This document shows, piece by piece, positions 1 through 64,000 of a stretch of 64,000 nucleotides of DNA. Numbering within the stretch: the stretch's first letter is position 1; the number at the start of each line of letters is the position of its first letter. This DNA comes from Ginglymostoma cirratum (lineage: Eukaryota), in the NCBI GenBank assembly GCA_024137785.1, contig JAHRHZ010000271.1, positions 18,211,151-18,275,150 of the forward strand, written 5' to 3'. The position numbers and the translations under genes were made by a program. A model generated the notes under the pieces. That model searched no databases. It was not told where the DNA came from and saw only the letters and a list, made by a program, of their open reading frames with translations.

Positions 1-52
1 CTATGATGCTTCTTGACCTGCTGTGTTCATCCAGCCCCATGCTTGTTATCTC
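1..52 (+). mobile_element. 3' end of a Penelope-like pseudo-LTR, truncated by the window edge
   Basis: ctatgatgcttcttgacctgctgtgttcatccagccccatgcttgttatctc nearly matches the pLTR tails at about 27148-27199 and 60633-60684. Confidence 0.8.
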
Positions 53-462
53 ACCTCATATGTATCCTGGTTTGAACTCTGTTTGCCACTGATCAGCTCA
101 TCTGATCAGCCTGCCTATATCCTCCTTTAGTCTAAGGCTATCCATCTCATCATTTGCCACCCCCCACACACACATGCACGATCAGACGGGGAAAAATAGC
201 AGACATTTCCGGGGTTCCTATTCACTGGTTGATGAGATGATCCTTTTCCAGAATATTACCTTTCAGTTGGCTTTCTTTGTTTACTTCCATTGATACGCAA
301 AAGACACAAGGTGACTGTTGACTTGTAAAAGGTCTCTAACTTATCGGTTAAATGTCACAGTTTATAACAATTGCTGAAGGAAAGATAAGCTGGTTTTCTC
401 CAGGTTTAGAATGGGTTTTGACTGTTGAGAACAGAAAGACAGCTTGCCTGCTGTTGGAGATC

Positions 463-795
463 ACCTAAGATCCCAGAAAGCACCTTCCAAACCCACAACC
501 ACTTCCATCTAGAAGGACAAGGGCAGCAGATACATGGGAACACCGCCATCTTCAAGCTTCCCTCCAAGTCATTCACCATCCTGACTTGGAGACATATTGC
601 TGTTCCTTCTCTGTTGTTGAGTCAAAATCCTGGAGTTCTGTCCCCGGTGGCATTGTCAGTCAACCCGCAGTAGGTGGACTGCAGCTGTTCAGGAAGGTAG
701 CTCACCATTACCTTCTGAAGGGCAACTACAGATGGACAATAAATGCTAGCCAGCCAGTGATGCCCGCACCCCACAATATGAATTTAAAAAAATCA
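463..795 (+). mobile_element. 3' end of a CR1/L2-group LINE (family B, which shares its tail with the SacSINE1-like SINE)
   Basis: Tail ...ctcaccattaccttctgaagggcaactacagatggacaataaatgctagccagccagtgatgcccgcaccccacaatatgaatttaaaaaaa. Reverse-complement copies occur at 19.1, 23.3 and 40.9 kb. Confidence 0.7.
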
Positions 796-1632
796 AAATC
801 CTTCTCTCTCTATCTTGTTCCCACCCAAAGCTATTCAGTTATCTAAGAACTAACCACACGTTTGTTGGCAGGCAGAAACCTTTTGGTATTGATACTGGTC
901 ACTACTCACTAGACTAATCAACTTTTTTTTGCCAGCCAGCTCCATCTGTAGACAGAATCCCTTGACTCCAATTCATCTGTAACCACTTCAGTTACTGCTT
1001 GTTCAAACACATGTTTATTCAGTGCTTGCCATAAGTGTCAGATTACTTGCTCTTCAAAACATGCAGAAATCCTTTAAAACATTGGTTTTCCAAAAGTTCT
1101 TCTTCAGTTCTGTCCACAATTTTAAAAAACGCAAAAATAAAATGACACTGTCTTTATAATTGCATTTCTGCATTTTTGTGCAAAGTCAATGGGGAAGAGG
1201 CTATTACCCCAGCACAGTTTGTGCTGGGAAAGCAAATATGAATTACCTTGCCCAGCAACTAATTGTCTAACTATTCCAAGGCACGGGTATTCTTCTTCAA
1301 AGACTGAGGAGAATGAACGCGATACGTGATGACCTAACAGGTTAAGAGGTCTCAAAACTTCATACTGGGCAGAGAATGTGAGTTAGAAATATAAATACTT
1401 GGATACCAGCAAAGGTTTCTCGGTATATAACCAGCCCATATTATTTAAAATGGTTCCTGATCATCATGATACACTATGAAGCCATCTTAGACCATCATAT
1501 AACACACCAACAATGTACAGAAAGTGAGGAAAAAGACTCCAGTGATTGTGTGGTGATTTGAGTGACAGCAACCAGCAGCAGGTGGCCAAGCTGTTACACA
1601 TTGTTCTCTGTTGCATTTGTTTATCTCTTCAG

Positions 1633-1668
1633 ACAGGTATACCATCACCAGATCAGGATGAGTTGTGA
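1633..1668 (+). CDS. Candidate alternative terminal exon encoding TGIPSPDQDEL*, with a putative 3' UTR to about 2040
   Basis: Pyrimidine-rich acceptor ttgcatttgtttatctcttcag (AG 1631-1632), a phase-0 frame ending at TGA 1666-1668, non-repetitive AT-rich sequence downstream, and AATAAA at 2017-2022. No homology support. Confidence 0.3.
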   Translation, partial: TGIPSPDQDEL

Positions 1669-3499
1669 AGCTTCCAAAGCATTATACTTAACTTTGAAAT
1701 GCTAGTCTTGTAAACTGTGTTATCTGTTTAAATTGACAACATGCACTACTGTGGGTTTGTGATGTGAAAAAGGGGGATGTTTTGTTCCGTCTCACAGTCA
1801 GTATAACTTTTTGACAGAGTATGTCAATATGCCTTTAAGAGACATGCACATGTCACCTATCTATCATTGCATATGACTTAGGGATATAAAGATCACATGC
1901 TTTGTTTTAACTCTGATTGTTTGAAACATACTGCACTGTTAAAAGCCTGTACCTTAACGTGAGCCCAGTCACTTATGTGCTTAATGAATATGATGTTTGC
2001 ATATAATAGTAGCTACAATAAATGTCTGTGGATCTTTCAATACCAAGAGATCCATGCCCATGTTACTAAGGATAACGTAAGCATGTGCATCAAGCAAAAT
2101 ATCCTATTGGAGGCAAAACTCTGTTCAAGGCCCGTCTTATTATCAGGTATATAATTGATGGAGTTGCTTTCTCTGGGATGTTAATGTCTGTCATATTTGA
2201 ATGTATTTGCAGCAATCTGAATCATTAATCATAATTAAATTTAATTGTACAGTAACAGGTCTTACTTGGAAAATGATGATTTTAAAAAAACAACTTTGTT
2301 AACATCCTTTTAAGTTGCTTGCGTTATATATGTGCATCAAACCCTGAGCTGTTTAGATTGTGTGCCACAGAAACTCATCTGTGTCATAAGCCTTGTGAAA
2401 CCCTTTACTTGAGAATTTATTTTCAAAGCCAGTTTATGTTTAAAACAAAATCAATTTTATGAATGGAGGTTGCTAAATGAGAACTGTTTGCATTGGAACT
2501 TTATTTTCTTAAAGTACTTGGTTTGTTTTTGTTTTGTTAATGATTGTGCCAACTGATGCATATCACATGGAATTTCGTGGCCATTTGCCTGACACCTTCG
2601 GTTTCAGATCTGGCAGTACGTAACATTCCAACTCTCTGACCAACATGTGTGGTTAACTTCTTGTCCATTCTTTATCAAGGCAGTTAGTAAAACAGTTCTC
2701 CTCCCTTCACAAACCACAAGCCACAGTGGAATCTGTGACCTTGGTGACTAATGTCCAAGTCAAGAAAAAGGATGGATTTTCACTTATTTCAAAACTGGGA
2801 TGTGAAAGACTTTGAAAAGTAAAGTTGCTGTTTGCCGGCTCCTTGCTCATTGATTTAGTTCTTCTGACTATCGATTTTTTTTTTCCCTTTTTTTTTCCCC
2901 CTTTTTAAGCAAAATATTTTCATCTCTTTTGCATATATAATCCTAGAAATCAAATGTGATGCATGAGAGAATGGACGTTTTTGTTTCTCTATGATATTCT
3001 ATTTGTTAACTCATTTAACATCTCAAAGCTTTCACGTTAAGTAGAATATTGTTGCTTCTGTGCTTACGTTTGGCTTTGCTTAATGTAAACCTTTATATAT
3101 CTCACAACTTTGAGAATTTAATTGTTGAAAGGCGGTTCTGCAGGATTGACAATCACAAGATGGATCCGTTTGATTGTTCTAGATCCAAAATGTGATGTGG
3201 ACTTCAATTGTCTAAATCTACCATAATAGTGAAAATGCTCCATTTTGATCTTATCTTTTGCTGTCCAACTCTAATAGGCAGTCCTGTGGAATATAGGAAA
3301 GTAGTTGGCCCCGGACCCATTGAGATGACTCTTTAATCCTTCTGATGATAGGAGGGTTAGGCAGCAGTGATGAAAGGTTGTTGATCAGATTGGAGGGATG
3401 TACGTAATGCTGTACAGAGTTCTGTACTGGGACTGCTGCTCTTTCTGATATGGAAATGACATGAACTTGTGTATTAGGAGTTTGCAGGTAGTAGAAACT

Positions 3500-3925
3500 T
3501 AGAAGTGTATTACTTGGTGACAATTACTGCAGAGTGTGAAGAAGTTATGCATTTTGGAAGAAAGAGGTTGACAATATATCTTCAATGTTCCAATTTTAAA
3601 GGTGATACGGAGTACAAAAAAATCAAGCTGCACACATGCACCTTTTGAAGGTGGCTGAACATTTTGAGAATTACATTTTTAAGAGGTTTGTGCAGTGCTT
3701 GGCTAGAATGTGGAGGCAAGAGAAAATGCTATGGTAAATGTTTATGAGTAACTGGTTAGGCCTCAGCCAGAGTATTATCTGATGTCTGTACTTCGAGATG
3801 GATGTCAAGTTTTGAGTAGTGTCTTGGTGACATTTGCTGGATTGGTACGATGGATGGCACAATAGAAGCTGGGATTATTCCTTTGGAACAGAGAAGACTA
3901 AGGATTGACATGTTAGCAACTTTCC
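3500..3925 (+). mobile_element. Old, degenerate CR1 LINE ORF2 3' fragment
   Basis: Decayed CR1 motifs: gagtgtgaagaagttatgcattttggaag (KCEVMHFG-like), ctggttaggcctcagccagagtat (LVRP-LEY-like) and ctgggattattcctttggaacagagaagactaagg (LGLFSLEQRRLRG-like). Confidence 0.6.
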
Positions 3926-4115
3926 TGACAGGTTAGGGGGATGCAATCAATTGTCCCAATTTGGGACCAGTAGGAGGCATGAATGGGAGTGGCAAGAGTG
4001 TGGCCTCAAAAGATATCCTGTTCTTGCTTCTGATCCATCCTCTGTCTATGACCTTTGCACTGTGACAAGAAGGTTAAAATTACTTTCTTGCTGCTGGATA
4101 CCTTAGGAAGCAGAC

Positions 4116-4353
4116 TGCAGTGACTGTGACGAGGTCAGCCAGGTGGACCTCATAGAATATGAGTTCCCTGACTGTGGCTGTTAATCTGGTCCAATCAGGG
4201 AGCCCTGGTTGACAGATATAAACAGGAGTATTGGACCCCCTGTTCACTCTCTGGGGGCTAGCTCTGAGGGAGCTGGACTAGTGTCACGGACTCTCCACGT
4301 GTAAATAAAGTGTGACCTGGTGACGGAATACCGGCCTCCGCAAAGTTATTTCA
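4116..4353 (+). mobile_element. Solo LTR (about 238 bp)
   Basis: TG...CA termini, with CCAAT 4191-4195, TATAAA 4217-4222 and AATAAA 4304-4309 in LTR order. The flanks cagac/taggc may be a decayed 5-bp TSD. GC and CpG content are higher than in the flanks. Confidence 0.7.
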
Positions 4354-4980
4354 TAGGCCTTGACCCCAGAAGCTGCCAATCTTTGGTGATCTGGAATGTC
4401 AGTGTTGAGGCCTGTGATAAGCTGAGATACTTGCCCATACTAATCTGTCAAATCTTCATGAGCTGATTGGTGCATAATTAGGCATGTCTTTCTGACATAT
4501 TTGTCCCCACACTTTTCAAAGTAGAATCACAAAATTGCACCCTCTGATTTTATGTTTGGCCAGGCTTCCCCATGCTCAAATTCCAGAGGATTGCAGTCCC
4601 TTTGATGCTCCTGAGCACCATTCTCCTTCAAGTCTGGGCCTAAAACTCAATCACATTGTTGTAGATAGAATTCCTGAATACCTAACACTAGGGTCGGGGT
4701 GACAAGTTCCCTTTAGTGAAGGGTTTTTTTTTTTCTCTTTCTCTTTCCTTGCAGTTTTGTGATAAGGTGGTGAATAAGCAGCAGAATGCTGTACATGATG
4801 TCTGTGTTTTACATATTACGTATGTCCCTTTGGAGCAATTTTCCCCATTCCACTCATTGTTTAATTTGCTGTTTTATTAATCCTTGTGGATGGATGTGCT
4901 TGACAGCACTTGAAAATGTGTCAAAATATGCACATTTGTGATTTGTGTTTTCTTTCTATTAACTTGTTTCTTTTCTCCAG

Positions 4981-5031
4981 AAATCTGGTGGTGCAGGAGG
5001 AACGAAGCCCAGAGGTAGACCCAAGAAACTG
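4981..5031 (+). CDS. HMGA1: HMGA-family internal exon A, third-AT-hook module, KSGGAGGTKPRGRPKKL (HMGA1-like)
   Basis: Strong acceptor aacttgtttcttttctccag and donor CTG|gtaggc. The exon is 51 nt, phase 0/0, the same size and phase as the AT-hook-3 exon of vertebrate HMGA genes. It has the PRGRP core, and its end KPRGRPKKL is identical to HMGA1 (KTTTTPGRKPRGRPKKL). The family call is solid; HMGA1 versus HMGA2 is less certain from 17 aa. Confidence 0.85.
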
Positions 5032-5456
5032 GTAGGCTACATGTTTGATTTTCAGATTCTTGAAAAGCGCTGGGTTTGGATAACAACTATGCATTGAACA
5101 TCCAATTGTTAACTTGATGATTTTGATTTCAACAAAACTGGCAGCAGACCATGATCAGCAAAACTTTACAGTCATGAGGCTAGCATTTTCAAGTTATGTC
5201 TGTCTGCTTTGGTGATGTTATTCACACACAAGATGTTATAGTGAGACACACATTCTTGAATTAAGATACAATTTAAGGTGACGTTTTCATGTTCCAGCCT
5301 TTTCTATTCTTTTATTAAGAAGGTGGGCAGATATATTTGTAGAATATGTTGACCTGTTTTGAGGCCATTGAAGCATTTGCAGCATTTTAAGAGGTTTTGT
5401 AATGGGAAGTGGGGAGGGGAAAGGCATGAAGCTGTATTGGATTTGTATGTTCTGAA

Positions 5457-6712
5457 TTGATTCGGAACAGTCAGCATGGTTTATGCGAGGAAAGTCGTGT
5501 CTCTCAAACTTAATTGAGTTTTTTGAGGAAGTTACCAAAATGGTGGTTGATGGTAGGGCAGTAGATGTTGTTTATTTGGATTCGAGTAAAGCCTTTGATA
5601 AGGTTCCGCATGGTAGACTACTTAGTAAAGTCAGGTCACGTAGGATTCAGGGTGAGCTTGCCAATTGGATACATAATTGGCTTAATGACAGGAGACAGAA
5701 GTAATGGTGGAAGGTTATTTTTTGGACTGCAGGCCTGTGACCAGTGGTGTTCCACAAGGATTGGTTCTGGGTCCTGTTTTTTTTTGTTTGTCACTTGTAT
5801 AAATGATTTGGATGAGAATATAGAAGGCATGGTTTGTAAGTTTGCAGATGACGCCAAAATTGGTGGCATTGTAGACAGTGAAGAAGGTTTTCTAAGATTA
5901 CAAAGGGATCTTGATCAAATAGTTCAATGGGCTGAGAAATGGCAGATGGAGTTCAATCTGGATAAATGTGAGGCATTGCATTTTGGTACAACAAACCAGG
6001 GAAGGGCTTGTACAATTAATGTTAGGGCCTTGAGTAGTGTTGTAGAAGAGGAATCTACGCGTGCAGGTACAAAATTCTTTAAAGTTTGTGTCACATATAA
6101 ACAGGATGGTTAAAATGTGTTTGACATGCTTGCTGTTATTGCTCAGTCCTTTGAGTATAACAGTTGGGATGTTATGTTGAAGTTGTACAGGACATTGGCA
6201 AAGCCTCTTCTGGAAACCTGTGTCCATTTCTGGTCGCCCGGTTATATGAAGGATATTATCAAGCTGGAGAGGGTTCAGAAGAGATTTGCCACGATATTGC
6301 CGGGCATGGAAGGTTTGAGTTATAAGGAAAGGCTGAATAGGCTGGGACTTTTTTCGCTGGAATGTCGCAGGTTGAGAGATGACCTGATAGAAGTTTATAA
6401 AATAATGAAAGGTATAGACAGAGTTGATGGTAGTCTTTCCCCTAAGAAGGAAAATTTCAAGACTAGAGAGCACATTTTTAAGGTGAGAGGAGAGTAATTT
6501 TAAAAAAGACATGAGGCAAATTTTTTTACACAAAAGGTTGTTTGCAGGTACAATTACAGCGTTTAAAAGACATTTGGATGGATATATGAATAGAAAAGGT
6601 TTGGAGGGATATGAGCCAGGGGCAGGCAGGTGGGACTAGTTTAGTTTGGGATCATGTTCAGCATGGACTGGTTGGACCAAAGGGACTGTTTTTATGCTGA
6701 ATGACTCTATGA
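5457..6712 (+). mobile_element. 5'-truncated CR1 (HER1-like) LINE: RT C-terminal half and 3' UTR, frameshifted
   Basis: ORFs 5483-5704, 5565-6113 and 6117-6497 give RGKSCLSNLIEFFEEVT, DVVYLDSSKAFDKVPHGRLL, KFADDAKIGG, WAEKWQMEFNLDKCE and LGLFSLECRRLRDDLIEVYKIM. The tail ends ...gactctatga. Confidence 0.95.
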
Positions 6713-9700
6713 ACCTGGAATGCACTGCCTGGATAGGCATTCGAGGCAGCAGACCTCAACCTTTAAAATGTAAGTGGATGAGCACTTGAGACATCATAAC
6801 ATTCAAGTCTATGGGCCAAGTGCTGGAAAGTGAGATTAGGGTAGAAATGTCCAAGCAGACTTTGCCTGCAGACGTGGACCAAACTTATTTTTTAAAAGTT
6901 ACATTATTAGTTGTAAGCAACTCTAATACTATGAGAACCAAAGCTAACCGATCATAAAGGGTAGCTTTTATGACTGATTTTTTAATTTTTATAAACTAAC
7001 TATTTAATAGTTAATTAATTGCTTGGTAATTAACAACTGTTAATTTTATAGATTATTTTGTTTAACTTATGCCCCACTACGTCGGCCTTTTTAATCTGAC
7101 ATTTTCTCTTTTTTTAGAAAAATGGTTTACATTATTTTGGTTTCCTAGTTTGGTTTTTCTTTCATCTTGCTTCTATGTCCATTTTGATAGTGGGAGATAA
7201 TTTTTAAAAGGTATTTTCCACACTTGATGACAGCTTTAAAGAGTGGATTCCAGTTAATCAAAAATCCCAGATGTGAAGATTAACATTGTTGCATCACGTT
7301 CAATTTGATTCATCTTTCTATTTTGTTTTCTTGCTGATGTTCTGCCCTTCTATTTCTCTTCTCCAAATTGTCAAAATGGCAATTCTTTATTTATTGTAGG
7401 TTGACTTTTCAACTTGTAGCAAATGGATATCTTGTTCCCATTTGAGTTTCCAGCAAGGGTCATAGATAACCATGAGGAATGCTAATCCATCCTACTTTAG
7501 GAGTCTGAGGCCAGTTGTCTCATCATGTCCATAAATGGACAGGGAGTGAGCTAATTCATTACATGCCGTGGATGTAACCTAAAATCCAGGACAATCTTTT
7601 GGGCTTCTGCTTTGGAGCAATGGAAAGACGTGTTGAAAGAATTTATTTGTGGTAAATTCACCAGTCAATCAGTATCCAGATGAGCAAATTCATCTGCAGT
7701 GCTAGAAAAGCACCAAAATAATTTTTTTTCTTATATCTGCATTGACAATGTTGACATGATACTCCTAGGAAGCTCACAAATTTACAATTGAATAGTTTCC
7801 ACCAGAGTATTATGAAAAGCAAAACTTTATTTGGGTACATTTTATTCTATTACTGCAAAAATAAATAAAAGACTTTGTACTGGGGGCAGTATTACTTGAA
7901 TTGTTTGACTTGCTTTCTTACTTTTTTCAAAAAAATGGTGTCCTGGATACATCTATCTCTTCTTCATTGCAGTTACCCATAAATAATGATAACCATGATG
8001 ATTTCAGATAAGTGCTTTATAATCCAGTATCACAATTTTATCACCTGCGTCCTGAATTTGGAATTAGTTTTTTTCTTTGCTTTGTGCGGCAATTTGTATC
8101 TCTCATCTAAACTAGTTCTGTAGAAGAAGATGGATTCTGTATAATTCCAGGTTTTGATTTAAACCATACGCCCTTTCCTGATCAATAATACATACGATTC
8201 ACAAGTTAAACTTAAAACTTTTCAAAGTTTTAATTCCAAATTGTAATGAAAGTCAATTTTAATTCTTCAGTTTGAATTTTGACAGGAGGGTGGAAATGCA
8301 GTGCATCCTAAAGTATGAATAAGTTTCTTTTTGTTTTGAAGTCATCCTGTTTTTCTTCAATTTATAGATTGCCCAAACTAAATTTTTGAACTTATATTTT
8401 ATATGGAGGCTGTTTGTCTCTCGTTGCAGTGCCACAACAAAACACAATATGTAATTAGTTGGTGAAAGTACATGAAAGTGATGAGTTGATTTTCCTTTCT
8501 CTCACGTGCATTCTTTCAGAAGCATTCTGCCTTTGCTCAGTGTCTCCATAGGTGCACACAGTTTGAAGAGTTTCTGACTTCCCTTGAAACTCTTTTAGAC
8601 TTTTGCCTCTGTGGTGGTTATAGCACTCAGTGGATTAACAGGGCCACTGTTTGTACCAAATTTGTGTTTGATAGCCATAGTATTGCTAGGGTCATTAGGA
8701 AATATAACAAGATTCAAAATATAACAAAATTCCAAGGAAATGCATGTTTCAAGTCAGAGCTTGTACTAACTGTTAACTCTGCAAAACATGGGATCTGAAC
8801 AGAGTGCATATCTTTAATCGGTCCACCATGCTCAGTTAAATTGCATGAAAAGGACCACGCAGTATTGTCACACTGAGCCACACTTTCACCAATTTGGAGC
8901 TTTGTTTACGATCCCTTGTACCGTCCGCAAGATATGGACACTCAATGTGACTCAGTTTTATAAACAATGAAATATTCTGATACCTTATCTAATTGGACAT
9001 TCTTCGTGTGTCTGTCCAGACTGAGACTGTTGACATGCTGCATGACCATGGGATACATCACACTTGAGCCAGAGCATGTCCTTATCTGACAATCACCTAT
9101 GCTGATTCACCATTAATTGGGCTGGATAGTGATTACAATTGGGAACCCTGATCGGGAAAGGAAAAATATCAGCCATAAGGGCATTAAGGCCAATTGTCAA
9201 TGTCCTTCTACTGTGATAACTGTGCTGAAGGAACTTAGGATTAAGTCTGTGACCTTCTACATTTTGTATGTCTCAATAACACTGCAGGTTATATATTTAT
9301 TCATAGTTGGGAGAAATTGATTATGGAAATTTTTTCAATATTTGTTTAAAAAAAACCGGAGAATACGGGTGATGCAGAATTCTTAATGGATTAGAACTTA
9401 GGCAAGTTATGTGCTTAAATTCTCTGAATAATGGAAACCGAGCTTCATGCGTGAATAGAACGTGATTTTCTGTCCATTTTGTGGTTTTTGATTGGAGAAT
9501 TCAACCTTGCTGCAATTAGGCAACGTAAGCTAATTGAACAGTTATTCAACTTACAAAAGTGTTGACTGAGATTTTAGTGGCCAGAAATGTACTAGAATCT
9601 GATAATACTTGATTATAATTCTCATTAGTACCACCAGGCAGTTTCAGAAATTGACTCTTAACATAATTTTCTGAAGTCATTTTGTGCAGAATTATATTAA

Positions 9701-10621
9701 AATGTTCTTTTACTGGAATTTCGCTACTATGTTCCTTTATGAAATTATTAAGAGTATTAATTCTTTGTCCTCTGTTAAGAGTTCTGGTTGAGACAAAAAG
9801 ATCGCCTTTTGCATACTCGGTTCTCTTAATTACCATTGAAGGAGTTTTTTTTAAAAAGAGCTTCATAATTACTTTTCTGAACCTGGTTTGGAAAAAATGT
9901 TTTAAATACAAGGCAGAACATCGAGGTGAGCACTTCTGTTAGGAAAAGTTCCTTCCCTAAGTTTGAAGGAAAGGATAAAATTCTGACTGGAGGAACCCAC
10001 TTCCCTCGCCAGAACTCTCTCAGATAAACTATTACATTTCACCAAATCTAGTTTACAGTCCCAGGTGATAAAATTATTCAAAGATGATGCTGTCCGTCTG
10101 ACAGCAGAGCAGCATCTAACACAAGACCCATTTCTTTGTTCTTCCTTGTTCCAAATATTGAAAAATAGCTGGCAGTACTGGAAGAACTGATTTCATATGC
10201 CCTCCGGCTGGGGGTCCTCATATGAGAGTGGGTTGGTTGTAGCAATTCCTCCAAGCCAGTGGCATTGCTTTGAGACACCGCAAGACACATAATACCCATC
10301 TCCCAGGAATGACACCAGTCCTTTAGTGGCTTTTGCTTGGTTAGTATGCACATTCTTTGATGTTCGGTTCATACAGTTTGCAAGTGGATTACTTGTTTTC
10401 ACATGATGACAGATGCTATCTGAATGTTTGACAAACCTGTGTCTTCTATGGCAGTAGTTCTGTTGAAGATTAGTTATGTTTGTGATATATTGGGTTAGTT
10501 TTCTTTCTTTGAATAAACGACCCCCAAGAAATTTGTTCTTTACTTGAAGCCATTGGGGACCAAACTGAATAATTGCGTCAAACCCATAAACATTTGCTGC
10601 TCTAATTTCTCTGATGTGCAG

Positions 10622-10856
10622 ACGTTTCCTAGACAAAGAAGGAGACCAATGGGAAATTATGCTGAACATGGCTCCATGGCAGTCCAAAAGAGAGACACTG
10701 ATCTCCCTTATGGATGGCATCAGTAGGCACCTTCAAGATCTCCATAAAGTTGTGATGAGGGAAATGGAGGGGATACAGAGGGCTATTAAAACCCTGGAGG
10801 ACACAGTTAATACAGCCCTGTTGGATATCTGTCAGTTATCTGAGGGAGCTCAATAA
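10622..10856 (+). CDS. Candidate terminal exon: phase 0 gives TFPRQRRRPMG...YGWHQ* (to 10726), another frame gives a coiled-coil-like peptide (to 10856)
   Basis: Acceptor ctctaatttctctgatgtgcag (AG 10620-10621) and purine-rich, exon-like composition. AATAAA at 11128-11133 is followed by a GU/U-rich tract at 11151-11170. No recognised homology. Confidence 0.3.
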
Positions 10857-12381
10857 GAAATTGGCAAGGAAAGTTGGGAAGTACTGTTGCAAGCTGGCAT
10901 AACGGAAAGACCAAGTCCTTCTGAAATTGTTGAAGGTGCATTGTTTGCAGCTGTCACCCACTATCCTTTTGCAAGCACACTAACTTGATTTTACTTCTTG
11001 CAAGTTATTTATTTGGTACTTATTCCTGCTCTTTCTCCATTGGTAGAATTTGTAGATGTAATGGTAGATTGTACAAAATGTATTTTTGATTCATAGAAGA
11101 AATATTTAGTTATTTTTGAGACTTGGAAATAAAAACGTTATCAACTTAAATTGTGCTTTTGATTCTTTTTCTGCACTCATCTTTCTGCTCCAATTTCTGC
11201 AAGACATTTCTAGACTTATTTTACGATCAAAGTTGTTCAGAATATTTCTGTATAGGATGTAACTAAACACTATATTGATCATAGGTGTGTGACTGTGTTA
11301 CAGTAAATTGTCAGAGTATTTGGTTTCATTTGAAAAGGGGCTGTGTGAATTGGTAGAAACGTTTTAAGGGGCTAAGGTCCTACCTGTTGGGGGTGGGGGG
11401 TGGTGCTGTAATTTAGTGTTGAGTGAACACTGTGTAATTTCCAGGTGAACATTCAGAACTGACCACTGCTAACATGACAGGGTGGGAGCAGAGATGATGA
11501 GGGCAGAATAGGGATTTACTCAAGGTTATCCAAGTTGGCTCAGATGATTCCAATACAGAGGACACATCCCTCAGAATCTGACCAACCCCAATTAAAATGC
11601 AGTAATTGGTGCCTCCTTACCAAAATTGAATCAGTACTACGTGAAACTGACAAAAGCAGCGTACACTTTACTTAAGCAGCACACAGATCTTGTCTATATA
11701 ACTCTAGAAATTCTTTTAAAAATACTTTTAAAAATGCCAGCTTTGATCTGTTTATCAAAGCAGATGTTTTGTAGAACTGTCCAGTGATCAAGGCCTACAT
11801 GACCCCAAGATTGCCACGTTCTCTTTTGAAATACTCCCTATCTTTATAATTTTGCTTCCCATTTGAATCCGTTGTTGCTGTTCAGTGTTTAGTTGAAATT
11901 CAGTTAGTTCTCTTAAGTATTCATTATGAAACAGAGATGTTTTTACTGCTAAAATGTCTAGAGTCGTGATTCAAATGACATGAAAGTGAAATAAATCAAC
12001 CAAACGTTATTTTCATTGAGTTTTGCAAACTGGTAAATTTGTGAAAGTGTATAAATATGTCCATATATATTAAAAGAAAAATTACTCCGGTGCTGTGAAT
12101 CCTCTGCTACTTGAAGGGTAAGCTATGTTACATAGAATGTTAAATGTTGAACGGAAACAGAACCCGTAGTAAGAAATATCGAATTTCAATTAATTACATA
12201 TGCACTACTGCACTAGGCATACTGGGTATGCCACTCCAGTTATAGCAATGGATTAGGACTAATGTTATTGAGTATACCTAAATCTGACACAGTTGTTACT
12301 GTTCTATAACCTCTTTATTCCAGTTGTATCAATTTCAACTCCAGGTTATAAAGTTAGATGCTTGAGGACAAGTTGACAACA

Positions 12382-12730
12382 GGGGTGGCACAGTGTCTCA
12401 GTGGTTAGCACTGCTGCCTCACAGTGCCAGGGATCTGGGTCCAATTCCAGCCTTGGACGACTGTGTGGAGTTTGCACATTCTCCCCGTGTCTGCGTGGGT
12501 TTCCTCCAGGTGCTCCAGTTTCCTCCCACAGTCCAAAGGTGTGCAGGGTAGGTGGATTGGCTATGCTAAATTGCCCGTAGTGTCCAGGGATGTTTAGGTT
12601 AGGTAGGTTAGACAAGGGAAATGCAGGGGTAGGGGAATGGGTCTGGGTGGAATGCTCTTTGGAGGGGTGGTGGGGACTTGTGGGCTGAATGGCCTGTTAC
12701 CACATTGTAGGGATTCTATGATTCTATGAA
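12382..12730 (+). mobile_element. HE1-type tRNA-derived V-SINE, full length
   Basis: tRNA-like head ggtggcacagtgtctcagtggttagcactgctgcctcacag, V-domain tgtgtggagtttgcacattctccccgtgtctgcgtgggtttcctcc, and tail gattctatgattctatga. Confidence 0.92.
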
Positions 12731-14400
12731 CATTTGTTTAGCGTAATTAAGAGTTCCAAGGTACTTCACAGGAGGGTGTCAAGCAAAACTTGACATTGAG
12801 TCACATATTGCTTTAGGTCATCTGCCCAATATTTCCTTATCAAAAAGGTAGATTTCAAGGAGTAATGTGAAACAGGGGAATTCAAGGCAGAGTGTCTTAG
12901 GAAAGGAATTCCAGAGCTTAACACTTGGAGAGTTGAAGGTTATGTTACTAATGGGTAAACTATTAAAAACAGATTCACAGCAAGTTAAAATTGGAAGAAT
13001 GCAAAGAGCTAAACACATGCGCGTACGCATGCACACCACCATTAATGAAACGTCCAAGCTGATAAACTGGGCCCAGAAGACACATGAATGAGGCAGCCCT
13101 TTCATCAAACTGTTTTCACAGAGCATTTGCAGGTTTTTTTGTTGCCCACTGCATTTCTCACAGGACTGATAAAAAAGTGAGTCATTTATGCAAGCTAAAA
13201 CTAGGCAGCAGAAGTGTCATTTAAAGGGATTGCCATGTGGCCATGTTTGAATGTACTAGCAGGTTCTACAGGGGAAGGTGACAACATCTGTGAGATAATT
13301 AATGACTTCTTTGAAATCTCAAAAAATTAATAGTAAAAATTGATTCTGAGGTCAGGGCCTTTACAATTCTAATGGCAACTGGCGCATTATCTTTTTGCTG
13401 GATCATGTATGCTGGAGTATGGATACCCATAATCCACATGTTGTATGTTCACACTAAGGTGTGATGCATATTCTGCTGTGAATGTAGCTGCAAAAGAAGT
13501 TCAACATTATATTTTGTATTAACTCTCTATCTCAAAGTCACGAGTTGACTATATTTTGAGATCTAAAAGACAGGCATGACAAGCTGGTCCTATTAATAGC
13601 TGCAGGATTGGAAACAGGACAGCTTATAGTAGGGAAATAGCTTTTGATGCATCTACAGTGGCCCTCATTCCTACTGGGCAGACTCAATTTGGCCATCTGA
13701 TGCTTGGTTGGCCCAGAGACAATGGGAGTGGGAGTTATTATACTCCTCCATATCTGTTCCACTTCTCTCATCCTGCCAAGAAATATGAAATATCACCCAG
13801 AGTTTTTTGGGGGAATGTAGGGCTGGAGGGGGTCACAGACCTCGAGAGCTATGAGGCCGGTAAGTGATTTGAAAACAATGTTTTGATTTAATTGATTTAA
13901 TTTTTGCATCCCTGTCAGGCCAGAATGGATGCGGGTCAGTGAACATAGGCGATGGGTGACTGTGACTTGGGATCTGTAGGGATGTGTGCAGCTGATGTTT
14001 GGATATGTTCATTTGTAAGGAATGTGCCAAATGGGAGGCTATCAAGTCCAGCATTGGGACATTTGAGACTAGATGTAACCTAGACAATCAGTGAGGGTTT
14101 TGGCAGCAGATGAGCTGAAGCTGTGTTGAAGACTGTCAGTGTAACAGAGTTGGAACTTAGTGATGGTGTGGATATGGTGTTGGAAACTCACTATGGGGTA
14201 AGATAGGTCTCTGAGTTTGTGGACAGTCAGACTTAGCTACAGACTGTGGCAAGGGAAGATGAATGTAATTAGTGTCTGGGACTGTAATGTTTTAGTCTTC
14301 CTTAGCTGGAGGAAATTTTTGCTCATTCAGCACTAGATGTCTAACAGCAACGTGAGAAATCAGAAGCAGTGGAAGAGTCGAGAGGTAGTGATGAAGTAGA

Positions 14401-14601
14401 GATAACAAGACGTGGGGCTGGATGAACACAGCAGGCCAAGCAGCATCACAGGAGCAGGAAAACTTGACGTTTCGGGCCTAGACCCTTCATCAGAAATGGG
14501 GGAGGGGAAGAGGGTTCTGAAATAAATAGGGAGAGAGGGGGAGGCGGATAGAGGATGGATAGAGGAGAGGATAGGTGGAGAGGAGGCAGACAAGTCGAAG
14601 A
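14401..14601 (-). mobile_element. Penelope-like pseudo-LTR fragment (young)
   Basis: Near-identical reverse complement of about 26990-27198. Possible TSD gaagtaga at 14393-14400 and 14602-14609. Confidence 0.9.
14466..14493 (-). ncRNA. Minimal type I hammerhead ribozyme motif (Penelope-associated)
   Basis: The minus strand reads CTGATGA-A-GGG-TCTAGG-CCC-GAAA-CG-TC: both catalytic boxes, stem II, palindromic ACGT stem III and a GUC cleavage triplet. Confidence 0.8.
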
Positions 14602-17600
14602 GAAGTAGAACTATCAACATACGTATGGAATTCAAAATGTCTTTAAATATCGTTGAGGGGCAGCATAACAATGAAAAATAGCTGTGGGTTGGGAATTCCT
14701 GCAGTGGTGGCACACCACAAGTGTAAGCTATTTATTTTTTCTTGACTTGAAGTCCAGGCACAAAGGTGCCTGGTCCAGTGCAAATGTGCTGGTTGAAGAG
14801 CAAATCCAAGCAATGGTATGGTGCAATGGTCAGTAACACAAGATTCACGTCCTCACCCTCCTGTTTGGTCTGACCTTCTCACTTGTGGTTTCTAGTATCC
14901 TCTGGTTTGCTGATAAGTAAAATGAGTCAGGTTGTTTTTATTTTTAATCACCTCTGGTGTGTTGTGAGGATCTTGAGCCTGATGCAGTGAATGGGTCAAG
15001 ATGGATCAAGAATGCTCAGCGTCAGTCATACCAGAGACCACAAGGCATCTTCTGAACTATATAATTTACCATTTTTCCTCACTTTTCCTTATCCATACAT
15101 GAGAGTAATTTGTTTCCCATTTCCAATCTGGCAGCATGCTTCAAAATAGAATTAATCGCCCTGTGCCAGCGTGTTTTTCTATGTTTCACCAATTTCCTTT
15201 CAACATGTACTCAGGTCAGAAACAAAATTGTGGAGTGATAATTATGCATGCCATTTAGAACATTTGTGACCATTTTGAAATCAGCTCCAAGCTCCAGGTA
15301 CTGTTTTCATTATGCTTTCTGCAGCCTTAACATTTATGCATACTCTTCATTGTGGTATTTACATATAAAAATGATATTTTTGTATATGCATTGTACTTTT
15401 GTTATTTATTACCTACCTTGAAATGGTGATCAACAGAGTTTGCTGTTTTTAGAAAGTAGAATTGCATTGTTTTGGAGGTTCATCCCTGCTATTACAGTTT
15501 TATTTGTTTTCTGACTTGATATAGTATTGATAGTAGGGAAAATAAACATTTGATTCTTCCAGATTTCAAAATGGCCAAACCCTTCTATTCTATTTGGAAC
15601 TTTTGGTCTGTTGCAAGCCTTCTGCTAGGGAAACAGCTCATCAATGAGTGAATGTGAACCTTAAAATTGTTTAGACATTTTGAAGCAATTAACTGAAAAT
15701 TGTGAGGATTCCACTACTAATGCTGAAATAGTTAACAGCTAATCAGACCAGAAACGAATATCAAAGAAGACAGACGGAATTACATCAAAGTAATTAATTT
15801 TTAGAGTTCACATCCCTTTGTAAGATACATTTTATGGTTAAGATGTCTGATAATTTCTTTCTTTCACACAGGATGTATTGTTGTAATGGCTATTTTGTTA
15901 TCTTAATGCCACTGGTGATCCAAGCTGATAGCCCGCAAAAAGCTGCCTTGTGGGTGGGTTTTCATGCCTGTGGTTTTCAATGAGACAAATATTGTTAACC
16001 ATTTTATCTTGACATTTGTACCACCCGCAAGTAGAATTAAAGATAATCTTGATCTTTTTAGATAAATACATGATCGTATGTATTGCATTATAAACCAGTT
16101 TGATAAACAAAGCTTTACGACATAGGCGTGATCAAACTGACCGAAACTCTCAGTTTTATTTAATCTGAAACTGAGCTCTTTTCTGGTCACACAAAACAGC
16201 GCGAGTACTGTACCAAACAGTTGGACAGGCATAAGTGACCACTCTTTTAAAGACTATGGCTATAATGGACCAAATTTTATTTCTTTGCTTTGAAATTCAG
16301 TGATTTTCCATTCTTATTACTTAGAAAAGGACTTCTATTTTTTAAAAAGCTTTCTTTTTATATTTTGCCTCTTCTCATAATTTTTATTTATCCTGACTCA
16401 ATTTATTTAGTTTTATTTTATTTGAAGCCCTTATCTCAGGCAGACTCTATTTTTGTTTTATATTAAGCCTGCAATTGCAAGGTTAATTCCATTTTCTGAT
16501 TTACAATTTGGTATTGACACAACAGTTTACATTAAATCTGAAGTATTTGATGAGGATGCATTAAGACCAGCTAAAGCACGACCTGTACGTATATGTATGG
16601 TGCAGTAATTGTAACTATTTTGCTTTTGCGTCTGAAAGTGGCATTGGGTGATTGATGGCTGTTTGGCATTCATGTCTTCTGCTGTCTCTGAGATATTGCA
16701 TGAACAGTTGTTGAAGTGCTTTCCTAATCAAATGTATCACAAATGTGATAGAGAGCAAAGCATCCACAGCAGTCTGATCTCTACTTCAGAAGCATAGTCC
16801 TCTGTGATTTTTGTTTTCAAAAAGAACTTCTCACACTAGGCATTTACCCTTCTTTCAGTTGTGTTGAATTATGGGTTTATAAATGGTCAAATTTGGGTTA
16901 TCTAACTGTTAGTTTGGGATCCAATTTAATGACAGAAAGAAGAGATTTATTTCTTCAAACTTTAAGGGATATCCAGTGTCAAAGGCATCAGCAGTACACC
17001 AGTACGTTGCCCTAGGCAACATCATGTATGAAGCTTGACAGATAATGTTGGTAGGCAATTTAACTGAAGCACGCATCAAAACTGAGCCCAAACCAACATT
17101 TTCCAGCAGAGTTGGATTGATGGCAACGAGAAGTGGGAAACTTTGCTAATTACTTTTCTTCCAGCCTACCTAAGAATATTAAAGGATATAGATTACGTCA
17201 TGTAGCTCAGCGTATGTTGAAAGTAGAGCCTAGGACATGCTGTATGTTCTGGTGTTCCAGCATAAAGTGCCTTTACCGATTTAGACTGTCAAGGTCTCAA
17301 TTGCTTCTTTAAATCTCTTACTTGAATATCTCAATTAAAGGGCTCCAGTCTGCATTCGTTGATTTTCATATGAGTAAAAAATAATTCTGCTTCAACAATG
17401 ATTTGCTCAAGTACAGCATTTAGAGAAAGATTCAGCAGAGAGAATTGATTTAGTGATGGGGTTCAAAGGTGATGGATTGGTGTTTTGTCCATAAGTGGTA
17501 AATAGCCAATTGAACAGGTCCAATGACCTATGAAGGCTTCTTATGGGAAGTCAATTAGAACATTTTAGTTCAAATCCCAGCAGCTCCTGAGACATTTGGG

Positions 17601-18144
17601 ACTTGGCAGTTTCCATGGAGTGGACTCCTGGTGGTGGACTGAAGGGCCAATATACTCCAGTCAGTGTTTGAGGCAATCTCTGTGTATCTGTACAGATGCA
17701 GCGAGAGATCGCTCTGTGGAAGGGTTTGCAAACCTAGCTGCTGAGGCTATTTTTCAAGTTAAGAGTTTTAAAATGTGCGGAGAATGCACCTCAAACTAGA
17801 AATGCCCCTCTGTCTCTGACCTGAAGTCCTTCATCTCACAGGGCTTAATTGGTCAAGCCAACTTCCTTAACTAGATGGTAAACTCATTCTCGAGCCACTA
17901 ATCGGTCAATTTGAAAAATTGCTTCCAGATGAAGTGTTTTCTGCACAATAAAGGGCTGAGACCCTCATTTAACCCTCCCCTTGGTATCTTGACCCAAAAT
18001 CCTGCCCAGTGGCTTTAGTCTTTCCAAACCTCAGCTGTGAAAAGGTTGCAGCTTATCGAAGACTAGATTTCAGGCATACAATATGACAAAGTGTAATGGT
18101 TGAAAAGGATAATAGAGAAAAAAGCTTGTGACTTTAGGAGATAC

Positions 18145-18310
18145 AATGGATGTAGTGATTATATTGGTGAATCTGTACTCCAAACGTCTTGAATAATGAT
18201 CCAGAGGAATGAGTTTGGATCCAAACAAGACACCTGAGAATTTGAATTCAATTAATTAAATAGGTCTGGATTATAAAATTCTTTTCAGTCATGGTGACAA
18301 TGAAACTACT
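18145..18310 (+). mobile_element. Degenerate SacSINE1-like Deu-SINE 5' part
   Basis: Decayed tRNA head with a B-box-like atgagtttggatcc, followed by gaatttgaattcaattaattaaataggtctggattataaaa...catggtgacaatgaaactac, homologous to 42710-42800. Confidence 0.6.
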
Positions 18311-19107
18311 TGACTTAAGGAATGTACTAAGTGACAGCAGCTTCAATGAACAGGGCAGAGAGGCATCAGATGACCATATCAACCGTTCATAGAGGACCGG
18401 AAGCATATTGCACCATGCTCACAATGATAGAAAATATTGTATTCTGAGATCGTATCAATGGTCTGTAGAAACCTAATTTGAAAGATACAAATGCAGTAAA
18501 GTAGGTAAACAAAAGATTTAATTGAATTGTGTAACAACAGAACAAGGAGAAATGAGTGTTAGGAATACAGGGGAAGAGACTATGATTAGCTAATGAAAGA
18601 CATGACATTACCTCAAAGCTTTAATTTAAAACCAAAGCCAATTATGCAGTGCAGTGGAAGACCATTGGCAGCAAAGGAATGTTCTTTGCATTCTGCTGTT
18701 GGTTTTAAGTGAAAGATATTTGAGTTATTCATTTTGCAGATAAAATGCACTCTATCTTAATAATGCTTGAGCATATTAACAATTTTTAGCATGAATTTCT
18801 ATCCATCAGTAGACATCTTGCAGTTGAGAGGAACATTCTATATCTAATTTGCAAATGTATTCTGAAGATCTGATGGAATTTGAATTTAATAATAATAATA
18901 GTAATAAACACACACTGTCCATTTGAACTATTGTATTCAAAGAGGTGATATTTCTTACCTTTTTTGATGAATAATTGCAGAAAACTATTGTCCATCTCTT
19001 TTGATGACTTGAATTCAGATCGGAAACTCTTTAATGTGCTTCCAGTCTTCCAATGAAGATTGCGGTGTGAATGTACGTGTCACACTGGTTATGTATAAGT
19101 AAATACA

Positions 19108-19612
19108 TAATTCATGGGATGTGGGCATTGTTGGCTGTGCCAGTGTTTTTTGTCCATCCCTAGTTAGCCTGGGGAAGGTGGCGATGAGCTGCCTTCTTGA
19201 GCCGCTACAGCCCTTGTGATGTAGGGACACCTTTCGTGCTTTATGAAGGGACTTCCAGGATCTTTATCTAGTAAAGGAATAGCAATACAATTTTTGGTCA
19301 GGATGGTATGTGGCTTGCGTCTGCTGCCCTCGTACTTTTAGTTGGTCATTGATTTGGAAGAGGCAGATGGAGGAGCTTTGGCGAGTAACTGTGGTGCATC
19401 TTGTAGATTGTACACACTGGTGCCATATGCATCAGTGGTGAAGGCTACGCATGTTGAAAGTGGTGGATGGATGTGAATAAAGTGGGGTGCTCTGTCCTGG
19501 ATGGTGTCAAGCTTGGGTGTTGTTGGAACTGTACACACTCAGGCAAGTGTTGAACATTCCATCACACCCCTGACTTGTACTTTACAGATGGTGGACAGAC
19601 ACTGGGGAGTTT
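19108..19612 (-). mobile_element. Family-B LINE 3' fragment
   Basis: Starts with the reverse complement of the 463-795 tail (attcatgggatgtgggcattgttggctgtgccag...). The minus ORF 19338-19538 has PTTPKLDTIQDRA. Confidence 0.75.
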
Positions 19613-21855
19613 CAGGTACTGTTAAATCCCAAAGTAACTAATTTTCATAAAAACCAATGCTCATATGTGGTGTTCGCATTTTTTATAGTGTAGAATTACT
19701 GACTCAACAAGTCCTATCATTTAAAAAACATTGCTAGTAGGGCGGGGAAAGTCAAGCTATTAAATCATCTGAACACATTTTAGTGAATAGTATGAAATGT
19801 TGAACTCTTGCAAATAGTGTTTGATTCTGTAATCACAATATTCACTTAAATTTTAAAATTTTATTATTAATCCTTTTTCTATCACTGATCCAGAATGTCG
19901 TTAATTATGTGTGTAAAATCTTCAGATGATTTCCACCAGAAATTAGTGATAAAATGTATTTAAAATTGCCTTTGAAAATCATGGGCATGAATTCCAATTG
20001 TGGGAAAATGTATGTCCTTTTAAAATGTGAAAGACATGAAGCTGCAAAATCTGAATGGCTAAGGATGTTATTTTTAAAGAATATTTATATAATATTAAGT
20101 ATAGTATGCCACCATTTTAAAAGTATGTATATTTTTAAAGTACATTTTAATTGCAGTAAATTAGACTTAACGAATCCTCTTAAGTCTTATTTGCATGTCT
20201 GGCTCATTAAATCTACGGAATGAAAGTACATTTTGTGGTTCTTTGTGGCGTTATTGTGGTCAGTTATACAAGCCAAAATTTCTGTTCTTGGATTTTTGTC
20301 ATGCTAGGTCAGCAATCCCACAGACCTGTAGAATCCTGGCTCTAACGTGTAACTTGTTATTTGTCACTGAAATGAAAATTGTGTTTGTTATTAATGCACA
20401 AATGTAAATAATTCTGGATCGAGAATGAAGAAGTATGCACAGTGTTATTTAGGATATGGCAATATAAGATTTTACCTTTAGAAACTTAATGTTGATTAAG
20501 TTGAACCAGATTAGCCTTGAGATTGATCTATGTAGCAGTTTGTAATTGTAATCTGTCATTGTTTTTGACATTTCACAAGTTTGCCAAGTCTTTTGCAGCT
20601 TAAATGCTATCAGAATAGCTTAAAACAGAGTATTACTTTTGTCTGCTAACGCGCAATGATTTCTACCAATTTGCATCATACAATTGCCAGAATGGTGTGC
20701 AGTTATGGAGTGCAATTACACTTCAGTACCTCTTTAAACAGAAGGTTTAGGAAGTACTTAGTGCAAGATGTTCCACTGTACACTCGGGTTTCATTCTCCC
20801 CCGCTTTACAAAATAGCCCTCGAGATATCATCATGTTGTTCTTCCACTGGGAGAGTCTGTTGCCTAGCCCAACCTCATCTTCACATATGTAAGTAAGGAT
20901 CCACGCGCGCACACATGCACACATTTCAACAGTAGTTTCTGGATAGCAGTCAGGAGCAGGAAGCCTGGCTGGCTTCTCTCTCATTCTGTCCAATAAAAAG
21001 GCATTAACACCAATTACACTGTCGAATCACCGTCCTAATAAAGATAAGCTAGTTCCAAATGGGGCAATGATTGAACCTAAATTTTCCTGGTTTGTGTCTC
21101 AAATGTACACAGGACTTCCTGACCCAATTATTAGCGAATCTTTGCTGAAGTTTTAAAGGACCTTCTACAGCAATGGAATAATTATCATAATGTTGGAAAA
21201 CTACTTTTCCCTTTTTTGTTTGGTGAGGTGTTCTATTGCAATATTAAGAAAGAGAATAATAGATTTCTACATGTTTGTAGCCTGGGTTTATTTCCATTAC
21301 TTTGCTAAACTGATGTAGAAATTTGGCCTATTATATTATTTGCCCTGGAATCTGGTGGACAATTAGTGAGATATTGACAATTTTAGGGGCACACAGTAAA
21401 AATGTAAAGTGTTAAATAATTGGGCAAGGTCTCATATATACAATTGTCTAACTGACTGGATATTATAAAAATTATGATTATTTTGGCTGTTTGAACTAAT
21501 TTCAACTTTATCACTATTTGTATTCCGTTCTGGGATACTTTCACTGTTTAAGCATAACATTTGTCTTTGCCTTTTTGAATCTTTTTCTGTCTGGCTTTAT
21601 TCCAGTCCCACCACTGAAACCAGCCTAGGCAAATATCCAGTGTAAGTGCGATTGTGAATTTTTATCCTCTTTCATTGCCTCATCCTTTTCACAGCCTTCA
21701 ATATAGTAAGACACACCATGCTGATTTATCACTCTACAATGCAACTTCAAAAAAGTACCTGTTTCAAATTTCGTTGTTACCTATTCCCTGCACCCCGATG
21801 CCAGTGATCCCAACACACCTCTAATATTAGATTCACCTCTTATGCCTGCATAGTT

Positions 21856-22186
21856 GGGCGGCACGGTGGCTCAGTGGTTAACACTGCTGCCTCATATCGA
21901 CCCGGGTTCGATTCCATCCTTGGATGATGGTCAGTGTGGAGTTTGTACATTCTCCTCGTGTTTGTGTGGCTTTCCTCCAGGTGCTCCGGTTTCCTCCCAC
22001 AGTGCAAAGATGTGCAGTTTAGGTGAATTGGCCATGTTAAATTGCCCACAGTGTTCAAGGATATATAGAATAGGTGGATTACAGGGGGACGGGTCTGGGT
22101 GGGATCCTCTGAGGTTTGGTGTGGACTTGTTGGGCCGAAGGGCCTGTTTCCACACTTTGTAGAGACTCTATGGTATGATTCTATGA
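21856..22186 (+). mobile_element. HE1-type V-SINE inserted in an old L2-like fragment (about 21590-22700)
   Basis: Head gggcggcacggtggctcagtggttaacactgctgcctca, B box ggttcgattcc, V-domain, and tail ctctatggtatgattctatga. Confidence 0.92.
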
Positions 22187-23297
22187 TAGTTTGGTTTGAG
22201 TCAAAGTACCAATCTTCCTCCATCCATAGCACCCAAAACCCAATTCGTTGCTCTATTTTGTTGCCGACTCAACCTGAATTAATGGTGGATAACTGCCCCT
22301 TTGCTAACCAGATAAGTTTCAAAACTCACATCCTTTCTAACTTAAAACTACCTTTTTTCCATCTCAGAAATATTACCTTCTTGATTTCTCGTTTCTCAAG
22401 TGGCATTTACATTCTCAATTACCTCTTTGTTTCTCAGGAATTGACAATTGACGTTGATCCACGCAGAATTCAAAAGCTGTACTCTCTGTAAATACCAGTT
22501 GGTCCAACACTTCAACTTTTGCATCCAAGCTCAAATGAAATCATAGTAAAATATCAGCATTGTTCTCAGCACCATCTGTTGCCTCCCATTCCAAATCAAT
22601 TCATTTAAAATTCTCATTCTTATTTACAAGTTTCTTGGTGGGCTTAATGTACTCAATCCTGTAACAAATCCTATTTCTTGGCACCGTCCTTAATACTTTT
22701 GTGCTTGAACAGCTATCCTTCCAGTTCCCCTGTATTTTTGATTCTTATTCCTGTTTGTGACTTCTCCCTCTATTCCAGGAGATATGCTATCTTGGTGTGT
22801 CATGCTCGTCTGTTCTCTCGTATCCCCTGTTTGCTTGTTTGCACCCACTCTGTGATTTAACTGTACCTAGCTTGATCTTCTCTTACTGCTGTTCACTTAC
22901 TAGAATTCTCTGCAGATTTTCATCTGTGAGTAAATGGCTGAAATACTGACTTTTCATTTTTGGATGTCACCATGTCTATTTAAAGCACTTATTTATTTCT
23001 CTTACAGTTTGTGTTTGGAATTTTATGCAATTTGTCTTAGCAGCAATTCACAATTCAGAGCACTCAATTTTTTTCCCTAAACTTTTATTATTGTCTGAGG
23101 CATACAGGAAACTGGATAGAATGAAATATCTTATGAGTTTGTATTTTTTTTAACTTGTTAGAAGCTTGAATTCTTGTGCTGTTAATATACCCTTCATCTT
23201 CACAACACGGCTTCTGGCTATCTCTGTCCTTCTCACTTCGGCAGCTTGTCCATCACCTTCTGGCAGCCTTTGTCCTAAATAGACAAATTTTTATTTT

Positions 23298-24088
23298 CAT
23301 TTGTTCATTGGATGTGGGCATTCCTGGCCGGACCAGCCTTTATTGCCTGTCCCTGGTTGCCCTTGAGAAGGTGGTGGTGAGCTGTATTATTGAGCAGCTG
23401 CAGTTCTTGGGGTGTAGGGACACCTACATTGCTATTAGATAGGAAATTCTGTTGTTTTGAAACAGTGACAGTGAAGGAATAGAGACATGGTTCCAACCCA
23501 GAATAATGTAGGGTTGAAGGGAAACTTGAGGTGTTGGTGCTTGCATGTATTTATTCCCATGTCCTTCCAGGTGGTGGAGATCATGGGTTTGGAGAATGCT
23601 GTAGAAGGAGCATTGGTGAATTGCATCTTATAAATGGTACGTGCTGCTGCCACGTTGTGTCGGTGGTGGAGGGAGTGAATTTTGAAGATGCTGGGTTGGG
23701 GAGCCTAATCAAGTGGGCTGCTTTATCCTGGATGATTTGAGATTTTTTTTTACAATTATTGGAGTTCCACTGAGGCAAATGGAGTGTATTCTATCACACC
23801 TCTGCCTTAGGCCGTGTAAATGGTATTCGGGGTTTGAGGACTCAGGAGTTGAGTTACTTGCCTCAGAATTCCTAGCCTTTGACCTATTCTCCCAGCCACA
23901 GGGGCAATATTTATATGACTGGTCCAGTTTATCAGGAGTTTCAGAGATTGTAAGGGTGATGGCACTGCCATTGAATGTCAAGTGGAGATGGTTAGCTCTT
24001 CTTTTGTTGGGCATTGTCATTGCCTGGCATTTGTGTGTCGCAAATATTATTTGCTATTTATCGGCCAAAGTCTGGATGATGTCAAAAT
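23298..24088 (-). mobile_element. Family-B LINE 3' fragment
   Basis: Same tail as 463-795 on the minus strand. The minus ORF 23581-23778 has IIQDKAAHLI. Confidence 0.75.
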
Positions 24089-24426
24089 CCAGTGTAATAC
24101 CAAAATCATCAATCTTCATACTAGTTTCTACCAATGCATCCTTCTAACTAACGTTTCTTTTGTCTTTTTGGTGTTCAATCTCAATCCTTATTCTAAATTT
24201 TTAGATTTTACTTGACCTATGATATTTTGTAGATACTCTTTTGATTCTGCAAGTAGCACTGTGTTTTCAGCGTACCAGAAGTTTGTCAAATTTGTGGCAC
24301 TCATTTGTGATAGACTCTTCAAATATCATGCAACTACGTTACAGATGTGTTCCTGAATGCCGCCTCCATGTTTCACTCTTTCCAATGTTTAAAAGCCTTC
24401 TCACAAACCATCTCCTAGATTTTCAA

Positions 24427-24590
24427 GATAACAAGGTGTACAGCAGGCCAAGCAGCATCAGAGGAGCAGGAAGGCTGACATTTCGGGCCTAGACCAACCT
24501 CCCTGCTCCTCTGATGTTGCTTGGCCTGCTGTGTTCATCCAGATCTACACCTTGTTATCTCAGATTCTCCGGCATCTGCAGTTCCTACTC
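24427..24590. mobile_element. 164-bp Penelope-derived fold-back (head-to-head pLTR pieces) with a 16-bp TSD
   Basis: TSD tctcctagattttcaa at 24411-24426 and 24591-24606. The left arm (gataacaaggtgta-cagcaggccaagcagcatcagaggagcagg) pairs with the right arm (cctgctcctctgatgttgcttggcctgctg...tacaccttgttatc). Confidence 0.9.
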
Positions 24591-24797
24591 TCTCCTAGAT
24601 TTTCAATTTAGGTGGCACACAGTACAGGGATTACGAAGCTTCTTGGGATTTTTCTTTTTCTTTTTGGCAACATGATAGTTACTGTATAAGTAGAAGTTTA
24701 TTTTTATGTTGACCCCTGTGAAAAATGAACAGCTTGGTGTACCAAAAACACACCACCACTGCTTTGCATTCTAATTATGTTTTCCATGGAATTCCAG

Positions 24798-24848
24798 AAA
24801 GGTGAAACGTCAGGAACAAAAAAACCCAGAGGTAGACCAAGAAAAAGG
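24798..24848 (+). CDS. HMGA-family internal exon B, a second copy of the third-AT-hook module, KGETSGTKKPRGRPRKR (HMGA2-like sequence)
   Basis: Acceptor ...atgttttccatggaattccag and consensus donor AGG|gtaagc. The exon is 51 nt, phase 0/0, and aligns without gaps to HMGA2 exon 3 (KAEATGEKRPRGRPRKW) and to exon A (33/51 nt, 9/17 aa). Confidence 0.8.
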
Positions 24849-25984
24849 GTAAGCAATTTTGTTTTCCCTAAAAAAAAATCTTTCACTAACAGTGTTTGCT
24901 ATTTTTCTACATTTTTTAAATCTTGCTTTAAGTTTGCTTGGGTAATGTGGCTTTCTCAAGGCCTTGTAAATCTTTTATTACACCTCTAAACGTTTATTTT
25001 CTATTAATCCAGTATCCAGCATAAGTGAAATATGCATTATATATTGCTACCTGTCATAGAAAACCAGATTTCTTTAGATATGAACTTTGTTATCTGTTAT
25101 GCATGTTAAGTCATGTCTGCCACGCTTATTGTCCACCTGGTACAAAACACAAAGAAGACGTGCAAATACCTGTAACATTATCAGAATTGTTATACTTGAA
25201 GTAACAGTAACTAGCAGTTAATTTAAGGCAACTAATTCAATGTGTTCATTCTTCCCTCTGATTTGTTTTATTTTTATCTACTAACTAACTGTTATTCTTA
25301 TTACTTGTAACTGTGTTTAGTTTTTGCGTGCAAAGACTTTTGTTTAAGGTTCATTTACTTGGGGACAAGCTGTACTGAAGAGTATTTTGGTGATGGTATC
25401 AGCAGTGTACGGTGATGATCTTTTGGAAATATGCAGAGTAGGGATATTTTGACTTCAATCAGTATGTAGTTCTGATTTGATGCCAGTACTGCCATTTTCC
25501 ACACTCACACCTGAGCGTGCATTCTGCAGCAGGAAGGAGATAACCTCCCCAACACCCCATATAATATCCCCATCCTCTAATACCAGATTATGGGCACGTC
25601 TCCTTGGCCTACAGCATGCCAAAGAAAAAGAGCAGAGGAGATACCAAGCAGGACAAGCTGCCAGAGAAGGGAGGGGAGAACGACTCCGAGCAAGACGGTT
25701 ATATTATTTGGGGAGTAGTTGTCATTCTGATGCTAAGTGAGGAGCGGTGTGCTAATTATGTGTGATGGAGTAACAGTATCTACATTGAATGCTGCCACTT
25801 TCTGTACCTACATTTGCAGCCTCAGACCAAGGTGAGGGCAACATCGTCAGTATCTGTGAAGGTAACTGTGGCTTTGAATTTTTATACGGGGATTCTTTCC
25901 GTCCAAGAGCAGATAACATACATAACATGCGTGGGGCTGGATAAACACAGCAGGTCAAGCAGCATCATGGGAGCAGGAAAACTT

Positions 25985-26012
25985 GACGTTTCGGGCCTAG
26001 ACCCTTCATCAG
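25985..26012 (-). ncRNA. Minimal type I hammerhead ribozyme motif
   Basis: The minus strand reads CTGATGAAGGGTCTAGGCCCGAAACGTC. Confidence 0.8.
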
Positions 26013-27105
26013 AAATGGGGGCCGCCGCCCCCCAAGAGGGTTCTGAAATAAATAGGGAGAGAGGGGGAGGCGGATAGAAGACGGATAGAAGAGAAGATAG
26101 GTGGAGAGGAGGCAGACAAGTCGAAGAGGCGGGGATGGAGCCAGTAAAGGTGAGTGTAGGTAGGGGGGTAGGGAGGAAATAGGTCAGTCCAGGGAGGACG
26201 GACAGGTCAAGGGGGCGGGATGATGTTAGTAGATAGGAGATGGGGGTGTGGCTTGAGGTGGGAGGAGGGGATAGGTGGGAGGAAGGACAGGTTAGGGAGG
26301 TGGAGATGAGCTGGGCTGGTTTTGGGATGCGGTTGGGGGAGGGGAGATTTTGAAGCTTGTGAAATCCACATTGATACCATTGGGCTGCAGGGTTCCCAGG
26401 CTGAATATGATTTGCTGTTCCTGCAGCCTTCGGGTGGCATCACTGTGGCATTGCAGGAGGCCCAGGATGGACATGTCGTCTGAGGAATGGGAAGGGGAGT
26501 TGAAATGGTTCGCGACTGGGAGGTGCAGTTGTTTGTTGCGAACTGAGCGCAGGTGTTCTGCAAAGCCTCCGCTTGGTTTCCCCAATGTAGAGGAAGCCAC
26601 AACGGATACAGTATACCACATTGGCAGATGTGCAGGTGAACATCTGCCTGATGTGGAAAGTCGTCTTGGGGCCTGGGATTGGGGTGAGGGAGGAGGTGTG
26701 GGGGCAGGTGTAGCACTTCCTGCGGTTGCAGGGAAAAGTGCCGGGTGTGGTGGGGCTGGAGGGGAGTGTGGAGCGGACAAGGGAGTCGCGGAGGGAGTGG
26801 TCCCTCCGGAAGGCAGATAAGGGTGGGGAGGGAAAAATGTCTTTGGTGGTGGGGTCTGATTGCAGATGGCAGAAGTGTCGGAGGATGATGAGTTGGATCC
26901 GGAGGTTGGTGACCTGTCCGTCCTCCCTGGACTGACCTATCTCCTCCCTACCCCCCTACCTACACTCACCTTTACTGGCTCCATCCCCGCCTCTTCGACT
27001 TGTCTGCCTCCTCTTCGCCTATCTTCTCCTCTATCCATCTTCTATCCGCCTCCGCCTCCCCCTCTCTCCCTATTTATTTCAGAACCCTCTTCCCCTCCCC
27101 CATTT

Positions 27106-27133
27106 CTGATGAAGGGTCTAGGCCCGAAACGTC
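27106..27133 (+). ncRNA. Minimal type I hammerhead ribozyme motif (sense to the host gene)
   Basis: CTGATGA A GGG TCTAGG CCC GAAA CG TC, with a short stem I possible between attt (27102-27105) and aagt (27134-27137). Confidence 0.8.
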
Positions 27134-27306
27134 AAGTTTTCCTGCTCCTATGATGCTGCTTGACCTGCTGTGTTCATCCAGCCCCACGTTTGTTATCTCG
27201 GATTCTCCAGCATCTGCAGTACCTTTTATCTCACATACATAACATCTTCACTATTGAATTGTGCATAAGGAAGACCATTGAGATTGTGTATTCATCGAAA
27301 GAGGGG

Positions 27307-27403
27307 TAACAAAAACAGAAATTGCTTGAAAAAATCAACAGGTCTGGTAGCATCTGTGGAGAGAGAACAGTGTTAATGTTTTGGGCCAAGTGAACCTTCT
27401 TCA
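27307..27403 (-). mobile_element. Short, older Penelope pLTR remnant (second subfamily) with a decayed hammerhead
   Basis: Homologous to 28553-28651. The minus strand reads ctgaagaaggttcacttggcccaaaacatt, with the GAAA box mutated. Confidence 0.7.
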
Positions 27404-28189
27404 GGGATGTATTCCATTGCTGTCTTGCGAGAGAGAAGCAGGCAGAGTGAGTATGTGCTTTATCAAAGATGATGAGCTTCGCCATGGTAGAGGGTGCCAC
27501 TGATGGCATGCATATTGCTTTGCAGATACTGCACGTCACTTGTGAGGGAGGGGAATCACTTCTGGTTGTGCTGCATCTCAATGTCCAGAGTATCATGCAG
27601 GTCAGTGCCTGGTTATCCTGGTAGATTGTTGCTGGCCTTATTCTGCAGCATTCCACTGTGTCATCTTTATTGAGTTATCCAGTAAAACCACAGGGTAGTT
27701 ACTGAATGATGAGGGCTGTCCTTTAGTGCCAAAGTTCATGGAACTGATACTAACTTTATACAAGCGTGAGCCTCCGATGAAGTGTGCAACCGCTCAACAA
27801 CACACCTTTTGGTGAATTTATGGAATGCGTGTTATAAATTGTATACTCTGCTTCTACTGAGTATCAGTGGTGGAGGGAGTAGGTGCTTATGAATATAGTG
27901 TCAATCAAGTAGACTGCTTTGTCCTGGATGGTGTCATGCTTCTTGACTGTTGTTGGAGCTGTACCCATCCAGGCAAGTTGGGAGAACTCGATCACACTCC
28001 TGACTTGTGCCTTGTAGATGATGGACAAGCTTTGGGAAGTCAGGAGGTGAGTTACTCACTGTAGTATTCCTAGCCTTTGACCAGCTGTTGTAGCCACTGT
28101 GTTTATATGGTGATTCCAGTTGAGTTTCTGGTCAGTGGTAACCTCAAAGATATGGAGCCATTTTTTTGGGGCCTTGGACAGAAGTGAGA

Positions 28190-30187
28190 GGGGCAATGCT
28201 ACATCTGCCTGTATACATCCCATTTCACCTCGTCCAAGGCACCAAACAATCATTCCAAAACCAGCAGAGTTTCACCTGTATATCTTCTACCCTGGTCTAT
28301 TGCATCCATTGCTCTCAATGTGGTCTCCTCTATAGTGGGGACACCAGGCGCAGACTTGGGGATCGTTTTGTAGAGCATCTATGCTTGGTATGCTCCAATC
28401 AACAACACGTTTGGTTGCCAACTATTTCAACATGCCCTCCCACTCCGTTGGTGAGGTGTCCATCCTGGGCCGCCTCCACTATCAAAATGATACTGGAGGA
28501 GCAACACCTTACATTTTGCCTTGGGAGCTTAGGATCCAATGGCCTCAACATAGAACAAAAACAGAAGTTGCTGGAAAAGCTCAACAGGTCTGGCAGCATC
28601 TGTGAAGAAAAAATCAGAGTTAACATTTCGGGTCCAGTGACCCTTCCTCAGAACTGATGGCAGCTGGGAAAACATCAATTTATGTGCAGAAAATAGGGAG
28701 GGGGTGGGGTAGGGAGTAAATGATAGGATAGAGCCTAAAGAGAGAGAAGAACAGTTGGACAGACAAAGGAATTGATAACAATCCGACTGGGAGGGTGAAT
28801 AGTTGTTAACGGAGACTGTGAATGACTAATAACAGATGGTGTGTAATGGCAGGCTATGTGATAACAAGGCCTGGTGTGTGGGGTAGGGGGCTAGGACATG
28901 GGAGAGTTTAGGCCCTAAAATTATTGAACTCTATATTGAGTCCAGAGGGCTGCAGGGTCCCCAAGCGGAAAATAAGATGTTGTTCTTCCAGTTTGCGTTG
29001 ACCTTCACTGGAACACTGCAGCAAGCTAGAGACAGAGATGTTGGTCAGGGAACAGGGTGGTGTGTTGAAATGGCAGATAGTTCAGGGTCGTACGTGTGAG
29101 CAGAACATAGATGTTCTGCGAAGCGGTTACCGAGTCTATGCTTTACTTCCCCAAAGTATAGGAGACCACATTGTGAGCAGCGAATGCAGTAGATTAGGTT
29201 CTGGGAAGTGCTGGTGAAATTGTTGCTTCACTGGAAGGTATGTTTGGGCCCTTGGATACTGGGAAGGGATGTTGGTGGGATGGTAGGTAAGGACAAGACG
29301 AACCCTATTGCTGTGCGGGAGGCAAGAGGGTCGAGGGCAGACGTGCGGGAGATGGGTCGGACCCGTTGAGGGCCCGCAACAGCGATGGGGTTTGCCTTGT
29401 CCTTACCTACCATCCCACCAGCATCCACATCCAGGAGATCATCAGATGCCATTTCCGCCACCTCCAGCAAGATGCCATCACCAGACACCTATTCCTCCCT
29501 CCCCTCCCTTGTTTGCCTTCCACAGGGACTGTCCCCTCCGGGACACTCTGGTCCATGCTTCCTCCCTCCCCAACACTCCCACCCCCCACAGCCCTATGTC
29601 ACCTTCTCCTGTAACCGGCAAAGGTGCAACACCTGCCCATTTACCTCCTCCCTCCCCAGTATCCAAGGACCCAAACATACCTTCCAGGTGAAGCAACACT
29701 TCACCTGCACTTCCCAGAATCTAATCTACTCCATTCGCTGCTCACAATGTGGTCTCCTCTACATTGAGGAAATGAAGCATAGACTGGGTGACGGCTTCGC
29801 AGAACACCTACGTTCTGCCTGCAAGAAAGACCCTGAACAACCTGCCACTTCAATACACTATCCTGGTCCCTGGCCAACATCTCTGTCTCTGACCTGATAA
29901 AACCTGCCCATCTTCCTTCTCACCTATCCACTCTACCCTTCCCGCTGACCTATCTCAATAACCCTTCTCCTAAATCCACTTATTGCCATCCCAGCTATCT
30001 TACCCCAGCCCCAACCCTCCCTCTATTTATTTCCCAGCTCCTTTTCCCCCCTCCCCAGTACTAATGTAGGGTCCAGACCTGAAACATCGACTTTCCTGCT
30101 CCTATGATGCTGCCTGACCTGCTGTGTTCCTCCAGCTCCATGTTTTATTGATTCTGGCTTCCAGCATCTGCAGTCTTACTAACTCCT
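28190..30187. mobile_element. Cluster of Penelope-like GIY-YIG/pLTR fragments in alternating orientation (+28190-28552, -28553-29366, +29376-30187)
   Basis: Plus ORFs give FTCISSTLVYCIHCSQCGLLYSGDTRRRLGDRFVEHL and FTCTSQNLIYSIRCSQCGLLYIEEMKHRLGDGFAEHLRS. The minus copy is complementary to the right-hand plus copy. Confidence 0.88.
28621..28651 (-). ncRNA. Hammerhead ribozyme motif variant (probably decayed)
   Basis: The minus strand reads CTGAGGA A GGGTC ACTG GACCC GAAA TGTTA. Stem II is intact; stem III carries a probable CpG-decay change. Confidence 0.6.
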
Positions 30188-32139
30188 AACCTCTGAAATT
30201 CAGCTGTTTTGTTCATGTTTGAACCAAGGCTTTAATGATGCCAGGAGCTGAGTAGCCCTGGCAGGACCCAAACTGGGTGTCACTGAGCAGGTTATTGCTT
30301 AACAGGTGCTGCATGGTAGCACAATTGATGACACCTTCCATCACTTTACTGATGATTGAGAGTAGACTGATGGGATGTTATTTGGCTAAGTTTGATTTTT
30401 CCTACATATTGTGTACAGGACGCCATACCTGGGCAACTTTTTCACGTCGGATAGATGCCAATGTTGTAACTGTCCATGGACAGTTTAGCTAGGGCAGTGG
30501 CAAGTTCTGGAGCACAAGTATTCAGTATGTTGCCAGAATGTTGTTTGGAGCCACATCCTTTGAAGTATTCAGAGCTTCCAGCCATTTCTTGATATCATGT
30601 GGAGTGATTTGCATTGGCTAAAGTCTAGCGTCTGTGTTTCTGGGGACCACTGGAGGAGGTCAAGATGGATCCACCTATTGGCACTTCTGGTTGATGATTA
30701 CCACAAACACTTCAGCTGTACCTTTTGCACTGATGTGCTGGGCTTTTCCATCATTAAGGATAGGGATATTTGTGGAGTCTTCCTGTCTAGTGGGTTGTTT
30801 AATTGTGCACCACCATTCCCATCACTGGATGTGGCAGAACTTCAGAGTTTACATCTAATCCGTTGGTTTGGGATAGCTTAGCTCTATCAGTTGCTGCTTA
30901 TGTTGTTTGGCATGCAAATAGTCCTGTTTAATATAGCCATCAGGTTGACACCTCATTTTTAGTATGCGTGGTGCTGTTCCTGACATCCCCCCTGCACACC
31001 CTATTGAACCAGCCTTGAATAGTTGAGTGCAGGATATGTCTGGCCATGAAGTTGCAGATCGGGCTGGAGAACAACTCTGCTCCTGTTGATGACTTACTAT
31101 GCTTCATGGATGCCCAGTCTTGAGTTGCTACACCTGTTTGAAGTCTGTCCCATTTAGCACAATCATACTGCCACATAACACAATGGAGGGTATTCATAAT
31201 GTGCAGGTGGGACATCGTCTCCACAGGGACTGTGCATTGATCACTTCTGTCAATATTGTCATGGATAAATGAATCTGCAGCCAGCAGATTGGTAAGGATG
31301 AGATCAAGAATATTTTCCCTCTTGTTGGTTCCCTCCCCACCTGCCACAAACTCAGTATAGCAGCTGTGTGCTTTAGGACCCAGCCATCTCGATCAGTTTT
31401 GTAATGGAAATGAGCTTACTGTAATAAAAATATACATTTATATAGCATTGTTGAGGTAATAAAACTTATCAAGTTGTTTTGTGGTAGTGCTATAAGAGTG
31501 TGACAAGGGGATATTAGATCAGACGAGTGAAAACTTGCTCAATTAAATATTTTTTAATGAGGACCAGAGAGGAGAAGAGATTTTGTAATTGTTTATTGTA
31601 GGTGATTGAGGCAGAAGAACTTCCTAATTTGGGAGGTTTCAAGAATAGAACGAAAGGAAAATTAAAACTAGTGAAACAGGAGAAATAACTGAGAAAGACC
31701 TCAAACAGGTGCAACTGTTGAAGGTTCGATTTTAACCAAAATAGGTGCTAAATGGGTGCGTTGATAATAAGTCAATATTGTCTTGATTGGCACTCAATTT
31801 TCATTTCAAATTATGCTAATAAGCAATTAAACTTGTCTGAAGGTGCAACATTAGATATTAACAACTTTAGCATTCAAGTATTGATTGAATTTTTTGTGGA
31901 GGAGTATGTGTATATTCCTCACACCCACTTCTATTGAAGATTTGAGATACTTTGGCTGGCAGTGAATGGCATAGTCTAGAATGGCTCAGTAACCAGGTTC
32001 TCCGTGGCACTTTGGGTCTCCTGAAAAAAGACTAGCACAGCACTTATTCTCTGTCAATGAATCTTCCGAGAATGTCCATTATAACTCTTGGTTGAATGCA
32101 TAGTATCTCGGTGAACTATTGCAGAAAGCTTCTCGATGT

Positions 32140-32403
32140 ATTTCAGAGGCCTCCCGGTCTCGAGGTGAGGCCCAATGTGGACTCGTCTGCTTCTGTTTTT
32201 TTTCTCTCTCTATCTACTTTGGAAGGACTGTAATGCTTAACTTTTAACTTTATTTTTCTAATTTATACCTAAGATTTTGTACCTGGGCACCTTTGTACCT
32301 AAGATGGCGCCAAAAACAATGATTTTACACACTTTTCACTGTACTTATGTACCCCGAAACTTGAGTACATGTGACAATAAAACCTTCTTCTAATTCTAAT
32401 TCT
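32140..32403 (+). mobile_element. Non-LTR retroelement 3' end (Rex1/Babar-like tail), also at about 56958-57260 on the minus strand
   Basis: cttttcactgtact...gtacatgtgacaataaa followed by a ttctaa repeat tail. A related reverse-complement tail (ttttattgttacatgta...tacagtgaaaag) lies at 56972-57024. Confidence 0.55.
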
Positions 32404-32511
32404 TCGTCACAACTCCACAGTATTTAACATAAAATGGTGAGTATCCCTTTGTGGTGCTTGACTTGAAATGACTTGTACTTTAAATTTAAATTGACAACAT
32501 TGCCATAGGTT

Positions 32512-32668
32512 TATTTCATTCATTCATGAGATAAGGACATCACAGTCTGGCCCAGCATTTAGTGCCCATCCCTAATTGCCTAATGGGCAGTTAAGAGATA
32601 ACCATTTGCTGTGGGTCTGGAGTCATATGGAGGCTAGACCAGGGAAGGGTGGCAGTTTCCTTTCCTGT
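32512..32668 (-). mobile_element. SacSINE1-like SINE 3' half
   Basis: The family-B tail is joined directly to a Deu-domain segment (gctgtgggtctggagtcatatggaggctagaccagggaagggtggcagtttcctttcc). Confidence 0.7.
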
Positions 32669-33082
32669 TGAATGTGGCCTTTTGAGTTGTTAGAATTTTT
32701 TGGAAAATGTCTGATTTCCCAAGTTTCACTTGCTTCAATTCTATAGGTTCATGGTTGACCCTATTTGGAACATTATGCTCCATTTCATTTATTCTTCCCC
32801 TAAGCTATTACTGAGCTCATCTCGTGCATGAGATCTAATTCCTGCTTCTTTGTCCCATTCTTCTGAAACAAATAATATCTGAACATTCCTTCCTGGCTCC
32901 CTTGCTAGAATAATTGTGATGGTTCAGTCTTCTCAGATGCTGACTCCAACTTTTATAAACTGCCATCTATATCCCTTTCAAAAAACAGCCCTCTGCTTTT
33001 ATGCCATTGTAAACTATTTCTTCATCTCCAATATTGTTTCCTCTTGTCCTTGAATGTGTTGTTATGTCCCTGGTATGGCGAC

Positions 33083-33440
33083 CTTATCAAAGTTTAGAAA
33101 ATAATGAGGGGTATAGATAGTTGTTTTTCTTATCCGCAGAATGGGGGATTTCAAGACCAGGGTGTACATTTTTAAGGTGAGAAGAGAGCAACTTAAAAAT
33201 GACATGAGGTGCAAATTTGTTACTCAGAGGGTGCTTTGCTTGTGAAATGAACTTCCTGAGGAAGTGGTGGATGTGGATACAATTAAATGTTCAAAAATGT
33301 TTGGATAAGTACATGAATGGGAAAGGTTTGGAAGGATATGGGCCAAGAGCAGACAGGTGGGACTAGTTTAGTTTGGAATTATGTTCAGCATGGACTGGTT
33401 GGACAGAAGGGTCTGTTTCTGTGCTGTATGACTTTATAAC
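33083..33440 (+). mobile_element. CR1 (HER1-like) 3' end, inside an old L2-like relic (about 32870-34370)
   Basis: Homologous to 6380-6712 (ggtgggactagtttagtttgg...cagcatggactggttggac). Confidence 0.88.
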
Positions 33441-34899
33441 TTCCTGTGTGAGTCCCAGTTATCAAATTACTGCATCTCTCAGAAGCAAACAGCTCAAGCA
33501 AAATTAAAGTGACATAATGTGAATGTAATGGTATTTCCATGCTTCAACTCCTTGATTTTTCTCATGAGGATGACCATACCATCCACCTTCTAGTATCTAT
33601 TCTGTTGACCAGCTCCATGATGCTTACACATCTGATTATTCACAGCATCTCAAGTAATTGTTTGCTATTCCACTTTCTTACCCAACAACATATTGTCATT
33701 TGATGTTATCTGCAGATATGAGTTCAAACTTCACATGTACACCTGGACAATCAGTTTGATCCTTTTCACCACAATCCTTAATCCCTCTTCCACTCCTGTG
33801 CTACCTCAAGATGTTTGACATCCTGTCTTGGATAATCTACAATTTTTACCAGTTAAACACTGGAATGGTCGATGGGTTGACTTCAGTTGCCACCACAAAT
33901 TCTATAACCCTGTAATCAGTTCCATCCACCCTTCCTGACTACTTCGTCATGAACCACACAACATCCTGTTTCATTACATAGACTGCTACTTACACCTCTG
34001 AATCATTGCGCAACTTAACCCTTACCTCAGCCCATCTGTTGTTGAACCCCTCATCCATTCCTATTTCACTACTGAACTTAATTACTCTGACGCTTTCCTG
34101 TCTGGTTTTCCATCCTCTACCTTCAAAAATTCCAACTCATCCAAAATAATGTCGACATTTCCTATAGTGCACCAAGTTCTGCACACCCTACACATTCTCT
34201 TTTACCCAACTACTGGCAATTGGCCATTCAGCAGCTTACATTCAGTCTTTCTATTTTCCAAACCTGGTTGAAATTCACCTCTCTGATTAAGTTCAATCTC
34301 AACATCTTTTTCTCTTTATGAAACTGTGAATCACCTTTGGTTGTTTTTATACATTGAACGGGCATTATGAATATAGGTTATTTTTAGCTTCTTTTTATAT
34401 AATTGTAGTTGCCAAGTAGCTGCTTTTCAAGTGGACAGTCAATTTTTCCAGCCACAGCTATTTTGTTTTCCAGACCCCTGCACGTACTACGGACAGGGTC
34501 TGGAAAAGCTGAAATCCACACAAATAGTCAACAGTTGGTAACCAATTGTTATATGTATTTGCATTTCTCTATGTTTGCTGCTGGGCTAGATTTGTCTATC
34601 AGCTTTAAATTATTGTCCATTCAAATTGCTGTAGAAGATTTAGCCAAAGCTGAGTAATGGATGGAATGCTGAAAGATATTTCAGGATATAGAAAAATGAA
34701 ACTGAGTTGTGGAATGTGATCCCAAAACACCAATAAATGTCTTAGAATTCTATGTGGAAAAGAAATTCAAGTTGTTAGATTAGCTTTAAAGCAGTAGCCT
34801 TGGCCAAAGGCCTTTATTTGGGCTGTCTTTTTCTGGTTAATGTTGCCTTTTGAGTCAGGCTTTTTGGTATTATGCTGGATTTTCCAAGTTTCATTTTTT

Positions 34900-35435
34900 A
34901 TAAATTCATAGTTGGACCCCATCTGAAGTACCATGCTCAGTTTTGTTCACATCATCTTACAAAGGGCAAATTAAACTTAGAGCACGTGCAACACAGCTTA
35001 TACTGGAATAATATTGGGGCTTACAGAATTAAATTATTAGAACAAAGGATGCTTAAACATAGTTTGTATACCCTTAAGTTTGAAAAATTGTGAGCCGATC
35101 TATTCAGGTGTGTGTAATGTCAAAAAGGATTTAATATCATTGATAGGGAAATGATTTCCTCTGGGGAATTGAGAAGAAGATAACATAATTGAAAGTCAAA
35201 GATATAGTCTTGAAGGATAAATTCTAGAATCTGAGTGTGTCTTGGAACACTGTAGCCCATCCCCTTCCAAATGCTGTGAATTTAATTGGAACTTACTAGA
35301 TTGATAGATGTTGATAAATCTTTGTTGAGTTAGAGTTTTCTTGGTTAAGTTGGGTATATGGAGTTAAAGTGTAGACCAGTCATTATCAAATTGAATGGTA
35401 TCGCAGGCTCACAGGACTAACTGACCTATTTTCTT
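34900..35435 (+). mobile_element. Old, degenerate CR1 3' fragment
   Basis: IVGPHLKYHAQFCS (cf. LVRPHLEYCVQFWS) in ORF 34872-35093, followed by a CR1-like 3' UTR. Confidence 0.65.
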
Positions 35436-37726
35436 TCAAATGTACCTTGGTCCCTAATTTTATCCACAGAGAACTATTCATCATTGCATTGGCACTTTTC
35501 TTTGCAGTAAAGTTGCTTAAAAGGATTTTGTGATCAAGAAATTACCTTGTTCTGCTTCTAGGAGATCCCCGCCATTGTCAAAATAATGCTAATGAAATGA
35601 AAGCAGATGCACAAATGTTCCTGACCAATGAATTCTGACACCAAGATTGGGCTTGCTAAAACCCTAGAAGCATAAGGGAATTTAGTTGAGGTTCTTTTGA
35701 ATTAACAGCTATGTTTACATTAATGTTAATTCTACAAAAGCACTGACTTTTGAAAGTCTCTATGGCTGTTACTCTGCATTGCAAACCAGATATCCAGGCA
35801 ACTGAGCTAACTAACCTCCGCTGTCTCCGAGAAATGGGGATGGCGGCAACTATATGGTGTTAATTTTTGAAGGACAAGCAAAATAAATTTGGGAGACTGA
35901 ATTAGCACAACGACAAAGTATGGTAGCCTTTTCAATTGTTCTTTACAAAGAGCAAAATTCCTTGGTATTAAAAGTATACCAAGCTCCCGTACTGCTGTTG
36001 TTTATAAACCAAGTAGTGTCAGTTGATCATATTTTAAAACTCACCAATGATCACAACATTGCATGGATTGTTTTTGTAGGAAGGAACTAAGCTGTAAATC
36101 TTTTGGTGAATTTTAGCTTGTGGTCTTTATGGGGTATTGACATGGGATCTTCATAGTTTCAGGATGAGTACACTTGTAGTGTGTATTGAACTGTAACACG
36201 CTTGAACTTGAATCACCAAGGTCTTTTCTAATCACAAGGGGAACAATTTAGCCACATGTCCTTTGAGCAGAAGTTAATATGTTCTTACTAATTGTTTGAT
36301 GTTTTAATTGTCATTTATTACACTGTACTGCACCTGCAACTATGAGGATTCTTCCATAAAGTATTGAAGGCAAATGAGTTAATACAGGGCTGCAAGGAAT
36401 GATGAATTAGAGACTTTTGCGGTGCATTTTCTTACTGGCAGTTGTTTTTTATATTTATGAATATTTAATCCCTTTTTAAAAGTCAGTGGGGATATTGCTT
36501 CCACAATTGTCTTCCAACCTGTCCTTTCATTGTATTACTGTTGACCACAAACGTTGCTTCGAAATGCTGGCGCACCAAACTGTGGAAATAATTTTTCCTT
36601 ACTCGTTGCATCATTTTCAATATCTCTTTCAAAAATTCTTTCTACTCAAGCACCAGTAACTCCATTCCTTTATCCCAAATCCATGCCTCCTCTCCAGCTT
36701 ACTTCTCGACTGTACTCATCAGCTTCTTCTGTTCATGTACAATTTTGCTCGCCAAGCCCTCCCTCATGTTGTGTTCATCCATTTCCCGTCCATTTACCCA
36801 TCTTCATCCCGTGTTTCCCAATACGCAGAAGTTAAAATTTTTGTTTGAGCTAAAATGAGATGAGGCTCAGAGTCCTTAAACCTTCAAATGCTGGTCTATC
36901 TTTTGATGGTATTCCAGTTCTGCATCTCTTATGAATCCTCCTCCACTGCTGCCATTGTCTTTGGCTATCACAGTCCTAGAGTTCCTAAGCCTCTTTACAT
37001 TGCTGTTTTCTTCCCAAGTTTTCTTTTTATGTTACCTCAGAGCCTAACATTCGGGCTCCACTGTGAATCATTTTATTTCCCTTATTAATGCACAATTAAT
37101 GTTCAGTTGTTACGCTATCCTGCGTAAAACATCTTGGGCCATTACATTCTATTAAATGTGTGCTAAAGTGGTTAAATAAAAATATAAGATATTATGGGTT
37201 TGACTGGAATCTGGAGATTAGACTGGAATAAACATGGTAATGCAAAGCATCGTGAACTAGTTTCGCATTTTACCTGCATGCCTCTTGTCTGTGGATTTGA
37301 AAAATAGCAGTTTGTTATTACCTGTCAGTGTATCTTACAGCTCCAATGTACAAGTTATGAAATCTAGCTCTCATAATCTTGTCCATCAACTTGTCACTGA
37401 GGGAAAACTGCCGCAGTTATTGCCAGCCCTAAGTATACAGCAATGGCTGGAATTAACAAATCAGTATAAATGATGTAAGTAATACTGAAACTGAGAACTA
37501 CTGTGCATAAGGATCCACTCCTGTATTATAGTTTATAAGATCATGGGTTTATTTACAGAGGTTATATGAAATTGCAACTTTCCTATCTGCATTTAACATT
37601 AAAATCTTAATGAAATTTAGAATGCTGACAAAACCATTACATTACATTATTTTAGCCATGATATTAAACCCCACCAAGACAGGCAGAAAAGGGTGGTATA
37701 GCAGGATCAAACCATCACATAGGTGA

Positions 37727-38319
37727 GAAATAATAGGTACTGCAGATGCTGGAGAATCCGAGATAACAAGGTGTGGAGCTGGATGAACACAGCAGGCCAA
37801 GCAGCATCATAGGAGCAGGAAGGCTTGACGTTTCGGGCCTANNNNNNNNNNNNNNNNNNNNNNNNNNNNNNNNNNNNNNNNNNNNNNNNNNNNNNNNNNN
37901 NNNNNNNNNNNNNNNNNNNNNNNNNNNNNNNNNNNNNNNNNNNNNNNNNNNNNNNNNNNNNNNNNNNNNNNNNNNNNNNNNNNNNNNNNNNNNNNNNNNN
38001 NNNNNNNNNNNNNNNNNNNNNNNNNNNNNNNNNNNNNNNNNNNNNNNNNNNNNNNNNNNNNNNNNNNNNNNNNNNNNNNNNNNNNNNNNNNNNNNNNNNN
38101 NNNNNNNNNNNNNNNNNNNNNNNNNNNNNNNNNNNNNNNNNNNNNNNNNNNNNNNNNNNNNNNNNNNNNNNNNNNNNNNNNNNNNNNNNNNNNNNNNNNN
38201 NNNNNNNNNNNNNNNNNNNNNNNNNNNNNNNNNNNNNNNNNTCTAGGCCCGAAGCGTCAAGCCTTCCTGCTCCTATGATGCTGCTTGGCCTGCTGTGTTC
38301 ATCCAGCTCCACACCTTGT
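37727..38319. mobile_element. Head-to-head Penelope-like insertion with an assembly gap inside and a 14-bp TSD
   Basis: Inverted pLTR ends flank the gap. TSD catcacataggtga at 37713-37726 and 38320-38333. Confidence 0.88.
37842..38241. other. Assembly gap (400 N)
   Basis: Run of N. Confidence 1.
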
Positions 38320-39984
38320 CATCACATAGGTGAAATGTCATTCCAACTCACCAAGCATGCAGTTGTTACCATTTTTATGGTGGCAGGGCTTGTAATATCT
38401 GGTGAAACACTTAACCAAAGTGTTATGAGTGGTTTGTACTCATTGAACATGCATGGATTTGTTGTAGCAGCCTGGAAATGTACCATAATTAAAAGTTCCA
38501 TCAGTGCATTTCCAGTCAAAAGACAAGACCAGTAAAAACCATGGTTGCTCTCCCGCACTCCCCCCACCATTAGAAACTGTGCTTGAGAGTTCATCTTTCA
38601 CCTCATATAAGAGGACTGTCATTGGTAACAGCATTGTACAATTGTGCAAAAAGACGAGCATAAATTGGTCGTATCTCTGGCATTTTCATAAAAAGACCTA
38701 AGATTCTGGAAAAGTAAAAAGATGTTTTATTTTGCTGTACTGTTTGAATATTCTTCCTGTTTTGGAAGGTTGCATTTGAAATTCATGCTCTGCTATTCAC
38801 TGTTGCTCATCAGGGTTATCAGATTTTTAAGCTGGTAGTCAACATTGTGGTGTGAGTCTGATCTCAATCAGCATTTCTTCCTGTTTCCTGTGAGAGTCAG
38901 CCATTAGTCATAAGGGTTCCCATTTCCTCAAACTCACCACAAAATAAACAGGGTGTCTTACTCACACTGAACTGTCGGCAGTCATCCAGAGGTTCTTTGC
39001 TAACTCTGTATCAGTAGCACTGCTTCCTTCATTTGGCACAGAACCTATTTTGTACGTTATTTTAATCAAAGATGGAGGTGGGGTTGGGAATACACTCATA
39101 AAATAATACAGTACAAACCAAAGAGTATTTTCTGTTAACCAGTATTTCCAGCAGAAAGATTAGTGTTACTTTGAGCAAAATGTAGCAGCTTTCTCATATA
39201 GAAAGTTTAATAATGTTATCTCTTAGCTTCATGGCAAGCTAGAAAACTTGCAAAAGTTGAGTGCAGAGGCACACAAACTTGTTATAATTTAAACCACGTG
39301 TCTCTAATATTGTACTATTTGTAGTCTAGGTAAACGAGTAACACTGCACAAAATGCAGGGTTTTTGTTTTGCAGTAGTAGATTTAGCAATGACTAAAGAG
39401 AAAAGTTAGCGCTGAAGGTTCTTTAGGTATCTGCTAGGGGAACTGAAAGTTTGCTGACTCTAGAAAGTTCTGATTTTTCAACACTTTTTTTTGTATTCTG
39501 CTGTTAACTGCAAATCTTGGCTTTGAAGTTGAATATAAGGAGCAGTGTGTTAATGTCGCCAGGTGGATCCACAGATAACACAGTATCATCAATGAAAAGG
39601 AGTAATTTATTTCTTTAAACAAATATTTTGAGACTTTTTACAATGCTATCCAATTAGTACTGATGAATTTATCAATGATAACACAACTTATGTTTAGGTA
39701 GCACAGTTAATGCAAAAAACATCTAAAGGTACTTCATAGGAGTTTATAAAACAAAAATAGCATCAAGCCACAAAAGAAGATATCGGAAGACTAAACGTTT
39801 GCCCTCAAAAGTAGTTTATAAGGAGAGTCTTAAAGAAAGAAAGTGAGCTAGAGAAGTGACGCGATGCAACAAAGGAATTCTGGAGCTTAGGATCCAGGCA
39901 ACTGAAGGAGTGGCCATCATGTGGACTGATTAAAATCAGAGATGCTTACAAGCCAAAATTAAATGAGTGTGATTTTATAGAGTT

Positions 39985-41745
39985 CTTTCTTTTTATTCAT
40001 GTTTCACATCCAAATGTTGCTGGCAAGGCTAGTCTTTCTTGCCCAACACTCTGATAGTGGTTGAATTGTTTTCTTAAATCTCTAACATTCCTGTTGTGTG
40101 GGTATACCCATAGAGCCATTAGGAAGAGAATTCCAAGTTTTATTTTTTAACCCAGTAGCAGTGAAGCACCAGTGATATACATTCAAGGACAGAATAATAT
40201 GTGGTTGGAAGGAGACTTGCAGGTGGTGGGTCCCATGATCTGCTGCATATGTCCTTTTTAGGTGATGAGGTCACTGGGTTAGAAGGTGCTGTTGAAGGAT
40301 GTGTTGCTGTGGTACATTTTGTGGTTGGTACAAACTATTGCCACTGGGCACCAGTGGGCGACAGAGCTTCACCGGAGGCGCACTGACGATGTTACTTAGC
40401 ATGGTGACAAAACATTTGCAATCAAACACACTGGCTCAGTGAGCAAGTCTACAAAGTAAGAGTGTATTTTTAACATTGTGAGTAGGGAGCCGATCAAGTG
40501 ACCAGATTTTTTTTTCCCTAGATAGTGTCAAACCTCTCAAGTGTTGGAACTAAATTCATCCAGCCAAGTGATAAGTCTTCTGTCAAACTCCTGATTTATA
40601 TCTTGCATCGATGGATTTTGGGGAGTCTGGCAATGAGCTTCTTAGTATTATGATTTTCATAATGATCCACACATGATGTTGGAAAAAAAAGGATTCCCAG
40701 TGTCTAATTTTAAGGAATTACATGACAAGATATCAAATTTAAATATTTTTACAGTAGCAAACAAACAAAAATCATTGATTAAACATTAATAGGAAACTAA
40801 TGCTCTAAATTACAGACAGCTTTATGAGCTTTGAACCATGACTGATAACCTCTCAGCAGAATTGTAGTCTTTTTGTTTATTCACTTGCAAGATTATGGGT
40901 GTCGCTGGCTGGCCATCATTTATTGTCAGCCCCTAGATGCCCTTGAGAAGGAGGCGGTGAGCTGCCTTCTAGAACCGCTGTAGTCCATGTGCTGTACGTT
41001 GTCCCTTAGGGATTTTGACTCAGCGACAGTCAGGGCGATGGGTGTCTTGATGGGAAACTTGAAAATCACGGTGTTCCCATTTATCTGCTGCCCTTGTCCT
41101 TCTACACAGAAATGTTCATAGGTTTCGAAGGTGCTGTCTAAAGACAGTTAAGGTAAATTTATGCAGTGCATCTTGTAAATCGTAGACGCTGTTGCTACTG
41201 AGCTTTGGTGTTGGAAGGAGTCAATGTTTGTGGATGTGGTGCCAATAAGTAGACCGCTTTGTCTTGGATAGTGCAAGCTTCCTGGGTGTTGATAGAACTC
41301 CTTATGAAACTCCTGCATTGATTTTGTGGAACTGAGATGACCAGTATCCAATAACTACAAGCATCTTGCTTTGCGCAAGGCATAACTCCAACCAATAGAG
41401 TGTGTTTTCCCCTTGATTTCCCCTTGACTTCAGTTTTGGTCAGCTTCCTCGATGCTACACAGTCTAATACTGCCTTCATGTAATGGGCAATTGCTTGCAT
41501 CTCACCACTGGCATTCAGTTCTTTTCTACGTGTTTAGACCCAGTCTTTAATGAGGTCAGGAACTGAGCAGCCCTGGAAAATCTAAACTGAGTGTCATTGA
41601 ATGGTAGGTAATGGCCTAGTGGTATTATTGCTAGACTGTTAATCCAGACATGCAGGGAATGTCGAATTTTCGTTTTGATGATCAAAAGTAGTCTGATAGG
41701 GCAATAGTTGGACATGCATTGCTGGGTAGATGCCAATGTTAAGAA
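39985..41745 (-). mobile_element. Two decayed family-B LINE 3' fragments (about 39985-40635 and 40870-41745)
   Basis: The tail motif appears twice on the minus strand. Minus ORFs contain TIQDKAVYL, SNYCPIRLL and NDTQFRF. Confidence 0.7.
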
Positions 41746-42647
41746 CTTGAAGTCATGAAACTAGTGGAGCTAATGTGTCTTTGTTTCAGCATAAAATGAA
41801 GTTGACGTAGAAACAATAAACAATATCCCCCACCACCAGATCCATGAAAGAGCAGTTCATAGTGAAAGCACTACAGGTTAATTGTTTTTTGACCAGAGGT
41901 TATTGTAGATTAAAGTTTTTTTTTTGCCAGTTCTTTTTAAAGTTTTTTTTTTATATCTGAGTGATTGATGCTTAAACCAATAATCACATATACACACTGT
42001 ACTGTAAAAATAAAACCACTGACAGCTGAATGTGAAGAAACTTTTGACTTCCACTGGATAGTGCAATAGTTACACAGCAATTATGTTTTCTCTGAGCTAT
42101 GGGTGTATAATGATTTCATTAAGGTGATTAAAAACAAACTCCCCCAACTACTATAATTTGTGACAAAGACATATTGAATAAACAAAAGCATCTATTAGAA
42201 AAGTGTAATTAAATAGAAAAGGGATTGTGAACAGCAAGCAAAGCAAGAAGTGACATGCCAGCTTCTGGGCTCACACCCAAACACTGATCCATAATATATT
42301 CTACCAGAGTTCTAACACAAAACATGTCCTGGATGCAGCAATGGGTGCTGCTCATTTTGAAAATTACACCATAATTAATTTACAATCCATCTCTCATCAG
42401 GCTGGAGGCCTTTGCATTTTCTGTAGGATTTGTAAAGCATTTGCCAGGGGCTATAGGACCTAAATGAAACTGAGCAAAGTAGCAAGTTGAGTCAATGAAG
42501 ATTCAGTCAAATAACTTTGAGTTCAATGTGAGAAGGAATAGAGTAATGTAGATGGGACGCAATACGGCAAATTTAGGCCTAAAATATAAACTTCAATAAT
42601 GGAAATAAACAGGTTCTAGTAGGTCTAAGTTTCTGGCTTGAGAGAAG

Positions 42648-43820
42648 GTGGTAATGAGGCATCCTACCACAGAACCAGCAGTCTGAGGTCCAAGCTTATG
42701 TTCTGAGGACACAGGTTCAAATCCCAGAATGGCAGCTAGTAGAATCAGTTAATAAAATTGTAATTATAAAGCTATTTCCAGTAATGACTATCATTGCTGA
42801 TTATAAAAACCTTCGTTTGCTAATATCATCTGATCTGCCACTTTCTTATTTGCTCTGGCTTAGATGTTACTTTAGACCCACAACAATGGTGATTTTTATC
42901 TTAAAAGTGCACTGAAATGGCCTAGCAGCACACTTGGGTAAATAAAACGTCTACAAAGTCAAGAAAAAATTGAACCGACCACACAGCATTGGCCCTGATA
43001 TTAGAAAGGACAATGTCAAACCCAACCTCGATGACCCTACAAAATTGTCCTTACTAATATTTGGGGGCTTGTGACAAAACCATAAGAGTTAACCCATAGA
43101 CTAGTTTGTCATAGTCAAAGAATTGTAGCTTACAGAAGGTACTCCAAACCCATCATTGCTAGGTATGTTCTCTCCCACCAACAGAACTGATCCAGCATAG
43201 ACAGTGGCACAGTGGTGTGCAGTCGGGAAGGTGTTGCCCTAGCAGTCCTCAACAGTGATGCTGGACTCCGTGAAATCTCATGGTATAAGGTCAGACATAG
43301 ACAGGGAAGCCTCCTGCCAATTATAGCCTACGAACCTCTCTGAGCTGATGAATCAGTACTGCTTCATGTTGAACACCAATTGGAGGAAACACTGAGGATG
43401 GCAAGGTCACAGAATCTGTTCTGGATTAGGGACTTCAATGTCCATCACCAGAAGTGGCTCGGCAGACCACCACTGACCGAGCTGGTTGAGTCCTAAAGAC
43501 CGTAGCTGCTTGATTAGGTATGTAGCAGATGGTGAGGGAACCAACAACAGGAAAAAAAAATCTACTTGATCTCATCTTGACCAAGCTACTTGTCACAGAT
43601 GCTTCTCTCCATTATGGTATTGGTAGGACTAGCCTCTGCAAGGTCCATGTAGAGAGATAATCTCATTATCATCTTGAGGATTCCCTCCGTTGTTTTGTGT
43701 GGCACCAATATCTAGCTAAATGGGATGGAATTCAAACAGGATTCAAAACTGAGCATCCAGAAGGCACTATGCGCCACCATCAGCAACAGAATTGTATTCA
43801 TCCACAATCTGCACATGACC
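42648..43820 (+). mobile_element. 5' part of a family-B LINE: tRNA/Deu SINE-like head (42648-42935) running into the APE endonuclease domain
   Basis: B box GGTTCAAATCCC at 42714-42725, then the Deu-like segment tctggcttagatgttactttagacccacaacaatg. APE motifs follow: NIWGL, GYVLSH, NLFWIRDFNVHHQKWLG and LLDLILT. Confidence 0.75.
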
Positions 43821-43824
43821 CTGA

Positions 43825-44137
43825 ACAGGTGGACATGGAACGGATGCAGTCGAGTCAAAAACTAGGGGGCACAATGTAAAAATTAAGGGTCACCGTTTCA
43901 GGATAGAGAGGAGGAGAATTTTTTTTCTGTGAAGGTTTTGCAGTTGTGGAACTCTCCCTCAGAAGGCGGTGGACCTTGAGTCATTGCCAATAAAAGATAG
44001 ATTCTTGTTAGATAAAAGAATCAAAAGTTATTGGGGGTGAACAGCAATGTAGAATTCAAAATCCAAAGAAATAAACTATGATCTTTTTGAATGGTGATGG
44101 GCTTTGGAGGGCAAATGGCCGCCTTCTACTCCTAATT
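43825..44137 (+). mobile_element. CR1 3' end fragment
   Basis: actagggggcacaatgtaaaaattaagggt (TRGH-like), ...gtggaactctccctcagaaggcggtgga, and tail ggccgccttctactcctaattt. Confidence 0.7.
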
Positions 44138-44211
44138 TTCAGGAAGAATTGATGATGAGATAGTTGCAACTTGCACCTAGTTCTGCTAGGATCTTTTTCT
44201 TTTGGTAGAGT

Positions 44212-44962
44212 AGAATCATAGAGTCATACAGCACAGAAACTGACCCTTTGGCCCATCTTGTCCATGACAACCAGGGCTCCTAAACTGAATTAGTCCCATT
44301 TGCCAGAATTTGGCTCATGTTCCTCTAAACCTTTCCTATCCCCGTGCAAATGCATTTTAAATGTTGCAATTGTACTCACCTCTACGACTTCCTCTGGCAG
44401 CTCATTCCACACATGCAGTGCCCAGTGAGAGGAAAAGTTGCTCTTTAGGTCCCTCTTAAATCTTTCCCTGCTCACCTTAAATGTATGACCTTGAGGGTTG
44501 GACTCCCCTACTGTGGGGAAAAGTTATTACCCTTGATTTTTCACCTTCTCTATGCCTGTCATGATTTTATCAATTTCTGTAATGTCACCCCTCAGCCTCC
44601 TGTGTTCCGGGGAAAAATGTCCCAGCCTCTCCTTATAACTCAAACCTTCCAGTCTTGGTAACATCCTTGTAAATTGTTTTGGTACCCTTTCTCATCTAAT
44701 AACATCTTTCCTAGAGCAGGGTGACCAGAATAGTAAGCAGCACTCCAAATGTGATCTCAGCAATGTCTTGTTTAACTGTAAGATGACGTCCCAACTCCTG
44801 TACTCAGTGTTTGACAGATGAAGGCAAGTGTGCCAAATGCCTTTTTTTTGTACCACCCTGTCTACCTGTGACATCACTTTCAAGGAACTATGTACTGCAC
44901 ACCTCAGTGTCTCTGTCCGACAGCACTCTCCAGGGCCTTACCATTAACTGTGTAAGTCTTGC
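44212..44962 (-). mobile_element. CR1 (HER1-like) 3' fragment
   Basis: Minus ORFs give EYRSWDVILQLNKTLLRSHLECCLLFWSP and HVWNELPEEVVE. Tail tcatagagtcatacagcacagaaac. Confidence 0.9.
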
Positions 44963-45289
44963 CACCAACCTTCCTTCTAATGTGACTCTGTAGGGCTTGC
45001 TGGTGTTATGTAATGTGGGATTAATCACTAATACGTCTTCAGAAGAGGTACAGAAACAAGTTCCAGTAGTTTAAGACTGGTGAACATTGAACGACTTTGT
45101 TATCTCCTAAGATGCAATAACTTGGTCTATGCTACATGGTTACAGAACTGCTTTACAATGAATGCAAACTGGCTAGCTCCTCCAAGACACAGTGATGTAT
45201 ATATCACTGAGTGAAGCTATTCCAGAGCTTCTGAATTAATCCTTTCAGAGCAACTGCCTTAAACAACAATATTACAAATAATTAAAATC

Positions 45290-46150
45290 CTTCACAGGAT
45301 GTGCGTGTTGCTGGCAAATCCAGCCCATTTCTCTTTGTCCATTTCCAGTAGGTGGTGAGTCACTTTTTTGGTTGCTTCTGAATGGCTTGTGAAATCATTT
45401 TATAGAACGCTTGGGAGTCAACCACATTTCTTTTGGTCTGGAGTTATATATGGGTAACACTGGGTAGGGATAGCAGATTTTTCCACTTAATCGACATTTA
45501 TGAACCAAATCTGGCTATTGCATTCACACCATTACTGAAACTCGGGGTGCAGTTTTCCACCTCCGTAATTAAGTGCTAGGATCCACTGGGGACTCAGCAG
45601 CAATTATGTTCTCAGCAGCCCATATACCTGCCTTCCCAGCATGCGAGAAAAGTGGCTTGTTTAAGCTTGATTGGAAGGTTGCCTACTTTGAGGCCAGTCT
45701 GGGGTGGGGATGAGAGGCAAGGAGGTGAATATTGAAAGCCACCCCCTGCCTTTGCTTCTGCCCCCTACCTGCAAGATGTGTACAAAAATGACTTAACTTC
45801 TTGCTGTTGTATGTCCTGGAAACAATATCTCTCATGTCAGTCTCCAGCACCACAAAACTACTAGCCTCTGGCAAGGTGGGACATCAAAGTCAAGAGCTGT
45901 TGGTTGCCAAGAAGCTCAACATTCAGCTGATTAGAGCTCAATTTGGCGAGCACGTTTTGGTTGGGTGTGGAGAATCAGTTGCCATTGAACAAGCCCACCT
46001 CCACACTTAAGCTGCAAAATGGAAAATCTCAGACTATTCTAGATTTATTTAATCCACTGAATTTAAATTTCCAGGTGTCATGGTGAAATTTGGACTCCTG
46101 TTTCCAGACCATTAGTCCAGTCTTGTGGAAACTAATTGAATACCGTAACT
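45290..46150 (-). mobile_element. SacSINE1-like SINE split by a roughly 490-bp putative MITE (45544-46033)
   Basis: The SINE 3' half is at 45290-45543 and the 5' half at 46034-46150. The insert ends ggggtgcagttttcca ... tggaaaatctcagac form an imperfect terminal inverted repeat (TIR). Confidence 0.55.
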
Positions 46151-47668
46151 AAATAAAAATAAGGATAATGGAGGAGTTGTTAAATAATTACTTCATGCAG
46201 CATTTACAATGGAGGTTTAATTCTTAATTTTAAACCTAATTATTGATATATGTCTGTTAACAATGATGTGGGACAAAGACAAATATGTGGAAATAGGTCG
46301 CAGATCAGCTAGAATCTCACTGACTAGCAGAACAGGCTGGACGGGCTAAATGGGCGATTTGTGTTCTTGTGTTTCTTTGATTTTAAAATTGAGTAAAATG
46401 CCTTAATAGTCTGTCTTGCCATTCTGTGTTTTACAATTTACAAACAATATTCCCACATAAAGTAGAGCACTTGATGCTCTTTCTTGGATGTTCTAGTGCA
46501 GTTCATTACCAGGAAAGCATCACCTTCAGTGGTGTCACTTTCTGGTGACTCTCGCAGTAGTGGCTTTGATAAATATGTCTTCTCTGAACAAAGTGTCAGA
46601 GAAAGAAGTAACTACTAATGAGTGGGTACTAATGAATTTTAGGTATTAAACCAAATTGGCTAACTTTTCAAGCGAAAGGCTGACAAAGTTACAATTTAGT
46701 ATTTTATCTGGAGAAAAGTATGCCAATTCTGTTATTCTGGGCAGTCTTTCAACCCTTACCTTGCAACGTACATCAATATCTTTAGAGGTCATGCTTACAT
46801 ATGTCATGTGATTTTAAAAACACCCTCATTTTAAAAGTATAGAAGAAATTCAATAGGCAAAATGTTCGATGTTTAAGGGCCCTTTGCACACTTCCTGCTG
46901 ATAAACTGTTGGGAGAAATAAAACATTCCTTCAGATGCAGAACCTTACTGGTGAACAGATGTGCTTGAAGTGCTTTAGGCATTGATCCAATGTGTTAGTG
47001 CTGATTATGTTGAGCTGACTGCACACTTTTTGGAGAGTCAGTACTCAATTCACTTTGTTAAGAAGGGAAAAGATACAGATTTGTGATCATGGTGTGGTAT
47101 TTTGTAACTACTGAATGTTGTTGTAAAACTAATATCTCCCAAAATATAGGACGTGTTGATTCAATTGTTTTGTTTTTATATTGACAGGGGTGGGTGAAAG
47201 TTACCAGAAAATCATGGGGACTACGAGCCCAGATTCATTCTACATCTCCCAATGGACCAGCACTTTTGTAGCACAATTTCTGTCAAATTCTCCATATGTT
47301 ATTCCTGTCCTCACCCAAACAATATTTTTAGTTGACATTGGGTTGGCCTCCTTATTTAAGTAATGGTGTTAAGTAACATGATTCTAGTTTTAGCATTTTG
47401 TTCTTTCTCTTAATGTCATGATTCAGTTGGGAAGATTGTGCCAATGATTGAACCTCACTATTCTGCAAGCTGTCACAAATATGTAACACTCAATTAAATC
47501 ACTAAGGTGAGCAATTTGCCTCACTAACTGCTATTTAGAACAATAGTAATTCACGCCAGATTTTATCACTAACAGGAGAAGTGAACAAACTTATTCTTTA
47601 ACAAGCAGTAAACGAATTTGCTAATTTATTACTACGCGATTTAAGCTATACCTTTTTAAAACCCCCAA

Positions 47669-47698
47669 ACACACACACACAGACACACACACACACAC
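47669..47698. repeat. (AC)n microsatellite, interrupted
   Basis: acacacacacacagacacacacacacacac. Confidence 0.9.
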
Positions 47699-50600
47699 TT
47701 GTTCATGAATAAGACCGACAAAAAGGCGCAGTTTGACAGAAATATTGTGAATGGAAACATATAGGCCAGGATAGCAAATTCTGGAGACCTACTTCGAGAC
47801 CACAAAGATAGTATAAGTTAGTTCTCTGATTTATAGCAATGACAACGTGAGGTTGATCTTCACTTCAGTTTTTGGGTAGACCTAGGTCTTTTATATTAGA
47901 AGTCCTTCTTTAGAGTGTCTAGATTTTTTTTACCTTTTTCACTCTCAGAGAAATGGTGAGTTACTTATTGATTAACAGTATCTGGTTCTCTCTGAGTGCA
48001 CTGCATTCACAGGTTGTAATAAACTGCAGCTGCACCAATCCAGAGGATATCATTCAGCAGTTTTTCCTCAACTTAATGTACTTGGAGCCACATGATCTCA
48101 TAAAGTGTCCATCTCACTGCTTAGAAAAGTAACATAATCTTGTATAGCTAAAATGTACACCACACAATCATACTTGATCATCAGATTACAGAAAAAGAAA
48201 CTTCCTGATACCTCTTAGCAACAAAGAACTGTCCCACTTCCATTTTCCAGTTTTAGCCCAAAAGGGAAAAAGATGCAATCCCTTAAATTAGTTAATAATA
48301 ATTATGGCCCCAGACAATTATTTTGAATGGAAATCCACTTTTTCAGATTTATGGATGTATCTTCCAAGAATGCTAAGCTAGGACAGAAGCTTGCATAAAG
48401 TATCAAAATTGCTGTGTTGAGTGGAAATACGCCAACATGTATCCAAATATTCTGAAGTGAATTTGTAGTTTTTCCATTTAAATCTTCTAAATGGCAATCC
48501 ATACAAGGCAAGTTTTCTTTTACAACTCCAGTATCTACTGTTTGTTTCTAAAGAATTTAAAAGAGGCTTAATACTTGCAACCTAGTATTTTCAGTTTTTT
48601 AGTATAACCTGTCTTGTGAATACAACACGTCATCAAAAAAAACTTTTTCCAATGATTAGATTTTCAAATTGAAGAATACTTTGTCCATTCCTGATCATTT
48701 TGCACAGTTAGAGGATAACATATAGTTCTGTAGATCAAGTGTCAGCCATCAGATATATGTTTGCTGCAAAAAATGTTTTCTATTTGACTGTGTCCTGGGG
48801 AAATTATTGTACTGATGTGTTAATGTAATGAGAAAACTTAAAGTCTGCTGGATATTTGTTAACAGGGTACTCCTAATAATAATACATTGATAGTTGATGG
48901 GGAGATCTTATGATTTTCATGTAGTGCATTGGGAAATTGAGGTGCAAAGTTGCATGTACTAACCTGAGTTTGGTTGAGTGGTAAAGGTGCATACAGGAAA
49001 ACTTCAGCAGAACCAACAAATGTTATAACTATAATAATGAAATCAATTGTAATTAAACTCACATAGGAAAGTACAGATGAAGTGCTAGGAGGCGAAGATA
49101 AGATGTACATGACAAATTTTAGGATGTAAACCAAATCTTTGTTATTAAGATAGCAACAAATGTGATTCCACTACAATATAAATTTCTTATATACCACAAA
49201 GGATCATGTGATCAGATTGGATTAATCAATGGGGGGAAATGTGAGGTTTGGGGACAACCTTGCAAATACGCAGATCCGCAGTAGAGAATCTGAGGATATT
49301 GAGGAGTGAGCATATGCTGTAAATCTGAGGTAGCAATCGACAAAGTAAAATGGATAGGTTGAATGAAAGATAAAAATATATTTTAAACATAGGGATTTTA
49401 CTTTAATTCATTGTGGTTTAACACTTTTGAGCTGCTGTGTTTTGGTGGCAAGAAAACAGGTTGTGGTCTTGTTTTGTAGATAGAACATTGCACAAAATAA
49501 ACATGGTGCCAAGTAGGCAGCATGTTTTTTTTATTCCCCAGAGACTGACTGTGGCATAAGATTAATTCCTACACTGTTCCTTTGCTGCTTTGAAAGTAGA
49601 TTTATTATTCTTTCTTGCAGTATATTGTTCTGTTTTGGATTTTTACCTGTTAAACACCTGCAGTGTTTTGAATAAAATTTTTTTGTTTTCAGTGGTCCTG
49701 CATTCTGGTGCATAATATGTTTTGTGTGCTCTTAAAATTATTTCCAAACTTTGTCAACATATATTTTACAGTTTCATTACTGAGGCTATGGTAGCATTGC
49801 TGAGGTTGTTTTGTCAAATACTTAGAATATATTAACCAAAAGCCTCATCAGGACACAATAATTTCATTCCCATGGTTTGAAAGAATGCAGTTAATTAATT
49901 TCTCTCTTTTTCATCTCTGTAGACTGGTTCAGTGCAGTCCATACTAGTTGGTATCTGCCACATTTTTCTTTGTTTGCCTTTTGATCTATCTATTACCACC
50001 AAATCCCCAGACACTAGCAATCTCAACAATTTTCCAAGAGTCCAGAATGATATTTCCATCATCTCCCTCTCCTCATGCGAGTTCAAGGACCTTCTTGATA
50101 GTCATTCATCCTGTTCAACTAACTTACCACAAAGGTTGTAACATTGCAATTCAGCTGCTTCCATCTTGCATTCTAGGTCTAGTTTTTACATGCACACAAT
50201 GTTGTCAACCACATTTAAGCATTCTGCTTCTTAGTCAAGCTCGAATACATTTTTTTCTTTTGGCATACCAATCTTCAGAGAAAATTATGTTATCCTGACG
50301 AGACTATATTAAAGGAATCATTGTACGGATTTATTCACTTGCAAGTCACAAATTCCAACTGAGAGTTCTTGTCGGGCTTTGATGTGACTAAGCTGACCAA
50401 CTTTGTACACTGTGCAAGAGCAGAATGGGAACATTTTTTTTTTAGAAAATGATTTCATCAAATGGCATTGATCACACATAGACTAATACAAACTGGGCTT
50501 CTTTCATATTTGCACATAACATGAGTATCTTGTTTTACCAATGCACAAAGGTCCCTATTTTGTAGTTTGCTTATAAAATCCAGTGTTAGAAAGATTAGAC

Positions 50601-53600
50601 ATTTTCTAAGCAGTTTATCAACTGTGTTAACTACAACATAACTGCCTTCCAGAATTAGATCTGCTTTACAACTGTTTTTATGGTGCCACGTTTAGAAATT
50701 TAATAGCAGTCACCTACTCCCATTCTACACTGACATTTGGGTTCACTTCTAAATTGTATAACCCGTTATTTTACTCACGTTTGGGAAACTATTTAAAATA
50801 TCATTTTGCATGTGAGGTATAATTAAGAGTCTAGCTCTACAATATATTTTATTGATGTGTGGGGCAGGATTGCTTCTGCCCTGATCAGGGTTCATCAGAT
50901 TTGAAAAGTAAATTATTCTTAATTTATGTAAAATCAGAAGGAACAGAATCTTCCCTCAGCTCTACACTTTTCATGATCGCCTCTTACTCCTAATACAATC
51001 ACCCTTTTGTTTTTATCACTTGAATTGGAAAGCAAAGCACCATTCCCACAGTAATTGTCATTATTGAAAACTTAACAGTAAAATTCTTGGCATACCCACC
51101 TATAGCACCAGATAGAATGTTGACCCCCCAGCTTAGGCAGGGAGGAATGAGCAAGATGTTCCCACTCCTGATTACTATTCACAGCTGAAAAATGCACTCA
51201 TGAACATTGGGCGATTAAACTTGGCTGTGTTGAGATTCATGAAGAATGCTTTTCTTCTCCAATATGAATGGTCAAACAAGAGAGCAGATTATTTGGGAAG
51301 AAGGACGGGAGAAGGAAATGGACAAAATAGCCAAAATGCTGTAGCACTAGAAGTTATTTCTAAGGTCATTACCACAAACCTTTTGAACCCACTTGCACTG
51401 TACAGTTTGTAACAATGTTGCAAATGTCATCTCTAGTATTGATTGTTGAAATCTGTCATCATTGTTTTACTATATTTTAAGTTTTGACAGGCAAAGTGTC
51501 ATCTAACTATATTTTCTTTTGATGAATTTTACATTCATTTTATTTTTAATTTTGTAAAGGATCTCTCATTTTCTTAATCATAGTAGTTGTTCTTTTCTTG
51601 GAGTTGACATGTGTCACAACAGATCTACATCTTATTCAGTGTTACAAGGAAACATGCACTCATGTTTACTTGAATAGAGGCTTTTTATTGCAGGAATTTC
51701 TGCAGAATGCCAAGTATGCTTTCATTAGTCCAAAATCCTTTGCCACCCACCACTCCATTTCCACTTGTGCTAAACAAACAAAATAATACTACTTAACAGA
51801 TGTCCACTTAATCCATTCAGAAGAAAATGGATCATTTGGATGTTGATATTTTCACTTGCAATTTGGTATGTAGCAAACTCCCATTCTTTTATTCCTGAGG
51901 AATAAATAAACAGGTTTTCAATATCTTTTATCTAATTTACCTTACTACTCAGGCGAAGCCTCATTTTACCTAATGATGGCCTTTTTCCATTCTAGTCCCC
52001 TCTTCAACCATCTCTACCACCATAATTGTCCCTAGTCTACACAGATTAAGGAGAACGTTGTACAGACTTAGCAGGTAAACATGACTTCACCTGCTCTCAT
52101 TCAGCCTCAAACATTGGACAAGCATTAGTATTTTTCTGTCCTTCCGTTGTATTACTTCCACTTGTGCCAAGCTGTCTCTAAATTTCCATGTGTAACTAGA
52201 GCATTGTGTCAACCAGTGTGTCTTATTTTTATTTGTACATCCTGTAGAAGAATTTTAATTTCAACAATGCTGAACATAAAATTACTACAAACTTAGGTCA
52301 AAACTGGCAAAATAAATTACTTTCAAAATAGTTATCAGTCATTCAGTTATATAGTTATGATGCTTTAAACAATTTAAAGTAGTTTTTTTATTTAGAGAAT
52401 GAGCATCTAATTTGCATTAAGCTACATTTCTGATAAATAACAATCTATCTGTGGTTGAAATGTTAAACACAGCAACTCTGTATCAAGTTTAATCTCCATC
52501 AAACTTTTCATTGTTGGCCTGAAATTTGATATCATTTGTAGAATATAATATCCCAGTGACATCTTGGAGGTGAAGATTATCAAAAAAAAAATTAATTTCT
52601 TGGATTCTTCTTATTTAAAATTTAGAGAATTCTCTCAGCCAGCACCATACCTATTTGAAAGTGAAGATGTAACATTCAAGTTGCCCTTTTATTTATCCCA
52701 GAGACTTTCGTCTGGTGACCCTTTAGAATGTTGACCTCATTTTCTAAAATTCCAGGACTACTGCCTTAATTAGCAGTCATTTATTTGGGCCTTATTCTGT
52801 CACCGTAGGAATTTATTAGTGAGAAGCAACTAGAGCCAAAATCTGTGCTTTTCACAGAATTGTTTGACATTGGATGGTAATACATTCAGTGAAGCTGTGT
52901 TTCAAAACCAGTTGCTAATGAAGTGCGACAGAAAGTACAAAGCAAAGAGATTCTAAAAGGTTGAGGTGTAACATAGATTGGCCAAATCATTATTGAGAAT
53001 AGTTACAATAGAACCTAGTTGTGTTTTATTTCATTGTACCTTGTCCCTAAAATTGTACAAAGATGTAAAGTTTTATTGCTGGAACTTTATCAGGGTTCCA
53101 ACTTAGTTTGTGCTGCATAAGCTTTAATGTCCACACCTCTTGCTCTTCCTGTGCTTTTCTTTTTGCAAAATTTCAAGGTAGAAGTTTGTTACTTGATATC
53201 GGATTAACTGCCCATGATAGGCCACACCCACACAATGACATGGGTTAAGGTGGCCTGTGAACTACAACCCATTTGTGCTATTACTAGAGATTAATTTATA
53301 CCCTTCAGTGTCCATATTTTCATCCCTGTCTTGTGCTTTTAATTTATTTATTTTTTGTCTACCTGAGTATATCAGTATTCTTCAGGAGCTCCGTTAGGAT
53401 GCAGTAACTGATTGTCCGATCTGCATAAGAATAAATATTTCACAACAACTTCAGGGTTAGAGATTTCTAATGAATAGAGTAGTCTATGATATGAAAACTA
53501 ATTGATTACATGGCTTGACAAACGTTGTTAACTGAATCAAAGTATATATAAGTTTGAAGAAGGGGTTTGCCCTAGTTTTCAAATTTCAAATTATTATGCT

Positions 53601-54019
53601 AAAGCAACAATTTTTCTCAGCTTGTCGAATCAGATTTCCACTTTTGACACAGTACTGAAATGGCTCTCGCCGATTAACCAGTGAAAACCTATGCAAGTGT
53701 GACAGAGGTAAATTATTAATTTGCAGCCTATCTGAAGCCCTTGATATGCTTCACTACAAAATCCTAAATTATGTCTATCCCCCATTATGCAGCAGGGTCC
53801 ATTCCTACCTATTCAACCAGGGTCATAGAATCATCTGCGAAGACTTCTCTTCCTGATGCTGCAATATTAACTTAGGTAACTCTCCAAAGGTCTTTCCGTG
53901 ATGCCCCCCTTTTTCCAACATGCATCTACTTGTTGTTGATTTAAAACAGCAGTTGCTTCTATATGTTTACTTATAGCAACTGACTTTACCTCACCACTAC
54001 TACTCTTGACTTCCCTTCC

Positions 54020-54545
54020 GTCTTTAAATTATCAGACCACTCATCCAATATCCAGTGCTGCTTGTATCTCAAAATTCTGACAGTCTCATTCACCTATCTC
54101 CTAGGACCCACAGACCTGCATTAGCTGCCTGTTAAGCAGTGCCTTCATTTTAAAAATGTTCATCTTACTTCAAATCTCTCCGTGGCATTGCTTCCCTTCT
54201 CTCTCTTATCTCTTATCTCTTCCATGTTTCCAAGATTCCTCACTCCTTCAATTCTGGTCTCTTGAACATTTTGCTTTTATTAGATCCACCATCGGTAGTT
54301 GTGCCTTCAGCTGCCAAGGCCACAATTCTAAGATTTCACCCCTAAGCCTCCTTTCTTCTTTGTTGCCATCTCGCTCCATTCTTTCAATCACTCATTAAAA
54401 CTTCCCTCATTGCAGCTTTTCTGAACCGCCCTAACATCTCCTAATGTGGCTTGCTGACAGAAATGTTTGGTAATGCTCCTGCAAAGCATCTTGGCAAGTT
54501 CCACCATGCCAAAGGCAGTGTAGTATTACAACTTACTGTTGTTGG
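54020..54545 (+). mobile_element. L2-type LINE 3' end (similar relics at about 12720-13010, 31400-31740, 36870-37170, 39690-39980 and 54880-55210)
   Basis: Shows ccaccatcggtagttgtgccttcagctgccaaggc (IGxxAFS-like) and an L2-style tail ctcctgcaaagcatcttggcaagttccaccatgccaaaggcagtgtagtattacaacttactgttgtt. Confidence 0.6.
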
Positions 54546-55249
54546 ACAATCATGTTAATGCCAAGCCTTGGTGTAACTCTATCATTGAGAAAACAGAAGG
54601 GTGGAATTAGATTTTGCCAGTGGCTTGAAACTGGGTCAGAGTGAATCAATAGCATATTTTACACAGCTCCTGATTTTGCTTCCAGTTACTTCAATCAAAA
54701 CTAAAATCAGACACTGTGCCAAATTGCCAAATTGCTCCGAGTACTTTTCCCACTACTGGCAGGAAATGCCAATTCATCCCCAAAAAATGCATAACCTCTT
54801 GGAACTTGTGATTTGAGTTTTTTTTTTTTGGAAATGATTATTTTTAGATATACATTGATAGTTTTCTCCGTGCTACAAGAATAACAATGATTTGCATTTA
54901 TATGATGCCTTTAATGTAGAAAGACGTCCTTATGTTCTAAGTCATAACCAGAAGTAAACAGGTTTCAAGCTAATAATGGAGTCAAGAAAGGAGAAGCCTG
55001 AACTGTATCAAAGGCGCATATTTTAAAGAGGACCTTAGAAGGGACGGAAAATTAGTGTGTGGAACTCATGTGGTTGAAGGCATAGCTGCCAGTCGAGAGA
55101 GTATGGAAGAGAGCACTGCAACTAAGGGTCAACGCAAGAAAAGGAGTTTGGGGAGGTGAAAGGGCTGGAGGGTGTTACACACATAAGTAGGGGACAAGGC
55201 TCGAAAGGACATAAGCGCTCATCTGTTTAGGTTATGGTTATTTTTGTTG

Positions 55250-56095
55250 GACCTTGACACTCACTAATCTGTAGACCTTCTTTCTTTTCCTCAAGCATTG
55301 GCGGTGTATTGAAATCAGGAATGCTTTGCTCTTGCACTTTGGTAGCTCCTGGACTACTTGATCATTCTCGTCAAACTAAACTAGATGTTCCCTGGTGGAG
55401 AAACCCAAAGTCTCCTCAGAAATTCTTCCTTAAGGTTTAAGGATAGACCAGGCACTATGGTTGGCTGTGAGGCACTGAATAGACCATCATGGAGCTCTTG
55501 AATCCACTGACATTGAATTTTCTGCAACTATACTTGTGATGTATTGCTATTTTTGGGCCAGCCTGATATAAATAGTTGACCAGATTGGATTAGTCGATGG
55601 TCACTCCAGCATTCACCAAGTCCTGTCATGGCCCAGGTGATATGGACACCTTTGTGGTTCCTCATTTGGACAATGATGTGCTAAGTAGGTGCCAGAGTGT
55701 TACCAAGAGGTCTTGTATTTGTTTCTTTGGAAAGATGGTGTGTATGTTATCACCAAAACATGTTCCAGGCATTTCATCAGCAGAAGAACTCCATTGCTGT
55801 TTGCTTTCCCTAGGCATCATTTTGCCAGTCGTGAATTTCAAAAGCTCTGAATCTCTCCCGACTCTGGTGTAGAACTCAACAAGGAGAATCATCTTGTCTC
55901 CTTTGGGGTACAAAGCAATGATTGGCTAATAAACGAGGCTAATATAGAATTTCACTATGCTCTCACCAGTCGCATCTAGGGTTAGGATGTAGGTACTGAG
56001 GACCGTGGTGTACTGAATCTGGATTGGGATGAGTCATTCGGCTATCCCACAAGAGGGCTCACTTAGTTGGTCAGCTAGTTTGTTTTTTATGAATC
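55250..56095 (-). mobile_element. RTE-clade LINE relic (APE endonuclease region)
   Basis: The minus strand gives PKGDKMILLVEFYTRVGRD (cf. DKLILLGDFNARVG), WHLL and AMTGLGECWSDHRLI, which are typical RTE APE motifs. Confidence 0.75.
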
Positions 56096-56749
56096 TCAAT
56101 ATTTAATGACATGTTTGTTGATTTGCTAACACAAAAGCAACTACAAAATCGGCAAACTCAAAGTGATAAATAGTTCTCTGAAATTCAGGTGGAACTATAT
56201 TGGGAGGATTGGCCAACCATTATTGGGAGGGAATGTTACCAATCTTGAATGAAGAATGGAATACTTTTAAAATCACATTAATCCAAAAAAAGTGTATATC
56301 CAAAAAAATACATATATCCAGAATGAAAAGAAGATCATCTGGTAATACAGTGGTTAACTGGCATGAAGTGATTTGACAAAAGTGCATTTGCAGACTGTAA
56401 GAAAATAGTTCTCATGAAAACAGGCATGGATATTGAGTTCAGTCTGTTGTAAGAGATGCCAAGAAGATCATTGGAGATTGACCAAGGATAGCTGAGCTAG
56501 CAATTGTAACTGTTATTTTCCAGTAGTATTTAGAGTCACAGGGCTATTAAGATCTACTCACAGTTGTTGAGGGATTCATTGGGGGATATTTGGATGGAAC
56601 CCCAGGATCTAGTTGAAATTTTTAAATGCTTCTTCATTTCGGTCCACACTCTAGCAAGTGATGCCCAGCTGTCAAAAATGCAGTGTGAAATTGACTATAA
56701 AGTGTAGCTTTCTAAGTGGATATAGATGTGGTCCTGAAAATTTTTTGCC

Positions 56750-56832
56750 TAATCTCTGGAGCAGTGGGACTTGAATCCAGGCATCCTGGTCCAGAGGTAG
56801 AGATACTATTATTGCACCACAAGAGGGCCCTT
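56750..56832 (-). mobile_element. tRNA-derived SINE head fragment
   Basis: The minus strand reads gggccctcttgtggtgcaataatagtatctctacctctggaccaggatgcctggattcaagtcccac, with A-box- and B-box-like motifs. Confidence 0.6.
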
Positions 56833-57807
56833 CCTGAATAGACATGCTGCTAATCTGAATGGCGTTCACCATAACGTGCTTGAAGAAAGAGTTGTGTGCT
56901 GTGAACTGTTGCTTATAGATTTTCCGGTTAACCAGGATGTAAGATTGTTCAAACAGACTGATTTGATTTTGATTTTATTGTTACATGTATTTTACATAAG
57001 AATGCAATAAAATACAGTGAAAAGCTTTTATTTGTCACTACAATACAGCACCATTTTGAATAATTTAAGAATAAGGGGGGGAAGAAAGAAAGATGTAGCT
57101 TGAAGAGGGTCCATCAGGCAGTCCAGAGTCAGCTCATCAACAGCAACGGCGTCTGTGCCGCCACTTCTTCACCATCTACACCAGACCAACCAATATTGAA
57201 ATTGCCTATCCTCAGGCTCAGTCTTTGCCACTGGGCCGATACTCCTCCACCGTGGCCGAATGGAAGTTGGCTTTGCGTTGCCAACGTTTTTAAAAAAAAT
57301 TACAAATTTGTAATATTTTCCTCGTGGAAAATGAATATTAGGGAGTTACAGTGAAGTGATTAAAATGCACGGACTCTTCCTGCCCTGTTCTGACTGTTTG
57401 CCATATTAAATTAAATTCACTGTGTCCCATTGATATATGCACTTGGGCTTTGATATTGTCCATCTAGATATAATAATTGAATTGGTAAGGTTATGAATAA
57501 TTAGTGAACTTGTATATAAATTATGTGAGCATAGACCTAGCTTATATATTCCTTTTCTCTTCATGTTAGTTTGTTATTGTTTTTAAGAATATTAGTGACC
57601 TTTGGAACCAATTGCAAATTTATAGATTAAGTGCATAATCAGTCAGTTCCAAAGGGAGCAGGGTTGGTTCCTAATTGTGACTATTGATAAGGGTGGGACG
57701 TCTCATATTTATTTTAATCTCCTGGAATAGCTTTTTTTCACCTTTTCAGGTGCGAGAACAATCTGTCTGATTCTGTGGGACTTGAAATGTCAAGCTAATT
57801 TATCTCC

Positions 57808-57895
57808 CCACAAATGCAGCTGGACCTGCTGAGTTTCTCTAGGACTTCAATTTTTTTTTCAGATTTCCAGCATCTTCAGCATTTTGCCTTTACTG
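57808..57895 (+). mobile_element. Old Penelope pLTR tail remnant
   Basis: gctggacctgctgagtttctctagg...tttcagatttccagcatcttcagcattttgcc resembles the pLTR 3' end. Confidence 0.55.
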
Positions 57896-60001
57896 TATTT
57901 AACAAATTATATTTTCACATCAGAATGGTTCAACAGGCAGCGACAAACAAATGAACAATAGAAAATTTATTGTTAAACCACCAGCAAGAACTTCACTTTA
58001 TTTATCAGACCATATAGTGGAAAAAATACATCAGAATGTAGAAATGAAACTGAGAAATTCACGTTCTTTCTGGCATAAACTAATAAGGATTAGTATAGCT
58101 GGCTTCCAGCTGAAATTCTCTGTTAGGTTTGTGTGTATCAATGAAGTCTTAAGTGTTGGCCTACTATAGGCTTTTTTTACTCACTGAATTTTATGCATCT
58201 GATTCTGTCGACCATTGTGCCAAGGAGGAAGTGGCTATGCTGACTCATAATCACATTTGAAGTTGACTCATCTGTTTTCCACATAGTTGCAGTTTGGAAC
58301 AAGCAGTCTTGTCAAGCACTGTGATGTTTTACTATAGAAATCTATTTAATAAATCTTTCTGGCAAGGGAAATATTGTGTGGAGCCAATGATCACATGTAG
58401 GCTTCCCTTCAGTTTACATGCTATGAACTGAAATCTAGAACTTTTAAAGTGCTTAGATTATACAAGTAGCATTTTGTTTTCAGAATATTTGCTATTGCAG
58501 TGAATAGTTAAACTCTTTTCATATATACAGGTCTGTATGGACAGTGTGTATTTGCAAACTCTGAATATGACATGTCTTTATCGCCAATTGATTGATGTGG
58601 GTGGGGAAATCCTTGCATATGAGCAACATGGTTCAAGAGTTATTTCCTGTCCCACTGACCGCCTGAAATCAATCATAGTGATCAACCTGACATGAGGGAA
58701 TGCTTGAAATAGTCTTTCGTCTGAAGCAGGGACTCAGAACAAATTTTAAAAAGTCATGATTCAAATTCATTGTTCCATTTCCAGTGTTGAATGTGTGCTA
58801 AGTCAAATCTGCAGATGATCCCGCTCTCCTTACTTTTATTAGTTCAGAAATGTGAAAAAGGAACCAGGCAGACTTATATCAAGTTTGAAAGAATTAAACA
58901 GAGCAACTTCGATAGATGGATCAGAGCATTCAAGATAGAAAAGACATATGACGATCTTTCAGATGTCATTTTGCTAGAGGAGTTTAAAAATTCACTTCCA
59001 GAAATGATAAGAACTCCTGTTAAAGAGCAGAAAGTTAAAACAGCAAAAAGTGCTGCAGAGATGGCGGATGAATCCGCATTGGGCATAAATCAATACCTAG
59101 CTTCCAACAGCAATTTCATTCCATGAGGGATAGAAATTGTGAAAAAGAGAGATCCTCCAATGAAAAACAAAACATAGATCAGACTGGGAACTGTTTATCA
59201 CGTGGAAAAAAGAAACCCAAGAGGGCGCAAAAAATGCGAAAAGCCTCAGGTGTTTCCACTGTAATAGAAGGGGACACACAAAGTCACAGTGCTGGTGGCT
59301 TATAAGAGGCACTGGGGAAAAAGGATGCGTAAAAGAGGCTAAACCAGTGGGATTAGTTGAGGTAGTGAAGCAAATCCTAAGAGAAGTCGAGAAGCTGCAG
59401 GAAAGTGCACAGCCTAGTCGCAGGCTGGATAGTGAGATAGTGCCTGACCTCTCCAAAGACTTCATCCTGTGGTTAAGGTTTACTCAGGAATAATGGGGAG
59501 AAGGTAAAGTTAAAATGTTGAGAGATATGGGAGCTGGTCAGTCTCTAATAGTAAGAGATGAAAGTATTTGCACTCTTTCTGAAATGTTGTCTTAGAGAGC
59601 GATGATATTTGAATAAATGGAGAGAAATTTAATATTCCCTTTTGTAGGATAAGTCTGGAAAGTCCAGTCAAAACTGGGGAAGTGACAGTGAGAGTGATTT
59701 AAAAGCGTGTCTAGTCAAGGAATACAGTTTGTTCTTGAAAACAACCTAGCCGGATCAAAGGTGGGAGTGATGCCCATTGTAGTGGAAAAGCCAAAAGCAA
59801 GCTAGGGGACTGAAGAGTTAAACGAATAATGCCTTGGAATTATTCCAGACTGTGTGGTGACAAGATCCCACAGTCATAAGTTAAAGCAAGAAGGGAAAAC
59901 CAAAGAAAAAGATGAAGGAGATGAGGTCCAGTTGGCTGACAGAACAAGGTGTGGAGCTGGATGAACACAGCAGGCCAGGCAGCATCAGAGGAGCAGGAAA
60001 G

Positions 60002-60401
60002 NNNNNNNNNNNNNNNNNNNNNNNNNNNNNNNNNNNNNNNNNNNNNNNNNNNNNNNNNNNNNNNNNNNNNNNNNNNNNNNNNNNNNNNNNNNNNNNNNNN
60101 NNNNNNNNNNNNNNNNNNNNNNNNNNNNNNNNNNNNNNNNNNNNNNNNNNNNNNNNNNNNNNNNNNNNNNNNNNNNNNNNNNNNNNNNNNNNNNNNNNNN
60201 NNNNNNNNNNNNNNNNNNNNNNNNNNNNNNNNNNNNNNNNNNNNNNNNNNNNNNNNNNNNNNNNNNNNNNNNNNNNNNNNNNNNNNNNNNNNNNNNNNNN
60301 NNNNNNNNNNNNNNNNNNNNNNNNNNNNNNNNNNNNNNNNNNNNNNNNNNNNNNNNNNNNNNNNNNNNNNNNNNNNNNNNNNNNNNNNNNNNNNNNNNNN
60401 N
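60002..60401. other. Assembly gap (400 N)
   Basis: Run of N. Confidence 1.
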
Positions 60402-60590
60402 GACCTGTCCGTCCTCCCTGGACTGACCTATCTCCTCCCTACCCCCCTACCTACACTCACCTTTACTGGCTCCATCCCCGCCTCTTCGACTTGTCTGCCT
60501 CCTCTCCACCTATCCTCTCCTCTATCCATCTTCTATCCGCCTCCCCCTCTCTCCCTATTTATTTCAGAACCCTCTTCCCCTCCCCAATTT

Positions 60591-60618
60591 CTGATGAAGG
60601 GTTTAGGCCCGAAACGTC
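60591..60618 (+). ncRNA. Minimal type I hammerhead ribozyme motif (sense to the host gene)
   Basis: CTGATGA A GGG TTTAGG CCC GAAA CG TC, with stem I aattt/aagtt. Confidence 0.8.
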
Positions 60619-63498
60619 AAGTTTTCCTGCTCCTATGATGCTGCTTGACCTGCTGTGTTCATCCAGCCCCATGCTTGTTATCTCGGATTCTCCAGCATCT
60701 GCAGTACCTTTTATCTCTAGAAGCATTTCTGTTGGCCTGGATTATTTGAAGATATGGATGAATTTTGCCATACCTGTCATACGTGTTAGATGGTAGGAAA
60801 GCCACAGGATGTAATAAAACCAGTGCCTTTGATGCCAATTCCCACATTCGAAGAACTTTTCACGCGGGTTATGATCGATTGTGTAGGGCCCCTCCCTGAA
60901 AACAAAAGTGGGAACCAGTATTTGCTAACTATGATGGATGTGTCTACCAGGTTTTCAGAAGCAATTCCATTATGGAATGTCAAGACAAAAAAGTCGTGGA
61001 GGAGTTGCTTGCTTTCTTTACCCGTTATGGACTACTCCGACCAAGGGTCCAATTTTGCTGCCAGATTATTCAAGAAGGTCATGGATAGTTTAAGCGTCAA
61101 ACACTTTAAATCAAGTGCATACCACCCTGAATCCCAGGGAGTATTGAAAAGGTGGCATTAAACTCTAAAGACCATGCTGAGGGCTAATTGCCAGGATTAC
61201 ACAAATGATTAAGATAAAGGTATCCCGTTTACATTATTTGCTTTTAGAGGTGCTCTAAATAATGAATAAACTCTGTTTACTCCATTTGAATTGATATTCG
61301 AACATGAAGTAAGAGGGCCTTTAAAATTTATGAAGGAAAAGTTGACAGGTCCAAAGTCGGAGATCTCACAGTTGGATTATGTATCTGAGATGAGAGAAAG
61401 ATTAAACAGAATAGGTGAATTAGCTGGACAACATCTGAAGGTGGCATACCACATAATGAAGCAAGAAGCTGATAAGTTATCTAAAATTCGTACGTTTGTG
61501 CATGGGGGTAAAGTATTAATGCTGTTACCAGTGGTGGAAGACCCCTTCAAAACAAGGTTTAGTGGTCCTTAACAGATTGAGAAGAAGTTCAGTCAGGTGA
61601 ATTATCTGGTAAAGATGCGAGATAAGAGAAAAAAGAATCGGGTATGATGTGAACATGCTGAAACCTTACTATGACAGGAAAAGGGAACCGAAGAAACAGG
61701 TATTAGTTACGGCCACTCAGAGTGAGGAATCAAATCCAGATGATTTGGAATTTTATGTGCATCAGAATAAATTGAATAACGAAGAAGTCCTTAACAAATG
61801 GCATAGGGCAGTAAGCTATCTGTCTCAGGAACAGAGAACTGAATTGAAAGGCTTGGGGCAGCACTATGTGGACATATATAGAAATAGAATGGCAAAACCT
61901 GTACTATAGTACATGAGGTTAATGTAGGGAATGCTGTTCCGATAAAACAACATCCCTACAGGCTTAATCCTCTCAAAGGCGCACAGGTACAGATGGAAAT
62001 GGAAGCAATGCTCCATGAAGACAATATCGAGCCGAGTCAAAGCGAGTGGAGTTTGCCAATTGTGTTGGTTCCCAAACCTAATGGTACTCAGCGATTCTGC
62101 ATTGACTATTGGAAGGTCAATACCGTGACTAAATCAGATTCATACCCAATTCCCAAGGCTGGAGGACTGTGTGGAGAAAGTAGGACCAGTCATTTATAGT
62201 CCAAAGTTGGACTTACTCCATGTTTGCTGACAAGTACCTTTGTCGGAGAGAGCGAAAGATGTTTCTGATCTTGGAACCCCAGTTGGGTTATATGAATTTA
62301 AAGTAATGCCCTTTGAAATGAAGAATGCACCATTCATGTTTCAAAGACTTATGAACAGGGATGTGGGAGGACTGACTAATTGTGACTAATTCTGACTAGA
62401 TGACTTAGTGATCTTCAGCCATTCGCGGAAAGATCACATGGTGCATTTGGTTTAGCTTTTTGAGAGACTATGGAAGGCAAAGTTGGTCATAAATTTAGCA
62501 AAAACAGCATTTGCGAAAATGGAAGTGATGTTCTTAGGACACAGCATCGGATACAGATGGATGATACTGAGGAAGGTGAAAACGAAGGCCATTGAGGGAT
62601 TTGCCCATTCTCGAAGAAAGAGGTGCTATGATTTTTGGGGTTGAGTGGATTCTATGGGAAGTTTGTACTAAACTTTAGTAGTGTGGTCACACCGCTGGTG
62701 GATTCTTTTAAAGGAAATGAAATTTCGGTGGACAGAACAATGCCAGGAGGCATTTGAGAATTTAAAAGCAGTGTTAACCACCGCACCACTTTTAGCCACA
62801 CCAAATTTCTTGAACTCCTTTAAAGTAGTTATCAACGCAAGCAATGTAGGGGTTGGAGCTATGTTGTTACAGAAGGATGATTGAAGAATTGAAAAGCCAA
62901 TCAGTTCTTTTTCAAAGAAACTCATTATCCACCATAGAAAATATTTAACCGTTAAAATAGAGTTATTGAGTTCAGTCCTGGCCTTATAACATCTTAATGT
63001 TTATGTTGCAAACAATGTATCAGAAATGGTTGTGTACACTGATCACAACTCGTTGACATTTTTAGAAAAATTTAAAGTCTAGAACACCAGACTATTTCAT
63101 TGGAGTCATACGTTACATGCATTTAATTTACATTGTACAAGTTGAAGGTCATGAAAATATTGTTGTGGATGCGTTATCATGGGTTTAAAAGAAAAAATGT
63201 ATATATGACAGAAATGGTAGTGTTCAATGTTATATATGTATATAGAATTAGTACGAAGTGTGCAACTTTAGATTAATGACCAATGGATCTAATAATAATG
63301 GCATTAAGGCTTCGAAAAAATAAGTAAAAAATGGTGAAGCGATCTTTTCATCATGGTGGCTCATTTTTTATTAAGGAGGGAGGTGTTGCGAATTTGGGTA
63401 GAGTATTTGTGGATTGGAAAGGCAGGACATTGGAATTTGATGTTTGTAAAATGGTAGGGGGAAGAATGCATAGTCCTTTTAAAAGATGATGTGTTTTT

Positions 63499-64000
63499 AA
63501 GACCATAAGACATAGGGGCAGAAGTTAGGCCATTCGGCCCATCGAGTCTGCTCCACGATTTAATCATGGCTGATTGTTTCCTCAACCCCATTCTCCCACT
63601 TTCTCCCGTAACCCTTGATCCCCTTGATAATCAAGAAACTATCTATCTCACTCTTAAATGTACTGAATGACCTGGCCTCCACAGCCTTCTGTGGCAGTGA
63701 ATTCCATAGATTCGCCACTCTCAGGCTGAAGAAGTTTCTCCTTATCTCTGTTCTAAAGGGTCTTCCCTTTGGGTCCTAGTCTCTCCTACTAACGGAAGCA
63801 TCTTTCCAACACCCACTCAGTCAGGCCATTCAGTATTCTGTAAGTTTCAATTAGATCCCCCCTCATCCTTCTAAACCCCCATGAGTATAGTCCCAGAGTC
63901 CTCAAATATTGCTCATATGTTGAGCTTCTCATTCCTGGGAACATTCTTGTGAACCTCCTCTGAACCCACTCCAGGCCCAGTACATCCTTCCGGAGATATG
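63499..64000 (-). mobile_element. CR1 LINE 3' end inserted into the Gmr1 3' LTR, running off the window
   Basis: Tail cataagacataggggcagaagttaggccattcggcccatcgagtctgctcc. The minus strand encodes an NLWNSLPQKAVEA-type C-terminus. Confidence 0.88.

Follow-up and report, generated by a model that had tools for sequence, protein, structure and literature searches.

The window, a 64,000-nucleotide stretch of DNA from the shark Ginglymostoma cirratum, very probably represents the middle of a single HMGA1 gene in which the third AT-hook exon has been tandemly duplicated, with the first copy (exon A) likely always used and the second (exon B) likely serving as an optional cassette. Both exons lie on the plus strand in phase 0/0. 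Exon A, the third AT-hook exon of HMGA1, occupies positions 4981 to 5031 (KSGGAGGTKPRGRPKKL, with a ccag/AAA acceptor and a gtaggc donor), and exon B, the duplicated fourth AT-hook exon, positions 24798 to 24848 (KGETSGTKKPRGRPRKR, with a ccag/AAA acceptor and a gtaagc donor). The plus-strand intron between them (5032 to 24797; 19.8 kb, GT..AG ends) is repeat-rich and holds the remnant of a further exon, C, that was overlooked in the earlier note. That note had described A and B as homologous 51-nt exons of phase 0/0 on one strand, and both proved to be real. They are identical at 33 of 51 nucleotides and 9 of 17 amino acids, and the 14-nt core previously noted occurs exactly twice in the window. 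The flanking introns are unrelated, as had been claimed; the 500-nt flanks scored 25 and 23 versus maxima of 26 and 32 in 100 shuffles each. The pair is not a chance occurrence, since a hook-plus-donor pattern gave five matches in the 4.36-Gb genome versus two for the reversed control. Two of the five are A and B; two more are exons of other HMGA genes, one per gene, and the last is a non-HMGA exon that resembles a chromobox hook.

The gene is ordered exon 1, exon 2, A, the dead exon C, B and the acidic tail, with every exon in phase 0. Exons 1 and 2 are found at window-relative positions -23258 and -20233, that is, 20-23 kb upstream of the window, and the acidic-tail exon at 73192-73251 plus stop, 9 kb downstream; approximately 10 kb of the intron between exon 2 and A is N and fell outside the examined sequence. 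No second set of exon 1, exon 2 and tail was found in 464 kb. Between A and B there is no HMGA first or second coding exon, acidic-tail exon or CpG island, as first reported, nor was a further hook exon found, and the view of one gene and not two is borne out by the single set of terminal exons, all outside the window, and by the joining of A to B in models from other species. That the two exons belong to separate genes, or represent a misassembly or a dead duplicate, is scarcely credible. Nothing speaks for it beyond the masked stretches of sequence, and against it stand the single set in 464 kb, the unrelated flanks of A and B, and the conservation of both peptides and their joining in the models of 12 species.

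The assignment of the locus to HMGA1 by synteny, which had been proposed as a check, rests on two neighbors: a LEM-domain gene 105 kb upstream of exon 1 and a spliced RPS10-family gene 10 Mb away on the same contig, both of which we take to be markers of the HMGA1 region. The shark HMGA2 orthologue sits on a separate contig, flanked by MSRB-family and LLPH genes, and the marks of HMGA2 (a Trp after hook 3, an extra fourth exon, and the MSRB3/LLPH neighbors) are all found there and are absent from the gene carrying A and B. A third HMGA paralogue is also present. Outside of sharks, matches to exon 1 are to HMG-I/Y or unnamed proteins, and the HMGA1 model whose hook exons match A and B at 100% scores 20.3 bits against PF02178 (cut-off 17.4). 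The acidic C-terminal tail of the HMGA family is present; in other sharks, the A+C isoform lacks it. Where the family has exactly three AT-hooks, this gene has four hook exons; the model that skips B has three hooks and the A+B model four.

The use of the two exons was assessed from automated gene models, from which a rare A-skipped form would escape. In the HMGA1 models of the whale shark and the epaulette shark, exon A corresponds to residues 63-79 and exon B to residues 80-96, each at 100% identity. All 40 of the shark and ray HMGA1 models retrieved from databases contained A, and 21, from 12 species (8 shark and 4 ray), joined A and B to give four hooks, with B always following A. Ten models read A+B+tail, 11 A+B with another end, 6 A+tail, 12 A+C, and 1 A with another end. 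The four-hook protein suggested by the earlier note is therefore present in these models, and both peptides are conserved in sharks and rays. A search with the A+B region returned seven matches among 319 candidates, all from sharks or rays, and none of the 121 further proteins retrieved, which are tetrapod in every named case, has four hooks. Since the retrieved sequences (the best 120 of 609 listed) included no bony fish, chimaera or lamprey HMGA1, this absence of four hooks outside sharks and rays applies to tetrapods.

The same note had offered a second possibility, that A and B are mutually exclusive and permit one gene to make either an HMGA1-type or an HMGA2-type third hook. The exons are homologous and of equal length and phase, a transcript joining exon 2 to B and the tail would remain in frame, and tandem duplicated exons are often spliced in this manner, according to the portions of the literature consulted (PMC9741552, PMC8373072). 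However, not one of the 40 models contains B without A, 21 contain both, and in the six where B is skipped A is joined straight to the acidic tail; moreover, no steric exclusion would be expected across 19.8 kb. Mutual exclusion is thus unsupported and very improbable, and B is best regarded as an optional extra hook. Judging from the database models, the products would be a protein of four hooks and tail (116 aa), one of three hooks and tail (99 aa) and, in sharks with an intact exon C, one of three hooks and a helical tail (195 aa).

The acceptor of A has 16 pyrimidines in 20 positions, with a longest run of 11; by pyrimidine count, the sole measure of strength applied, that of B is weaker (13 of 20, longest run 6) and would permit skipping. 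An alternative cause, inverted repeats flanking B, was considered: one 41-nt pair of 88% identity brackets the exon, but in a 14-mer test B scored 0, as against 7 scoring sites among 120 controls, and such repeats were rejected as the main cause because skipping is also modeled in distant species. A search of sequencing runs centered on exon A gave no RNA data set among those listed, which counts neither for nor against expression. Comparison of positions 4900-12400 of the window, a stretch that ends before exon B, with four contig sets gave no splice joint among the matches listed, and the signal was almost all repeat-derived. Separately, slight depth was observed in the bin containing exon A, with one possible-RNA run; the piece itself was not among the matches listed, and this observation was not used as evidence.

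The remnant of exon C, a decayed alternative last exon, lies between A and B at positions 10517 to 10856 of the plus strand, where it was recognized by tblastn (E of about 1e-33) to the C-terminus of 195-aa shark isoforms. It carries AA at the acceptor position in place of an AG presumed to have been there earlier, one frameshift, and a three-codon deletion. Located 272 nt past the exon C stop, AATAAA at 11128 to 11133 (plus strand) is the only such hexamer within 10851-11600 and may have served this former last exon as its poly(A) signal. Intact exon C is found in models from eight shark species; there the acidic tail is replaced by 116 residues that end in a predicted helix, 94% conserved, with a coiled-coil pattern. 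HMGA proteins are disordered and bind the minor groove of AT-rich DNA; the AlphaFold model of a 195-aa relative has no secondary structure before residue 148 and consists of one helix. Exon C is single-copy in the genome by both DNA and protein search, and has no Pfam family, no meaningful solved-structure match, and no Atlas hit.

Inclusion of B would add one more minor-groove contact 17 residues past hook 3 and raise the net charge from +11 to +18, leaving the acidic tail unchanged. With this extra contact and higher charge, the four-hook form is predicted to bind more avidly to longer or more widely spaced AT tracts. Use of exon C would yield a protein that lacks the acidic tail and probably carries a coiled coil capable of self-association.

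The earlier note also regarded the pair as an old exon duplication, with A resembling HMGA1 and B resembling HMGA2. Conservation of both copies across sharks and rays agrees with such an age, and the resemblances hold: A matches tetrapod HMGA1 at a mean of 10.5 of 17 residues versus 7.8 for HMGA2-type exons, B matches HMGA2 and the third paralogue at a mean of 11.1, and the mean between A and B is 8.3. Trees were built with IQ-TREE on 17 columns and 24 rows, leaving out the duplicate peptides (A of Pristiophorus and B of Heterodontus); with only 17 columns, their results are weak. In the free tree, B grouped with HMGA2 and the third paralogue, apart from A and tetrapod HMGA1, with support of 100/98 for the split. 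The AU test of an A+B clade gave p values of 0.071, 0.017, 0.28 and 0.39 in four runs, three of which used the fast search; the outcome was model-dependent, and the preferred tree was not the best under WAG+F. These 17-residue trees favor, without proving, an ancient duplication whose B copy later disappeared from bony vertebrates, and we lean, at close to even confidence, toward a duplication that preceded the split of sharks from bony vertebrates.

A duplication confined to the cartilaginous-fish stem, after which B drifted or was selected back to an HMGA2-like hook, differs from this reading in age alone and is a serious contender. Within the retrieved set A+B is found in sharks and rays only, A and B have silent sites and a G-T-K motif in common, and three of the four AU runs left the A+B clade unrejected; however, this origin requires several HMGA2-matching changes (Glu3, Lys8, Arg15, and Ala2 in rays and sawshark), and only 3 of 60 simulations under its tree matched the likelihood gap of 7 seen in the data. 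An origin before HMGA1 and HMGA2 themselves diverged, in line with the ancestral state later partitioned between paralogues that the earlier note had raised, appears unlikely. In that case A would have survived in tetrapod HMGA1 and B in HMGA2, with shark HMGA1 alone retaining both. It would accord with the free-tree split and with the start of ray B (KAE[TP]TG, compared to KAE[AP][TA]G in HMGA2), but a slowly changing B would yield the identical tree, and HMGA2 and the third paralogue show one such exon each. At identical residues, A and B share 7 of 9 codons versus 5 of 11 for B and HMGA2 and 3 of 9 for A and HMGA2, albeit in small numbers, and amphioxus hmga, according to the review PMC7013770, shares with HMGA2 both its exon count and a Trp following hook 3. 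Returning to a duplication older than the shark and bony-vertebrate split, a broader scenario can be proposed, if only tentatively: that in early jawed vertebrates HMGA1 possessed a pair of third-hook exons and could switch among three ends (four hooks, three hooks, or three hooks with a coiled coil replacing the acidic tail), all kept in sharks; that bony vertebrates lost the ancestral-type B, leaving the human third hook as the derived duplicate; and that the shark coiled-coil isoform is the naturally selected equivalent of HMGA proteins whose tail is replaced in tumors. Derivation in this way would account for the lack, in the human HMGA1 third hook, of the Trp that HMGA2 and amphioxus share.

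The A+B arrangement and its isoforms are less surprising in that automated RefSeq models already contain them. The chordate HMGA family was treated by Bozzo et al. in 2017, a work that could mention shark genes. No description of shark HMGA structure or isoforms was found in the main texts of the literature searched, and a term search of PMC10570362 and PMC4417111 gave no mention of it. The significance is limited in that exons are commonly duplicated and there is no known phenotype. Nevertheless, a four-hook form conserved in sharks and rays and switched by one 51-nt exon offers a natural experiment on how chromatin binding is tuned by the number of hooks and the type of tail. Should B be a retained ancestral hook, the account of how human HMGA1 and HMGA2 diverged would be revised, and the exon C isoform and third paralogue make shark HMGA biology richer than the two-gene picture of a 2020 review.

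In PMC3723657 (in part), HMGA proteins are characterized by three hooks plus an acidic tail, and human isoforms are noted to vary in hook spacing and number through other splice choices (bioRxiv 10.1101/241927, in part). The shark gene is like vertebrate HMGA1 (HMG-I/Y) in exon 1, exon 2, the hook-3 type G-x-K-P-R-G-R-P-K-K, synteny, and an acidic last exon directly after the last hook, but differs in that a fourth hook exon can be included and in that many sharks have an alternative last exon encoding a helical tail. With respect to HMGA2 (HMGI-C), exon 3 of shark HMGA2 and exon B share 11 of 17 amino acids and 34 of 51 nucleotides, yet B ends in Arg (AGG) where HMGA2 has Trp (TGG), and the gene carrying it lacks the fourth exon and MSRB/LLPH neighbors of HMGA2. 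In the Xenopus XHMG-AT-hook 1-3 proteins, exon duplication within the gene likewise increased the number of hooks (6 or 8), which differs from transcript to transcript; these frog-only proteins of about 300 aa, which their authors consider non-canonical, lack the acidic tail (PMC3723657, in the sections consulted), whereas the shark protein retains the canonical HMGA1 frame. A similar case is that of tandem duplicated exon substitutions, which also involve an ancient tandem copy of a short coding exon under selection (portions of PMC8373072, PMC9741552 and PMC9013439), but the shark models present addition (A+B), not substitution. Finally, the tail-less HMGA2 of lipomas and transgenic mice has three hooks and no acidic tail, as would the shark A+C isoform (PMC7279267, in part); unlike that protein, the latter belongs to HMGA1, has a helical tail of its own, and appears from gene models to be a conserved natural splice form, one that is dead in Ginglymostoma cirratum.

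HMGA1 of Ginglymostoma cirratum has two exons of the third-AT-hook type, named here A (4981-5031) and B (24798-24848). Both lie on the forward strand, are 51 nt long with phase 0/0 and ccag|AAA acceptors, and end at donors gtaggc and gtaagc, respectively; they have 33 of 51 nt and 9 of 17 amino acids in common, and their flanking sequences are unrelated on alignment. An earlier note, made from the sequence alone, had described this pair, and its coordinates, phases, splice sites, nucleotide identity and unrelated flanks were all borne out. A search of the 4.36-Gb genome with a hook-plus-donor pattern gave five matches, two of them A and B, and the reversed control gave two. A SINE-like repeat cluster with members in both orientations surrounds exon B (window 24440-24532, 25918-26209 and 26910-27196) and includes a hairpin of 38 bp that lies 270 nt upstream of the exon.

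The gene layout was read in the window and 200 kb to each side (464 kb, in which approximately 10 kb of the intron between exons 2 and A and some short stretches are N). Exon 1 (window-relative -23258 to -23157), exon 2 (-20233 to -20150) and the acidic last exon (73192 onward) are each forward, phase 0 and single copy across the 464 kb, which contain the motif [PG]RGRP[RK] in just four places. The peptides of exons 1, 2, A and B match whale-shark model P0036 at 100% identity, which points to a carpet shark. Elsewhere in this region, an apparent 281-nt perfect inverted repeat without spacer (window 37762-38323) is partly N and may not be real. A repeat-derived segment in the region of the exon 2-A intron, approximately 13.3 kb upstream of the window (listed as locus L019; L020 by position), resembles the odd C-terminus of sawshark model P0005, and copies also occur at window 30307-30473.

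Close relatives of this gene carry the database name "high mobility group AT-hook 1a." Two genes on the same contig (C271) are taken to mark the HMGA1 region: a LEM-domain gene, situated 105 kb upstream of exon 1, and, at a distance of 10 Mb, a spliced RPS10-family gene. The former (L009:1434-2843, contig position ~18082584 onward, forward), presumably LEMD2, has an unusually expanded first exon of ~470 codons, in which a long internal repeat rich in Ser, Tyr and Asp separates the LEM domain from a hydrophobic segment. An exon at a CpG island (L006:8814-9008, reverse), with no Pfam match, resembles what we assume to be the start of C6orf89. Searching the genome with exon 2 revealed two further HMGA genes. 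That on contig C21 (20762154-20897540, forward) is complete, with a third intron of ~108 kb, and is identified as HMGA2 by its five exons, the Trp after hook 3, and its LEM, MSRB-family and LLPH neighbors, the last two of which flank it. The other (C64:7588943-7607081, reverse; loci L061-L063) carries three hook exons of HMGA2-like type, with Trp following hook 3; a search of the 260 kb downstream revealed neither its last exons nor its neighbors. This third paralogue is additional to the two vertebrate HMGA genes given in the available text of a 2020 review (PMC7013770). Both paralogues show only a single third-hook exon (300 kb examined each, 10.8 and 22.7 kb being N).

Of 161 proteins retrieved, 40 were automated gene models from sharks and rays; among the relatives listed, the best 120 of 609, bony fish, chimaera and lamprey were absent. 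Exon A was present in all 40 shark and ray models, followed by B and the acidic tail (10), B and another end (11), the tail (6), an alternative last exon, C (12), or another end (1), and B never occurred without A. The A+B combination was modeled in eight shark and four ray species, and four hooks were found in none of the 121 other proteins (tetrapod where named). When the A+B+tail region was searched, 7 of 319 candidates scored, every one shark or ray. Among the four live acceptors, that of exon B is poorest in pyrimidines (13/20, longest run 6; others 16-17/20, runs 10-11), which fits a skippable exon. As judged from these automated models, exon B is probably an optional fourth hook in HMGA1, and it is a conserved variant. 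The ends spliced after B vary from one species to another and have the look of exonisations that are not conserved. One such minor alternative last exon, modeled after B in Chiloscyllium plagiosum, has a match at window 52015-52068, here with a stop codon.

A remnant of exon C, absent from the earlier note, lies between A and B (window 10517-10856) and is single copy in the genome. Intact exon C directly follows A in models of eight shark species from several orders, and its product is 116 residues long (115-116 with the single indel that the isoform has elsewhere), with mean identity over the eight sequences of 80% for the first 68 residues and 94% for the last 48; no Pfam, structure or Atlas match was found. 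AlphaFold gives a single confident helix at residues 148-194, the remainder being unstructured, and the heptad pattern, in which 11 of the 14 a/d positions within the last 48 residues are hydrophobic, suggests that this helix may self-associate. The window copy is likely dead because its acceptor position reads AA, one frame shift is present and three codons are missing. The ray Narcine has a truncated version, and no C-containing model from carpet sharks was among those retrieved; together with the intact copies in eight sharks, the truncated and decayed forms point to lineage-specific loss in carpet sharks.

Over the 17 hook residues, mean identities in sharks and rays were 10.5 for A with tetrapod HMGA1 hook 3, 11.1 for B with HMGA2 and the third paralogue, and 8.3 for A with B. 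A free tree split A plus tetrapod HMGA1 from B plus HMGA2 and the third paralogue (100/98). An A+B clade gave AU p = 0.071 (three fast runs gave 0.017, 0.28 and 0.39), and WAG+F did not separate the three trees and did not place the preferred one best. When data were simulated 60 times on the A+B tree, an equally large gap arose in 3 cases. At silent sites, identical codons numbered 7/9 for A/B, 5/11 for B/HMGA2, 3/9 for A/HMGA2 and 8/14 for the two other paralogues. The proposal of the earlier note, an ancestral state later partitioned between the paralogues, appears improbable. We favor a tandem duplication of the exon within HMGA1 in which B retained the older HMGA2-like residues; a date before the divergence of sharks and bony vertebrates has close to an even chance, and a date after it only slightly less.

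In the available text of two sources, AT-hooks contact the minor groove of AT-rich DNA (PMC7013770) and DNA binding is regulated by the acidic tail (PMC7279267). Inclusion of B in Heterodontus models places a fourth hook 17 residues past the third and raises the net charge from +11 to +18, leaving the acidic tail unchanged. Several AT-hooks bind cooperatively. Given the added hook, the higher charge and this cooperation in the minor groove, the four-hook form would be expected to bind extended AT-rich DNA with greater avidity, and the balance between three-hook and four-hook protein would be set by splicing.

In the portion available of PMC3723657, HMGA proteins are described with three hooks followed by an acidic tail. 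The terms Callorhinchus, chondrichth- and "four AT-hook" do not appear in the accessible text of the 2020 review (PMC7013770), and a literature search, with subscription journals mostly outside its coverage, found no published description of the shark HMGA1 exon arrangement. The variant, an optional fourth hook and a decayed alternative helical end, is real and conserved, present in automated annotation and apparently otherwise undescribed. Its nearest precedent is the frog XHMG-AT-hook, which also gained extra hooks through exon duplication but, unlike the shark protein, has no acidic tail.
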